A stretch of DNA of 64,000 bases from Selaginella moellendorffii (Eukaryota > Plantae > Lycopodiophyta), in assembly GCF_000143415.4 (NCBI RefSeq), contig NW_003314281.1:1589882-1653881 (forward strand), in the 5' to 3' direction. Under the pieces are notes generated by a model that was not told the DNA's origin, searched no databases, and worked only from the letters and a program-made list of their open reading frames with translations. Of the stretch, positions 1 through 64,000 are shown piece after piece. Position 1 is the stretch's first letter. Each line of letters opens with the position of its first letter. Both the position numbers and the translations under genes were made by a program.

Positions 1-302
1 CCAAAACTCTGGCCTGGCAAAACGAATTAATTGACAGAAAATGTCTCAAGAGCGCTGAGTTTTTGTTGCCTGCATGCAAATTCCACATTAGGGCAAATGA
101 ATGTTGAGACTCACCAAACAAGCAGTAAGAAAGCACACTTTGTTTTCCTTCTGTCATGGCATGGTATTATTGAAAACATTCAACTAACTCAAAATTATGC
201 GTAAGTGCAACGGGATACAACCCTCCAGATCACAACGCGTCCCTGTTCGCCCTGCGTCTGCGCGAGGTAATCATCCTAGCTGGGCACTTCAATCCAACAT
301 AA

Positions 303-1094
303 TCAGCCTTTGGCGAGCTTCTGCAGTAGAGAGTAAGGCCCATTAAACACGTTCTGATCGCCAGGAAACGTTCCCGAGTCGGCGTACTGCCAAAACGTAT
401 ATACTTTCCAGTTGTAAGGATAAGTGGTCACCATGGGACAATAACAAGCGAGCCAAAATGGGCAGACACTGCTAAAGTCCCCATAAGTCCCCACGCATGT
501 GTTATACCAGTCCGCAGTGCTGTAAATCACTGGATAAACTCCAGTTCCTTGCTTGGAAGTGTTCACAAAGTCCTGGATCCACTTCCTCATCTCTGGCTTT
601 CCAAGGTTGTAACATGTTTGCAGTGGATTACAAGAGTTTCCACAAGATGGATTGTACTCAATATCCAAAGCTCCAGGAAGTGTTTGCCCATCTGAAGACC
701 ACCGACCTCCATTTGTGAGGAAGTACATCGCCTGAGTAGCACCATTAGATATGTCCGGACGGCCAAAGTGATATGCTCCACGGATGAAACCTGCACGGTA
801 AGAACCAACATACTGCTGTGAAAAATATGGGTTTGGGTATCCCGTTCCTTCGGTGCCCTTGATGTATGCGAACCTTGCAACGTTGTTGTAGGCACTCGGC
901 CAGTCAACATTACCTTGGTAGCTACTTACATCCATACCTGGAACTCCAGATCTAGCTTGGAGGAGAGTGCGACCTGCTGTCAAGCCATGACATTCGTGAG
1001 TGTACAAATCTGAAGTGTTGAGTGAGAATGATTGAGCTGGGATCGAGAGAAAAGATAAAAGGAGAAACGGAAAGATCAAGCAATGAAACACCAT
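303..1094 (-). CDS. GH25 (Chalaropsis/cellosyl-type) lysozyme/muramidase with N-terminal signal peptide, intronless
   Basis: 263-aa ORF with a hydrophobic N-terminus and GH25 motifs GMDVSSYQG (catalytic Asp), FAYIKGTEG, IRGAYHF, TLPGALDIE (DxE), FWQYADSG and GDQNVFNG. From recall it resembles actinobacterial lysozymes throughout. Confidence 0.95.
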   Translation of the reverse strand: MVFHCLIFPFLLLSFLSIPAQSFSLNTSDLYTHECHGLTAGRTLLQARSGVPGMDVSSYQGNVDWPSAYNNVARFAYIKGTEGTGYPNPYFSQQYVGSYRAGFIRGAYHFGRPDISNGATQAMYFLTNGGRWSSDGQTLPGALDIEYNPSCGNSCNPLQTCYNLGKPEMRKWIQDFVNTSKQGTGVYPVIYSTADWYNTCVGTYGDFSSVCPFWLACYCPMVTTYPYNWKVYTFWQYADSGTFPGDQNVFNGPYSLLQKLAKG

Positions 1095-2499
1095 AGCTTG
1101 AACTTGGAGACCTTGGAACTTAATTTCTGCCTAGCTTGAAGTCTTCAAGCCATGCTGTTTTAAAGAGATTGCAGCTTAATCTTGATTACATTGTAGCACT
1201 GACTTTCGGATTTCTGGCCGTTTCTCCAGAAAAAAATATAAACAAAATAAAAAATGGAAGAAGATATCAACCTGAAGTTAGATTGAGGTGTTTTCTGAGT
1301 TTGAGATAAGATTCAACTGAGTTTAGTGTTGTCCAAATCCAAAAGTCTAATGCATTGCATGCACTAGTATATAGCCTCAAGGTTACTTGTACATATGAAA
1401 AATCATATGTGGGATTCCATAAAAATTCTAAGTTGGATTTCCTAAATTGAAAAATTCCCACTTTCAAGGATGATGTACCTCCTGTTAAAACTTATTTTAA
1501 TTTGGAATGTGGAGGCCCACGTGGCAAGAGAAAAAAGATAGAGAGGGGCACACCCAAGAAAATTCATAAATATGAAGCCCATGAACAAAAAAAAGTCATG
1601 GGGGCATTTTGGAGGTAGTGTTGAGAATGTGATTGTGAGCATTAAAAAGTTATATGTTAGTGAGTCTTTTCAGATATTTTTCTCTTATTACTATGATGAC
1701 AAGAGATTAATATTGTTAAACCTTTTATCAGTCCCTTTTATATAAGTGTTAGTAAATTAGACTTACAATGGTGTTATATGTGGGGGACTTGGAGAAAGTT
1801 TTAAGTCCTCTCATATTATATATAGCCTTTTTGGGCAATTAGGGCCCAAAATTCATCTGGGTTGACTCAGGACAAGCCTCAATTCCAGGCTTAGGATTGA
1901 CTTGGGACAACCTAAAATAAAGTTTTTAGGTCTGGTGGGAAATGAGGAAATGCTACAGCCAATGCACCCAAGAAAATTCACAAAAGATGGAATCACTACA
2001 CCATCGCTCAAGAAGATAATCATGTAACTTAAGAGCACCCATAGCAACATTAAAGATGCAACCACAAGTTATAAACCAAGTAAGAGTTAGAGAATTTTGT
2101 GTTTGTATTCATGATGAATTTCTAGAAAAACTTGGCATTTCTAGCATCATTTTCAATTCAGAATTCTCATATATTTGCAAGATAGAGTCTTGGTGATGCT
2201 GTGGTGAATTAAAATTTTCATTTCATTTAAGTTATTTTTTTTCTTTTAAGGAAACTCAAATGGACTTGGAACTCATGGAAACTCTAGAGGTAAGTGCTCA
2301 AAAAATTGAATTATACCTCTAGAAACATGTCTAATGTAGTCCATCACTTACTCAACAAGGTGTTTCCACCACTAAAACTTCTCTAAATCCACAATATTTA
2401 TCTAATGTGAGTTTTTCAATCTTTTTAGAGCTTGTATTATAGGTTGCCTCACTTCCACCTAGCTTGGATTTGAGAGTTTGAAATGAGGTGTCGAATTCA

Positions 2500-3300
2500 A
2501 ATGATTTCTAATGAAAGTTTGAAGTTAGGAAGAGGAAAACATAGACACTAGAGGAGATGACCACTCTCAATTATGCGAAGTGTTTAGATAATATAAAGTA
2601 TAAAGAGGGTGGATCTATGAAGAAGTCTAAGGGGAAAAACAATAAGTGGAAGTGAATTTAACATTAGTATTATGAGAATAAATGTTACTATGATTATCCC
2701 CAATGCAAAAACTAGGAGGATATAACCTCAACATTTGGAAGTGGGAGCTTGATATTCTAAGTGGGCAATTAAGCTATTGGAATATATCAAGTGATGAATG
2801 CATCACTTGGAAATTATATTATGACTTCCCAGAGGAGTTTTACAATAAGATGGTTTCAGAGAGTAGAACTATAGATATAGATGGCCTTGTTTTTGACACA
2901 TTAGAACAAAAATTTGTTGCTTTCAATAAGCACTATACACCACAGACTCAGCCCTCACAACCAACTGAGTCCTTATAACTAATTGAGCTTGAAGGTATGC
3001 CATTTATATTTGTTTTATGGTTTATAAGTTTTTAATGCATTTTAGATCTAAGTCAAGAGCTAGGTCAACTTTGAAAAGAGTAAAGGACAACACCCTAAAA
3101 ACTAGTATGAAAAGATAGAGGGCACCAAAGGGTGTTGAAGGGATGATAAAGATGATGGAGAAATGTTGAGAAGCACAAATGAAGCTTGCACAAAATCTTC
3201 ATGAGCAAAACAGCAAACAATGATTGACACCTTGAGTTCGGAATCACAATGGACACAAGAGTGCTTGAGTAATAGTCTATAGGGTGTGAGGGACTAATTT
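2500..3300 (+). pseudogene. Decayed Myb/SANT (trihelix)-like accessory gene of a PIF/Harbinger transposon
   Basis: ORF 2703-2978 contains SYWNISSDECITWKLYYDFPEEFYNKM, which resembles the trihelix/Myb-SANT C-terminal motif. It is convergent with the Harbinger transposase remnant. Boundaries are approximate. Confidence 0.55.
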
Positions 3301-3374
3301 TCTTGTCAAAATGACTTGTTTGAGATGTAGATTAGGAAGGGAATGTAATTCTTTTAATGGTGCAAACTCAATAT

Positions 3375-4500
3375 TTAATCCATTATAATCTTTGTAAATC
3401 TACATCCAAAAGTACTTCTAACAACATTACTTTCTTTAGTGCTATAATTTGGATCATTGCTACTGCCATCCCACTCCTCCAAAAATCTATCACCACTGGT
3501 TATCATAATGTTATGCATAATAACACAAGTTGTGATATAATTACATTGCATATAAGGATCACCACAATAAAGTTGCTTATTCAAATACCTCCACTACATC
3601 TTTAGTTGACCAAATGTTTGTTCGACTGCAATTTTAGTAGAGGAGTGTATGAAGTTATATTGTCACCAACAAATGGAATAAACATTCCCACAGCAATATC
3701 ATAGCCACCATCTGCTATTAAATACTCAATGTCTCCAAACCTTGTATGGTAAATAGGACCATTCAATCTCTCACAACGAATAACTTGTGACTGTGGTCCA
3801 AACTTTTTGATCATTTGCAAATCTTGGATATCCAACTCTCAAGTCTAAAAACCAAGATTCATTATCAACAATAGCTTAAGCTTGCATGCTAAACTATCAT
3901 TTATAATCCCTCCACTTTTGTTCATCAAAACCACCTAGAAGCTTTATTTGGATGTGTGTGCAATCAATATCTCCAACATAATTTAGGAAACTATGCAATC
4001 TTTAGAAATCATTCTTCACTATTTGAAGTTCTTCCCTTTCTGGCTACCTAATATATGTGCTTCTGTGTTTTTCCATAAGTGCTCTCACAAATTTCTTTAA
4101 TACTTTTATACAAGTTGCATGGTGATATCCAAACTTCTCTGAAAATGTAGGCCATATATCCCTTATAGCTAACTGTCACAAAGAGATACTTATATGTTTT
4201 ACTACAAAGTTCTTTTTACTTGGAATGTTGTAAAGACCTTGTGAAGGATTCATCATTTAATAAGTTGCAAAGGAAATCGATAAGAGAAGAAGCAACAAAA
4301 TTACTCAAAGCCATAGAAGAGTGTAACCTTTTTTGTTTTTGAAGTGTGTATTGAACAATAAATTCATATACCTCCATCACAATTTAAGATTGGCAAAGAA
4401 TGTTGGAAATCACTACAAACTCTTATTCTTTGCTATCACTCTCATTTTCCAAGGTCACTACCTTATCTTCTGAGCCAAAAGCACCTTGATCAAGTACTCC
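3375..4500 (-). mobile_element. Decayed PIF/Harbinger (HARBI1/ALP1-like DDE) transposase
   Basis: Minus-strand translation gives FLNYVGDIDCTHIQIK (~3945-3990, the GAIDGTHI motif), YLIADGGY (ORF 3602-3835) and ITTCVIMHN (ORF 3375-3584), with many stops and frameshifts. TIRs were not identified. Confidence 0.8.
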
Positions 4501-5364
4501 ATCATTCTTAATTGCCCTTCTTGAGCTCTCTGTTATGCCCTCTTTGCAATGGGAAACACCCTATTCAAATGGCAAGGAAATTTTGAATTAGGGATCTTTA
4601 GGGCAAAATTAAAGGTACTGGGATTTTGATTAAGGACCCCCCCTCAATTTAGTCTGATTAACTATTTATGGAAAGTGTTTAGATTTGACAGTTAAACATA
4701 TTTATGAAATGTAGAGATTGTCCTACATATGATAGTGTTATTCTTACATGCAAATTCACAATTTAATGTCATTCCATATTAATAAGTTTGCATGATTGTC
4801 CTAAAGATTAATTGTTGGAATTGGGGTGAAACTTCAAAACATACATTCATATAGGGTAGGAGGTGGGGGGATTCCAAATGTGTAGTAGGACAGTGGGTAA
4901 GTCAAGCATCTTGAGACACTATATATCTTCTTGCTAAGCGTATTTATCCTTGTTCCACATCTAGCTTGAGTCTAACCCTAAGCTTTATATTGAAGTACCC
5001 ATATCTTTGCATTAGACCACTAGTATACTAAAATAATGCTAAACTCTATTTGGCTTCTTTTTACATACTAGTCTTAGTATTGGGATGTTGAATGCTCTAA
5101 AACTATTATAATATCACTCTATGCTCTTGTCCCTTCACTTTTTGGCTAAATGCTTAAAAATTACTTTGTGCTCTAGTTCTTTTACTATTTAACTTATGTT
5201 TAGGAGTTTGGCTCTGTCCCTTTGTTCAATGGCCCAATGCTCTAAAACTTGAGTCCCATTCCATTGATTATTTTTATCATAATTATTGTTGATGTCAAAT
5301 AATTTGTCATTCGTTTGGATGGTAGATTATTATATATTTGTTCAATGAAAAAATAACACTTTGT

Positions 5365-6360
5365 TGTAAGGAACCAACTCCTCAAAGTGTTGTATGTTAA
5401 AGGATTCTTGAAATCATAACCAAAACAATAAAAAGTTTATCAAATGAAACCGAGTCTGAAATCAAGTCCGAGACTAACTTTAAGGCCAAGTTTGAAACCG
5501 AGTCTGAGATTTGAAATCAAGTCCAAGACTAAGTCTAAGAGCGAGTCCAAGGTCGAGTCCAAGATTAAATCTGAGACTGAGTCTAAATACTAATACAAGT
5601 CATGGGGTGAAATCCCAAAGCAATTGTATCCTGGGGGGGGGGGGAGTTGCAAGGGGGTTCCAAAAGTATAGTAAGAATCATCATTGGAGAGTTTTCCAAT
5701 AGTGCTTCCAAATTGAGTTAAGGTTAGGATTAATGATTAGTGGAATTGAGTGGGAGTGAGCACAAACTTGGGTGGTGCTAGAGAGGCCACCCAAGGAAGT
5801 GCTCAAGAGTAGCTTCTATTCCCAAAAGGGAAATCAATTGTAGTGCTCTTGGCTCATATAGAGTGATACCCCATTTAAATACTATGCAAATCATTAGTCA
5901 TCGTTCCTTCTTAGGGATTTACGCCTTTTCTTTGGGATAGAAGTGTGAGAGTAGGGGTATTCATACCAGGTTATTAGGCCATAGTGTTTCCCTTTGGATT
6001 CCCAAAGTAAGAGATGCACTCAAGATTTGGGATTTAGAGGGATTAAGTTTTATTATACCTAGGGATGTTAAGAATTTAGAGCTGTGGTGTGTTTGGCTAC
6101 TTATGCCTATGGAGAGTGTAATCGAACTTTAAGTTTAGTTTAACCCAGTGAAGGAGATTGGAAGAGAATTTAGGAATTTGTAGATGGATGGCTAACACCT
6201 TATTACTCGTGTAATATATGGCTGAATCCAAATAAAACCAAGTAGAAGCTGGTACAATAGGCAGAAACCTTGGCATGGGAACTTAACTAAGGTCAAGGTA
6301 GAGGTGGTTGGATAGACAATGTAAGTTGACAAATTGAAAAAGAAAAATTTATGGTTTACA
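5365..6360 (+). mobile_element. Solo LTR of gypsy family 2 (hexamer-repeat LTR) with TSD TTTGT
   Basis: Starts TGTAAGGAAC and ends TTACA. TTTGT flanks both sides (5360-5364, 6361-6365). Homologous to the LTR at 45095-45744 that precedes a PBS and gag. Confidence 0.85.
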
Positions 6361-7599
6361 TTTGTAAGTAACAAAAAATAAGAACTCAAAAGATGATCTA
6401 TAGGGGTTCAAATGTAAAGGGAAAGGGCTTATGAACAAAAGCACACTCATTTTTTCAATTGGTTAAGGGTCTTAGGATATTATAAGCTCTTGAATTTGGA
6501 CTTCTCGGGATATCACCTAGGTTATACTCTTTAGTTACTTACTGATACATCATCCTTAAATTTGATTAATACTAGGCTAAGTGACCTCCCGAAAAGTCTC
6601 AATTTAGGATTTTATATTTAATATTATAGGGCGTCTCAAGTCCAACTTTATTGATTGGTTAGAGAAATCACACCATATATTGAAATTCACATCTAGCAAT
6701 TTAGTTTCCTCTAGTTGGGCTTGACCCAAGGGGTAGGGTATTAAGAAAGTAGAGTTCGAAAGAGAGTTGTGGCTCTCAGCTTTCATTCATGAGGGCATGA
6801 ACTTGCAAGAAAGCATGGTGAATTATAAGTAACTAAAAAGAACGAATTGAAACACAATCCATAAAAATGTTTATGGTTAAACATCTTTGGGTTTAAGTAG
6901 TATTTGACCTCTCAGGAAGTTTAAATTTAGGAGCTTACATACTCCAAGTATAATATATAGAAATATGGACAAGTATGAACAAAATGACTACTCAAATTTA
7001 ATTGTACAATAATAAACCTACCAACAAGCCAATAGCATAACCAAAGAGTTTAATAAGCTAGCTATGAATGATCAACACTCAGTTAAAACTAATGACCAAC
7101 TCAAGATTAATAAAAGCTCACTACTCTCATACAATCTAATAAAATCCAAAGTATAATGTGCCACCAAGCATGATACTATAAAAAAAAGTCACAATAGTCA
7201 CCTTTTTAAAAAAACACAATGGCCTTTTTTTTATGCCAACTCTAGACTCTATTCAACTCAATTATTTTAGCCCCAAAAGTCAACATCCCCTTTTAGTTGC
7301 ATCATACAAATTACTTATTAAGATTTAAACTAACCAAAGTCAATTTCAACCCCTTCATTAGTTTGTTATGGCTTTTGAAAATAGAATGGTTTTCAAGAAA
7401 AATGATCAATAGATCAAACATTGAAAAAACCTAAGAAAATTTATGGAAAATTTTCTATTTTAAAAAAGAATGACTTATAGTCTGGCAATACGAACTTTTA
7501 AGACTTAACCAACTTCCTCCTATTTACAACTTCACATAATTTCACTTCAATATAAATTCTTATGACCCAACAACATACTTAAACATTCAACAATATGCC

Positions 7600-8817
7600 T
7601 ATAATCCAAGTGGGTACACATTTGGTTGCTATAGTGTTATATGCATCCCTTATGTATGGATTTTAGTTACTTTTTTATACTATATAGTATGAGTTTTTGC
7701 TTGGGTTTATAGGATGGATGTGAGATGTACCATTTATATGAGTTTGCACTTGGACTTGTGAGTGGTATATTAGCAATTTAAAATTACCCTTTGAGTTGGC
7801 AGGATTAATGTTGGTTTTTATAAGTTATTCTATATTATTGTAATTAAAAGTAAACCTCCCTTAAGTTTGTTATAAGTGGCAAATAGACTAATCTGTTAAC
7901 TATTAAGCATGACATTAGTAAATTCTTCTTAAGCATGATTATAAATGGATTAATTAAGATTGTAGGCATTAGTATATTAGTTTGAATAGTCATTGCTGTA
8001 CTCTAAACAACAATAAACTTTTCTTAGATTAATTTGAGGTTTAATCAAGTTGAGACCAAAAAGAGAGCTATTAAGGACAAAAGATCAAACACTTAAATTT
8101 TTTTTTTTTTAGAGAGATGATTTGCAATGAAGTGTGATCTCATTGCTTGGTCTTACAAATAGTGAGTCATGGGATGGATAATGGTAAAACATTATTTGTT
8201 ATTAAAAGGCTTGAGTTACAATACTCAATTTTTTTCCAAGGAACTTTGTTGCTCTTTGAGTAGCTTAGTGTTAGATTAATTTTGAATTTGGTTAGAAAAA
8301 GAGTGATAAGTTTTTCTATGTTATGAACGAAGTTGGTGATGTTAGATATTGTTAATCTTTATCGATGGGGTGTGGCATTTATGTTGCATTTTGTTGAATA
8401 GAGTTGGCAACTCACGTAACTTTTGAAGTAATAATATAGGTTTGTTTATAGTGTTACTCGATTAATGATCAAGTTATTGTGATTTTTATATATTATATCC
8501 TAATGATTTTGAGTAATGTGTTTAAGAAGTTGTTTAATCAAATAATGATTAACCCCAAAGTGATTGATGATGATGCTAGTTTACTTGCACATAATAACAT
8601 TGTAGTAGCTTTAACAGGGTTTTCTAAAGTGCTCCATTATGATAAGCTAGTGATGGTACTTTGGTTTATTAAGAGTTTGCCCATTAAGGTTTTGAAAAAG
8701 TTGTAACCTTAGTTTGTTGGTAGATTTGTTGACGCTTGGAGTACATTATTTGATAGAGAAGGTATGTAGTTGAGGCACTAATATTACTAACACTTGTGTT
8801 AATGAAAGTGGCATTAT
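7600..8817 (+). mobile_element. Old AT-eroded internal region of LTR family 1, 5' half; interrupted by the 8818-34569 element
   Basis: Colinear with the family-1 internal sequence (10030 onward, and the reverse complement of 29850-31200). It resumes at 34570. Start is approximate. Confidence 0.75.
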
Positions 8818-9936
8818 TGTCATGAATGTGATTTCGGGTATCAAAAGTTACCTGTTGGCTAGTCCTTACGGACACTCTTTCCTTACTGCCACGATGGCAG
8901 GAGGTCGGTATTGCTAGTTCCCTTTATCAGCCCTTCTTGTTCAAGTGTTGATTTACTGTGCTTAGCACTTGTACTTAGCCAGATGGACATAAGGTAGGAA
9001 CTCCTATGTGTTTCTAGTTGAGCATACTCAACCTGGCTCTTAATTCTCTTTTGCTTTGTCTTGCACTAACTTGACAAGAACCCTCGCATATTGAAACTAA
9101 TCCCTCAATATCACTAGATGATAATTTATCATGTTTGCCAAACACCCTTGGTATCATGCCCTTTATGTTTCGGTCCCAAATGCTATTTATGGAAAGTGTC
9201 TAGATTTGCTCATTTGGCATATCTACGGAATGTAGAGATTGGCTTGAACACAATGGTGTTCGTCCCGTGTCCAAATTCACATTTTAGTGCCATTCCATAT
9301 TTAGTAAATTTTGAGCTTGTCCCAGAGATTAACTCCTAATACTAAGGGAGGTTTGGGGTGAAAGCCCAAAGCGTGTGTTCCTCGAGAGGGGAGGGGGGGG
9401 GGGGGGATATGGGGGATTCCAAATGTATAACAGGGATAGTGGGTAGGTTGGGCATGGCCGACTAACCTGAGGCATAGTCTAGCTCCCACTTGTGTGGCTG
9501 TCCTTGTTTTGCGTCTAGCTTGGGTCTAAGCCCAAATTCCATTCTATGCTAGTTGGTGGAGTACCTATACCCTTACGTTAGGCCACTGGTATGCCAAAAT
9601 AGTGCTAAACTTCGTTTGGCTCCGTTTTGTGTATTAGTCCTGGCATTAGGATGCTGGTTGCTCTAGGACTGTTCCAAGTCGCTCCAAGCTCCTGTCCCTT
9701 CACTCCTTGGGTAGTAGCTCCATGGTTCGGTTCCATCACTCCTTGGCTCCATGCTTGGGAGTTTGGCACCATTCTTTTGTTCAGTGGCCCAAGGCCCTAA
9801 ACCTCAGGTTCCACACCACTATCCTATGGACACGTGGCATTTATCACATGGCATAAAGAGGGTTTAGGTTTTGCTTCGTGGTGTTATCCTATGGTAAAGC
9901 ACCATAGGATAAAGGGTAAAAACTTTATGCACTACA
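8818..9936 (+). repeat. 5' LTR of element A
   Basis: TGTCATGAATGTG...GCACTACA followed by the PBS. By eye roughly 85-90% identical to 33436-34569. Confidence 0.9.
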
Positions 9937-12024
9937 TTTGGTATCAGAGGAAAACATCTAAGCAAGTACTATACAATGAGATTAGGCAACTAGTCTTGTT
10001 ACATACGCAAAGATGAAAACGATGATTACACGCTTGGGTGCAAAGACTTTGCAATCATTCCTTGGGTATAGATCTTAGTTACCTTTTTGTACTAGAGTAA
10101 TAAGCTTTTGCTTAGGCTCATAAGTTGGATGTAAGATGTTCCATTTTACATGAGTTTGTGCTTGGGCTCGTGAGTGTGGCATATTAGCAATTCAAGGTTA
10201 CACTTTGAGTTGGGAGGATTAATGTTAGCCTATCAGTGGTTCCATGAGTTGTTCCTTGTACGATGGGATAAGTAAACCTTCCCTAAGTTTGCTATGAGTG
10301 GAAAATAAGCTGGTTCGTAGCTGTTTGGCACGGCATTAGTGGATCCTTCCTAGGCATGATTATAAGTGGATCAATCAAGACTGTAGGGATTAGTCTATTG
10401 GTTCAAATAGTCATTGCCGTGCTCTCTCATAAACTTTTCTTAGATTGGACTGAAGGTAGTGCGAATGCAAGTTTGAGGTTTAGTCAAAGATGAGACCGAA
10501 AAAAGAGTTATTAGGGACGAAGGATCAAATATGTAAATTATCTTCTCTTCTTGGAGAGATGATTTGCAACGAAGTGTGACTCATTACTCGTGTTCACAAT
10601 ATGCAATCAAGAGTCCCTATCTTGATGCATGTTGAAAGGGATGGTTTTACAAGTGGTGAGTTATGGGATAGATAGTGGTAAAGCGCTAAACCATTTTATC
10701 TAGGTTTGCTATTGAAAATGCCTTCCCCAACAACTCTTAACAAATGGAACAATGAGCATAAAACTCAAAGAACCAAAAGTTTGAAGAAGCTTATAGCCAA
10801 GTCTTGCCTAACAATGATCATGAGTCTCGCATATACTAACTTCAATGCTAAAGAAGAAATCATAATATAACCCATAATATCCTTCTCAACACATCCATAA
10901 GCTAAACTTCATAATGTAAAAGCTAATGAAGAGCATGTTTGCATCAATCCAAAAGCTAAGTATAACAAAGTTATGCTCAACAAATGATCATCCAATCCAA
11001 TCCTCCATAAATCCATTTATAGCAAGACGTAACTCACTTTATAATAAGCACAAGAAGAATCATCAATGATCGATATAAAGAATTTAACATCCTCAATACT
11101 AATCACTAACTCATCCTCTTATAGAGTTAGCATTATCCATAACTAAATCACCTTTCAAGGAAAAGTTCAAAGCTCAACCCTTACTAAACAATTTGGTCTA
11201 AAACACAACTAACTTAAATTTGCAACTCAGCTCGTTTGAATGCCAATACAGTTGCTTAACTAGCAAATGCACGAATACCAATAACACAAAGTCATGGCCA
11301 AATCATAAAAAAATTCATCATCGAGACTAATGAAATTCGACATCAATCTTTTTGAGAGACATCTCATTTCACTCAAATCTCAACATTAACAATGTCAACA
11401 ACAAGGCATCACTTCAATGCTATCAACACCATAACAAAGCTAGAAGAAAGCAAGAGTGAATCACCACTCTAAACTCTCTTAGCAACTAAACTAACCAAAG
11501 TTGAAGATACTTTACTCAGTATCCAAGACTAGTTCTTCAATAATACTCAGCTATAGATAACACTTCATCAAGGAGTGAATCACCACATGCAAAATTTAAT
11601 GAAATCCAACACTACGAACTAAACATAACTAAATGATATCGATAGAGAAATTGACATGCCAACATGGAAAACCACGTAAGTCTAACGACACGATCCTCCA
11701 CAACACCATCCGATAAAGTAAGCCCATCACTAGTAAATCATCATCAAGCGAAGCAAGTGTCTAATAGTCCTCGACGAAGTCTACAACCAACCACTAATTG
11801 CCAAGCAACCAACAATCACTCTTTCAACTTGCCTTCACAAGACCCAAACATTAAACTCATGTTATCGAGTCATATACTTGTCCAATATGAACATAATACC
11901 CTAGATACGAGATATTAGCTCATGGACAAGCACAAACTAAATGACCACTCAAATCCAACTCAACCACAATAAGCTCACTAATGCATTTAGCCTATAGCTC
12001 TAAGCATGCCTTGAAGAGGCTAGC

Positions 12025-12603
12025 TGTAGCGCATGTGATCATAGGATGAGATTTGGATATACTGTCACCATGGATCCTTGGAACCTTGGGGGATAAATGG
12101 GGATAAAATAGCCACTAAGGGCTCTCTCATCAAACAATTGCCCCTTTTCCAGTTGGCTTAAGGGGAAAGAGATAAGGTGCGTTACAGTTGGTATCAAGGG
12201 AAATGGCACGGATTCGATTCCCATTGATTAGTGGCTACTTAAAAATATAATATGCCCTTGAGTAAGGTATATTCCTACCCCTAAATTTGAAATTGTACAT
12301 ATTGAGCATCCATACGTATGTCTTTCCTCTTGTATGGAGTATCCACGGACGAAGGTATCCATTGTGGGGTTCCCCTTGGCTCAGTAGAGATTGTTAGTCA
12401 ATAGTCAATGAGGACATTGACATCTCTAAAGGGGGGATAAGTGTAGCATATATGATCATGGGATGAGATTTAGATATATTGTCACCGTGGATCTTTGGAA
12501 CCTTAGGGGATAAATGGGGATAAAATAGCCACTAAGGGCTCTCTCATCAAGCAATTGCCCCTTTTTCAGTTGGCTTAAGGGGAGAGAAATAAGGTGCGCT
12601 ACA
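12025..12603 (+). mobile_element. Complete TRIM (terminal-repeat retrotransposon in miniature), 579 bp
   Basis: Two 162-bp LTRs (12025-12186, 12442-12603; TGTAGC...TACA), PBS TGGTATCA at 12189, PPT AAGGGGGGATAAG at 12429-12441, and TSD CTAGC at 12020-12024 and 12604-12608. Confidence 0.93.
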
Positions 12604-13994
12604 CTAGCTATGCATGATCAACACTTAGTCGAAACTAAAATGAAGACCATGAAATGGACTCATATTGGTACACAACTTCCTTATAGACAAAGCTATAGTA
12701 CAGGTACCAACATCTCAACCTTAAACAACTAAGTTGAACATCATCATCCTTAGCCAAGGTGCAGGGCAACCAAGATCAAATCAAGATCAGTGAGAGCTCA
12801 CTACTCTCATAGAGTTTTAATGAAATGCAAGGTGCAACCTGCCACCAAGTATAATGCTACAGAAGAAAGGCACGAGGGTCATTTTTTTAGAAAAGCGTAA
12901 TAGCCACGTTTCTATACTAACTCCAGACTCTATCCAACTTAATTGCCTTAGCCCCAAAAGTCAGCATCCCTTTTGAGCCGCATCATACAAACTACTTACT
13001 AAGGTCTAAGCTAACCAAAGTCAACTCTAACCCCTTCACTAGTTTATATTGGCTTACAAAAACGGAATGTTTTTTGAGCAAAGTGATCAACAGATCAACC
13101 ATTGGAAAAGCCTAAGAAAATTTGTGGAAAAATTTCCATCCTAGAGAAAGAATAACTCTCAGTTTAAGAATGCAAACTTTCAAGACTCAACCAACTTCCT
13201 TCTACTAACAACTTCATATAAGTTCACCTCAACACAAATTCTCATGACCCATAGAATGCTTAAGCATCGAACATCTTACCCATACTTTTGACATCCAACA
13301 TTGATATCTACAAAATGCAAAATGAACATCCAAGGCTTGATCACAAAGACCATATCTTCAGACATCCACATTGCATTAACACCCTTCTTCAATCACCTTC
13401 AAGATCCAATGTGAAGCCAAAACACTAACAAAAAAAATGACATGAAAAATCAAGGGCTAAGGAGAACTCCTCATCACTCGAAATAACAATGCCACTTCTA
13501 CTAACACAAGTGCTAACGATGTCAATGCCTCAACTACACACTTTCTCCATCCAAAAATCTACTTGAAGTGCTAATGGATCAACCAACAAGCCATAGCAAG
13601 TGAATATTACAACTTTTTTCCAACACCTCAATGGGTAAACCCTTAAGGAAACAACGTACCAACTTAAGTTTAGCATAATGGACCATCATCTAGAATCCAG
13701 TCAAAGCTACTACAATGTTACTATGTGCAAGTAGACTAGCTTTACCATCAACCACTTTGGGGTTGATTATTATTTACCCAAGCAACTTCGTAAACATATT
13801 GCTCATTATCACATAGATATGATATAAGTATCACAATAACTTGATCATCAATTGAGTAACACCACGAGCAATGCTCATGTCACTACAAAGGTTTATGTGA
13901 GTATCAAGTGTCAAATCGACTCAACCAAATGCAACATAAATGCCACACTCCACCGATAGAGATTTACAACACCCAACACCACTAACTTTTATTC

Positions 13995-14452
13995 TTATGC
14001 CACGTGATAGATGCCATGTGTCCATAGGACAATGGTGTGGAACCTGAGGTTCAAGGCCTTGGGCCACTGAACGAAAGAATGGTGCCAAACTCCCAAGCAT
14101 GGAGCTGAGTGATGGAACCGGACCATGGAGATACTCCCGAGTGTACAGCCCAAGGAGCGAAGGGACAGGAGCTCAGAGCGACTTGGAATAGTCTTAGAGT
14201 AACCAGCATCCTAATGCTAAGACTAATACGCAAAACAGAACCAAACAGAACCAAATGGAGTTTAACACTATTTTGGCATACTGGTGGCCTAACGTAAGGA
14301 TATGGGTACTCCACCAGCTAACATGGAATGGAACTTGGGCTTAGACCCAAGTTGGACACAGAACAAGGACAAGCACGCAAGCGGGAGCTAGACTATACCT
14401 CAGGTTAGTCGGCCATGCCCAACCTACCCACTATCCCTACTATACATTTGGA
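13995..14452 (-). repeat. Partial family-1 LTR flanked by a ~180-bp direct duplication (13816-13994 / 14451-14631)
   Basis: Matches the LTR interior at about 31341-31792. The internal sequence GATATGATATAAGTATCAC... is repeated on both sides. Confidence 0.75.
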
Positions 14453-14800
14453 TATGATATAAGTATCACAATACCTTGATCATCAATTGAGTAACACCAC
14501 GAGCAATGCTCATATCACTACTTCAAAAGTTTATGTGAGTATCAAGTGTCAACTTGACTCGACAAAATAAAACATAAATGCCACATTCCACCGATAGAGA
14601 TTTATAACACCCAACACCACTAACTTTTATTCACAACACAGACAAACTCATGCCACTCTCTTTCTGACCAAACTCAAAACCAATCCAACACTAAGTTACT
14701 CAAGGAGCAATAGTGAGGTTCCCCAAAAAAGAGTTGAGCATTGTAACCTAAGTTTTCCTGATCACCCTCTATCGGCCGATCACCAATTCCAGTGCCCCCA

Positions 14801-15420
14801 AACACTTGGATTGGGAGCATTAACCATTCGATCTCCTGAGGGAGCTAGAGCTGGCTCTTGAACACTTCACTAAGCTACCCTGTTTGTTTGTTCATGTTCA
14901 CTCTAGCCTTGGACTCCTCAATAATTATATCATCATCCAACACATGGGTATAGCCTTCCTTGGTCACATTGGCCTTTCCTAGCCAAATTGGCTCCACTAG
15001 AGTCCTCCCCTATTATACTTTTGGAGCTCACCAAACCCCTAAGGGTTTGGGAGACAATCGCTTTATGCTTTCATCCTCGAACTCGGACTCGGACTCGGAC
15101 TTAGACTCAAACTCGGACTTACACTTAGACTCAGACTCGGACTTAGCCTCAGTCTTGGTCTTAGACTTAGAGTCAACTTTAGTCTCAATCTTGGTCTTGG
15201 TCTCAATCCATCTCAAATTCATCTTAAATTCCATCTTTGGTCCATCTCGAACTCTATCTTGGGTCCATGTTAGAGTCCTTATTGGACTCTATTTTGGACT
15301 CCATCTTGAACTCCATTTTGAGTTCATCATGGACTCCATCTTGGACTCTATATCCGACTCTATCTCAGACTCCATTTTGACACTTCCATATGTCATGACA
15401 TTTGCCATGTGTTAGTCCTT
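14801..15420 (-). mobile_element. Partial gypsy family-2 LTR with GAGTCC/GAGACC hexamer array (mirror of 44409-45028)
   Basis: Same hexamer array and downstream sequence as 5365-6360 and 45095-45744. Confidence 0.7.
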
Positions 15421-17906
15421 TTTATGTATTTTTCTAGACGCTCATTCATCAATCGCTTCATGCTCATTCCTTGAACACTTTGTTTGGAGTTCCACTCCTG
15501 CTCTTGACTTTCTAAATTGAAACTTTTGGTCCAAACGTGTTATGCTAGTTGGACTTCCATTTTGATTACTACCATATGGCACATTTTCGGCCCACTTTAG
15601 GCCTTAGGGATTTGTGTTTCACATTAGTGTTTGAAGTAATTTATAATATTTATTCTTAGATGTTTCTTTGTCATTAGATTCATACTTGTACACATGAGGT
15701 GTTTCAGTGCACATGCTTGATCTTGATGATATGGATGATCATATGAACCAAAGTCAATTCTATTTACTTGTACAAATAGCATAACATTACATGCAACACA
15801 AGCCTATGGTGAAGGAGCATTCTATTATATCCATTCCTGCTTGTTTGGATATGGAAACAAAAGAAGACTAAATATATTTTTGATTTTATGTTGTTTAATA
15901 GATTATTTTCTTTCTTCCCTCACTATGGGCAGATATGGTGAGATTACTAGCCAATCTATTGGAAAATGAATAAGATGACAAACTTTTTATTCCTACATAA
16001 CTCTTTAGTAGTTGCTTTGGTGTGTGTGCTTGGGTATTGGCATCTAACCACAAGGCATAGCAAGACTTGGCAAATCATTTATACGCAATAGCAACTTTGT
16101 GTTATAACTGGTTTATAGGGTATACTTTTGCTATACATTTTTGTGTTGTTTTTATCTTTATACTAGCTATTTCATCCCTACCAATCCATGAGAGGTGTCA
16201 ATGAACTATTCTTGCTGCATTTGCAAGAGGTTGAACAAGAAACTTTGAGGACTTTGGCTTCTGCAAGGATTGTAACAATAATATGAATTATTTCAGATTA
16301 CTCTATGTATATAGCATTTTTCATGTTGTTGATGGTTCTAAACACAAGGCACTATAAAATATTGCCATATTAACCAGGCTTATAGCCTCCCTCCAAGTCC
16401 AAAGAAATGTTTAAATCATGTTAGTTGCCTCTTACTATTAGGATATTTGAGGAACTTGCTCCACTTCAGGGATGCTCCCGTCTTTCAAGCCAAGCACTCA
16501 ATAGAATGTTTGTGATTATTCCTTGGGAACTCACTCAGGTATTCATTGTTATATTTTTTTCTTGCCTTTAGAATAACCCTATTTGTGTCTTCCACTCTAT
16601 TGTGGCAACACTACAGTGTAGGTTGATTCTAGTGCTACTGTGGTGGCTCCATAAGGAAGGTGGGTGGTAGGAGGTGGTCCCTCTTTCTTTCTTTTCACTG
16701 TTTTAATAAGAGGGATATGTATGATTGTGAGCCACCTTGGTTAGAGGCCATATACTATGCCATCACAATATTGGAGCACAACTCTATATCTAATATATAC
16801 CACCATGTCTGTTTTTAATTAGATTGGGTTGGATAATGTTTTTGAGCTTACAGTGCTATTTAGATTGCACTATCTCCAAATTAGCTTTTGAACATTTGGA
16901 CCAACTTTTCTGGTTAGGTCTGCAAAAATCTAATGGCCTCCTTCATTTATGGTAGTTACTTCTACCGAGTACAGATCACTCTTGAGCTCATGAGTTGAGC
17001 TCAAATTTCAAATGTAGTTCAATACAAACATTACAAAGTTTAAAAAATTAACATTCAACCTAACATCTTTTTGCATTTTATATAAATAAAAATATTTTGG
17101 TAGAGATTTCTTATCCAAGAATTTAATTATTTACTACAAGCTAAAATAGGTAGGTTCTTTAGAATTTTAAATAAGATAGGATTTAAATTTGTGCTTTTTA
17201 AAATTATCAAGATTGAATTAAGATTCTCTAGCAACTATGAGACACATGAATATTATGGGTATATTGCAAAGAGAAAACTTGTGTATATATATATAAAACG
17301 AAAACTAATTATATAAAATACAAAAGCTTATATTATCGATGAAGAATGAACATAATCTCCAAGAGTCTTCTTCAACTCAATAATAATAAGGGTTGGTTAA
17401 TGTATATAAACATCCACTTTAGGATCCTGGTGCAAGATGTTAATGGATATCTAGTACATATGCTTGCAAAAAGCATATGCCTTCCCATGTTCCTCCTTCG
17501 TAAAGTTTAGACATGTGTATAATAATCTTGAATGGCAATTATGTACTTTCGACCTTTTGTTTTTACAATATACTCCTTCATTAACTCAATAATGTACTTT
17601 ATGAAAAGAATTTCACATTAAAGCATTTGAGTGAAGTTTATTTTACCTTCCTTCTGCTTAGAGATTATACTAATAAATTCACCTTTTCTTACTAACCTCT
17701 TGTGCATCTTTATGGGAACAATGCTAGTTCTATCATTTATATCTTCAATTTTCCTCTTCTCAAGATTAAAATCAGATTCCTTAAGGTTTTGAATTTCATC
17801 TGAACTGAATGCAACCTCTTTAACACCTGGCCATTCTTATCAACTCTTGTTTCTCTCATCTATACCACAGCTTTGAAAAGATGGTACCTTTATTATAGTG
17901 TTTACA

Positions 17907-20333
17907 TTAAGCTAAGTTGCTGGGGGGTGGCAAGACTTGACTGCTGCTGTGGGATTGCCTGTGCAGTAAAATCCAGCTTTGAATGATCTCCATCTTCTTG
18001 GAACTTGTAGAACATGCTGATGACCATCTGGATTTTGCTGGTGAACACCACTGCAGGATAACACCACAGAGAAAGCCCAAGATGAAGAATGTATCAGTGT
18101 TGGTGGCATGTACTGGGATGTTGGTCGAGGAATTAGATGTCGAAGCATTGCATGCTGAGAGTGGGAATCCACACAAGAGAGTGTTGCCTGTAAAGGCATC
18201 CAGAAACCTGGTGTTGAGGTTGTTGCCAGTAGGAATAGGACCACTGAGATTGTTGTAGGCAACGCTGAAACTGGCATGAACGCAATCTCCTGCAGAATGC
18301 CACCCTCGAAGTTGTGCGACAGGTCAAGTGATTCCAGCACCTTAAGCATGGAGAGTCCAACTGGGATGCGTCCAGAGAATCTGTTGCTCGAGATGTTGAG
18401 CTGCATGAGACCCACAAGCCGAGAAAGTGTGAGGAGGAGCTCACCTTCGAGCTCGTTGTTTGAGAAGTCCATGAGCGTGAACGAATCAACGAGGTTTGAT
18501 ATGTTGGTATATACTCCTCGCAGGGTGATCCCGTAGTCAAACATGCCACCGCCAAAGGTATACACCCAGGAGACTTGCTTGATGGTCTTGTCACTCGCAA
18601 ACAACAATATCCTAGGCATGCATCGCCAACCTCACCAATCTTCAAGTGATTGATCTCTCCAGCAACCACCTTACTGGTGCTTTGCCCGACCAGCTCGATC
18701 TCATGCAAGGTTTCAAAGCCACCAATGTGAGCGTAAAAGCATTGGGAATGATCTCCACCACTTGCAAACTATCTCTGGAAACATGCCCTGGAAGTTCATT
18801 CACAGGTCTAGCACTTGGATCCCAGTGCAAAGTGGCTAGTCATGCTGCCGAGTTTGGCTTGAGACTTGCACCGCGTTTGGACTGTATGGGAGAGGGCCAG
18901 TGAGTTGGTTCTGCCCAAGTTGCAAGGCCACTAGGTGTTTAGTGGCTCCAAAGCCCATGGTCACCTCACCAAGCACATATCTCCTACATTGAGGATGAGA
19001 AGCTTTTTGAAACTGTCCATCGTCTTTGGAAGCTTGACAGGTCCAGCAGCGTTATGGAAGAGCAGCGTCCAAGCTCCGAAGGAATGACACCGGAGAGATG
19101 GTTACTGGAAAGGTCAAGCCTCGTGAGCTTTGACAAGTTGCCAATGCCTGGAGGAACTTTGCCAGAGAGCTCGTTGTAAGAGAGATCGAGTCGCCGCATC
19201 GACGAACCTGGGGAGTAGTCTTCCCTCAAGGCTCCTGAGAACCTGTTCCATGAAGGTCCAAAGTATTCAGCTTCTCCAGTGAGCCGACCTGTGGAAACAA
19301 AGGCCCAGTCAAGTTGTTCTTGAGACGATCATGGATGTTAAGTTCCGGAGCTTTGCCATTCCACTCGGTAGGCCTCCTTGTAGATTGTTAACGGATAGAT
19401 CCACCAGGGACAGGCAGTCCACCAAAGGTTCCGGAATTACTGTGGACAAGTTGTTGCGGGACATGTCGATTGCTTCAAGAGCGCAGTCATCCCCACCAAA
19501 GATCTCAGGTGGGATCGATGTCAGCTGGTTTTAGCCAGACGTAACACGTTCACAATTTTAAGAAACTTCGATGCGTGAGAAGGGAGAGCAGCAATTGCTC
19601 AAGCTTCTGAGGCAGTGTTCCACAGATCCTCGGGAAGCAGCGGCGGCAACAAGTATCCGGGGATGCGCCGCAGGGTTCTTCGGCCCAGGAATCGCGAGGT
19701 GGAGCTGGACGAGGCCTGCATGTAGGAATTTTCAGCCAGAGAGAGATTTTGCAGCCTGGAAAGCTGACCCAGGGACTCCGGAATGCGGTCACCAAGCTGG
19801 TTTCTCGAGAGATCAATGACTTTGAGAGACGAGCAATTTGCCAGGCTCGAGGAATCTCCTGGTTGTAATAGTTCCAGGGAAGGATGGCGTAGACGTTGAA
19901 GCCGTCCCAAGAAGCCTGGAATCCGGCCCTGGAAGAGATTGTAGGAGAGATCTAACACCTCAAGGAGAGAACAGTTTGTGATCTCGCTGGGAATCTCACC
20001 GGACATGTAATAGTTACGTGACAAGTTGAGCTCTCTGAGCTGTGTCGAGGGCGATATACTTCCCTGCAAGAGGAGAGATGTAAGCCTGATCGAGACGACG
20101 CTGGTGGAAGAATCGCATGAGATTCCTGCCCAAACACACATGTTGGCAACATTGCCCGGGTTCCAGTCAAGAAGAGTGCCTTGTGTGTCGTTTATACCCT
20201 TCTTGAACTCGAGAAGAACATCCGCCTCGTTCTTGGAGGAGGATCCCAGCATTTGCGAGAGGCCTAGAGCAAAGAACAACCAAAAGACGATCTCCACTTT
20301 CTCCATTTTCTGTTGCTCTTGTTCTTCCTGCAT
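17907..20333 (-). pseudogene. LRR receptor-like protein pseudogene, copy 1
   Basis: Mirror image of 39496-41922. A frameshifted and deleted paralog of 50713-53586 that retains the GNxxLCG cap and a partly deleted TM segment in sense orientation. Confidence 0.92.
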
Positions 20334-20558
20334 TCTACATTTTATTGAAGAACAAGAGCTTCACAAAATTGGATAGAACAACGTGTTCCACACGTTGCCG
20401 TTTTCATCCACTGATATCCATTTCCAGACTAGTTGAGCTCAATGTCATGGGTAGTCAATGAAAGTCAAACAGTCTTTGAAGGCCACCGCTCGGGGACCTG
20501 TCGCTCGCGACGTTGGATCCGTGGGATACGAGATTCGCAGAAGGCTCCAGAGGAACCA

Positions 20559-22053
20559 TTACTCGTGCACAGCACAGGCCTTGGAGGATGTTCTCCAGTG
20601 GATGCAACTAAAGGAGACGATAAGTTGATAAAATTCTACGTCTAAAGTAAAGATGTTGACCCCGGTGGTCCGACAAGATCGAAAACTCGCCACTCTCGTC
20701 GACCACGTCCCGGAGGCAATGTGCATAAAAGCCCCGGGGAGTGTGGCCCTTTTCCCAGACCGTCTCATAATCTTCCACAGCCCCAGCTTGTTGACTCGAA
20801 CAACACTCTTCCACTTGAGATTCAGCCCCAGATCATGCAGAGCCTTGGAGAACATCGTACATGGCTTGACGCAGCTCGTCGTTGCGTGGACGGCTGCCGA
20901 CTCAACTCCCAAGTCTTTCAGTCGGACGGTGTAAGTGTCACCGCAAAGTTCCACTCGGCCGGCCATGAGGAACGGGCTCCGTGCCTCCTGCTTCACGTAC
21001 TCGAGGGTGGAGAAGCCATGCTCCTCATGCAGCTGCCACGGCCTGATTTGCTTTGTCACCACCCCGTCCATGATGAAGATCTCCCTCTTGACGTCTTCTC
21101 GAGGACCGTAGCTCGAGCTTCGGAACACGCGGCAGGGCCTGGGAGGAACAATGAGTCTCATTGTTATCGGGTCCGTGAAGAGCGAGAGCGTTCGTTCTTC
21201 TTGAGAGTGAAGATGTTGGCCAGTGTCACAAACGCTCAAGCCGGAATGATCGATCGATGACAAAGGAAAGCATGACATACGACGGACTTTTGCAGATCCA
21301 GATTCCAAGACAGACATCCACGCAGAGACGCTTAAGTGAAGACCGTTCTTCCACTGTGGCCGCAGGATGCGATGATCCGGTTTCATTCCTTGGACTGGTT
21401 CATCCTCTGGAAGGACTGCAGTGACTCGCTCGCGAATCCGTGCTGGGCGTGAGACGGAATCACCAAGTTCCACGGCATCCTGTTGAAGAGGCGGAAAGCT
21501 TGCTGGAGCTTTGTTCTGGCAAAGCCAAACTGCTTAGCAGCGCCAGAAATGTGACCTTGTTGGGAAGCATGAGCATCTCCTGGAAAGCCACCAAAGTCTT
21601 CTGCTTCCAAGACATCACAGTCCACGTTGCTACGTCTTTCCGCTCAATCTGATCGAAAGTTTCCCCCGCAACGTCCAGACTTTTGTACCTCCCTTGACGA
21701 GCGCAGTGCCAATGCCGGATGCCAAGTTCGCCCAAGCACCCGTGAACTTTTGGCGCAGCACTCGTGTCCGGGAAAACATCGCTTTGAGAGCTTCTTTCTG
21801 GCCACACTGCTTGTCTCTCCTCTACAACATCTCCCTCACACCCTCCATGCTTCCACATTTCCCATACATCTCCGAGTGTTGTATTCTTGGAACGCTGTGC
21901 TTGCAGCTCGATGGCATTGGACCTGACTGTGCGACGTCCTCTATGGTTGTGAGCTCGTGCAAGTCCAGCAGTAGAGTTTTTTATCCTTTCGTTGAAAACA
22001 CTCTTGTGGAGTTGCCTATCCTCATTTTGTTTTCTCATAAGAGAATCCACCAT
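20559..22053 (-). pseudogene. Mosaic of PLS-type PPR fragments plus an unidentified coding fragment, copy 1
   Basis: LDVAGETFDQIERKDVATWTVM, FQEMLMLPNKVTFLALLSS and QAFRLFNRMP resemble PPR repeats. The 304-codon ORF 20559-21473 is not recognised. Confidence 0.55.
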
Positions 22054-22231
22054 AAGGCATGATCATGTCTCGAACAGGCAAATCCACAAAACCTCCTCAG
22101 TAGAGCTGTGGTGTTCTTGCGAACCACTTCCTCAAACCTGTACCATGAAGAACATTGTTTCCTCTTTTTGCACTTACAAAGGAAGAAATGTTTACTAAGC
22201 AAAAGATATTGCTGTGCCCTGAACTGCAAAA

Positions 22232-22367
22232 AGAGAAATTTTTACTATGCAAAAGATATCAAACCTGGATTTTATCCTTTATACCCTAAACCAACTTGCT
22301 AAAGAGAGAAATTTTTACTATGCAAAAGATGGATTTTATCCTTTATACCCTAAACCAACTTGCTAAA
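22232..22367. repeat. Tandem duplication, two units of ~65-70 bp (mirror 37462-37597)
   Basis: AGAGAAATTTTTACTATGCAAAAGAT...GGATTTTATCCTTTATACCCTAAACCAACTTGCTAAAG occurs twice. Confidence 0.85.
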
Positions 22368-23262
22368 GGGTGATAGTATTATCTTAACCCTGTAGATCAC
22401 ACTGTAATTGAGCTTAACACTAGTGGGTCACCGACAAAGGGGCCAAGTGGTCCTACTCTATTTCTCTTATACTAGTGTTCCTCTACTACAGCTTGGCTGG
22501 TGGGATGGGTTTTCAACTTACATGACACAACACCCCAGCTCCAGGATGACTAGGATTGTTGGTGAGTCAAGACCTCTAATAAGAATAACTAATTCTCCTA
22601 AATGATAGTTAATTATCACCAATGATTTCTAGATGTGAATACTAACTTCAATATTGGACAAAATACTTTCTTTAACAACTCATAATAAATGGAACAATAA
22701 ATATAATAACTCAAATAACCAAAGCTCAAAGAAACTTATAATTAAGTCTCATATAACAACAATCACAAGTTTCACATCAATTAATGTCAATGCCAAAGAA
22801 AAATTCATAGTACAACCCATAATATCCTCCTCAACTCTTCAGTAAGTTGAAATTTCACAATACAAAAGCTAATTAAGAGCATATTTATATCAATCTAAAA
22901 ATTAAGTATGATAAAGCTATGCTCAATAAGTGATCTCTAAACCAATCCTTTGAATCCATCTATTCATATCAAAACATAACTCATTTTATAACAAACGTAT
23001 TAAGAATCATAATCCAAACTCAAATTCAATAAGGAACCAATAACTCTAATATCAATCACTAACTCTTCATTTTGCAAAGCTAAAACACTAAATTTAGATT
23101 ATTGAGTCATATATTTGTTTAATAGAAAAGTAATACTCCATGTATAACATATAAGAACATAGATAAGTGTGAACCAAATTATTACTCAAGTCTAATCAAA
23201 CTGTAATAAGCTCACTAACATATTTAGTCAATAGTTTTGAGCATGACTAAAGAATTTATAAG

Positions 23263-24448
23263 TGTTATAAATATGATTATAGGTATTGAAAGCTACTTGT
23301 CAACGAGTCCTTTTAGATATTCTTTCCTTACTATCATGACGGTAGGAGGTCAATATTGTTAGACTCTATTAATCTTCACCCAAACTAGTTGAGAAATTGG
23401 TCCTCATATATATATTTGGTCAGAAGAGTATAAAGACAAAATTCCTAAGTGCTATTAATCAAGCATACTTGACTTTATTAAAGAAACTCATTCGTTGGCT
23501 TGCATTTACTAGTGTTGAGACATTTTGCAATATTGAGTTTGGTTTCTCAATATTCACTAAGTGATAGTTTACCATGTTTGCTAAAACACTCTCATTATCA
23601 TTCCCCCATGTGTTATATGATAGTGATGCATATCTATAGAATGTAGAAATTATCCTAAACAAGATAGTGCTTTTTTCGCTTTTAAATTCACAATTTAACA
23701 CCATTCCATAAGTTTTTGTGATTGTCCCAAAAACCAGCTCTTGACACTAGGGTGGAAGCCTAACCCTTGATAGAGAGAGGGGGGGGGGGGCAAGGGGCAA
23801 GGGGGTTCCAAATATATAATAGGGATAGTGGGTAAGTTTGGCTGATTAACTTGAGGTATAATCTAACTCCGATTTGCATGTTTGTCTTTATTTTACATTT
23901 GGTTTAAGTCCAAGCCTAAGCTCTATACCATATTAGTTATATCCTCAGGTTAGGCTATCAATATACTGCAATAGTGCCATACTCCATTTGGCTTTATTTT
24001 GCATACTAGTTTTGGCATTGGAATGTTAAAAACTCTAGGATTGTTCTAATAACACTATGTGCTCTTCTCTCCTCGAGCTCTACATTCAAGAGTTGTTCCA
24101 TACTTCAATTTCATACACTCCTTAGCTATATATTTAAGAGTTTAGCTTCGTACTTTCATTTAGTGGCCTAAGGTTTTGAAACTCAAGTTCTACTCTATTG
24201 CTCTTAGTTTATATGTCTAAGGTGTAGTGCACTCTATCTCTCTCCTCTTAAACCAACTGAGAAAGAATAATTGCTTGATGAGAGAGCCCTTAATGGTTAT
24301 TTTATCCCCATTTATCCCCTAAAGTTCCAAAGATATACGGTGATAGTATATTTAAATCTCATCCCATAATTACATGCACTATACAAAGGTTTGATTTTGC
24401 TCCATGGTTATCACTATAAGATAAAGGGTGAAAACTATATGCACTATA
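23263..24448 (+). mobile_element. Old solo LTR of family 1 (mirror 35381-36566) containing a solo TRIM LTR
   Basis: TGTTATAAATATG...GCACTATA is an AT-eroded version of the family-1 LTR. The flanks ATAAG and ATAAA form a near-TSD. Confidence 0.7.
24223..24385 (-). mobile_element. Solo LTR of the TRIM family (mirror 35444-35606)
   Basis: The reverse complement matches 12025-12186 (GGGGATAAATGGGGATAAAATA, GGGCTCTCTCATCAAGCAATT). Confidence 0.85.
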
Positions 24449-25259
24449 ATAAACTAGCTATAAATGATTAACATTTAGCTGAAATTAAAGTGAAGACCAT
24501 GAGATGGACTCATATAGGTATATAACCTTTTAATGGACAAGGTTATAGTATAGTTACTAACACCTAAATTGCAAATAATTAAATTGGACATAACCATTCT
24601 TAACTAAGGTGCAGGGCCACCAAAACCAAATCAAGATCAATAAGATTTTATATCTCTTAGAGTCTAACAAAATACAAAGTGCATACCACCAAACATAATA
24701 CTATAAAGAAAGGCATAGAAGTTATCTTTCTAAAAAAGCACATTAGCCACTTTTCTACGCCAACTCCAAGCTCTATATAACTCAATTTCCTTAGCCCCAA
24801 AAGTCAGCATCCTTTTCAGTTGATATCATATAAACTGCCTACTAAGGTGTAAAATAACAAAAGTCAATTCTAACCTCTTCACTAAAGGTTTTTAAGAAAA
24901 TGATCAACAAATCCACTATTAGAAAAGCCTAAGAAAATTTGTTGAAAATTTTCCATCCAAAAATCAACTCTCAATTTAGAAATGTAAATTTTCAAGACTC
25001 AACCAATTTCCTTTTATTTATAACTTCATATAAAGAATCCAACAACATATTTATATATTTTACATCTAACAACAATATCTACAAATGCTAATAAATACTT
25101 AAAATTTGATCATAAAGACTATATCTTCAAATATCTATATTGTAGCTACACTCTTCTTCAATTATCTTCAAGATCTAGTATAAAGTTAAAATATTAGTAA
25201 GAAAATTGATATGAAAAAACAAGTTTTAGGGAAAACTCTTCATCATTTGACAAAATAAT

Positions 25260-26393
25260 TGTAGCGCATATGGTTTTTACCTTTTATCCTATAATGCTTT
25301 ACCATATGATAACACCACGAAGTAGAACCTAAACCCTCTTTATACCACGTGATAGATGCCATGTGTCATATGCCACGTATCACATGCTATGTGTCCATAG
25401 GACAGTGGTGTGGAATACGAGGTTCAGGGCCTTGGGCCATTGAACGAAAGAACAGTGCCAAACTCCCAAGCATGGAGCCAATGAGCAATGACACTGGACC
25501 ACAGAGTAACTCCCGAGCATATAGCCTAAGGAGCGAAGGGACAGAAGCACAGAGTGACTTGGAATAGTCCTAGAGCATCTAACATCCCATTGCCAGGACT
25601 AGCACACAAAACAGAGCCAAATGGAGTTTGGCACTATTTCGGCATACCGGTGGCCTAACACGAGGATATAAGTGCCCCACCAACTAATATGGTATGGAAC
25701 TTAGGCTTAGACCCAAGCCAAATGCAGAACAAGGACAGACATGCAAGCAGGGCTAGACTATGCCTTAGGTTGGTTAGGTATGCCCGACCTACCCACTATC
25801 CCTACTATACATTTCCCTTGAGGAACACACGCTTTGGGTTTTCATCCCAAACCTCCCTTAGTATCAGGAGTTAATTTCTGGGACAAGCTTGAAATTTACT
25901 AAATATGGAATGTTCCTAGATTGCAAATTTTGATACGGGACGAACACCATTGTGTTTAGAACAATTCTACATTCCGTAGATATGCCAAATGAGCAAATTT
26001 AGACACTTTCCACAAATAACATTTGGGACCGAAATGAGACTAACATTAAGGGCATGATAGCGAAGGTGTTTGGTAGACACGGTAAGCTATCATCTAGCGA
26101 TATTGAGGGACTAGTCTCAATATGCGAAGGTTCTTATCAAGCCAGTGCAAGACAGAGCAAAAAAGAATTAAGAGCCAGACCAAGTATGCTCAGCTAGAAA
26201 CACATAGGAGTTCCTACCTTATATCCATCTGGCTAGGTACAGGTGCTAAGCCCAATAAACTAACACTTGAATAAAAAGGGTTGATAAAGGGAACTAGCAA
26301 TACCGACCTCCTGCCATCATGGTAGTAAGAAAAGAGTGTCTGTAAAGACTAGCTGACAGATAACTTTTGATACCTAAAGTCACATTCGCGACA
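25260..26393 (-). repeat. Family-1 LTR (duplicated copy of the 3' LTR of element A) with PPT at 26394-26405
   Basis: Mirror image of 33436-34569. Confidence 0.9.
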
Positions 26394-26664
26394 CTCTCCC
26401 CCCTTATGGAAGATTGACATCCTTGTCAATGCATACTCCAGTCTAGAATACTGCAAAGGAAACAACTCCAAAAAAAGTTCACGGTGATCACACTATGTGA
26501 GAAATGCACCGACTTAAATGAGTTAGGAGGCAATCTCTTTGTCTAACATGAATGTGCTACCGGCTCAGACATCTTCCGGCCGTCGCCAACAAGGAAATGA
26601 CCAATAGAGTCAGCCACCCTTGCTACTCTGGGAGTCACCCAGCTTACAAAAGTGTGATACGCCC

Positions 26665-29600
26665 CTACCCCCAAGGACATAGAGAGAGAAGCCAGAGGCC
26701 CTAACCCTCTTGAGCAAAGAAACCAAATCTGCCAGTAAGATTTAGATAGACTACTGTAAATAGGCAGTTAGAGTTGTTTACACGGTCATGCCCTTTTAAC
26801 GGAATAAGGTACATCGACAAAGAGGTGGGTTATGTGACCAGTCGACAGTAGTTACCCCATGACTAAAGATTTTAACATGCACACGAAGTGTCGAAGCCAG
26901 TCTACCTATACTAGCCCAAACTCAAAGATCAATATATGGACTATATCAAAGTCATAAACAATGATATCTTAGAGATTTAATTATCAGTGAATAAAGCTTA
27001 GATTAGAAAACAAAAGTATTCCAAGTAAGTTATCATCTGATAAACCAGTATTACAGTATAGGAATCACCAAGATCATCATAATTGGTAAACACAAGAATC
27101 ACCATCCAACAAAAATTCAATAGCAAGGGTATCATCAAGTAAACTCAATGATAAATCTTAACTATCAAAAATTACAGACAAAATGCCAAACAACTTATGA
27201 AAGAGAACTCAAAGAACATAAAGTATTATCGACTGGCAAGAAAAATGCTCACAAATATATCACCCGAAAGAAATAACATCCCAATCTATCAGAACTAACT
27301 TGAGCAATAATCAACAGAACAAAATGAACCTGCTAATGTCTCAAACCCAATAAACCAATCCAAAGCAAACCACAAAGAACATATGGTATTGCGTAAAGCC
27401 ATAAGCCATCAAAAAGAACAATTAACCATCATAAAAGATCATTAATCATCCCATCAAAAAGAGATATGCAGAATCATTATCAAAGAAGGAATTCACCATC
27501 CCGAAAAATAGCGAATCATTTTATATCAACAACAATCAAACAAAACTTTTTGATAAGGATAATTAACTATCCTAGATGATAGTCAATCATCACCAATGAT
27601 TGCTAGATGCAAAAGCTAACTTCAATATCGAAGCTAAAGAGCCAAAAATGCCTTCCCCAACAACTTTTAACAAATGGAAAATGAGAATAAAAACTCAAGA
27701 AACCAAAAGCTCGAAGAAGCCTATACCCATATCTTGTTTAACAATGATCACAAGTCTCATATGAACCAACTTTAATGCTAAAGAAGAAATCACGGTGCAA
27801 CCCACAATATCCTCCTCAACATATCCATAAGCTAAACTTCATAATGCCAAAGCTAATAAAGAGTATATTTACATCAATTCAAAAGCTAAACACCATAGAG
27901 CTATGCTCAACAAGTGATCACTAAACGATCTTCCATGAATCCATCTATAGCAAGACATAACTCACTTTATAATAAGCTCAAGAAGAATCATCAATGATCA
28001 ATATATCCCAATTCAAATCTCACAAGGATTCAAACATTTTAATATTGATCACTAACTCTTCCTCTCATAAAGATAGTATAGTCCATGATTGAATCACTTT
28101 TCAAGGAAAAGCCAAAGCTTAACCTCTACTAAACAATCTTGTCTAGAACACAACTAACTCAATTTGCCACTCAGCTCATTTGAACGTCAACATAATTGCT
28201 AACTAGCAAATGCATGAATGCCAATAATATAGAACTTTAGCCAAATCATCAACACTATCTTCATCAAGACTAATGAAACTCAATATCAATCATAAAGAAA
28301 GACATCTCATTTCACTCGAATTTCAATATCAATATTATCAACGACAAGGCATCACTTCAGTGCCATCAACACCAAAACAAAGTTAAAAGAAAGCAAAAGT
28401 AAATCACCACCCAAAACTCTCTAACAACTAAGCTAACCAAAGTTAAAGATACTTTAGTCAATATCTGAGACTAATCCTTTAGCAAAACTCAGTTACAAAT
28501 AACACTTCATCAATGAATGATTCACTACGTCTAAGACTCAATGAAACCCAACACTATGAACTAAACGCAACCAAATGATATCAACATAAGAATCGACATG
28601 CTAACATGAAAAAAAATCCATGTAATGCAAACGACATGATCCTCCGCAACACTATCCGGTAAAGCAAGTCTATCATTGTTAAATCATCATCAAGTGAAGC
28701 AAGTGTCAACAGTCCTCGACAAAGTCTACAAGCAATCACTAGTTGCAAAGCAATTAATAATCACTCTTCAACTTGCCTTCACAAGACCCAACACTAAACT
28801 CATGTTATCAAGTCATATACTTGTTCAATATGAACATAATACCCCAGATATGAGATATTGGCTTACGAGCAAGCACAAACTAAATGACCACTCAAATCTA
28901 ACTTAACCAAAATAAACTCACTAATGCATTTAGCCAATATCTCTAAGCATGCCTTGAATAGGCTAGCTATGCATGATCAACACTCAATTGAAACTAAAGT
29001 GAAGACCATGAGATGAACTCATATCGGTACACAACCTCCTCATAGACAAAGCTATAGTACGGGTACCAACATCTTAACCTTAAACAACTAAGTTGGACAT
29101 CACCATCCTCAGCCAAGGCACAAGGCCACCGAGACTAAATCAGAATCAATGAGAGCTCACTACTCTCATAGAGTCTTAACAAAATGCAAGATGCAACCTA
29201 CCACCAAGCAGAATGCTATAGAAGAAAGGCATAAGGGTCACCTTTCTAAAAAACCGCAACGGCCACTTTTCTACACCAACACTAGACTCTATCCAACTCA
29301 ATTGCCTTAGCCCCAAAAATTAACATCCTTTTCAGGTTACATCATACAAACTACCTACTAAGGTTTAAGCTAACCAAAGCCAACTTCAACCCCTTCACTA
29401 GTTTGCATTGGCTTTCGAAAACAAAATGGTTTTCGAGCAAAGTGATCAACAGATCAGCCATTGGAAAAGCCTAAGAAATTTTTTGAAAAATTTTCCATCC
29501 TAGAGAAAGAATGACTCTCAGTCCAGGAATGCAAGCTTTCAAGACTCAACCAACTTCCTTCTACTAACAACTTCACATAGGTTCACATTAACACAAATTC

Positions 29601-32597
29601 TCATGACCCAATAGCATGCTTAAGTATTGAACATCTTTTGCCCATTTTTCTGATATCTAACACCGACATCTACAATATACAAAAGGAACATCCCAGATTT
29701 GATCACGAAGACCATATCTTCAAATATCCAAATTGCATTAACACTCTTCTTCAACCACCTTTAAGATCCAATGTAAAGCCAAAACATTAACAAGGAAAAT
29801 GACATGGAAAATCAAGGTCTAAGGAAAATTCTTCATCGCTCGAAATAACAATACCACTTCCACTAACAGAAGTGCTAGTGATATTAATGCCCCAACCACA
29901 CATTTTCTTCATCCAACAATCTACTCGAAGTGCTAATAGATAAACCAACAAGCCATAGCACGTGAATGCTATAACCCTTTCCAACACCTTATGAGCAAAC
30001 CCTTCAAGGAACAAGGAACCAACTTAAGCTTAGCATAATGGACCACTATCGAGAATCTAGTTAAAGCTACTATAATGTTACTTCGTGCAAATAGACTAGC
30101 TTCACTATTAACTACTTTGGGGTTGATCATCATTTAACCAAACAACTTTGTAAACACATTGCTCATTATCACATAGATATGATATAAATATCACAATAAC
30201 TTGATCATTAATCAAGCAACACTATGAGCAATGCCCATGTCACTACTACAAAGTTTATGTAAGTATTAAGTGCCAACTCGATTCGACAAAATGCAACACA
30301 AATGCCACACTTTACCGATAGAGATTTACAACACCCAACACCACTAACTTTTGTTCACAACATGGATGAGCTCATGCCACTCTCTTTTCGACCAATCTCA
30401 AAACTAATCCAACACCAAGTTACTCAAGGAGCAATAGTAAAGTTCCCCGGAAAAGAATTGAGCATTGCAACCCAAGTCTTTCAATAGCAAGCCTAGACAA
30501 AATGGTTTAGCGTTTCACCACTATCCATCCCATAACTCACCACTTGTAAGACCATCACTTCCAATATGCATCAAGGTAAGGACTCTTGATTGCATATTGT
30601 GAACACGAGCAATGAGTCACTTTTCGTTACAAATCATCCCTCCAAGAAGAGAAAATGATTTATGTGTTTGATCCTTCATCCCTAACAACTCTTTTTTCGG
30701 TCTCATCTTTAACTAAACCTCAAGCTTGCTTTTGCACTGCCTTCAGTCCAATCCAAGAAAAGTTTATGAAAGAGCATGGTAATGACTATTTGAACCAATA
30801 GACTAATCCCTACAGTCTTGATTGATCCACTCGTAATCATGCCTAGGAAGGATCCACTAGTGCCATGCTAAACAACTATGGACCAGCCTATTTGCCACTC
30901 ATAGCAAACTCAGGGAAAGTTTACTTTCACCTATGGTACAAGGAATAACTCATAGAACCACTGATAGGCTAACACTAATCCTCCCAACTCAAAGTGTAAC
31001 CTTGAATTGCTAATATACCACACTCACGAGCCCAAGCACAAACTCGTGTAAAATGGAACATCTTACATCCAACTTATGAGCCTAAGCAAAAGCTTATTAC
31101 TCTAGTACAAAAAGGTAACTAAGATCTATACCCAAGGAATGATTGCAAAGTCTTTGCACCCAAACGTGTAATCATCGTTTTCATCTTTGCGTATGTAACA
31201 AAACTAGTTGCCTAATCTCATTGTATAGTACTTGCTTAGATGTTTTCCTCTGATACCAAATGTAGTGCATAAAGTTTTTACCCTTTATCCTATGGTGCTT
31301 TACCATAGGATAACACCACGAAGCAAAACCTAAACCCTCTTTATGCCATGTGATAAATGCCACTTGTCCAAAGGAATGTGGTGTGGAACCCGAGTTTCAG
31401 GGCCTTGTGCCACTAAACAAAGGAACGGTGCCAAACTCCCAAACATAGAGCCAAGGAGTGATAGAACCGGACCACAGAGCTACTCCCGAGCGTACAGCCC
31501 AAGGAGCAAAGGGACAGGAGCTCGGAGCGACTTGGAACAGTCCTAGAGCAACTAGTATCCCAATGCCAGGACTAATACGCAAAACAAAGCCAAATGGAGT
31601 TTAGCACTATTTCAGCATACTAGCGGCCTAACGTAAGGATATGGGTACTCCACCAGCTAGCATAGAATGGAACTTGGGCTTAGACCCAAGATGGACGTAG
31701 AATAGTGACAGGCACGCAAGCAAGAGCTAGACTATGCCTCAGGTTGGTCAACCATGCCCAACCTACCCACTATCCCTACTATACATTTGGAAATCCCCAA
31801 ACCCCCCCCCCCCAACCCTCTCTTATTGTAGATAATATTTCTTTTAATTTCATCCCAGCACTTCCTTTTTTATATATAATTCTTTCCTTGTTACTATTTT
31901 TAATATTTATNNNNNNNNNNNNNNNNNNNNNNNNNNNNNNNNNNNNNNNNNNNNNNNNNNNNNNNNNNNNNNNNNNNNNNNNNNNNNNNNNNNNNNNNNN
32001 NNNNNNNNNNCCCCCTCTTGAGGAACACATGCTTTGGGCTTTCACCCCAAGCCTCCCTTAGTATCAGGAGTTAGTCTCTGGGACAAGTTCGAAATTTACT
32101 AAATATGGAATGGCGCTAAAATGTGAATTTGGACACGGGATGAACACCATTGTGTTCAGGCCAATCTCTACATTCTGTAGATATGCCAAATGAGCAAATC
32201 TAGACACTTTCCATAAATAGCATTTGGGACTGAAATGAGACTAACACAAAAGGCATGATATCGAGGGTGTTTGGCAGACATGGTAAGCTTTCATGCAGCG
32301 ATATTGAGGGACTAGTCTCAATACGAGAAGGTTTTTGTCAAGCCAGTGCAAGACAGAGCAAAAGAGAACTAACAAGCCAGGCCGAGTATGCTCAGTTAAA
32401 TAGACACTTAAGAATTCCTTCCTTATGCTCATCCGGCCAAGTACAGATGCTAAGCCCAGTTTACTAACACTTAAACAAAAGGGGCTGATAAAAGGAACCA
32501 ACAATACCAACCTCCTGCCATCGTGGCAGTAAGGAAAGAGTGTCCGTAAAGATTGGCTGACAGGTAGCTTTCGATACCCGAAGTCACATTCACGATA
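26665..32597 (-). mobile_element. Family-1 LTR retrotransposon 'B', nested in the opposite orientation and 3'-truncated at the duplication arm
   Basis: 5' LTR 32597-31261 spans the N gap, with PBS at 31248-31258. The decayed internal region has remnants resembling gypsy RT and RNase H (IVISSDEEF near 29850, LKLALVS near 29375). No long ORF. Confidence 0.78.
31911..32010. other. Assembly gap (100 N)
   Basis: Run of N near the poly-C tract inside the 5' LTR of element B. Confidence 1.
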
Positions 32598-33435
32598 GTC
32601 AATACTACTTTGTGTTCTTTGAGTTATCTTTAGTAAGTTGTTTGGCCTATTGTCTACAACTTTCGGTAGTTAAGTTTCATCATTAAGTTTCCTTGATGAT
32701 ATACTGGTTATTAAATTTTGTTGGATGGTGCATCCTATGTTTTCCAAACATGATGATTTTGGTGGTTTCTGTACTATAATACTGGTTTATCAGATGATAA
32801 CTTACTTCGAATACTTTTGTGTTCTAAAATAAGATTTATTCATTGATAATTAAGTCTCTAAGATATCATTGTCTATGATTTTGATATTATCCATTTATTG
32901 ATCTTTGAGTTTGGGCCAGTATAGGCAGATTGGCTTCGGCACTTTGTGTGCATGATGAAATCCCTAGTCATGGGGTAGCTACTGTCAACTGGTCACATCA
33001 CCCGGTTCTCTGTCGATGTTTCTTATTCCGTTCAAAAGAGCGTGACTGTGTAAACAACTCTAACTATTTGTTTACAGTAGTCTATCTAAACCTTACCAAT
33101 GGGTTTAGTTTCTTTGCTCAGGAGGGTTAGGGCCTCTAGCTTCGCTCTATGTCTCTGCAAGCAAGGGCGTATCACACTTTTGTAAGCTGGGTGACTCCCA
33201 GAGTAGCAAGGGTGGCTGACTCTATTGGTCATTTCCTTGTTGGCGACGGCCGGAAGATGTCTGAGCCGGTAGCACATTCATGTTAGACAAAGAGATTGCC
33301 TCCTAACTCATTTAAGTCGGTGCATTTCTCACATAGTGTGATCACCGTGAACTTTTTTTGGAGTTGTTTCCTTTGCAGTATTCTAGACTGGAGTATGCAT
33401 TGACAAGGATGTCAATCTTCCATAAGGGGGGAGAG

Positions 33436-34569
33436 TGTCGCGAATGTGACTTTAGGTATCAAAAGTTATCTGTCAGCTAGTCTTTACAGACACTCTTTTC
33501 TTACTACCATGATGGCAGGAGGTCGGTATTGCTAGTTCCCTTTATCAACCCTTTTTATTCAAGTGTTAGTTTATTGGGCTTAGCACTTGTACCTAGCCAG
33601 ATGGATATAAGGTAGGAACTCCTATGTGTTTCTAGCTGAGCATACTTGGTCTGGCTCTTAGTTCTTTTTTGCTCTGTCTTGCACTGGCTTGATAAGAACC
33701 TTCGCATATTGAGACTAGTCCCTCAATATCGCTAGATGATAGCTTACCGTGTCTACCAAACACCTTCGCTATCATGCCCTTAATGTTAGTCTCATTTCGG
33801 TCCCAAATGTTATTTGTGGAAAGTGTCTAAATTTGCTCATTTGGCATATCTACGGAATGTAGAATTGTTCTAAACACAATGGTGTTCGTCCCGTATCAAA
33901 ATTTGCAATCTAGGAACATTCCATATTTAGTAAATTTCAAGCTTGTCCCAGAAATTAACTCCTGATACTAAGGGAGGTTTGGGATGAAAACCCAAAGCGT
34001 GTGTTCCTCAAGGGAAATGTATAGTAGGGATAGTGGGTAGGTCGGGCATACCTAACCAACCTAAGGCATAGTCTAGCCCTGCTTGCATGTCTGTCCTTGT
34101 TCTGCATTTGGCTTGGGTCTAAGCCTAAGTTCCATACCATATTAGTTGGTGGGGCACTTATATCCTCGTGTTAGGCCACCGGTATGCCGAAATAGTGCCA
34201 AACTCCATTTGGCTCTGTTTTGTGTGCTAGTCCTGGCAATGGGATGTTAGATGCTCTAGGACTATTCCAAGTCACTCTGTGCTTCTGTCCCTTCGCTCCT
34301 TAGGCTATATGCTCGGGAGTTACTCTGTGGTCCAGTGTCATTGCTCATTGGCTCCATGCTTGGGAGTTTGGCACTGTTCTTTCGTTCAATGGCCCAAGGC
34401 CCTGAACCTCGTATTCCACACCACTGTCCTATGGACACATAGCATGTGATACGTGGCATATGACACATGGCATCTATCACGTGGTATAAAGAGGGTTTAG
34501 GTTCTACTTCGTGGTGTTATCATATGGTAAAGCATTATAGGATAAAAGGTAAAAACCATATGCGCTACA
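33436..34569 (+). repeat. 3' LTR of element A
   Basis: Preceded by the PPT, reads TGTCGCG...GCGCTACA, and is followed by ATTAT. Confidence 0.9.
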
Positions 34570-37500
34570 ATTATTTTGTCAAATGATGAAGAGTTTTCCC
34601 TAAAACTTGTTTTTTCATATCAATTTTCTTACTAATATTTTAACTTTATACTAGATCTTGAAGATAATTGAAGAAGAGTGTAGCTACAATATAGATATTT
34701 GAAGATATAGTCTTTATGATCAAATTTTAAGTATTTATTAGCATTTGTAGATATTGTTGTTAGATGTAAAATATATAAATATGTTGTTGGATTCTTTATA
34801 TGAAGTTATAAATAAAAGGAAATTGGTTGAGTCTTGAAAATTTACATTTCTAAATTGAGAGTTGATTTTTGGATGGAAAATTTTCAACAAATTTTCTTAG
34901 GCTTTTCTAATAGTGGATTTGTTGATCATTTTCTTAAAAACCTTTAGTGAAGAGGTTAGAATTGACTTTTGTTATTTTACACCTTAGTAGGCAGTTTATA
35001 TGATATCAACTGAAAAGGATGCTGACTTTTGGGGCTAAGGAAATTGAGTTATATAGAGCTTGGAGTTGGCGTAGAAAAGTGGCTAATGTGCTTTTTTAGA
35101 AAGATAACTTCTATGCCTTTCTTTATAGTATTATGTTTGGTGGTATGCACTTTGTATTTTGTTAGACTCTAAGAGATATAAAATCTTATTGATCTTGATT
35201 TGGTTTTGGTGGCCCTGCACCTTAGTTAAGAATGGTTATGTCCAATTTAATTATTTGCAATTTAGGTGTTAGTAACTATACTATAACCTTGTCCATTAAA
35301 AGGTTATATACCTATATGAGTCCATCTCATGGTCTTCACTTTAATTTCAGCTAAATGTTAATCATTTATAGCTAGTTTATTATAGTGCATATAGTTTTCA
35401 CCCTTTATCTTATAGTGATAACCATGGAGCAAAATCAAACCTTTGTATAGTGCATGTAATTATGGGATGAGATTTAAATATACTATCACCGTATATCTTT
35501 GGAACTTTAGGGGATAAATGGGGATAAAATAACCATTAAGGGCTCTCTCATCAAGCAATTATTCTTTCTCAGTTGGTTTAAGAGGAGAGAGATAGAGTGC
35601 ACTACACCTTAGACATATAAACTAAGAGCAATAGAGTAGAACTTGAGTTTCAAAACCTTAGGCCACTAAATGAAAGTACGAAGCTAAACTCTTAAATATA
35701 TAGCCAAGGAGTGTATGAAATTGAAGTATGGAACAACTCTTGAATGTAGAGCTCGAGGAGAGAAGAGCACATAGTGTTATTAGAACAATCCTAGAGTTTT
35801 TAACATTCCAATGCCAAAACTAGTATGCAAAATAAAGCCAAATGGAGTATGGCACTATTGCAGTATATTGATAGCCTAACCTGAGGATATAACTAATATG
35901 GTATAGAGCTTAGGCTTGGACTTAAACCAAATGTAAAATAAAGACAAACATGCAAATCGGAGTTAGATTATACCTCAAGTTAATCAGCCAAACTTACCCA
36001 CTATCCCTATTATATATTTGGAACCCCCTTGCCCCTTGCCCCCCCCCCCCTCTCTCTATCAAGGGTTAGGCTTCCACCCTAGTGTCAAGAGCTGGTTTTT
36101 GGGACAATCACAAAAACTTATGGAATGGTGTTAAATTGTGAATTTAAAAGCGAAAAAAGCACTATCTTGTTTAGGATAATTTCTACATTTTATAGATATG
36201 CATCACTATCATATAACACATGGGGGAATGATAATGAGAGTGTTTTAGCAAACATGGTAAACTATCACTTAGTGAATATTGAGAAACCAAACTCAATATT
36301 GCAAAATGTCTCAACACTAGTAAATGCAAGCCAACGAATGAGTTTCTTTAATAAAGTCAAGTATGCTTGATTAATAGCACTTAGGAATTTTGTCTTTATA
36401 CTCTTCTGACCAAATATATATATGAGGACCAATTTCTCAACTAGTTTGGGTGAAGATTAATAGAGTCTAACAATATTGACCTCCTACCGTCATGATAGTA
36501 AGGAAAGAATATCTAAAAGGACTCGTTGACAAGTAGCTTTCAATACCTATAATCATATTTATAACACTTATAAATTCTTTAGTCATGCTCAAAACTATTG
36601 ACTAAATATGTTAGTGAGCTTATTACAGTTTGATTAGACTTGAGTAATAATTTGGTTCACACTTATCTATGTTCTTATATGTTATACATGGAGTATTACT
36701 TTTCTATTAAACAAATATATGACTCAATAATCTAAATTTAGTGTTTTAGCTTTGCAAAATGAAGAGTTAGTGATTGATATTGGAGTTATTGGTTCCTTAT
36801 TGAATTTGAGTTTGGATTATGATTCTTAATACGTTTGTTATAAAATGAGTTATGTTTTGATATGAATAGATGGATTCAAAGGATTGGTTTAGAGATCACT
36901 TATTGAGCATAGCTTTATCATACTTAATTTTTAGATTGATATAAATATGCTCTTAATTAGCTTTTGTATTGTGAAATTTCAACTTACTGAAGAGTTGAGG
37001 AGGATATTATGGGTTGTACTATGAATTTTTCTTTGGCATTGACATTAATTGATGTGAAACTTGTGATTGTTGTTATATGAGACTTAATTATAAGTTTCTT
37101 TGAGCTTTGGTTATTTGAGTTATTATATTTATTGTTCCATTTATTATGAGTTGTTAAAGAAAGTATTTTGTCCAATATTGAAGTTAGTATTCACATCTAG
37201 AAATCATTGGTGATAATTAACTATCATTTAGGAGAATTAGTTATTCTTATTAGAGGTCTTGACTCACCAACAATCCTAGTCATCCTGGAGCTGGGGTGTT
37301 GTGTCATGTAAGTTGAAAACCCATCCCACCAGCCAAGCTGTAGTAGAGGAACACTAGTATAAGAGAAATAGAGTAGGACCACTTGGCCCCTTTGTCGGTG
37401 ACCCACTAGTGTTAAGCTCAATTACAGTGTGATCTACAGGGTTAAGATAATACTATCACCCTTTAGCAAGTTGGTTTAGGGTATAAAGGATAAAATCCAT

Positions 37501-37775
37501 CTTTTGCATAGTAAAAATTTCTCTCTTTAGCAAGTTGGTTTAGGGTATAAAGGATAAAATCCAGGTTTGATATCTTTTGCATAGTAAAAATTTCTCTTTT
37601 TGCAGTTCAGGGCACAGCAATATCTTTTGCTTAGTAAACATTTCTTCCTTTGTAAGTGCAAAAAGAGGAAACAATGTTCTTCATGGTACAGGTTTGAGGA
37701 AGTGGTTCGCAAGAACACCACAGCTCTACTGAGGAGGTTTTGTGGATTTGCCTGTTCGAGACATGATCATGCCTT

Positions 37776-39270
37776 ATGGTGGATTCTCTTATGAGAAAAC
37801 AAAATGAGGATAGGCAACTCCACAAGAGTGTTTTCAACGAAAGGATAAAAAACTCTACTGCTGGACTTGCACGAGCTCACAACCATAGAGGACGTCGCAC
37901 AGTCAGGTCCAATGCCATCGAGCTGCAAGCACAGCGTTCCAAGAATACAACACTCGGAGATGTATGGGAAATGTGGAAGCATGGAGGGTGTGAGGGAGAT
38001 GTTGTAGAGGAGAGACAAGCAGTGTGGCCAGAAAGAAGCTCTCAAAGCGATGTTTTCCCGGACACGAGTGCTGCGCCAAAAGTTCACGGGTGCTTGGGCG
38101 AACTTGGCATCCGGCATTGGCACTGCGCTCGTCAAGGGAGGTACAAAAGTCTGGACGTTGCGGGGGAAACTTTCGATCAGATTGAGCGGAAAGACGTAGC
38201 AACGTGGACTGTGATGTCTTGGAAGCAGAAGACTTTGGTGGCTTTCCAGGAGATGCTCATGCTTCCCAACAAGGTCACATTTCTGGCGCTGCTAAGCAGT
38301 TTGGCTTTGCCAGAACAAAGCTCCAGCAAGCTTTCCGCCTCTTCAACAGGATGCCGTGGAACTTGGTGATTCCGTCTCACGCCCAGCACGGATTCGCGAG
38401 CGAGTCACTGCAGTCCTTCCAGAGGATGAACCAGTCCAAGGAATGAAACCGGATCATCGCATCCTGCGGCCACAGTGGAAGAACGGTCTTCACTTAAGCG
38501 TCTCTGCGTGGATGTCTGTCTTGGAATCTGGATCTGCAAAAGTCCGTCGTATGTCATGCTTTCCTTTGTCATCGATCGATCATTCCGGCTTGAGCGTTTG
38601 TGACACTGGCCAACATCTTCACTCTCAAGAAGAACGAGCGCTCTCGCTCTTCACGGACCCGATAACAATGAGACTCATTGTTCCTCCCAGGCCCTGCCGC
38701 GTGTTCCGAAGCTCGAGCTACGGTCCTCGAGAAGACGTCAAGAGGGAGATCTTCATCATGGACGGGGTGGTGACAAAGCAAATCAGGCCGTGGCAGCTGC
38801 ATGAGGAGCATGGCTTCTCCACCCTCGAGTACGTGAAGCAGGAGGCACGGAGCCCGTTCCTCATGGCCGGCCGAGTGGAACTTTGCGGTGACACTTACAC
38901 CGTCCGACTGAAAGACTTGGGAGTTGAGTCGGCAGCCGTCCACGCAACGACGAGCTGCGTCAAGCCATGTACGATGTTCTCCAAGGCTCTGCATGATCTG
39001 GGGCTGAATCTCAAGTGGAAGAGTGTTGTTCGAGTCAACAAGCTGGGGCTGTGGAAGATTATGAGACGGTCTGGGAAAAGGGCCACACTCCCCGGGGCTT
39101 TTATGCACATTGCCTCCGGGACGTGGTCGACGAGAGTGGCGAGTTTTCGATCTTGTCGGACCACCGGGGTCAACATCTTTACTTTAGACGTAGAATTTTA
39201 TCAACTTATCGTCTCCTTTAGTTGCATCCACTGGAGAACATCCTCCAAGGCCTGTGCTGTGCACGAGTAA
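37776..39270 (+). pseudogene. Mosaic of PPR fragments plus an unidentified coding fragment, copy 2
   Basis: Mirror of 20559-22053. Confidence 0.55.
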
Positions 39271-39495
39271 TGGTTCCTCTGGAGCCTTCTGCGAATCTCG
39301 TATCCCACGGATCCAACGTCGCGAGCGACAGGTCCCCGAGCGGTGGCCTTCAAAGACTGTTTGACTTTCATTGACTACCCATGACATTGAGCTCAACTAG
39401 TCTGGAAATGGATATCAGTGGATGAAAACGGCAACGTGTGGAACACGTTGTTCTATCCAATTTTGTGAAGCTCTTGTTCTTCAATAAAATGTAGA

Positions 39496-41922
39496 ATGCA
39501 GGAAGAACAAGAGCAACAGAAAATGGAGAAAGTGGAGATCGTCTTTTGGTTGTTCTTTGCTCTAGGCCTCTCGCAAATGCTGGGATCCTCCTCCAAGAAC
39601 GAGGCGGATGTTCTTCTCGAGTTCAAGAAGGGTATAAACGACACACAAGGCACTCTTCTTGACTGGAACCCGGGCAATGTTGCCAACATGTGTGTTTGGG
39701 CAGGAATCTCATGCGATTCTTCCACCAGCGTCGTCTCGATCAGGCTTACATCTCTCCTCTTGCAGGGAAGTATATCGCCCTCGACACAGCTCAGAGAGCT
39801 CAACTTGTCACGTAACTATTACATGTCCGGTGAGATTCCCAGCGAGATCACAAACTGTTCTCTCCTTGAGGTGTTAGATCTCTCCTACAATCTCTTCCAG
39901 GGCCGGATTCCAGGCTTCTTGGGACGGCTTCAACGTCTACGCCATCCTTCCCTGGAACTATTACAACCAGGAGATTCCTCGAGCCTGGCAAATTGCTCGT
40001 CTCTCAAAGTCATTGATCTCTCGAGAAACCAGCTTGGTGACCGCATTCCGGAGTCCCTGGGTCAGCTTTCCAGGCTGCAAAATCTCTCTCTGGCTGAAAA
40101 TTCCTACATGCAGGCCTCGTCCAGCTCCACCTCGCGATTCCTGGGCCGAAGAACCCTGCGGCGCATCCCCGGATACTTGTTGCCGCCGCTGCTTCCCGAG
40201 GATCTGTGGAACACTGCCTCAGAAGCTTGAGCAATTGCTGCTCTCCCTTCTCACGCATCGAAGTTTCTTAAAATTGTGAACGTGTTACGTCTGGCTAAAA
40301 CCAGCTGACATCGATCCCACCTGAGATCTTTGGTGGGGATGACTGCGCTCTTGAAGCAATCGACATGTCCCGCAACAACTTGTCCACAGTAATTCCGGAA
40401 CCTTTGGTGGACTGCCTGTCCCTGGTGGATCTATCCGTTAACAATCTACAAGGAGGCCTACCGAGTGGAATGGCAAAGCTCCGGAACTTAACATCCATGA
40501 TCGTCTCAAGAACAACTTGACTGGGCCTTTGTTTCCACAGGTCGGCTCACTGGAGAAGCTGAATACTTTGGACCTTCATGGAACAGGTTCTCAGGAGCCT
40601 TGAGGGAAGACTACTCCCCAGGTTCGTCGATGCGGCGACTCGATCTCTCTTACAACGAGCTCTCTGGCAAAGTTCCTCCAGGCATTGGCAACTTGTCAAA
40701 GCTCACGAGGCTTGACCTTTCCAGTAACCATCTCTCCGGTGTCATTCCTTCGGAGCTTGGACGCTGCTCTTCCATAACGCTGCTGGACCTGTCAAGCTTC
40801 CAAAGACGATGGACAGTTTCAAAAAGCTTCTCATCCTCAATGTAGGAGATATGTGCTTGGTGAGGTGACCATGGGCTTTGGAGCCACTAAACACCTAGTG
40901 GCCTTGCAACTTGGGCAGAACCAACTCACTGGCCCTCTCCCATACAGTCCAAACGCGGTGCAAGTCTCAAGCCAAACTCGGCAGCATGACTAGCCACTTT
41001 GCACTGGGATCCAAGTGCTAGACCTGTGAATGAACTTCCAGGGCATGTTTCCAGAGATAGTTTGCAAGTGGTGGAGATCATTCCCAATGCTTTTACGCTC
41101 ACATTGGTGGCTTTGAAACCTTGCATGAGATCGAGCTGGTCGGGCAAAGCACCAGTAAGGTGGTTGCTGGAGAGATCAATCACTTGAAGATTGGTGAGGT
41201 TGGCGATGCATGCCTAGGATATTGTTGTTTGCGAGTGACAAGACCATCAAGCAAGTCTCCTGGGTGTATACCTTTGGCGGTGGCATGTTTGACTACGGGA
41301 TCACCCTGCGAGGAGTATATACCAACATATCAAACCTCGTTGATTCGTTCACGCTCATGGACTTCTCAAACAACGAGCTCGAAGGTGAGCTCCTCCTCAC
41401 ACTTTCTCGGCTTGTGGGTCTCATGCAGCTCAACATCTCGAGCAACAGATTCTCTGGACGCATCCCAGTTGGACTCTCCATGCTTAAGGTGCTGGAATCA
41501 CTTGACCTGTCGCACAACTTCGAGGGTGGCATTCTGCAGGAGATTGCGTTCATGCCAGTTTCAGCGTTGCCTACAACAATCTCAGTGGTCCTATTCCTAC
41601 TGGCAACAACCTCAACACCAGGTTTCTGGATGCCTTTACAGGCAACACTCTCTTGTGTGGATTCCCACTCTCAGCATGCAATGCTTCGACATCTAATTCC
41701 TCGACCAACATCCCAGTACATGCCACCAACACTGATACATTCTTCATCTTGGGCTTTCTCTGTGGTGTTATCCTGCAGTGGTGTTCACCAGCAAAATCCA
41801 GATGGTCATCAGCATGTTCTACAAGTTCCAAGAAGATGGAGATCATTCAAAGCTGGATTTTACTGCACAGGCAATCCCACAGCAGCAGTCAAGTCTTGCC
41901 ACCCCCCAGCAACTTAGCTTAA
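39496..41922 (+). pseudogene. LRR receptor-like protein pseudogene, copy 2
   Basis: Colinear with 50713-53586 but with frameshifts, a ~408-bp deletion, a ~94-bp foreign insert and a 182-bp inversion. Confidence 0.92.
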
Positions 41923-44900
41923 TGTAAACACTATAATAAAGGTACCACCTTTTCAAAGCTGTGGTATAGATGAGAGAAACAAGAGTTGATAAGAATGGCC
42001 AGGTGTTAAAGAGGTTGCATTCAGTTCAGATGAAATTCAAAACCTTAAGGAATCTGATTTTAATCTTGAGAAGAGGAAAATTGAAGATATAAATGATAGA
42101 ACTAGCATTGTTCCCATAAAGATGCACAAGAGGTTAGTAAGAAAAGGTGAATTTATTAGTATAATCTCTAAGCAGAAGGAAGGTAAAATAAACTTCACTC
42201 AAATGCTTTAATGTGAAATTCTTTTCATAAAGTACATTATTGAGTTAATGAAGGAGTATATTGTAAAAACAAAAGGTCGAAAGTACATAATTGCCATTCA
42301 AGATTATTATACACATGTCTAAACTTTACGAAGGAGGAACATGGGAAGGCATATGCTTTTTGCAAGCATATGTACTAGATATCCATTAACATCTTGCACC
42401 AGGATCCTAAAGTGGATGTTTATATACATTAACCAACCCTTATTATTATTGAGTTGAAGAAGACTCTTGGAGATTATGTTCATTCTTCATCGATAATATA
42501 AGCTTTTGTATTTTATATAATTAGTTTTCGTTTTATATATATATACACAAGTTTTCTCTTTGCAATATACCCATAATATTCATGTGTCTCATAGTTGCTA
42601 GAGAATCTTAATTCAATCTTGATAATTTTAAAAAGCACAAATTTAAATCCTATCTTATTTAAAATTCTAAAGAACCTACCTATTTTAGCTTGTAGTAAAT
42701 AATTAAATTCTTGGATAAGAAATCTCTACCAAAATATTTTTATTTATATAAAATGCAAAAAGATGTTAGGTTGAATGTTAATTTTTTAAACTTTGTAATG
42801 TTTGTATTGAACTACATTTGAAATTTGAGCTCAACTCATGAGCTCAAGAGTGATCTGTACTCGGTAGAAGTAACTACCATAAATGAAGGAGGCCATTAGA
42901 TTTTTGCAGACCTAACCAGAAAAGTTGGTCCAAATGTTCAAAAGCTAATTTGGAGATAGTGCAATCTAAATAGCACTGTAAGCTCAAAAACATTATCCAA
43001 CCCAATCTAATTAAAAACAGACATGGTGGTATATATTAGATATAGAGTTGTGCTCCAATATTGTGATGGCATAGTATATGGCCTCTAACCAAGGTGGCTC
43101 ACAATCATACATATCCCTCTTATTAAAACAGTGAAAAGAAAGAAAGAGGGACCACCTCCTACCACCCACCTTCCTTATGGAGCCACCACAGTAGCACTAG
43201 AATCAACCTACACTGTAGTGTTGCCACAATAGAGTGGAAGACACAAATAGGGTTATTCTAAAGGCAAGAAAAAAATATAACAATGAATACCTGAGTGAGT
43301 TCCCAAGGAATAATCACAAACATTCTATTGAGTGCTTGGCTTGAAAGACGGGAGCATCCCTGAAGTGGAGCAAGTTCCTCAAATATCCTAATAGTAAGAG
43401 GCAACTAACATGATTTAAACATTTCTTTGGACTTGGAGGGAGGCTATAAGCCTGGTTAATATGGCAATATTTTATAGTGCCTTGTGTTTAGAACCATCAA
43501 CAACATGAAAAATGCTATATACATAGAGTAATCTGAAATAATTCATATTATTGTTACAATCCTTGCAGAAGCCAAAGTCCTCAAAGTTTCTTGTTCAACC
43601 TCTTGCAAATGCAGCAAGAATAGTTCATTGACACCTCTCATGGATTGGTAGGGATGAAATAGCTAGTATAAAGATAAAAACAACACAAAAATGTATAGCA
43701 AAAGTATACCCTATAAACCAGTTATAACACAAAGTTGCTATTGCGTATAAATGATTTGCCAAGTCTTGCTATGCCTTGTGGTTAGATGCCAATACCCAAG
43801 CACACACACCAAAGCAACTACTAAAGAGTTATGTAGGAATAAAAAGTTTGTCATCTTATTCATTTTCCAATAGATTGGCTAGTAATCTCACCATATCTGC
43901 CCATAGTGAGGGAAGAAAGAAAATAATCTATTAAACAACATAAAATCAAAAATATATTTAGTCTTCTTTTGTTTCCATATCCAAACAAGCAGGAATGGAT
44001 ATAATAGAATGCTCCTTCACCATAGGCTTGTGTTGCATGTAATGTTATGCTATTTGTACAAGTAAATAGAATTGACTTTGGTTCATATGATCATCCATAT
44101 CATCAAGATCAAGCATGTGCACTGAAACACCTCATGTGTACAAGTATGAATCTAATGACAAAGAAACATCTAAGAATAAATATTATAAATTACTTCAAAC
44201 ACTAATGTGAAACACAAATCCCTAAGGCCTAAAGTGGGCCGAAAATGTGCCATATGGTAGTAATCAAAATGGAAGTCCAACTAGCATAACACGTTTGGAC
44301 CAAAAGTTTCAATTTAGAAAGTCAAGAGCAGGAGTGGAACTCCAAACAAAGTGTTCAAGGAATGAGCATGAAGCGATTGATGAATGAGCGTCTAGAAAAA
44401 TACATAAAAAGGACTAACACATGGCAAATGTCATGACATATGGAAGTGTCAAAATGGAGTCTGAGATAGAGTCGGATATAGAGTCCAAGATGGAGTCTAT
44501 GATGAACTCAAAATGGAGTTCAAGATGGAGTCCAAAATAGAGTCCAATAAGGACTCTAAGATGGACCCAAGATAGAGTTCGAGATGGACCAAAGATGGAA
44601 TTTAAGATGAATTTGAGATGGATTGAGACCAAGACCAAGATTGAGACTAAAGTTGACTCTAAGTCTAAGACCAAGACTGAGGCTAAGTCCGAGTCTGAGT
44701 CTAAGTGTAAGTCCGAGTTTGAGTCTAAGTCCGAGTCCGAGTCTGAGTTCGAGGATGAAAGCATAAAGCGATTGTCTCCCAAACCCTTAGGGGTTTGGTG
44801 AGCTCCAAAAGTATAATAGGGGAGGACTCTAGTGGAGCCAATTTGGCTAGGAAAGGCCAATGTGACCAAGGAAGGCTATACCCATGTGTTGGATGATGAT

Positions 44901-45094
44901 ATAATTATTGAGGAGTCCAAGGCTAGAGTGAATATGAACAAACAAACAGGGTAGCTTAGTGAAGTGTTCAAGAGCCAGCTCTAGCTCCCTCAGGAGATCG
45001 AATGGTTAATGCTCCCAATCCAAGTGTTGGTGGCACTACCTACTTGGATACTTAGTATGGCTCATTAGAACATCACTCTAGCCATATGGCTAAG

Positions 45095-48000
45095 TGTAAG
45101 GAACTAATTCCCTGAGGTGTTGTAGGCTAAAGGATCCTTGAAAGCATGACCGAAATGATAAAGAGTTCATTGTATGAGACTGAGTATGAGATCGAGTCCA
45201 AGACTGATTCTGAGACCAAGTTCGAGACCAAGTCTGAGATCGAGTCCGAGGCTGACTTCAAGACTGAGTTCGAGACCGAGTCCGAGACTGAGTTAGAGAC
45301 CAAGTCTAAGATTCGAGATTTGAGATTGGGTCTGAGACCGAGAGAGAGAGGCCATGGTGTTTCCCCCTGGTGCCTCGAAGCAAGTGTTACACCCAAGGCT
45401 TGGGATTTAGAGGGTCTTGATCAAGTCTTGATTAAGTCTTGTTGTACCAAGGGATGTTAAAAACTTGGAGGTTTAGTGTGCTTGGCTGCTTGTGCCTGTA
45501 GGGAGTGTAGCCAAACCTTAAGTCCAATCCCGAAGAAGGGGATTGGGAGAGATTTGGAAATCTGTGGATGGATGGTTAACGCTCCATCGCTCGTGGAGTG
45601 AGTAGCTGAAATCAAGTAGGACCAAGTAGGAGCTGATATAATAGGCAAGAACCTTGGCAAGGTAATTTAACTAAGGCCAAGGTAGTGTTGGTCGAATAGA
45701 TGAGGTAAATTGGCAAATTAGAAAAGAAAAGTTTATGCCTTACAATTTGGTATCGGAGCCTTTTCCTCAGTTTTACCAAAGAATAAAGGCAGATTGCTGG
45801 GAGATGGCAAATGTAAGGCATAAAAGAACTAAGGCAGGATGGAATCTCCTTTAGAGCTGGAGCCTTTAGTCGAACAAGAAGCTATGGATAAAGAATCCTT
45901 GTATAAGGAGGACTCTAATGTAGAAACTTCCAAATAGGAGTCTAGTGGTGAGGTTCGATCATCCAAGATTTTAGAAGGAAAATTGGCAACAGACTAATGC
46001 TCTACTGGAGACTCTCATACACAAGCTAAGAAGCAGAAGAAAATGCAAAAGACTACAGATGCTAGCAACACAGAAAACATGGAACCTTTGGCAGGGACTG
46101 AGGTGGAACTGAACAAGGTCAAAAAAACCGAAGTGGAATCAGTCCTTCAAGCAATTCCCAAGTACAAACCAAAGCCCCTATTGGTCTTCAAGGAAGTGAA
46201 TGACTATAAGGTGGTGGAGGATTGGTTTTACGATATGGAGGATTACTTTCGAGTGTTGCGGTTATCGAGTTTGGAGAAGGTCCTATGTGCAAAACCATAC
46301 TTAACAGATAATGCTAAGTCTTTGGTGGAGAACAATAGAGGCAAATGAAGGACCGGTAGCCACTTGGGAAATGATGAAGGCGAGGATCTATATAACTTAC
46401 ATTCCTCCGAATGCTACTCTGCATCTAAAAAATAAGTTGAGTAGGCTGAAGTAGACCAAAACCATTCAAAAGTATGTGAATGTGTTTATGGCAAAGAGGG
46501 TATTTGTCACAAACATGGGTGATATGGATGCGTTCTATGCCTTCATATCAAGCTTGCAAACCTGGGATCGAAGCAAGGTGATGTGGAACCTAACCAACTA
46601 CAAAGAAGCATTGGATGTAGTTATTAAGGTGCATTTCAATGATAACTTATGAAAGGGGAACACAACAGGGTTGGAGTCCATGTTTAGCAAAGGAGCCAAA
46701 CCAAGGGGATATATGGCAAAGAGAAATTTATGAGTCCTTAGGGTTTTGGAAAGGCAGATTCGGAGGCTAGCAAGAAAATACATGGGAGAGTCAAGCAAAA
46801 AAGGACAAACCCACAGATAAAAAGGTCAAATCAACTAGTACCATGGGAAACAATATATACTTCAACTGCAGTGAAGTAAGACACTTTTTGAGAGAATGTC
46901 CATACCCAAAGAAAGCTAGAATCAATATAGCCATAAAGTCGGGTGAAAACCAAACTGAGGTATGTGATCCAATCCCTAGCTCAAAGTTATTTATTACATG
47001 AGTAATTTTGGTAGAGAATCGTTCGCAACATTTACTTGCCCTCTAAGGGAAGCTCAAAAATAACTTTGTTAAGATAACACAGGTGCTTTAGATAATTTTA
47101 TGGCTACAAACATAGTATAGCAAGCCGGACTAATAGTGTAGCAACTGGGTGAACCAAGGACTATAGAGTTTGTTCAAGGTAACTAAAACACTGATAAGGT
47201 ACTTCAACAAGCAAAAGTTGAAATAAGGACATGGAAAGTAGACATGGATTTCACCATGTTGGATATGGCGGGATTTGACATGATTTTCAGGATGGATTGG
47301 TTCAATCGGTTTATGGTAGCCCTGCATGGACAAGATAGGAACCTTGTGCTATTGGCAATGCCAAAGGAAAACGATTTAGGGTGGAGGCCTAAGATCTAAA
47401 AGTAGGGTAATGTAAGGCCAAAGACTCCTGCTTGAACCTGGTGTCCACAAGATGACAATTCACTAAAGGAACCAAAGTAGCATTTTTGTGTTTACTGTCG
47501 ATGAGGAGTAACAAAAAGACAAGAACAAAAGAAGTACCTTTAGTGATTTAATGGGTGTTAAATTAATTTCAAGATACCATGCCAAAGGAGTTACCGGCGG
47601 GGTTAACCCCCGAACAACTAGCAGAATATAAGATCGAGCTAGTCAAAGGTGCTAAGGCAGTGGTTCATCCCCCCTATTGTTTGAATGAAAAAGAACTCAA
47701 GAAGCTCAAACGCCAACTAGAAGAGTTAATGGATAAAAGGTATGTTAGGTTAAGCAGGTCACTGTATGGAGTGCTAGTGTTATTTGTGAAAAAGAAAGAT
47801 GGATTTATACGCATGTGCATAGACTATTGGTTGCTCAATAAATATACAAAGAAGAACAAGCATAATTTTGGATGGAGAGGGATTTGGTGGGAACAAAAGA
47901 AGGAACATTGGGAAGGGTGTTCCTTATGTCTCCAAGCATCTTAAGGTTGCTAAGGTGTGGTAAAAGGGTGACCACTCATGGACGGACGTGAGTCTAGGAC

Positions 48001-48300
48001 TAAGTCTTAGTCTTTGAAAGATGGGACTATAATATATGTAGTCTTGGACTACCAATGTGACAAGGGTGAATAGGTATAGCTTTAGTGTAATGGGTTGATA
48101 TGTTGGTAATACCTTTAGGTATCAGTCATAGGGTCAAACATGTAAAGCATTTAGACCAAATCTAAAGGCTAAGCGACATAAATGCTATTTATAGGGTTAG
48201 CATGTCTCTCTAAGTCAGAAATAAGAATTATGGAGTTTGTGAGTGAGACTCCTCTAAGTGGTCAAAGGTGTAGTTAATTAGTTAAAGTAGAATGGAAAAA
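45095..48300 (+). mobile_element. 3'-truncated Ty3/gypsy retrotransposon (family 2)
   Basis: LTR 45095-45744, PBS TGGTATCGGAGC 45748-45759, gag remnant (ORF 46043-46348), zinc-knuckle remnant near 46860-46900, and RT N-terminus ([22 protein letters not shown]...[18 protein letters not shown] 47579-47944). End is approximate. Confidence 0.88.
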
Positions 48301-50712
48301 TTAATTGCTTACAACTAACATCACCTATTGCAAAATCTCCCAAGAATATCCTTAAAGGCACATTTCTTCTCGAGTGCAAAAATAGCTCGGCCTATCTCTT
48401 TCACTGTATACAGACAAAATACCTCTAGCAAGATTTGCATGGCTGTGATTGAATGGTGTCAATAGCCAAGGAACACTAAGTGAAAAACCTCTAAGTTATA
48501 GAGCTATCAACTATCCTGTCCTGGTAAAGAAAGAGTAGCACACTCATTAGTTGTTCCTAATGTGGTATAGAGAATAGTAGTTCTAGGAATGAACCTAGAA
48601 AATCAGATCCACTAATCAAGCATATAAAGCTTGTAACTAATAGCATTTAGAAGTTATATGTAATTCCTAATGAAAATAGCAACTTCCTCAACATTAGCCA
48701 TTTGTAAGTTCTTGAATTTGAACTTCCTAAGAAGTCACCCAACTTAGTATTTTCAAACCCAAGAATGTTTAACCCCAAATATCCCAAAACCCTTAACCAA
48801 TTGGAAAAGGAAGTGCATTTTTGTTCATGGGCCCTTTCCCTTTATATTTTAATCCTTATGGATCATTTCTCAAGTCATTCCCTTTAATTAATTACAATCC
48901 ACCATGCTCCACCAAGCAATATTCAAAGCTAGCAAGTTTGTAGCAAAAACATCATCCACCATGCTTTGGGATTTCCTAATAAATGGTGGTAGATGATTGT
49001 TATTGCAATCTTCTACATGGATGTTGACCAATAGTGATCAAAAGGACATACACTATATTTAAAATTGGCTAGGCAAAATAAAGGTAGTTACTAAAATAGA
49101 CAATTAACTTCATAATTAACTATATTACTTATATAGAAATCTACATTTTGAATATCTTAAGTGAAACCAAAGGAAACCACTCCAATGCTTATGACAACAA
49201 CATTTCACAAACTCCAACATGGTGAGAAGGTTTGAGATTAAGATTTCATCATATGTTGCATAACACCAAATGTTGGCATAGTTGTAAACCTGTTTTCAGA
49301 CACAAAGAACTCCCACCAGGCATGTCAGAATAACAAAAGATAAGTGATGGTAATGGAGGAGGAGGACATAGTTGCCTACATAAAAAAATCAAGTTCAAGA
49401 TATGTCACTATCGACAGTAGGAGGAAAATGAAAACAACCTGAAATGAGTCATGGAATTGACAATGAAGAAAGAATTGTAGACTTGTTAGAGGACTCTAAG
49501 TAGATAAGGTTCACAATTATTATGTAGTATCGATTATAGTAATATATAACAGTTTGTGTATTAATATTAAATTTAACTTAACTAAAGTAGTTTAATCCAA
49601 TTCAACTATCAGTACCAAAATAAAAAGAAAGAACTGACAAAGTTACTTAAAAAAAAAAACTACATATCTAAGAACTGCTAGTGAAAAAAAAATGATAAAT
49701 AGGACGAACATAAAATTTAATAATTAACTTTACAGTATAGATAAAAGAACTATTTGGCCCCCAATAGAAGCTTACAGATGTTGTTAACACATATCCAATC
49801 GCACACTTGCTATTTGAAAGGAAATTCTAGATTATAGAGGAAACAAAAACACACACTTAGTACATTAGATTATTCAGATTTCACTCACTTCCACTATCAT
49901 CAAATACTTTAGGACTTTACTCCATGCCATTTTTCTTGGGATGAAAAGCATATAGTAGTGCCACAACCTCTTCACCTTCAAAATCAGATGAAATGTCAAT
50001 GATAGGCAGTGGACTGTTGGCATTTATATGCCATATTTCTTCAATGGATGGTTTAAACTCCAAATTCATTTGTGCACTAGGCTAATGAAGTTGGCAATCC
50101 ACAGCATAATTGGGTGAATCTAGGCACTAAAATGCCTCACCTACCTTAGGAGGATTTGACTCCACATTTTGATGCTCATTACCATCCATTTGTGAAGAGA
50201 CTTTTGATGAAGTGTTGGTTCTTGATTTGGAAGAAATAGATCCCTAGGTGAAAACATTAGAAGCTTTTATAAATGGAGCAAAAGGCTATTCAACACTAGG
50301 AGGAGAAAAAGTCCAACCAGACATTGCCAAAGAAATTACACAAGACTTTTGATCTATACACTATAGTGGCCACTAACAATTAAGCCCTCTTTATGTACTA
50401 AGGTGTATATAAATAAATGAAGTTTCAAACCCATCAATGGATAGTTAAACAACTAAACATAAAATAGTTACAAGACAAGTAGATCTACAAAAATAAGACA
50501 ATTAGATCTATAAAAATAAGACAAGTAAACTATACTTTTAGCCTGGAGACTCACATGTGTGCAATAAAGAATTGACAGGCTACATTTCAAACTACACACG
50601 GTAGTACAGGTTGACAAGGCTTCTGTATAAGCTGACTAGTGAAATTAAAATGAATATACTCTAAATATTCACTGACGTGGCAAGTTGCACACCCCTGTTC
50701 TTTAGAAGTCAG

Positions 50713-53274
50713 ATGCAGAAAGAACAAGAGCAACAGAAAATGGAGAAAGTGGAGATCGTCTTTTGGTTGTTATTTGCTCTAGGCCTCTCACAAATGCTGG
50801 GATCCTCCTCCAAAAACGAGGCGGATGTTCTTCTCGAGTTCAAGAAGGGTATAAACGACACAGAAGGCAATCTTCTTGACTGGAACCCGGGCAATGTTGC
50901 CAACATGTGTGCTTGGGCAGGAATCTCATGCGATTCTTCCACCAGCGTCGTCTCGATCAGGCTTACATCTCTTCTCTTACAGGGAAGTATATTGCCCTCG
51001 ATTGGCCAGCTAACACAGCTCAGAGAGCTCAACTTGTCACGGAACTACTACATGTCCGGTGAGATTCCCAGCGAGATCACAAACTGTTCTCTCCTTGAGG
51101 TGCTAGATCTCTCCTACAATCTCTTCCAGGGCCGGATTCCGGGCTTCTTGGGACGCCTTCAACGTCTACGTCATCTTTCCCTGCGGTGGAACTATTACAA
51201 CCAGGAGATTCTCTCGAGCTTGGCAAATTGCTCGTCTCTCGAAGTCATTGATCTCTCGAGAAACCAGCTTGGTGGCCGCATTCCGGAGTCCCTGGGTCAG
51301 CTTTCCAGGCTGCAAAATCTCTCTCTGGCTGACAATTCCTACATGCATGGAACACTGCCTCGAAGCTTGGGCAATTGCTCGTCTTTGGTTGGTCTCAGGC
51401 TTCGAAACAACAAGTTCACTGGAAAGATACCAGTCGATCTATTCAAGCTACCAGTGCTCTTGACCCTTGGCATTTCGATGAACGAGTTTACTGGTATTGA
51501 ATCTGGTGGCTACGCCTCAAGCAGCATTGTGGAGCTAAACTTGACCTCCAACAGTTTCAACACCTCCATGGACAGCATACTAAAAGGAATCCAGCAAATG
51601 AAGCACCTTCAAATTCTGGCTCTTGGTGGCTTCCCACAGCAATTGTCTGGTGAGATCCCTGCTAGTCTTCTTTCTTTGAAATCACTTCAAAGTTTGGACC
51701 TCCAGAATAACAGTTATAGCTCCATTCCTTTGGACTTTGCCTACGGCAACCTGGGGTATTTAGACATCAGGTTCAACAAGTTCGCTGCTCTCCCTTCTCA
51801 CGCATCGAAGTTTCTTAAAACTGTGAACGTGTTACGTCTGGCAAGAAACCAGCTCACATCAATCCCACCTGAGATCTTTGGTGGGGATGACTGCGCTCTT
51901 GAAGCGATCGACATGTCCCGCAACAACTTGTCCACAGGAATTCCTGAAACTTTGGTGGATTGCCTGTCCCTACAGAGCGTGGATCTATCCGTTAACAATC
52001 TACAAGGTGGCCTACCGAGTGGAATGGCAAAGCTCCGGAACTTAACATCCATGACCGTCTTCAGGAACAACTTGACTGGGCCTTTGTTTCCACAGGTCGG
52101 CTCACTGGAGAAGCTGAATACTTTGGACCTTTCATGGAACAGGTTCTCAGGAGCCTTGTGGGAAGACTACTCCCCAGGTTCGTCGATGCGGCGACTTGAT
52201 CTCTCTTACAACGAGCTCTCTGGCCAAGTTTCTCCAGGCATTGGCAACTTGACAAAGCTCACGAGGCTTGATCTTTCCAATAACCATCTCTCCGGTGTCA
52301 TTCCTTCGGAGCTTGGACGCTGCTCTTCTATAACGCTGCTGGACTTGTCAAGAAATGAACTGAATGGTAACCTTCCAAAGGCGATGGACAATTTCACAGA
52401 GCTTCTCATCCTCAATGTAGGAGATAATATGCTAACTGGTGAGGTGACCATGGACTTTGGAGCCACTAAACACCTAGTGGCCTTGCAACTTGGGCAGAAC
52501 CAATTCAGCGGCCCTCTCCCATACAGCTTGAGCAACATCTCCTTGCAAATGCACCAGGTGCAAGTCTCAAGCCAAACTCGGCAGCATGACTTCTATCTGC
52601 AGCCACTTTGCACTGGGATCCAAGCGCTAGACCTGCGAATGAACAACTTCCAGGGCATGTTTCCAGAGATAGTTTGCAAGTGGACGTGCTTGATGGTCTT
52701 GTCACTCGCAAACAACAATATCCGGGGCACCATCCCACCATGCATCGCCAACCTCACCAATCTTCAAGTGATTGATCTCTCCAGCAACCACCTCACTGGT
52801 GCTTTGCCCGACCAGCTCGATCTCATGCAAGGTTTCAAAGCCACAAATGTGAGTGTAAAAGCATTGGGAATGATCTCCAAGTCTCCCGAGTGGTACAGCT
52901 TTGGCGGGGGCGTGTTTGGCTACGGGATCACCCTGCGAGGAGCATATGTCACCATATCAAACCTCATCGATTCCTTCACGCTCATGGACTTCTCAAACAA
53001 CGAACTCGAAGGTGAGCTGCCCCTCACACTTTCTGGGCTCGTGGGTCTCATGCAGCTCAACATCTCGAGCAACCGATTCTCTGGACGCATCCCAGTTGGA
53101 CTCTCCAGGCTTAAGGTGCTGGAATCACTTGACCTGTCGCACAACAACTTCGAGGGTGGCATTCCGCAGGAGATTGCGTTCATGCCCGAGCTGTCCAGTT
53201 TCAGCGTTGCCTACAACAATCTCAGTGGTCCTATTCCTACTGGCAACAACCTCAACACCAAAATCCAGCTTTGA
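50713..53274 (+). CDS. LRR receptor-like protein, intronless, 853 aa; truncated before the TM domain (predicted secreted)
   Basis: First ATG is 50713 (alternative 50740). Signal peptide, LRRNT cap (LLEFKKG...W...C.W.GI.C), many plant-specific LRRs (LxLSxNxLxGxIP), an island domain and final LRRs. It ends GPIPTGNNLNTKIQL*. Confidence 0.9.
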   Translation: MQKEQEQQKMEKVEIVFWLLFALGLSQMLGSSSKNEADVLLEFKKGINDTEGNLLDWNPGNVANMCAWAGISCDSSTSVVSIRLTSLLLQGSILPSIGQLTQLRELNLSRNYYMSGEIPSEITNCSLLEVLDLSYNLFQGRIPGFLGRLQRLRHLSLRWNYYNQEILSSLANCSSLEVIDLSRNQLGGRIPESLGQLSRLQNLSLADNSYMHGTLPRSLGNCSSLVGLRLRNNKFTGKIPVDLFKLPVLLTLGISMNEFTGIESGGYASSSIVELNLTSNSFNTSMDSILKGIQQMKHLQILALGGFPQQLSGEIPASLLSLKSLQSLDLQNNSYSSIPLDFAYGNLGYLDIRFNKFAALPSHASKFLKTVNVLRLARNQLTSIPPEIFGGDDCALEAIDMSRNNLSTGIPETLVDCLSLQSVDLSVNNLQGGLPSGMAKLRNLTSMTVFRNNLTGPLFPQVGSLEKLNTLDLSWNRFSGALWEDYSPGSSMRRLDLSYNELSGQVSPGIGNLTKLTRLDLSNNHLSGVIPSELGRCSSITLLDLSRNELNGNLPKAMDNFTELLILNVGDNMLTGEVTMDFGATKHLVALQLGQNQFSGPLPYSLSNISLQMHQVQVSSQTRQHDFYLQPLCTGIQALDLRMNNFQGMFPEIVCKWTCLMVLSLANNNIRGTIPPCIANLTNLQVIDLSSNHLTGALPDQLDLMQGFKATNVSVKALGMISKSPEWYSFGGGVFGYGITLRGAYVTISNLIDSFTLMDFSNNELEGELPLTLSGLVGLMQLNISSNRFSGRIPVGLSRLKVLESLDLSHNNFEGGIPQEIAFMPELSSFSVAYNNLSGPIPTGNNLNTKIQL

Positions 53275-53519
53275 ATGATTGCCATCTTCTTGGAACTTGT
53301 TGAACTTATTGATGATCATCTGGATTTTGCTGGTGAACACCACTACATAGAACGCCACCACAAAGGGCGGGATAGCACCACAAAGAAAGCCCAAGACGAA
53401 GGTATCAGTGTTGGTGGCATGTACTGGGATGTTGGTCGAGGAATTAGATGTCGAAGCATTGCATGCCGAGAGTGGGAATCCACACAAGAGAGTGTTGCCT
53501 GTGAAGGCATCCAGAAACC
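53261..53519 (-). other. 259-bp inversion containing the C-cap, juxtamembrane and TM coding sequence of the LRR-RLP
   Basis: The minus strand reads RFLDAFTGNTLLCGFPLSAC...TFVLGFLCGAIPPFVVAFYVVVFTSK. The paralog has this in sense orientation at 41621-41860. Confidence 0.95.
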
Positions 53520-53684
53520 TACTGCACAGGCAATCCCACAACAGTCGAGTCTTGCCACCCCCCAGCAACTTAGCTTCAGCAGCTAATGTAAAAACGAAAG
53601 TAAGGCACCAGCTTTTCAAAGCTGTGGTGCGATTTCAAGAGAAACAAGAGTTGATAAGAATTGTGGACGAATAAAGGTATTTGA

Positions 53685-55319
53685 TTATAGCAAGCTAGAC
53701 ACTTGATCGCTGTTATCTTCCACTCCCAGGTAGTAGAGGCACAACAAAGCCCCAGAGCACAGAACAAACACAAGCGCCAGCCTCTCGAGCGTGAGATCGG
53801 TCTTGCTGCTGTCCAGCTGAGAGGCGCTCGTGATCTGGTACCAGGGCGATGCCACCGCTCCAAACAAGATGCCCACCAGCGCGCCACCGACGTGAGTCCA
53901 GGCATCCACCGGGAGCTCGTTCCCCACCAGCACGGTCAGCCCGCTAAGCACCAGGACCTTTTGCAAGAGCTCGCCGGTGTCAAACGTTCGCACGGCCTCC
54001 TTGTTCTTGACGAGGAAGATGATCCAGCTGCAGATCATGGCAAACACCGCGCCGGTTCCTCCCACTGTTGGCTGCGACGTCTGGAGAAAGCTCGCCACGT
54101 TGCCCATGGCACCGCCCAGGAGGTAAATCAGGACGAGTCCTATGGAGCCGTAGAGGCTCTCCACAAGTGGGCCAAAGGATATCGTCGCCCAGCAGCTGAG
54201 GAAGAGGTGCAACAGGCCCGAGTGCTGCGAGAAAGGGAGACACACACGGTTTGAGTTGATCTGAAGTCGAGTGGAAGAGCTCATACCAGGAAAGTTGGAG
54301 TTATCAGCCTCCACCATTCTCCGGCGACAATGAGATCGTTCACTTTTGCTCCTTGCAAGAATGCCAGATCCATGCCGTTTTCTGTTTGCTGGGTCGTCGC
54401 AAGGCCGAAAATATAGACACCAATGTTTATCCCCACAATGGTCGACCTGGAGAAAAAAAATCAGAAAAAAAAAAAAACCAGAGAGAAAACGCAAACTTTG
54501 ACTTACACCACAATGGATCCCCGTCGCATGAGGAGCAAAGGCACTTCTTTGTTGGCCTCATCGCTGGTGGTATTCAGCACGACCAGAGGAGTTTCTTCAT
54601 TGTTGGGATCCAACTCAAACTCACTCCCACGATCTTCTTTCACTGCTGCGGCTGCCGATGCTTCCTCCTTCTCTTTGGATTCGGCTTGCTCAAACTCCTT
54701 GAGTACTGTCAGGAGCAGCTCCTCCTTCAAAGCGTACTCGTCCTGTAGTGACTTCAACTTATCAGTACCTGCCTTCATAAAAACTCGTCAACTAAACCCT
54801 CGCCCAGCACAAACAGAAAAAAACTACCTAGTGCAAGAGTAAAGACTCACCACTAGCGTGGCTGCGAATTTCTTTCGCTGGATCGTGCTCTTGCTTGTGC
54901 AATCCGCCAGACTCCACGGAAATCACCGCTGCTTCGCGTAAAGAACTTAAAGGCTTCTCCTCCTCCTCCCGGGAAGTCGTGCTCGATTTCTTCTTCTTCG
55001 TCTCAAGCATGTCAAAGTATGAATCCAGGGTCTTCAATGCACTCTTAACAGCCGACGAACTCTCCCCTTTCTTCTCATCATCATCGCTCTCGCCCGCCGA
55101 CGACGAGCTGGCGCTGCCCGAGCCCTCGCATTTCAAGCGCCGGCAGAAGCGCTGCGGCCTCAGCGCCGATCCCCTGTGCCCGATGCTACTCAGCAGCAGC
55201 GATCTGTGCGACACCGAAAACCCTTGCTGGATCGCCGCCACAGACATGAGCTCCGAGCAGAACTCCATCGCGCAAGACTCACCAATCGATCGAAATCCGC
55301 CTCCTCTCCCCATCGCCAT
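53685..55319 (-). CDS. Rhomboid-like protein of the RBL9 type (probably plastid, probably inactive); exons 55319-54851, 54768-54507, 54446-54287, 54224-53685; 476 aa
   Basis: The GT-AG spliced product gives GAKVNDLIVAGEWWRLITPTFLHSGLLHL, PTVGGTGAVF and WTHVGG, with a transit-peptide-like N-terminus. Exon phases are compatible. Confidence 0.9.
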
Positions 55320-55495
55320 AGCCAGAGCTCGCTAGAACCCTAAAATATTTAAGCCAAGGGTGAAAAGAACAAACAAAAGAATTAATAGTAGTAAAAATGA
55401 GCAAGGACAAAAAGAAGGGAAAATTTACTTTTTACAACCATTGGCTCTTCGTGATTTTTTTTTTCTTCTCTCTCTTGTCTCGAGGACGAGGATCA

Positions 55496-58400
55496 TCACA
55501 AGCCGGGCCTGCTTCTCCTCATCCTCTTTCTTCGCGCCGCAGGACCCCAGCTTCGTCTCGACCACTCCTCAAATTCGTCGCTCTCCTTCCCCATGATCTC
55601 CTCGGACGAATTCTCGCCAGAGTTTTGCTGCTGCTGCTGCTGGCTCAGTCGATCCAGGGACTCCTGCTCGGACGTCGAATTGTTGCTGCCGTAGTTCGAG
55701 GACGCGGAGGAGATCCTTTTGGTCTCGTGATGAGGATGAGCGTGGCCTCCTCCATCTCGGTGATCCCGTGGCTTCGAGGACGAATTCACGGCCTTGGTGA
55801 TGTTGGTGGTGGAGGAGAGATCTCTGGCTGCTCCGGCTGATGATTTGGAGCTCCTGGATGATGGAGTGTGATGTTGGTGTTGTTGGTGATGGTTTTGCTG
55901 CTGCTGCTGCTGCTGCTGCTTCTTGGTTACCAGTTTCTTCTTGATCTTGGACGAGGACTTTGGAGCTTCGGTCGCCGCTCCACCATTTCCACCACCGCCA
56001 CCACCTCCACCACCTTCGCATTGTGTCAGAGCCACCTTGACGGATTTGAACGAGGCCTTCGGTGGATCCTCCGCAGCAACCACACTCTCCTGGAACTTGG
56101 CTACTATCGTCTTGCTGTTCTTGCTCTTCTTCTTCTTCTTCTTCTTCTTGCTCTCGTCCTTCACAGGCTCCGCTACCGCTGGCGATGGCTTTGGAGGGGC
56201 GGCGGCGGCGGCAGCCGGAGGAGCGGCATGGTTTGCCACACCTGTAGGCAGCGTTTCGATGAGCCGCCTCTTGGATTTGTGATGCAGGCGGAGCACTCCA
56301 CTGTCGCCGTTCTTCTCCGGCTGGACGTGATCTCGCTTCGCGGGAGCCAGGCTGACGAGGATCTCCGCCGCCAAGTTGGCACCGTCGTCCGGATTGTCCG
56401 CAAGGAACGAGTAGCCATTGCTCCCCGCCTTATCCTTGTCCTTATCCTTCTCCTTGTGACGGCTCACGGACGGCGAAGCTTTCAGCGTGGAGCTCTCCTT
56501 CTCCTTGAGACCCTGGTGGCTCGAGTGAGACTTGGAAGACGACGACGATTTCAAGCTCTTGGGATTCACCAGATGCTTCCTCTTCTTCTTCTCGCCCTCC
56601 CCATCCCTGGACAGCTCCCCTGTCCGCGAATCTAGCTCCTCGGCAATGGCGTCAGGCCGCTTCTTCCCGTTAGTAGTAGCGTTGTCAGATTCCCTTGTTG
56701 CCAACAAGTCTTTGGAACTCACCAGCTTGAATCGCCGCTTCTTGCTGCTCGTAGGTGGCGCCGCCGGCGGCTCAGCACTGTCTCGAACTTCTTCCCTGGC
56801 CTTGTGGTGCTGCTGCTGCTGCTGCTGCTCTGAAGAGCTTCTAACCGCAACCTTCTCGATCTTCCCGGACCGCTGCTTCACCTGTACATCCTCCACGCTA
56901 CCGGTGTCACAAATCGGACATCCTGGCTGCGAGCAACTACAGCTTGGAGCCTCCTCACACCTTCCCAAATCAGTCTCGTCCCTGGAGCCACCTCTTCTCT
57001 CTTGCAACACTTCATCCCTTTCCACTACTTGGGCATCCTGTTTGATCGCCTTGACCACGTCCAGCAGACCGGAATTGGGCTTGTCGCTCGAGCTCAAGCC
57101 CAATCCCCCCGGAGGATTCAGATCCAAGCCTTTCGGCTTGCTCTCGTCCTTGGGCTCGCCAGCCTCGAGCTTTGCAACCTCGCTCCCATTCACTGGGCTC
57201 TCCGTACTGTCCCCTCTCTTCCGCTGATCTGTTGCTACCACTAAAGCTGCCGCTGCTGTCTCGTCACCGTGTTGACGCAACAAGCCCACAACCGGTGGTC
57301 CGTCTCTGTCCAGCGGAGCCAGCTTAAGCTCCATGGTCGCTCCATCGAGTATGAGCTTGGGAGGTTTCTTAAACGGCGGTTTCGGAGGCGTTGAAGCCGA
57401 GTAAAGAAAACCCGGCGAGGGAGCAGTGCTCGCATTACTGCTCGCCCCTTTCAACCAGCAGCCACTCCCCCCACCACTCTCCTCTTTGTTGTTGTTGCTC
57501 GCATAGCTCGCCGGAGGAGGAGCAGCCGGAGGAGGAGGAGGAGGAACCACCCCGAGCACCGCCGCGTGATGGTGTTGCTGCTGATGCGAGCTCGGACTCG
57601 GACTCGTGGTCGCAAAGCCCGAGCCACCTTGCCACGCAACTTGGACAGACTGCGCAGGTGTCCCCGCCTGTAACACGGCCACTTGCTGGTACTGTGGCTG
57701 CTGCGGCTGGTGGTAATAGTTGGAGTTTGATTTCCACCACAGTCCCAGGCCGCCGGGAGAAGCCTCCATGAAAGCCGACGACGACGACGACGACGACGAC
57801 GGTGGCGGCACTGGCTCCCTTCTCGCCATGTTGGTGGACGGGATCAGAATTCCCTGGCTCGAGTAGCTCACGTGATTTTGCAGGCCACCCAGCGAAGCAC
57901 CGAAAAACTTTCCATTGTCCTCCGCAGACGGACCCCGTTCCATGGCTGCTGCTGCCGCGGACGCGAAGAACGGGTTCAAGTTCTCGATGCCGGAGGACGA
58001 TGATGAAGATCCTCCCAGTCCTTTCCCGTTCTCGGCTGCGAACCGGTTGTTGGGGCCCGGCTCCAAAAACACAACATGCTGATTCTCCGCTGCCTTTGAA
58101 TTCGTGGAAAGAACTTCCTGCTGCTGCTGCTGCTGCTGCTGCTGTGGCTTGGATACCTGCACGAGGAGAATAAAAACAAATGGAGAAGGAGCACAAAAAA
58201 AAAAAGGAAAGAGAAACAAAGACCCGAGTTAGCAAAGTAGAAGGAATCAAATTGTGATTAGATAGGAGGCACCACTACCTTATCGCTTGCGGCGAGGTGA
58301 AATCCATTGGGCGGAGCTCTGCTCTTCTCCACAGCCGCCGCCGCAGCATTCCTTAATGCTTGAGCTCCTCCAGTGTTGTCAAAGCCGTACCCCCAGATCC

Positions 58401-59093
58401 CACCCAGAATCCCTTGGGTCACACACGGAAGAACCTGCTGCTGCTGCTGCTTAAATCCTCCACCTCCACCTCCACCTCCTCCATCCGAGCCCGAGCTCTT
58501 GGCACGCTTTATCATCTGGAAGATCTCACTCTCTCCGTCTCGGCCGCTGTTCCAGCCGATCTGCTGCTGCGAGCCCACTTTCTCATGAACAGCCGCTGAC
58601 GAATCCAGATTCTTCACACTGTTCATGGCTGGAGCTGGAGCAGCAGTGGCAGCAGTGGCAGCCGCGGCAGCGCTCAGCCTTGACACCAAATCACAAGCGG
58701 CGCTGCTGTTATTGTTGTTGTTGGCAGTGGTGGTGGTGGTGGTGGCGTTGCTGCTGGGCTCCTCCATCTCCACATCCATGTACTCCTCGGCTGGCAGCTC
58801 CAAGTCGAAAGTCCTCCGCCGGGGCTTGGCATCACTCTTTTTGCCGCTGCAATCGTAGCCAGATGCCAATTCCAGCCTCGAGCTGTCGATCGCGCGAGGC
58901 GGCCGGAGGTCTTGGAGCAGCAGCTTCTGGACACGATAGACCCTGTGGAGCTCCTGGACCTGCGCAAGGAGACGAACACCATCCATGAGAACATCTCGCC
59001 TCACTTTGCGCAAAATGGATAGATCTGACTGACCTGTTGGCGGAACTGGGCCTCCTGCTCGAGGATAATCTTCCTGACCATCTCCATTTCCAT
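55496..59093 (-). CDS. DUF863-family protein; exons 59093-59034, 58959-58279, 58156-55496 (start uncertain)
   Basis: Spliced VRKIILEQEAQFRQQ|VQELHRVYRVQK, FDLELPAEEY, GLDLN (EAR-like), AAEILVSL and C-terminal WGPAARRKRMRR match recalled DUF863 blocks. Contains poly-Q/G/S tracts. Confidence 0.8.
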
Positions 59094-62000
59094 ATCCAAG
59101 CCTTCCACCTCTCGCGTCTCCTACACACAAATGCCGCAATCCCCTGCTTCCATCCAAAACATGGTGCTCAGAACAAGCATAAAACAAAGAAAAGGAAAAA
59201 AAAACACACACACACCACCACACCACACCACACCAAAGAGGAAGAAGGGAAGAAAAATAGATTTTTCTTTCAGACCTGTGCATGGCGAAGAGAAGAATTC
59301 CAAGCGCTTTACCCAGAAGAGCTCCACGGAAGAACAGCGAATGGAATAACAGCGGAGATATGGCGCTGTCCCTGCCATCGATAAAGAGAGGAAGAACACG
59401 GCTGCTCGCTGGGTAGATCTGGAGCTCCCGTGGCTTGATCTCTTGGAAAGATCTCTAGATCTCGGGGCCCCGAATCCAAGGCGCGCCGTTGCCAATTCTT
59501 TCTACTGCCAAGGACTGGAAGAAGATGCGGAGAAGAAGCAGCCAGTGGCGAGGAGCCGAAGAAGAAAAGTCACCAGCATGCGTGGAATTTCTTCGGGAAC
59601 ACCGCATGTGTGGCGATTACTGTAAGGCGCGGCCAGGAAATGACAAGAAAGAGAGGAGTTCTTCCAAGGGATGGATGAATGCCACGGCCGGAGCGCCTAG
59701 AGGCCAGAATCTCTCTCTCGCCGCTCGCCGTCCACAAGCTCCGGATCGAGGAATCAATCGTCGCAAGCCTGATTGATTGATTGGCAGCAGCGCGGCCGCG
59801 GCGCAGCGCCTTCCTCGCCGCCTAGCTACAAGAAAGATCTCGAAATATTTCCCAGTCGCGGCGGCGGGGACGAATCCATCTGCCACGGTCAATGCATCCC
59901 GCGCGTCGCGGCTTCCTCGCGATTCCTAGCTCCGGAAGAACACCACCACACCTCCTTCATTCACACGCACGCACGCACACGGCATTCATTCCTCCTCCTT
60001 CCCCCATTTTCTTTTTCTCTCTCTTTCTCGTCTTCTTCTTACTCTGCCCGAACGATCTTCTCTTAGCCCTAATCACTGCCCTAAATTGGAGCTGGCACCG
60101 CGAATCTTTCTCAACGCTGGGGGGGGAGGGTAAAAAACTCTAGGCTAGCACCGGGAAAAAAATGATTTGTTTTCACGCTCTTCCCCTCCTCGTCTCCTCC
60201 TACCACCAAGGATGATCCCGGGTAAAATCCGTAACGCACGTCGTTTCTACCGCAACCCCGCTGTACCACTCGGAGGCCGCCACGTGCCCCCTGCCCGCGA
60301 GAATCTTGCGTGGTCCACAACAAACCGAATATGCGCATGAATTCAGATTATCCGGATAGATTAGGTGCCACTGGAATATGCTCTTCCCCCCTTCCTTTAA
60401 ATAGTTGCATGTATGCATATCTATCTATTTCTCAAAGGCCTCACAATCGTATTGCAAAGCTGACACACTGGTTGTGTATGAGAGATAGATTAGATTTACA
60501 ATTTCTATATGGAGCCTTGTACACATCCGGAGAATGTTAACTTTATAACACGATTTCTAACAAACTCCATAATAACAAACTCAATAATAGGATACTAGTT
60601 CTCTTGTTTATGCAAAAGGGGGATCTTCCTCCATAGCTTCTCTTGTGTGTGTGTGTATGTGAGTGTGGTTTGACCATTGCAACTTGCGAAGAACTGTTTG
60701 CTGGTATGAAATTCTAGCAAATATTGTAAATGTTGTTGTAAATATTATATAAATGCTGTTGGCCATGCCCCACTGGAGGAACAAAGAGATGGTGGTGGTG
60801 GTGGTGGTGGAGGGGGTGGTGGATCATAGGATTTGTTTGAGAAACACCAAAAAAAAGGGGGCATTTTGGATGTATAGATATTTTTCCCCTTCTTGGTGGT
60901 CTTTTTATGAGTGAATGCTCCCAAAACTGTGGACCCGGGAGATTGGGTCGTCTCCTCTTGTCAAGAACAAGTCCTCCCCTCTTTTACTTTTTTTCCTTTC
61001 TTTTCTGGCTCATGGGATCTATCTAGTGACTCCTCCTTGCTTGCGTTTGCAGCTCTTATATTCTCGTGTATCATGATCACGCCAGAGGGATTGATTGACC
61101 TGATGTGCAAGTGAATAGTGGTGGATCAATGTGGTGGCGGTGGCGGTGTGATGATTTCCCGCTAGGTCTTGGATCGCTTGTCTTCTAGATTTGCTGGCTT
61201 TTACACGATCTCAAAGGTTCCCTTGTCTTCCTGCGCCTGTGATCTCCGGAGAATATCCAAACGGAATAATCTCCGTGGCTAGGGCGCGGGTCAAAGCTGC
61301 CAACCAAACAAACTACTCAAACAAGCCAACATGATAATTCAGTGTTGGCATCTCTCTCCAAATCATGCGCAGTTTTGAGAAATCGTGTGTGTTGTTATCG
61401 GCCTTTGTATTATAATTTTCGTTTGCGCCGGATTCGAGGAGTGGTAAAAAACAAGGCGGTAAAAATCATGTTTGGTGAAACGTCGGTCTCGTCTATGTCT
61501 CGATCAGCCGGGTGGTCGATCGATCAATCTCGCAGCAAGCGTAGTTTGTTGAGACTCCTTGTGCTTTAGTAAATCGAAGATCTCTCCAGTATAACGACAC
61601 ACACTCACACGAAGCAACTTGGATGGAATCAAAAGAATCGTCATCGATGCCCACGAAAACAAGGAACTCCACCCAGACACTAAGATCGAATAGATCATCA
61701 CGCGTTTTCTTTGCAAATAGAGAAAATAGGGTTTTTTAAACTGGATCCCCGTCTATTTTAATGTATACCGCGATACCTTTATCTTTCCCCTTAAAAATGG
61801 ACATAGACAAATCTTAGCCAGTTTTGTCTGTTACAAGGCCACCACATGCCGAATCGAGATAGGGATAGGGCTGGCTGTCCCCTCGCGCCCAGCAATTAAA
61901 TAAAAATAACGCAACGAGAATAGCCAGTTCATCCTTCCATGTGGAACATCAAACGCTCACGACCTAATCTTTGTATCCTTGCCCGCATTAATGCCAAACA

Positions 62001-63634
62001 AACATTTCCCCCTTCCAAACCATGTGGGAGATTCGCGCTTAATATAAGGGTAATCCAACCTGTCCATTCGCGGTGGGTGAATATGCCGGCTGCCGGCCGG
62101 AATATGCCGCGCGTGACGCCGCCGCCGGCGGAGAATGTAAAGCGGATCTTGAGGCCGACAGTGTGATTGGCCCCGAATCAAATGGCGCTCTCCCATTGGC
62201 CCGGCGAGATATGTCCCGTATCTACATGTGCCCTGTTTGCGTACATGCGTACGTAGCTCGTATCTCATCCCTTTGTTTGTTTTTCCAGCGTGGAGGAATA
62301 TTCGCTCCCCGTTGTTTTCACGGGGAGTTAAAAAATGGTGCTTGCTGCGCGCGATTTGGTGCGTGCCATCGCAAACAGCGGCCGTCCCCTTCAATTCCTT
62401 GATTACGTCGTCGCGAGGCGCGATTCATTGTCGAGCTGACACGAGAGAGATCTGGATATCACACGGGAACACCCCTTTAGCGTGGAGAAATCCAAAGGGG
62501 GCAAAAAAAAAAAAAAAAACAAACCAAACCTTCGACCTGCGGACAAAAGATTGGGATTGTCCGAGAAAATGCCTGATGCATCCAACAAGAGCTGTTTGAT
62601 CCGAGAAACCATCCAAACGAACCCAGCGAGTGATGGGATACACATCGCGAAGCGAAGCGGACAAACTCCCTGCCTGGAGTTTACGAAATGCGTGAGAGCG
62701 TTCGGATGGATCCAAGCTTTTCCAAGTCCGGCCAAACTCCAAACTCGTGGAGATAATTGACCTGGGAAAAGGAAGAATTAGAATTCCTGGGCGAGCAAAC
62801 CCGTACAAACCTGGCCGGGTTCAACAATCCTTTTGTTCCAGATCTTCCAGAGTTCCAGGCCAGTCCTGTGATCAACCTACCCTTCCTGCAAACTCAGAAG
62901 AGAAAGGATTGAAAACGGAGGAAAAATACAAAAAAAACTAAAGCTGTTCCACGCGTGAAAGATTTGCAAAGCGAAGAACTCGTACAATGATACGAATTCG
63001 GACCGGAAGAGTTTTAGTCTGGTCTAACTTACCTCCTCTCGCTTCTCTTGTGTGGCTCTGATGAATCATCGAGATGGCTTTCGCACGCTGCTCTCCTACT
63101 GCACTGTGTACACGGCTCCTTTCCTCGCGCGCTCCTGTCACACCCAACACCACCATCAGGAAGGAAAGGAGAGAAAAGAGAGACAGAGGGCAAAGAAAAC
63201 GAATAGCAGATCCAAGAAATCCAAACAGCCAAAAAGCATTGCGCAAGAGAGCGCCCCACCTCTGAGATGGACGTGCTTGACTCACGGGAGAGTTCGAATC
63301 GTGTCAGCCGGAAATCCGCGTAGAAATAGTCTTCGATCTTTCCATACTCCTGCCGACAAAAAGAAAAAATCAAGGGAGAAACAAGGCGCTTGTTAACGAG
63401 ATCGAAATCTTTGAGAAAAACTTTACGCTCGTCAGATGCTTGCGTCGCGAGATTCTCTAGCTTAGAAACTCTGGAGCGACAAAAGTGAGAGAAGAAAACA
63501 AGACCCAAAATGTGAAGTTAAAAAGTTGAACGCAAGCCTCACAAAATTTGGAAATACAACGTCGACTGTGCTCGGCTAGAGAGAGCACAGGTGTGTACCA
63601 TAGGTTTTCTGATCTTCGGGAAAGCTTGCTTGCA

Positions 63635-63966
<332 letters not shown>

Positions 63967-64000
63967 CTGATGCGCAAAAGGATGAAGAAACGACCAAAAG

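What the first reader, a model, noticed from the sequence alone, without database searches (positions are those of the whole stretch)
50713..53586. A precise 259-bp inversion converts a membrane LRR receptor into a predicted secreted LRR protein
Seen: the 853-aa ORF is open from signal peptide to last LRR, then stops at NLNTKIQL*. Bases 53261-53519 are the reverse complement of the C-cap and TM coding region. The paralog reads CTCAACACCA-GGTTTCTGG...AGCTGGATTT-TACTGCACAG (41611-41870), whereas this gene reads CTCAACACCA-AAATCCAGCT...CCAGAAACC-TACTGCACAG. No bases are lost at either junction. Flipping the segment back restores an uninterrupted 957-aa RLP ending at 53586. Known: soluble extracellular LRR proteins (PGIP-like proteins, decoys) act in plant defence. 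Inference: this is either a very recent knockout or the birth of a secreted decoy or inhibitor, possibly segregating as anchored and soluble alleles.
Basis: partly seen in the sequence, partly recalled or inferred. Interest (0 to 1): 0.82.

Follow-up and report, generated by a model that had tools for sequence, protein, structure and literature searches.

The report
Small inversion truncates one receptor allele
In the Selaginella moellendorffii reference plant, one of the two copies of a cell-surface immune-type receptor gene carries a clean 259-base flip that removes its membrane anchor, while the other copy is intact; this is most likely a young knockout allele, not a proven new secreted protein.

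Summary
Window 53261-53519 is the exact reverse complement of the C-cap/transmembrane coding segment of an LRR receptor-like protein (RLP) gene. The ORF therefore stops at ...NLNTKIQL* (853 aa).

The window is Selaginella moellendorffii v1.0, scaffold GL377585.1. The 853-aa ORF is already an annotated protein there.

- **Intact allele exists.** I fetched the second-haplotype scaffold of the same assembly (GL377627.1). Its allele has the segment in the ancestral orientation and an open 949-aa RLP with cap, GxxxG transmembrane helix and tail.
- **Clean event.** The 40 bases beside each junction are identical in the two alleles, and no base is lost. The reference plant is therefore heterozygous.
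- **Independent data.** Contigs of four other public runs (three RNA, one DNA) show the intact orientation. Words specific to the inverted junction occur in two further RNA runs. An assembly error is unlikely.
- **Recent.** One run carries a non-inverted haplotype almost identical to the inverted one.

Nothing shows that the truncated product is made, stable or selected. It lacks the C-terminal cap cysteines, and lineage dN/dS is uninformative (5N:5S against 6N:9S). My reading is a young loss-of-function allele; a secreted decoy remains possible.

A second, older in-place inversion sits in the decayed paralog. Other first-stage notes on other DNA of this genome report similar short inversions; these are unchecked.

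The parts
50713..53274 (+). Truncated RLP ORF of the inverted (I) allele. It is 853 aa from the first ATG; the start conserved with the other haplotype is Met10 at 50740. It holds a signal peptide, LRRNT_2, about 24 plant-type LRRs, an island region and four further LRRs, then 4 foreign codons (KIQL) and a stop.
   Evidence: Translation. Pfam LRRNT_2, LRR_1 and LRR_8. Identical to annotated proteins P0121 and P0001 of S. moellendorffii. Motif and hydropathy scan.
53261..53519 (-). The inverted segment (259 bp, or 53260-53520 given the 1-nt ambiguity). Its minus strand encodes the C-terminal LRR cap (CGFPLSAC), the juxtamembrane stretch, the transmembrane helix with a GxxxG motif, and the start of the cytoplasmic tail.
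   Evidence: Reverse-complement match to the paralog and to the allele of the other haplotype. Translation. Opposite-strand joints at exactly these places in four public runs.
53520..53586 (+). Orphaned end of the ancestral coding sequence: the last 21 codons and the stop. In this allele it lies downstream of the new stop.
   Evidence: Translation. Identical to the tail of the intact allele's ORF.
39496..41996 (+). Paralog copy B, a decayed RLP with a broken frame and a 22-bp deletion in the transmembrane region. Its cap/TM segment is in the ancestral orientation. It carries its own older 186-bp in-place inversion at 41072-41257.
   Evidence: Self-BLAST. ORF list. Junction alignments.
17833..20333 (-). 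Paralog copy A, the mirror image of copy B inside a 12.4-kb inverted duplication. It carries the same older inversion at 18572-18757.
51649..51704 (+). Cryptic 56-nt GT..AG intron inside the LRR coding region. It is removed in RNA contigs of runs X1 and X3. Its removal shifts the frame and gives a stop near residue 305.
   Evidence: Joint table. Translation of the spliced form.
53685..55319 (-). Convergent neighbour gene (Rhomboid family). Its 3' end faces the RLP 3' end about 100 bp away, and its transcript may run antisense over the inverted segment.
   Evidence: Called genes of L001. X2 contig record 10 runs uninterrupted from inside this gene to 53242.

Best explanation
This is a real, recent, still-polymorphic micro-inversion in the nuclear genome of Selaginella moellendorffii.

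**Shown**
- The ancestral gene is an intronless LRR receptor-like protein. It has a signal peptide, N-cap, about 24 LRRs, an island, four LRRs, a C-cap, a GxxxG transmembrane helix and a short tail.
- On one haplotype of the sequenced plant, two breaks 259 bp apart were rejoined with the piece flipped, with no base lost or gained.
- The reading frame now runs into the antisense of the tail and stops after four codons. This allele can only encode an 853-aa ectodomain with no C-cap, no membrane anchor and no tail.
- The other haplotype keeps the intact 949-aa gene, so the reference plant is heterozygous.

**Inferred**
- The flipped allele is most likely a young loss-of-function (null or hypomorphic) allele in a fast-turnover RLP cluster. 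In other words, it is the first step of pseudogenisation.
- The neighbouring paralog shows this path at a later stage, with its own older in-place inversion plus deletions and frameshifts.
- The breakage mechanism is unknown. A clean two-break end-joining or a replication template switch both fit. There are no flanking inverted repeats that would allow recombinational flip-flop.
For: **Structure**
- establish the inverted segment and what it encodes.

**Identity of the window**
- It is GCA_000143415.2 scaffold GL377585.1. The 853-aa product is an annotated protein.

**Heterozygosity**
- The allele on scaffold GL377627.1 is collinear on both sides, opposite in the segment, and encodes an open 949-aa RLP.
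- The assembly is known to contain both haplotypes of the sequenced plant (PMC3095285).

**Polarity**
- The paralogs in both haplotypes and the intact allele share one orientation, and only that orientation gives a coding frame.

**Not an assembly artefact**
- Contigs of X1, X2 and X3 (RNA) and X4 (DNA) join 53260 to 53519 and 53261 to 53520 on opposite strands. That is the intact form.
- X14 and X25 hold 3 of 3 sampled words of the 72-nt stretch across the inverted left junction.
- X1 and X2 carry all the non-junction words of that stretch but hold none of the sampled words. The sampled words must therefore span the junction.
- Contigs X2 record 9 and X3 record 15 end exactly at 53260, as expected at a graph branch between two orientations.

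**Recency**
- X1 record 5 is a non-inverted haplotype. Within the segment it differs from the inverted one by one base and the 3-bp indel.

**Loss of function favoured**
- The cap cysteines (residues 853 and 860) and the TM helix (residues 880-905) of the intact allele are missing from the product.
- The inverted segment carries 4 derived changes, including a 3-bp deletion, against 1 on the intact lineage.
- The paralog shows the same kind of lesion at a later stage of decay.
Against: - The truncated ORF is still open for 853 codons.
- The region is transcribed.
- Between the alleles the ectodomain shows 16 synonymous and 16 nonsynonymous differences, roughly dN/dS 0.3. There is no excess of replacements on the inverted lineage (5N:5S against 6N:9S). 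A retained function cannot be excluded.
- Support for the inverted junction outside the reference assembly rests on only three sampled 31-mers in two runs.
- The DNA run X4 shows only the intact form. I therefore have no independent DNA reads of the inverted form.
Confidence: 0.7

Rival explanations
1. Birth of a secreted LRR protein. The inverted allele makes a stable, soluble ectodomain that acts in the apoplast as a ligand sink, decoy or co-receptor modulator. It is kept alongside the anchored allele.
For: - There is an intact signal peptide and an uninterrupted LRR ectodomain of 853 codons.
- Replacement changes are not elevated on the inverted lineage.
- Junction words are present in RNA runs.
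Against: - The product ends immediately after the last LRR and lacks the C-terminal cap cysteine pair. By general knowledge of LRR folds, that pair shields the solenoid end (inference).
- The inversion is too young for dN/dS to carry information.
- The strand of the RNA words is unknown, and they may belong to the antisense Rhomboid 3' UTR.
- Part of the message is spliced to a premature stop.
- There is no protein-level evidence.
Confidence: 0.13
2. Assembly artefact. The 259-bp piece was placed in the wrong orientation in scaffold GL377585.1, and both haplotypes are really intact.
For: - All four runs laid on the stretch show the intact orientation at both junctions, including the 2024 DNA run at about 200x word depth.
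- That DNA run is not among the holders of the inverted-junction words.
Against: - Two RNA runs from two studies hold all three sampled words, which can only come from the inverted left junction.
- Contigs in two runs stop exactly at 53260, as expected at a branch.
- The inverted haplotype has its own derived changes inside the segment, including a 3-bp deletion.
- From my own knowledge, the v1.0 assembly was built from long Sanger reads, which would span a 259-bp piece and both junctions.
- X4 differs from both reference haplotypes at several sites, so it is another genotype.
Confidence: 0.07
3. Reversible switch. The segment flips back and forth, somatically or between generations, toggling anchored and soluble forms.
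For: - Both orientations occur in RNA data of one species.
- A non-inverted haplotype nearly identical to the inverted one exists (X1).
Against: - No inverted repeats flank the segment in either orientation to support recombination.
- The two orientations are tied to different linked variants: a 3-bp indel and SNPs inside the segment and in its flanks.
- No recombinase-type system is known for plant nuclear genes.
Confidence: 0.02

Closest known systems
Plant LRR receptor-like proteins (LRR-RLPs such as Cf-9, EIX1/EIX2, RLP23)
   Same: The ancestral (intact) allele has the full RLP layout: signal peptide, LRRNT_2, plant-type LRRs, an island followed by exactly four LRRs, a C-cap, a GxxxG transmembrane helix, and a short tail with no kinase. 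The best database matches outside Selaginella are named EIX1/EIX2, RLP12 and related LRR kinases, at 27-33% identity.
   Different: It is a lycophyte gene with no one-to-one relation to any characterised angiosperm RLP. The window's allele no longer encodes the cap, helix or tail.
Rice Xa21D (truncated member of the Xa21 receptor family)
   Same: It is a membrane LRR receptor gene turned by a structural mutation into an ORF for the LRR ectodomain alone, with intact relatives still present. Xa21D is the documented case in which such a product keeps partial function (PMC3655273).
   Different: By my recollection of Wang et al. 1998 (not checked here), Xa21D was truncated by a transposon-type insertion. 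Here the cause is a clean 259-bp inversion. Xa21D derives from a receptor kinase, whereas this gene derives from an RLP. Function is shown for Xa21D and not here.
PGIP-type secreted LRR proteins
   Same: Both have a signal peptide plus an extracellular plant-type LRR solenoid without a membrane anchor.
   Different: PGIPs are about 10 LRRs long and keep cysteine-bonded caps at both ends (general knowledge). This product has about 24 LRRs plus an island, lacks the C-cap, and is not related to PGIPs beyond the repeat type.
Micro-inversions (sub-kb in-place inversions) as a class of structural variant
   Same: One segment lies in opposite orientation in two otherwise collinear alleles, with breakpoints resolved to the base.
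   Different: The cases I found for plants are mostly plastid hairpin-associated small inversions. This one is nuclear, coding and heterozygous in a reference individual, and has no flanking inverted repeat.

Membership tests
Plant LRR receptor-like protein (LRR-RLP) | N-terminal signal peptide | tested here: met
   There is a hydrophobic N-terminal stretch (residues 4-22 from Met10, mean Kyte-Doolittle 1.63) followed by small polar residues. This is a simple hydropathy test, not a dedicated predictor.
Plant LRR receptor-like protein (LRR-RLP) | Plant LRR N-terminal cap (LRRNT_2) and a long run of 24-residue extracellular LRRs | tested here: met
   Pfam PF08263 at E 1.8e-9; LRR_1 at 2e-56; LRR_8 at 7e-51. 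There are 23-24 LxxLxLxxNxL matches at 24-residue spacing.
Plant LRR receptor-like protein (LRR-RLP) | Island region interrupting the repeats, followed by four LRRs | tested here: met
   The repeat register breaks between motif starts 675 and 746. Four repeats then follow, at 746, 770, 794 and 818. This rests on motif spacing and inspection only.
Plant LRR receptor-like protein (LRR-RLP) | C-terminal LRR cap with a cysteine pair | tested here: not met
   In the window's allele the cap (LLCGFPLSAC) is encoded on the opposite strand, beyond the stop. It is present in the other haplotype's allele, with Cys 853 and 860.
Plant LRR receptor-like protein (LRR-RLP) | Single transmembrane helix and short cytoplasmic tail, no kinase | tested here: not met
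   The 844/853-aa product has no hydrophobic window after the signal peptide. The intact allele has one at residues 880-905, with a GFLCG (GxxxG) motif, then about 45 residues of tail. The window's allele is therefore a derivative of an RLP gene, not an RLP by architecture.
Secreted LRR defence proteins (PGIP-like) | Soluble LRR domain closed by cysteine caps at both ends | tested here: not met
   The N-cap is present and the C-cap is absent from the product.
Secreted LRR defence proteins (PGIP-like) | Shown secretion and binding or inhibition of a microbial or endogenous ligand | not testable with these tools
   This needs protein expression, apoplast proteomics and binding assays.
Heterozygous or segregating micro-inversion | Two alleles collinear on both sides, with the same segment in opposite orientation and base-level breakpoints | tested here: met
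   Window against L002/L003: 98.66% collinear, 96.2% on the opposite strand over 53260-53520, then 97.9% collinear. The 40 nt beside each junction are identical.
Heterozygous or segregating micro-inversion | Both orientations supported by data independent of the assembly | tested here: inconclusive
   The intact orientation is shown clearly by contigs in 4 runs. The inverted orientation rests on 3 of 3 sampled junction words in 2 RNA runs.

The most novel reading that the evidence does not exclude
Short, base-precise in-place inversions may be a recurrent mutational signature of the Selaginella moellendorffii nuclear genome. Under this reading, the present case is the first caught while still heterozygous and transcribed. 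It would show that the process can re-cut protein architectures in one step, here turning an anchored receptor into a signal-peptide-plus-LRR ORF, as well as shred pseudogenes. Two independent events of 186-259 bp lie in this one RLP cluster. Unchecked first-stage notes on other pieces of the genome describe more.
Probability: 0.3. Interest if true: 0.6.

Novelty: new member of a known kind. Interest (0 to 1): 0.4.

Why it matters
- **A natural allele pair.** It gives a base-resolved pair, membrane-anchored against anchor-less, of one lycophyte cell-surface receptor in the standard laboratory clone. The question of whether an RLP ectodomain does anything once released can be tested without engineering.
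- **An annotation correction.** RefSeq carries the truncated allele as an ordinary 853-aa protein. It models the intact allele as a 558-aa product.
- **A check on assembly quality.** At least one of the many short in-place inversions noted in this genome is shown to be a genuine variant, not an assembly error. That justifies a genome-wide count between the two haplotypes and a look at the repair or replication process behind them.

Tried and rejected
- **Paralog as the inverted copy.** Rejected. The intact allele and all paralog copies share one orientation, and only that orientation is coding.
- **Assembly error.** Largely rejected.
- **Flip-flop by flanking inverted repeats.** None flank the segment. 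I did find a 13-nt inverted repeat (12/13) whose right arm spans the right breakpoint in the ancestral allele, and a 12-nt direct repeat near both breakpoints. A rough estimate gives about a 10% chance that the best repeat touches a breakpoint by luck, so this is only a hint.
- **Lineage-specific dN/dS polarised with the paralog.** Counts are too small to discriminate (5N:5S against 6N:9S, with 7 differences unpolarised).
- **Failed look-ups.** Exact-protein look-ups of P0001 and P0122 found nothing. The RefSeq versions P0121 and P0125 worked.
- **Literature.** Searches for nuclear micro-inversions in Selaginella returned only organelle papers.
- **Allele-specific expression from X1 SNPs.** Abandoned, because X1 carries a third haplotype and de Bruijn contigs can mix alleles.
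- **Not attempted.** I made no structure prediction of the truncated protein, because a model cannot decide stability or secretion. I did not extend the allelic comparison beyond about 14.5 kb to estimate an inversion rate, because the tools give too little allelic DNA.
Full report
**1. The observation**

The ORF 50713-53274 reads without interruption from a signal-peptide-like N-terminus through LRRNT_2 and a long LRR array. It stops at ...NLNTKIQL*.

The reverse complement of 53261-53519 matches the paralog at 41621-41860 (225/262 identities, E 2e-72). In the frame set by the upstream codons it encodes FLDAFTGNTLLCGFPLSAC..., a hydrophobic helix and a basic/acidic tail start. 53521-53586 carries the remaining 21 codons and the stop.

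Because 53260 is A and 53520 is T, the event can be written as 259 or 261 bp.

**2. Where the window comes from**

A protein search with the ORF gave a 98%-identity hit, SELMODRAFT_413431 of Selaginella moellendorffii. It is identical except for a predicted 60-nt intron and a later start, and it ends in KIQL.

Its cluster also holds the 853-aa product, marked as encoded by the window. That product maps to GCA_000143415.2 scaffold GL377585.1, positions 1640594-1643155. A Rhomboid gene and an ELF3-like gene lie downstream on the other strand.

The truncated ORF is therefore already annotated as an ordinary protein. Its origin by inversion is not apparent from any name or paper I found.

**3. The other haplotype**

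The v1.0 assembly contains both haplotypes of the sequenced plant (PMC3095285).

I reached the allelic scaffold GL377627.1 through the ELF3-like neighbour and fetched it as L002 and L003. The gene order (RLP paralog, RLP, Rhomboid, ELF3-like) is the same.

| Window stretch | Match to the other haplotype | Identity |
|---|---|---|
| 50731-53260 | collinear | 98.66% |
| 53260-53520 | opposite strand | 96.2% |
| 53520-63999 | collinear | 97.9% |

The 40 bases on each side of both junctions are identical between the alleles, and the ends of the segment are identical. Nothing was lost or added.

The allele L002:15524-18373(-) is an open 949-aa ORF. It ends with cap, helix and tail (...NLNTRFLDAFTGNTLLCGFPLSAC...FFILGFLCGAIPPFAAAFYVVVF...SFSS*). 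Hydropathy finds its single post-signal helix at residues 880-905 and the cap cysteines at 853 and 860. The window's product has neither.

The sequenced plant is therefore heterozygous for an intact and an inverted allele.

**4. Polarity**

The intact allele, paralog copies A and B in the window, and the paralog of the other haplotype all have the cap/TM segment in one orientation. Only that orientation is coding. The window's orientation is derived.

**5. Artefact or real**

I laid contigs of four public runs on 50600-53900.
- X1, X2 and X3 (RNA) and X4 (DNA, about 200x word depth) all join 53260 to 53519 and 53261 to 53520 on opposite strands. That is the intact form.
- These contigs carry the variants of the other haplotype, or of further haplotypes. 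They do not contradict the window.
- X2 record 9 and X3 record 15 end exactly at 53260. That is what a de Bruijn graph does where two orientations branch.

I then searched the run index with a 72-nt stretch centred on the inverted left junction, 53225-53296.
- Three 31-mers were sampled. RNA runs X14 and X25, from two different studies, hold all three.
- X1 and X2 hold none of them.
- X2 carries the six left-flank words (record 9 reaches 53260).
- X1 carries the right-hand words. Its record 5 matches 53261-53519 with a single difference, at 53457.
- The sampled words must therefore span the junction and be specific to the inverted form.

The inverted haplotype also has private derived changes inside the segment. 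The assembly was built from long Sanger reads (my own knowledge). Taken together, I put the artefact reading at about 7%.

The weak points are the small number of words and that I could not lay X14 or X25.

**6. Age**

Within the segment the two reference alleles differ at 7 bases and one 3-bp indel. Polarised with the paralog:
- 4 events are derived on the inverted lineage (the 3-bp deletion and three substitutions).
- 1 event is derived on the intact lineage.
- 3 fall in a stretch the paralog has deleted.

X1 record 5 is non-inverted, yet it differs from the window's segment by only one base and the 3-bp indel. It has the ancestral 3 bp next to an inverted-lineage base 3 nt away, a combination that a 31-mer graph cannot produce by mixing alleles. 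A close non-inverted relative of the inverted haplotype therefore exists, and the inversion is recent.

**7. Is the truncated product functional?**

The evidence is inconclusive.
- Over 840 shared codons the alleles differ at 32 sites, 16 synonymous and 16 replacement. That is roughly dN/dS 0.3.
- Polarised, the inverted lineage has 5N:5S and the intact lineage 6N:9S. There is no difference, and most changes probably predate the inversion.
- The product would keep all four post-island LRRs but lack the cap cysteines, the helix and the tail.
- RNA contigs of X1 and X3 remove a 56-nt GT..AG piece (51649-51704), which gives a stop near residue 305. X2 keeps that piece. Part of the message is therefore unproductive whichever allele it comes from.
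- X2 record 10 runs unbroken from inside the Rhomboid gene to 53242, at three times the depth of the RLP body. The junction words in RNA may thus belong to the antisense Rhomboid 3' UTR.
- The only precedent I can cite for a functional anchor-less LRR receptor derivative is rice Xa21D (PMC3655273).

I rate a selected secreted function at about 13% and a young null or hypomorphic allele at about 70%.

**8. Mechanism of the inversion**

No inverted repeats flank the segment in either orientation, so homologous flip-flop is unlikely.

In the ancestral allele a 13-nt inverted repeat (12/13, 51-nt loop; L003 19399-19411 and 19463-19475) has its right arm across the right breakpoint. A 12-nt direct repeat (CTKCACAGGCAA) lies 13 nt inside the left breakpoint and 2 nt outside the right one. 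These are hints of a structure-prone site, not proof.

A clean two-break rejoining or a double template switch both fit the 0-1 nt junction homology.

**9. Context**

The focal gene and the paralog differ by a second in-place inversion (focal 52683-52879 against 41072-41257, 18572-18757 and L003 12646-12842). The focal orientation encodes normal LRRs, so the paralog is the derived one.

The paralog also has deletions and a broken frame. All its copies share this inversion, although those copies are only 90-92% alike between haplotypes. It is therefore old.

The window's haplotype holds about 35 kb more DNA than the other between a GH25 gene and the RLP. This includes a 12.4-kb inverted duplication (99.15%) that doubles the paralog and encloses an N gap.

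Other first-stage notes on other pieces of this genome describe short in-place inversions in a kinase, a PPR pseudogene and decaying duplicates. They are unchecked. The older inversion in the decayed paralog here fits the same pattern.

**10. Verdict**

- The secreted-decoy idea remains an untested minority reading.
- By kind, this is another example of a receptor allele truncated by a structural variant. It is unusual in that the variant is a base-perfect 259-bp inversion caught in the heterozygous state.

Noticed in passing
window 14791-27234 and 32597-45037; N gap 31911-32010: A 12.4-kb inverted duplication (99.15% identity) doubles the decayed RLP paralog. Its spacer holds the only assembly gap. 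The other haplotype (L003) has a single paralog copy and about 35 kb less DNA between the GH25 gene and the RLP. This is either a haplotype-specific inverted duplication or a scaffolding problem.
   Followed up: partly
window 41072-41257, 18572-18757; L003 12646-12842 (versus focal 52683-52879): A second, older in-place inversion of about 186-197 bp lies inside the LRR region of the paralog. All paralog copies in both haplotypes share it, and small deletions and frameshifts accompany it.
   Followed up: partly
window 51649-51704 and 51058-51128: There are cryptic GT..AG introns of 56 and 71 nt inside LRR coding sequence, starting at the GGTGAG of 'SGEIP'. The 56-nt one is removed in RNA contigs of X1 and X3 but not X2. 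Either removal causes a frameshift and an early stop.
   Followed up: partly
L002 15524-18214 / L003 16847-19537: The called gene for the intact allele gives a 558-aa product with no Pfam hit on record, although a 949-aa LRR-RLP ORF is open there. The model looks wrong.
   Followed up: partly
window 53242-54692: A single RNA contig of X2 (depth 25.7, against about 7 for the RLP body) runs from inside the convergent Rhomboid gene across the RLP 3' end. Its 3' UTR may overlap the inverted segment in antisense, so the inversion may also alter that UTR on this haplotype.
   Followed up: no
L003 19399-19411 / 19463-19475 and 19222-19233 / 19473-19484: In the ancestral allele a 13-nt inverted repeat spans the right breakpoint, and a 12-nt direct repeat sits next to both breakpoints. 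This may be relevant to how the breaks arose.
   Followed up: partly
window 12026-12603 versus 24222-24381 and 35448-35607: A roughly 160-nt unit is repeated directly at 12025 and 12442. In related repeat copies it appears once, in the opposite orientation relative to its flanks. This is either another in-place inversion or a small element inserted in different orientations.
   Followed up: no
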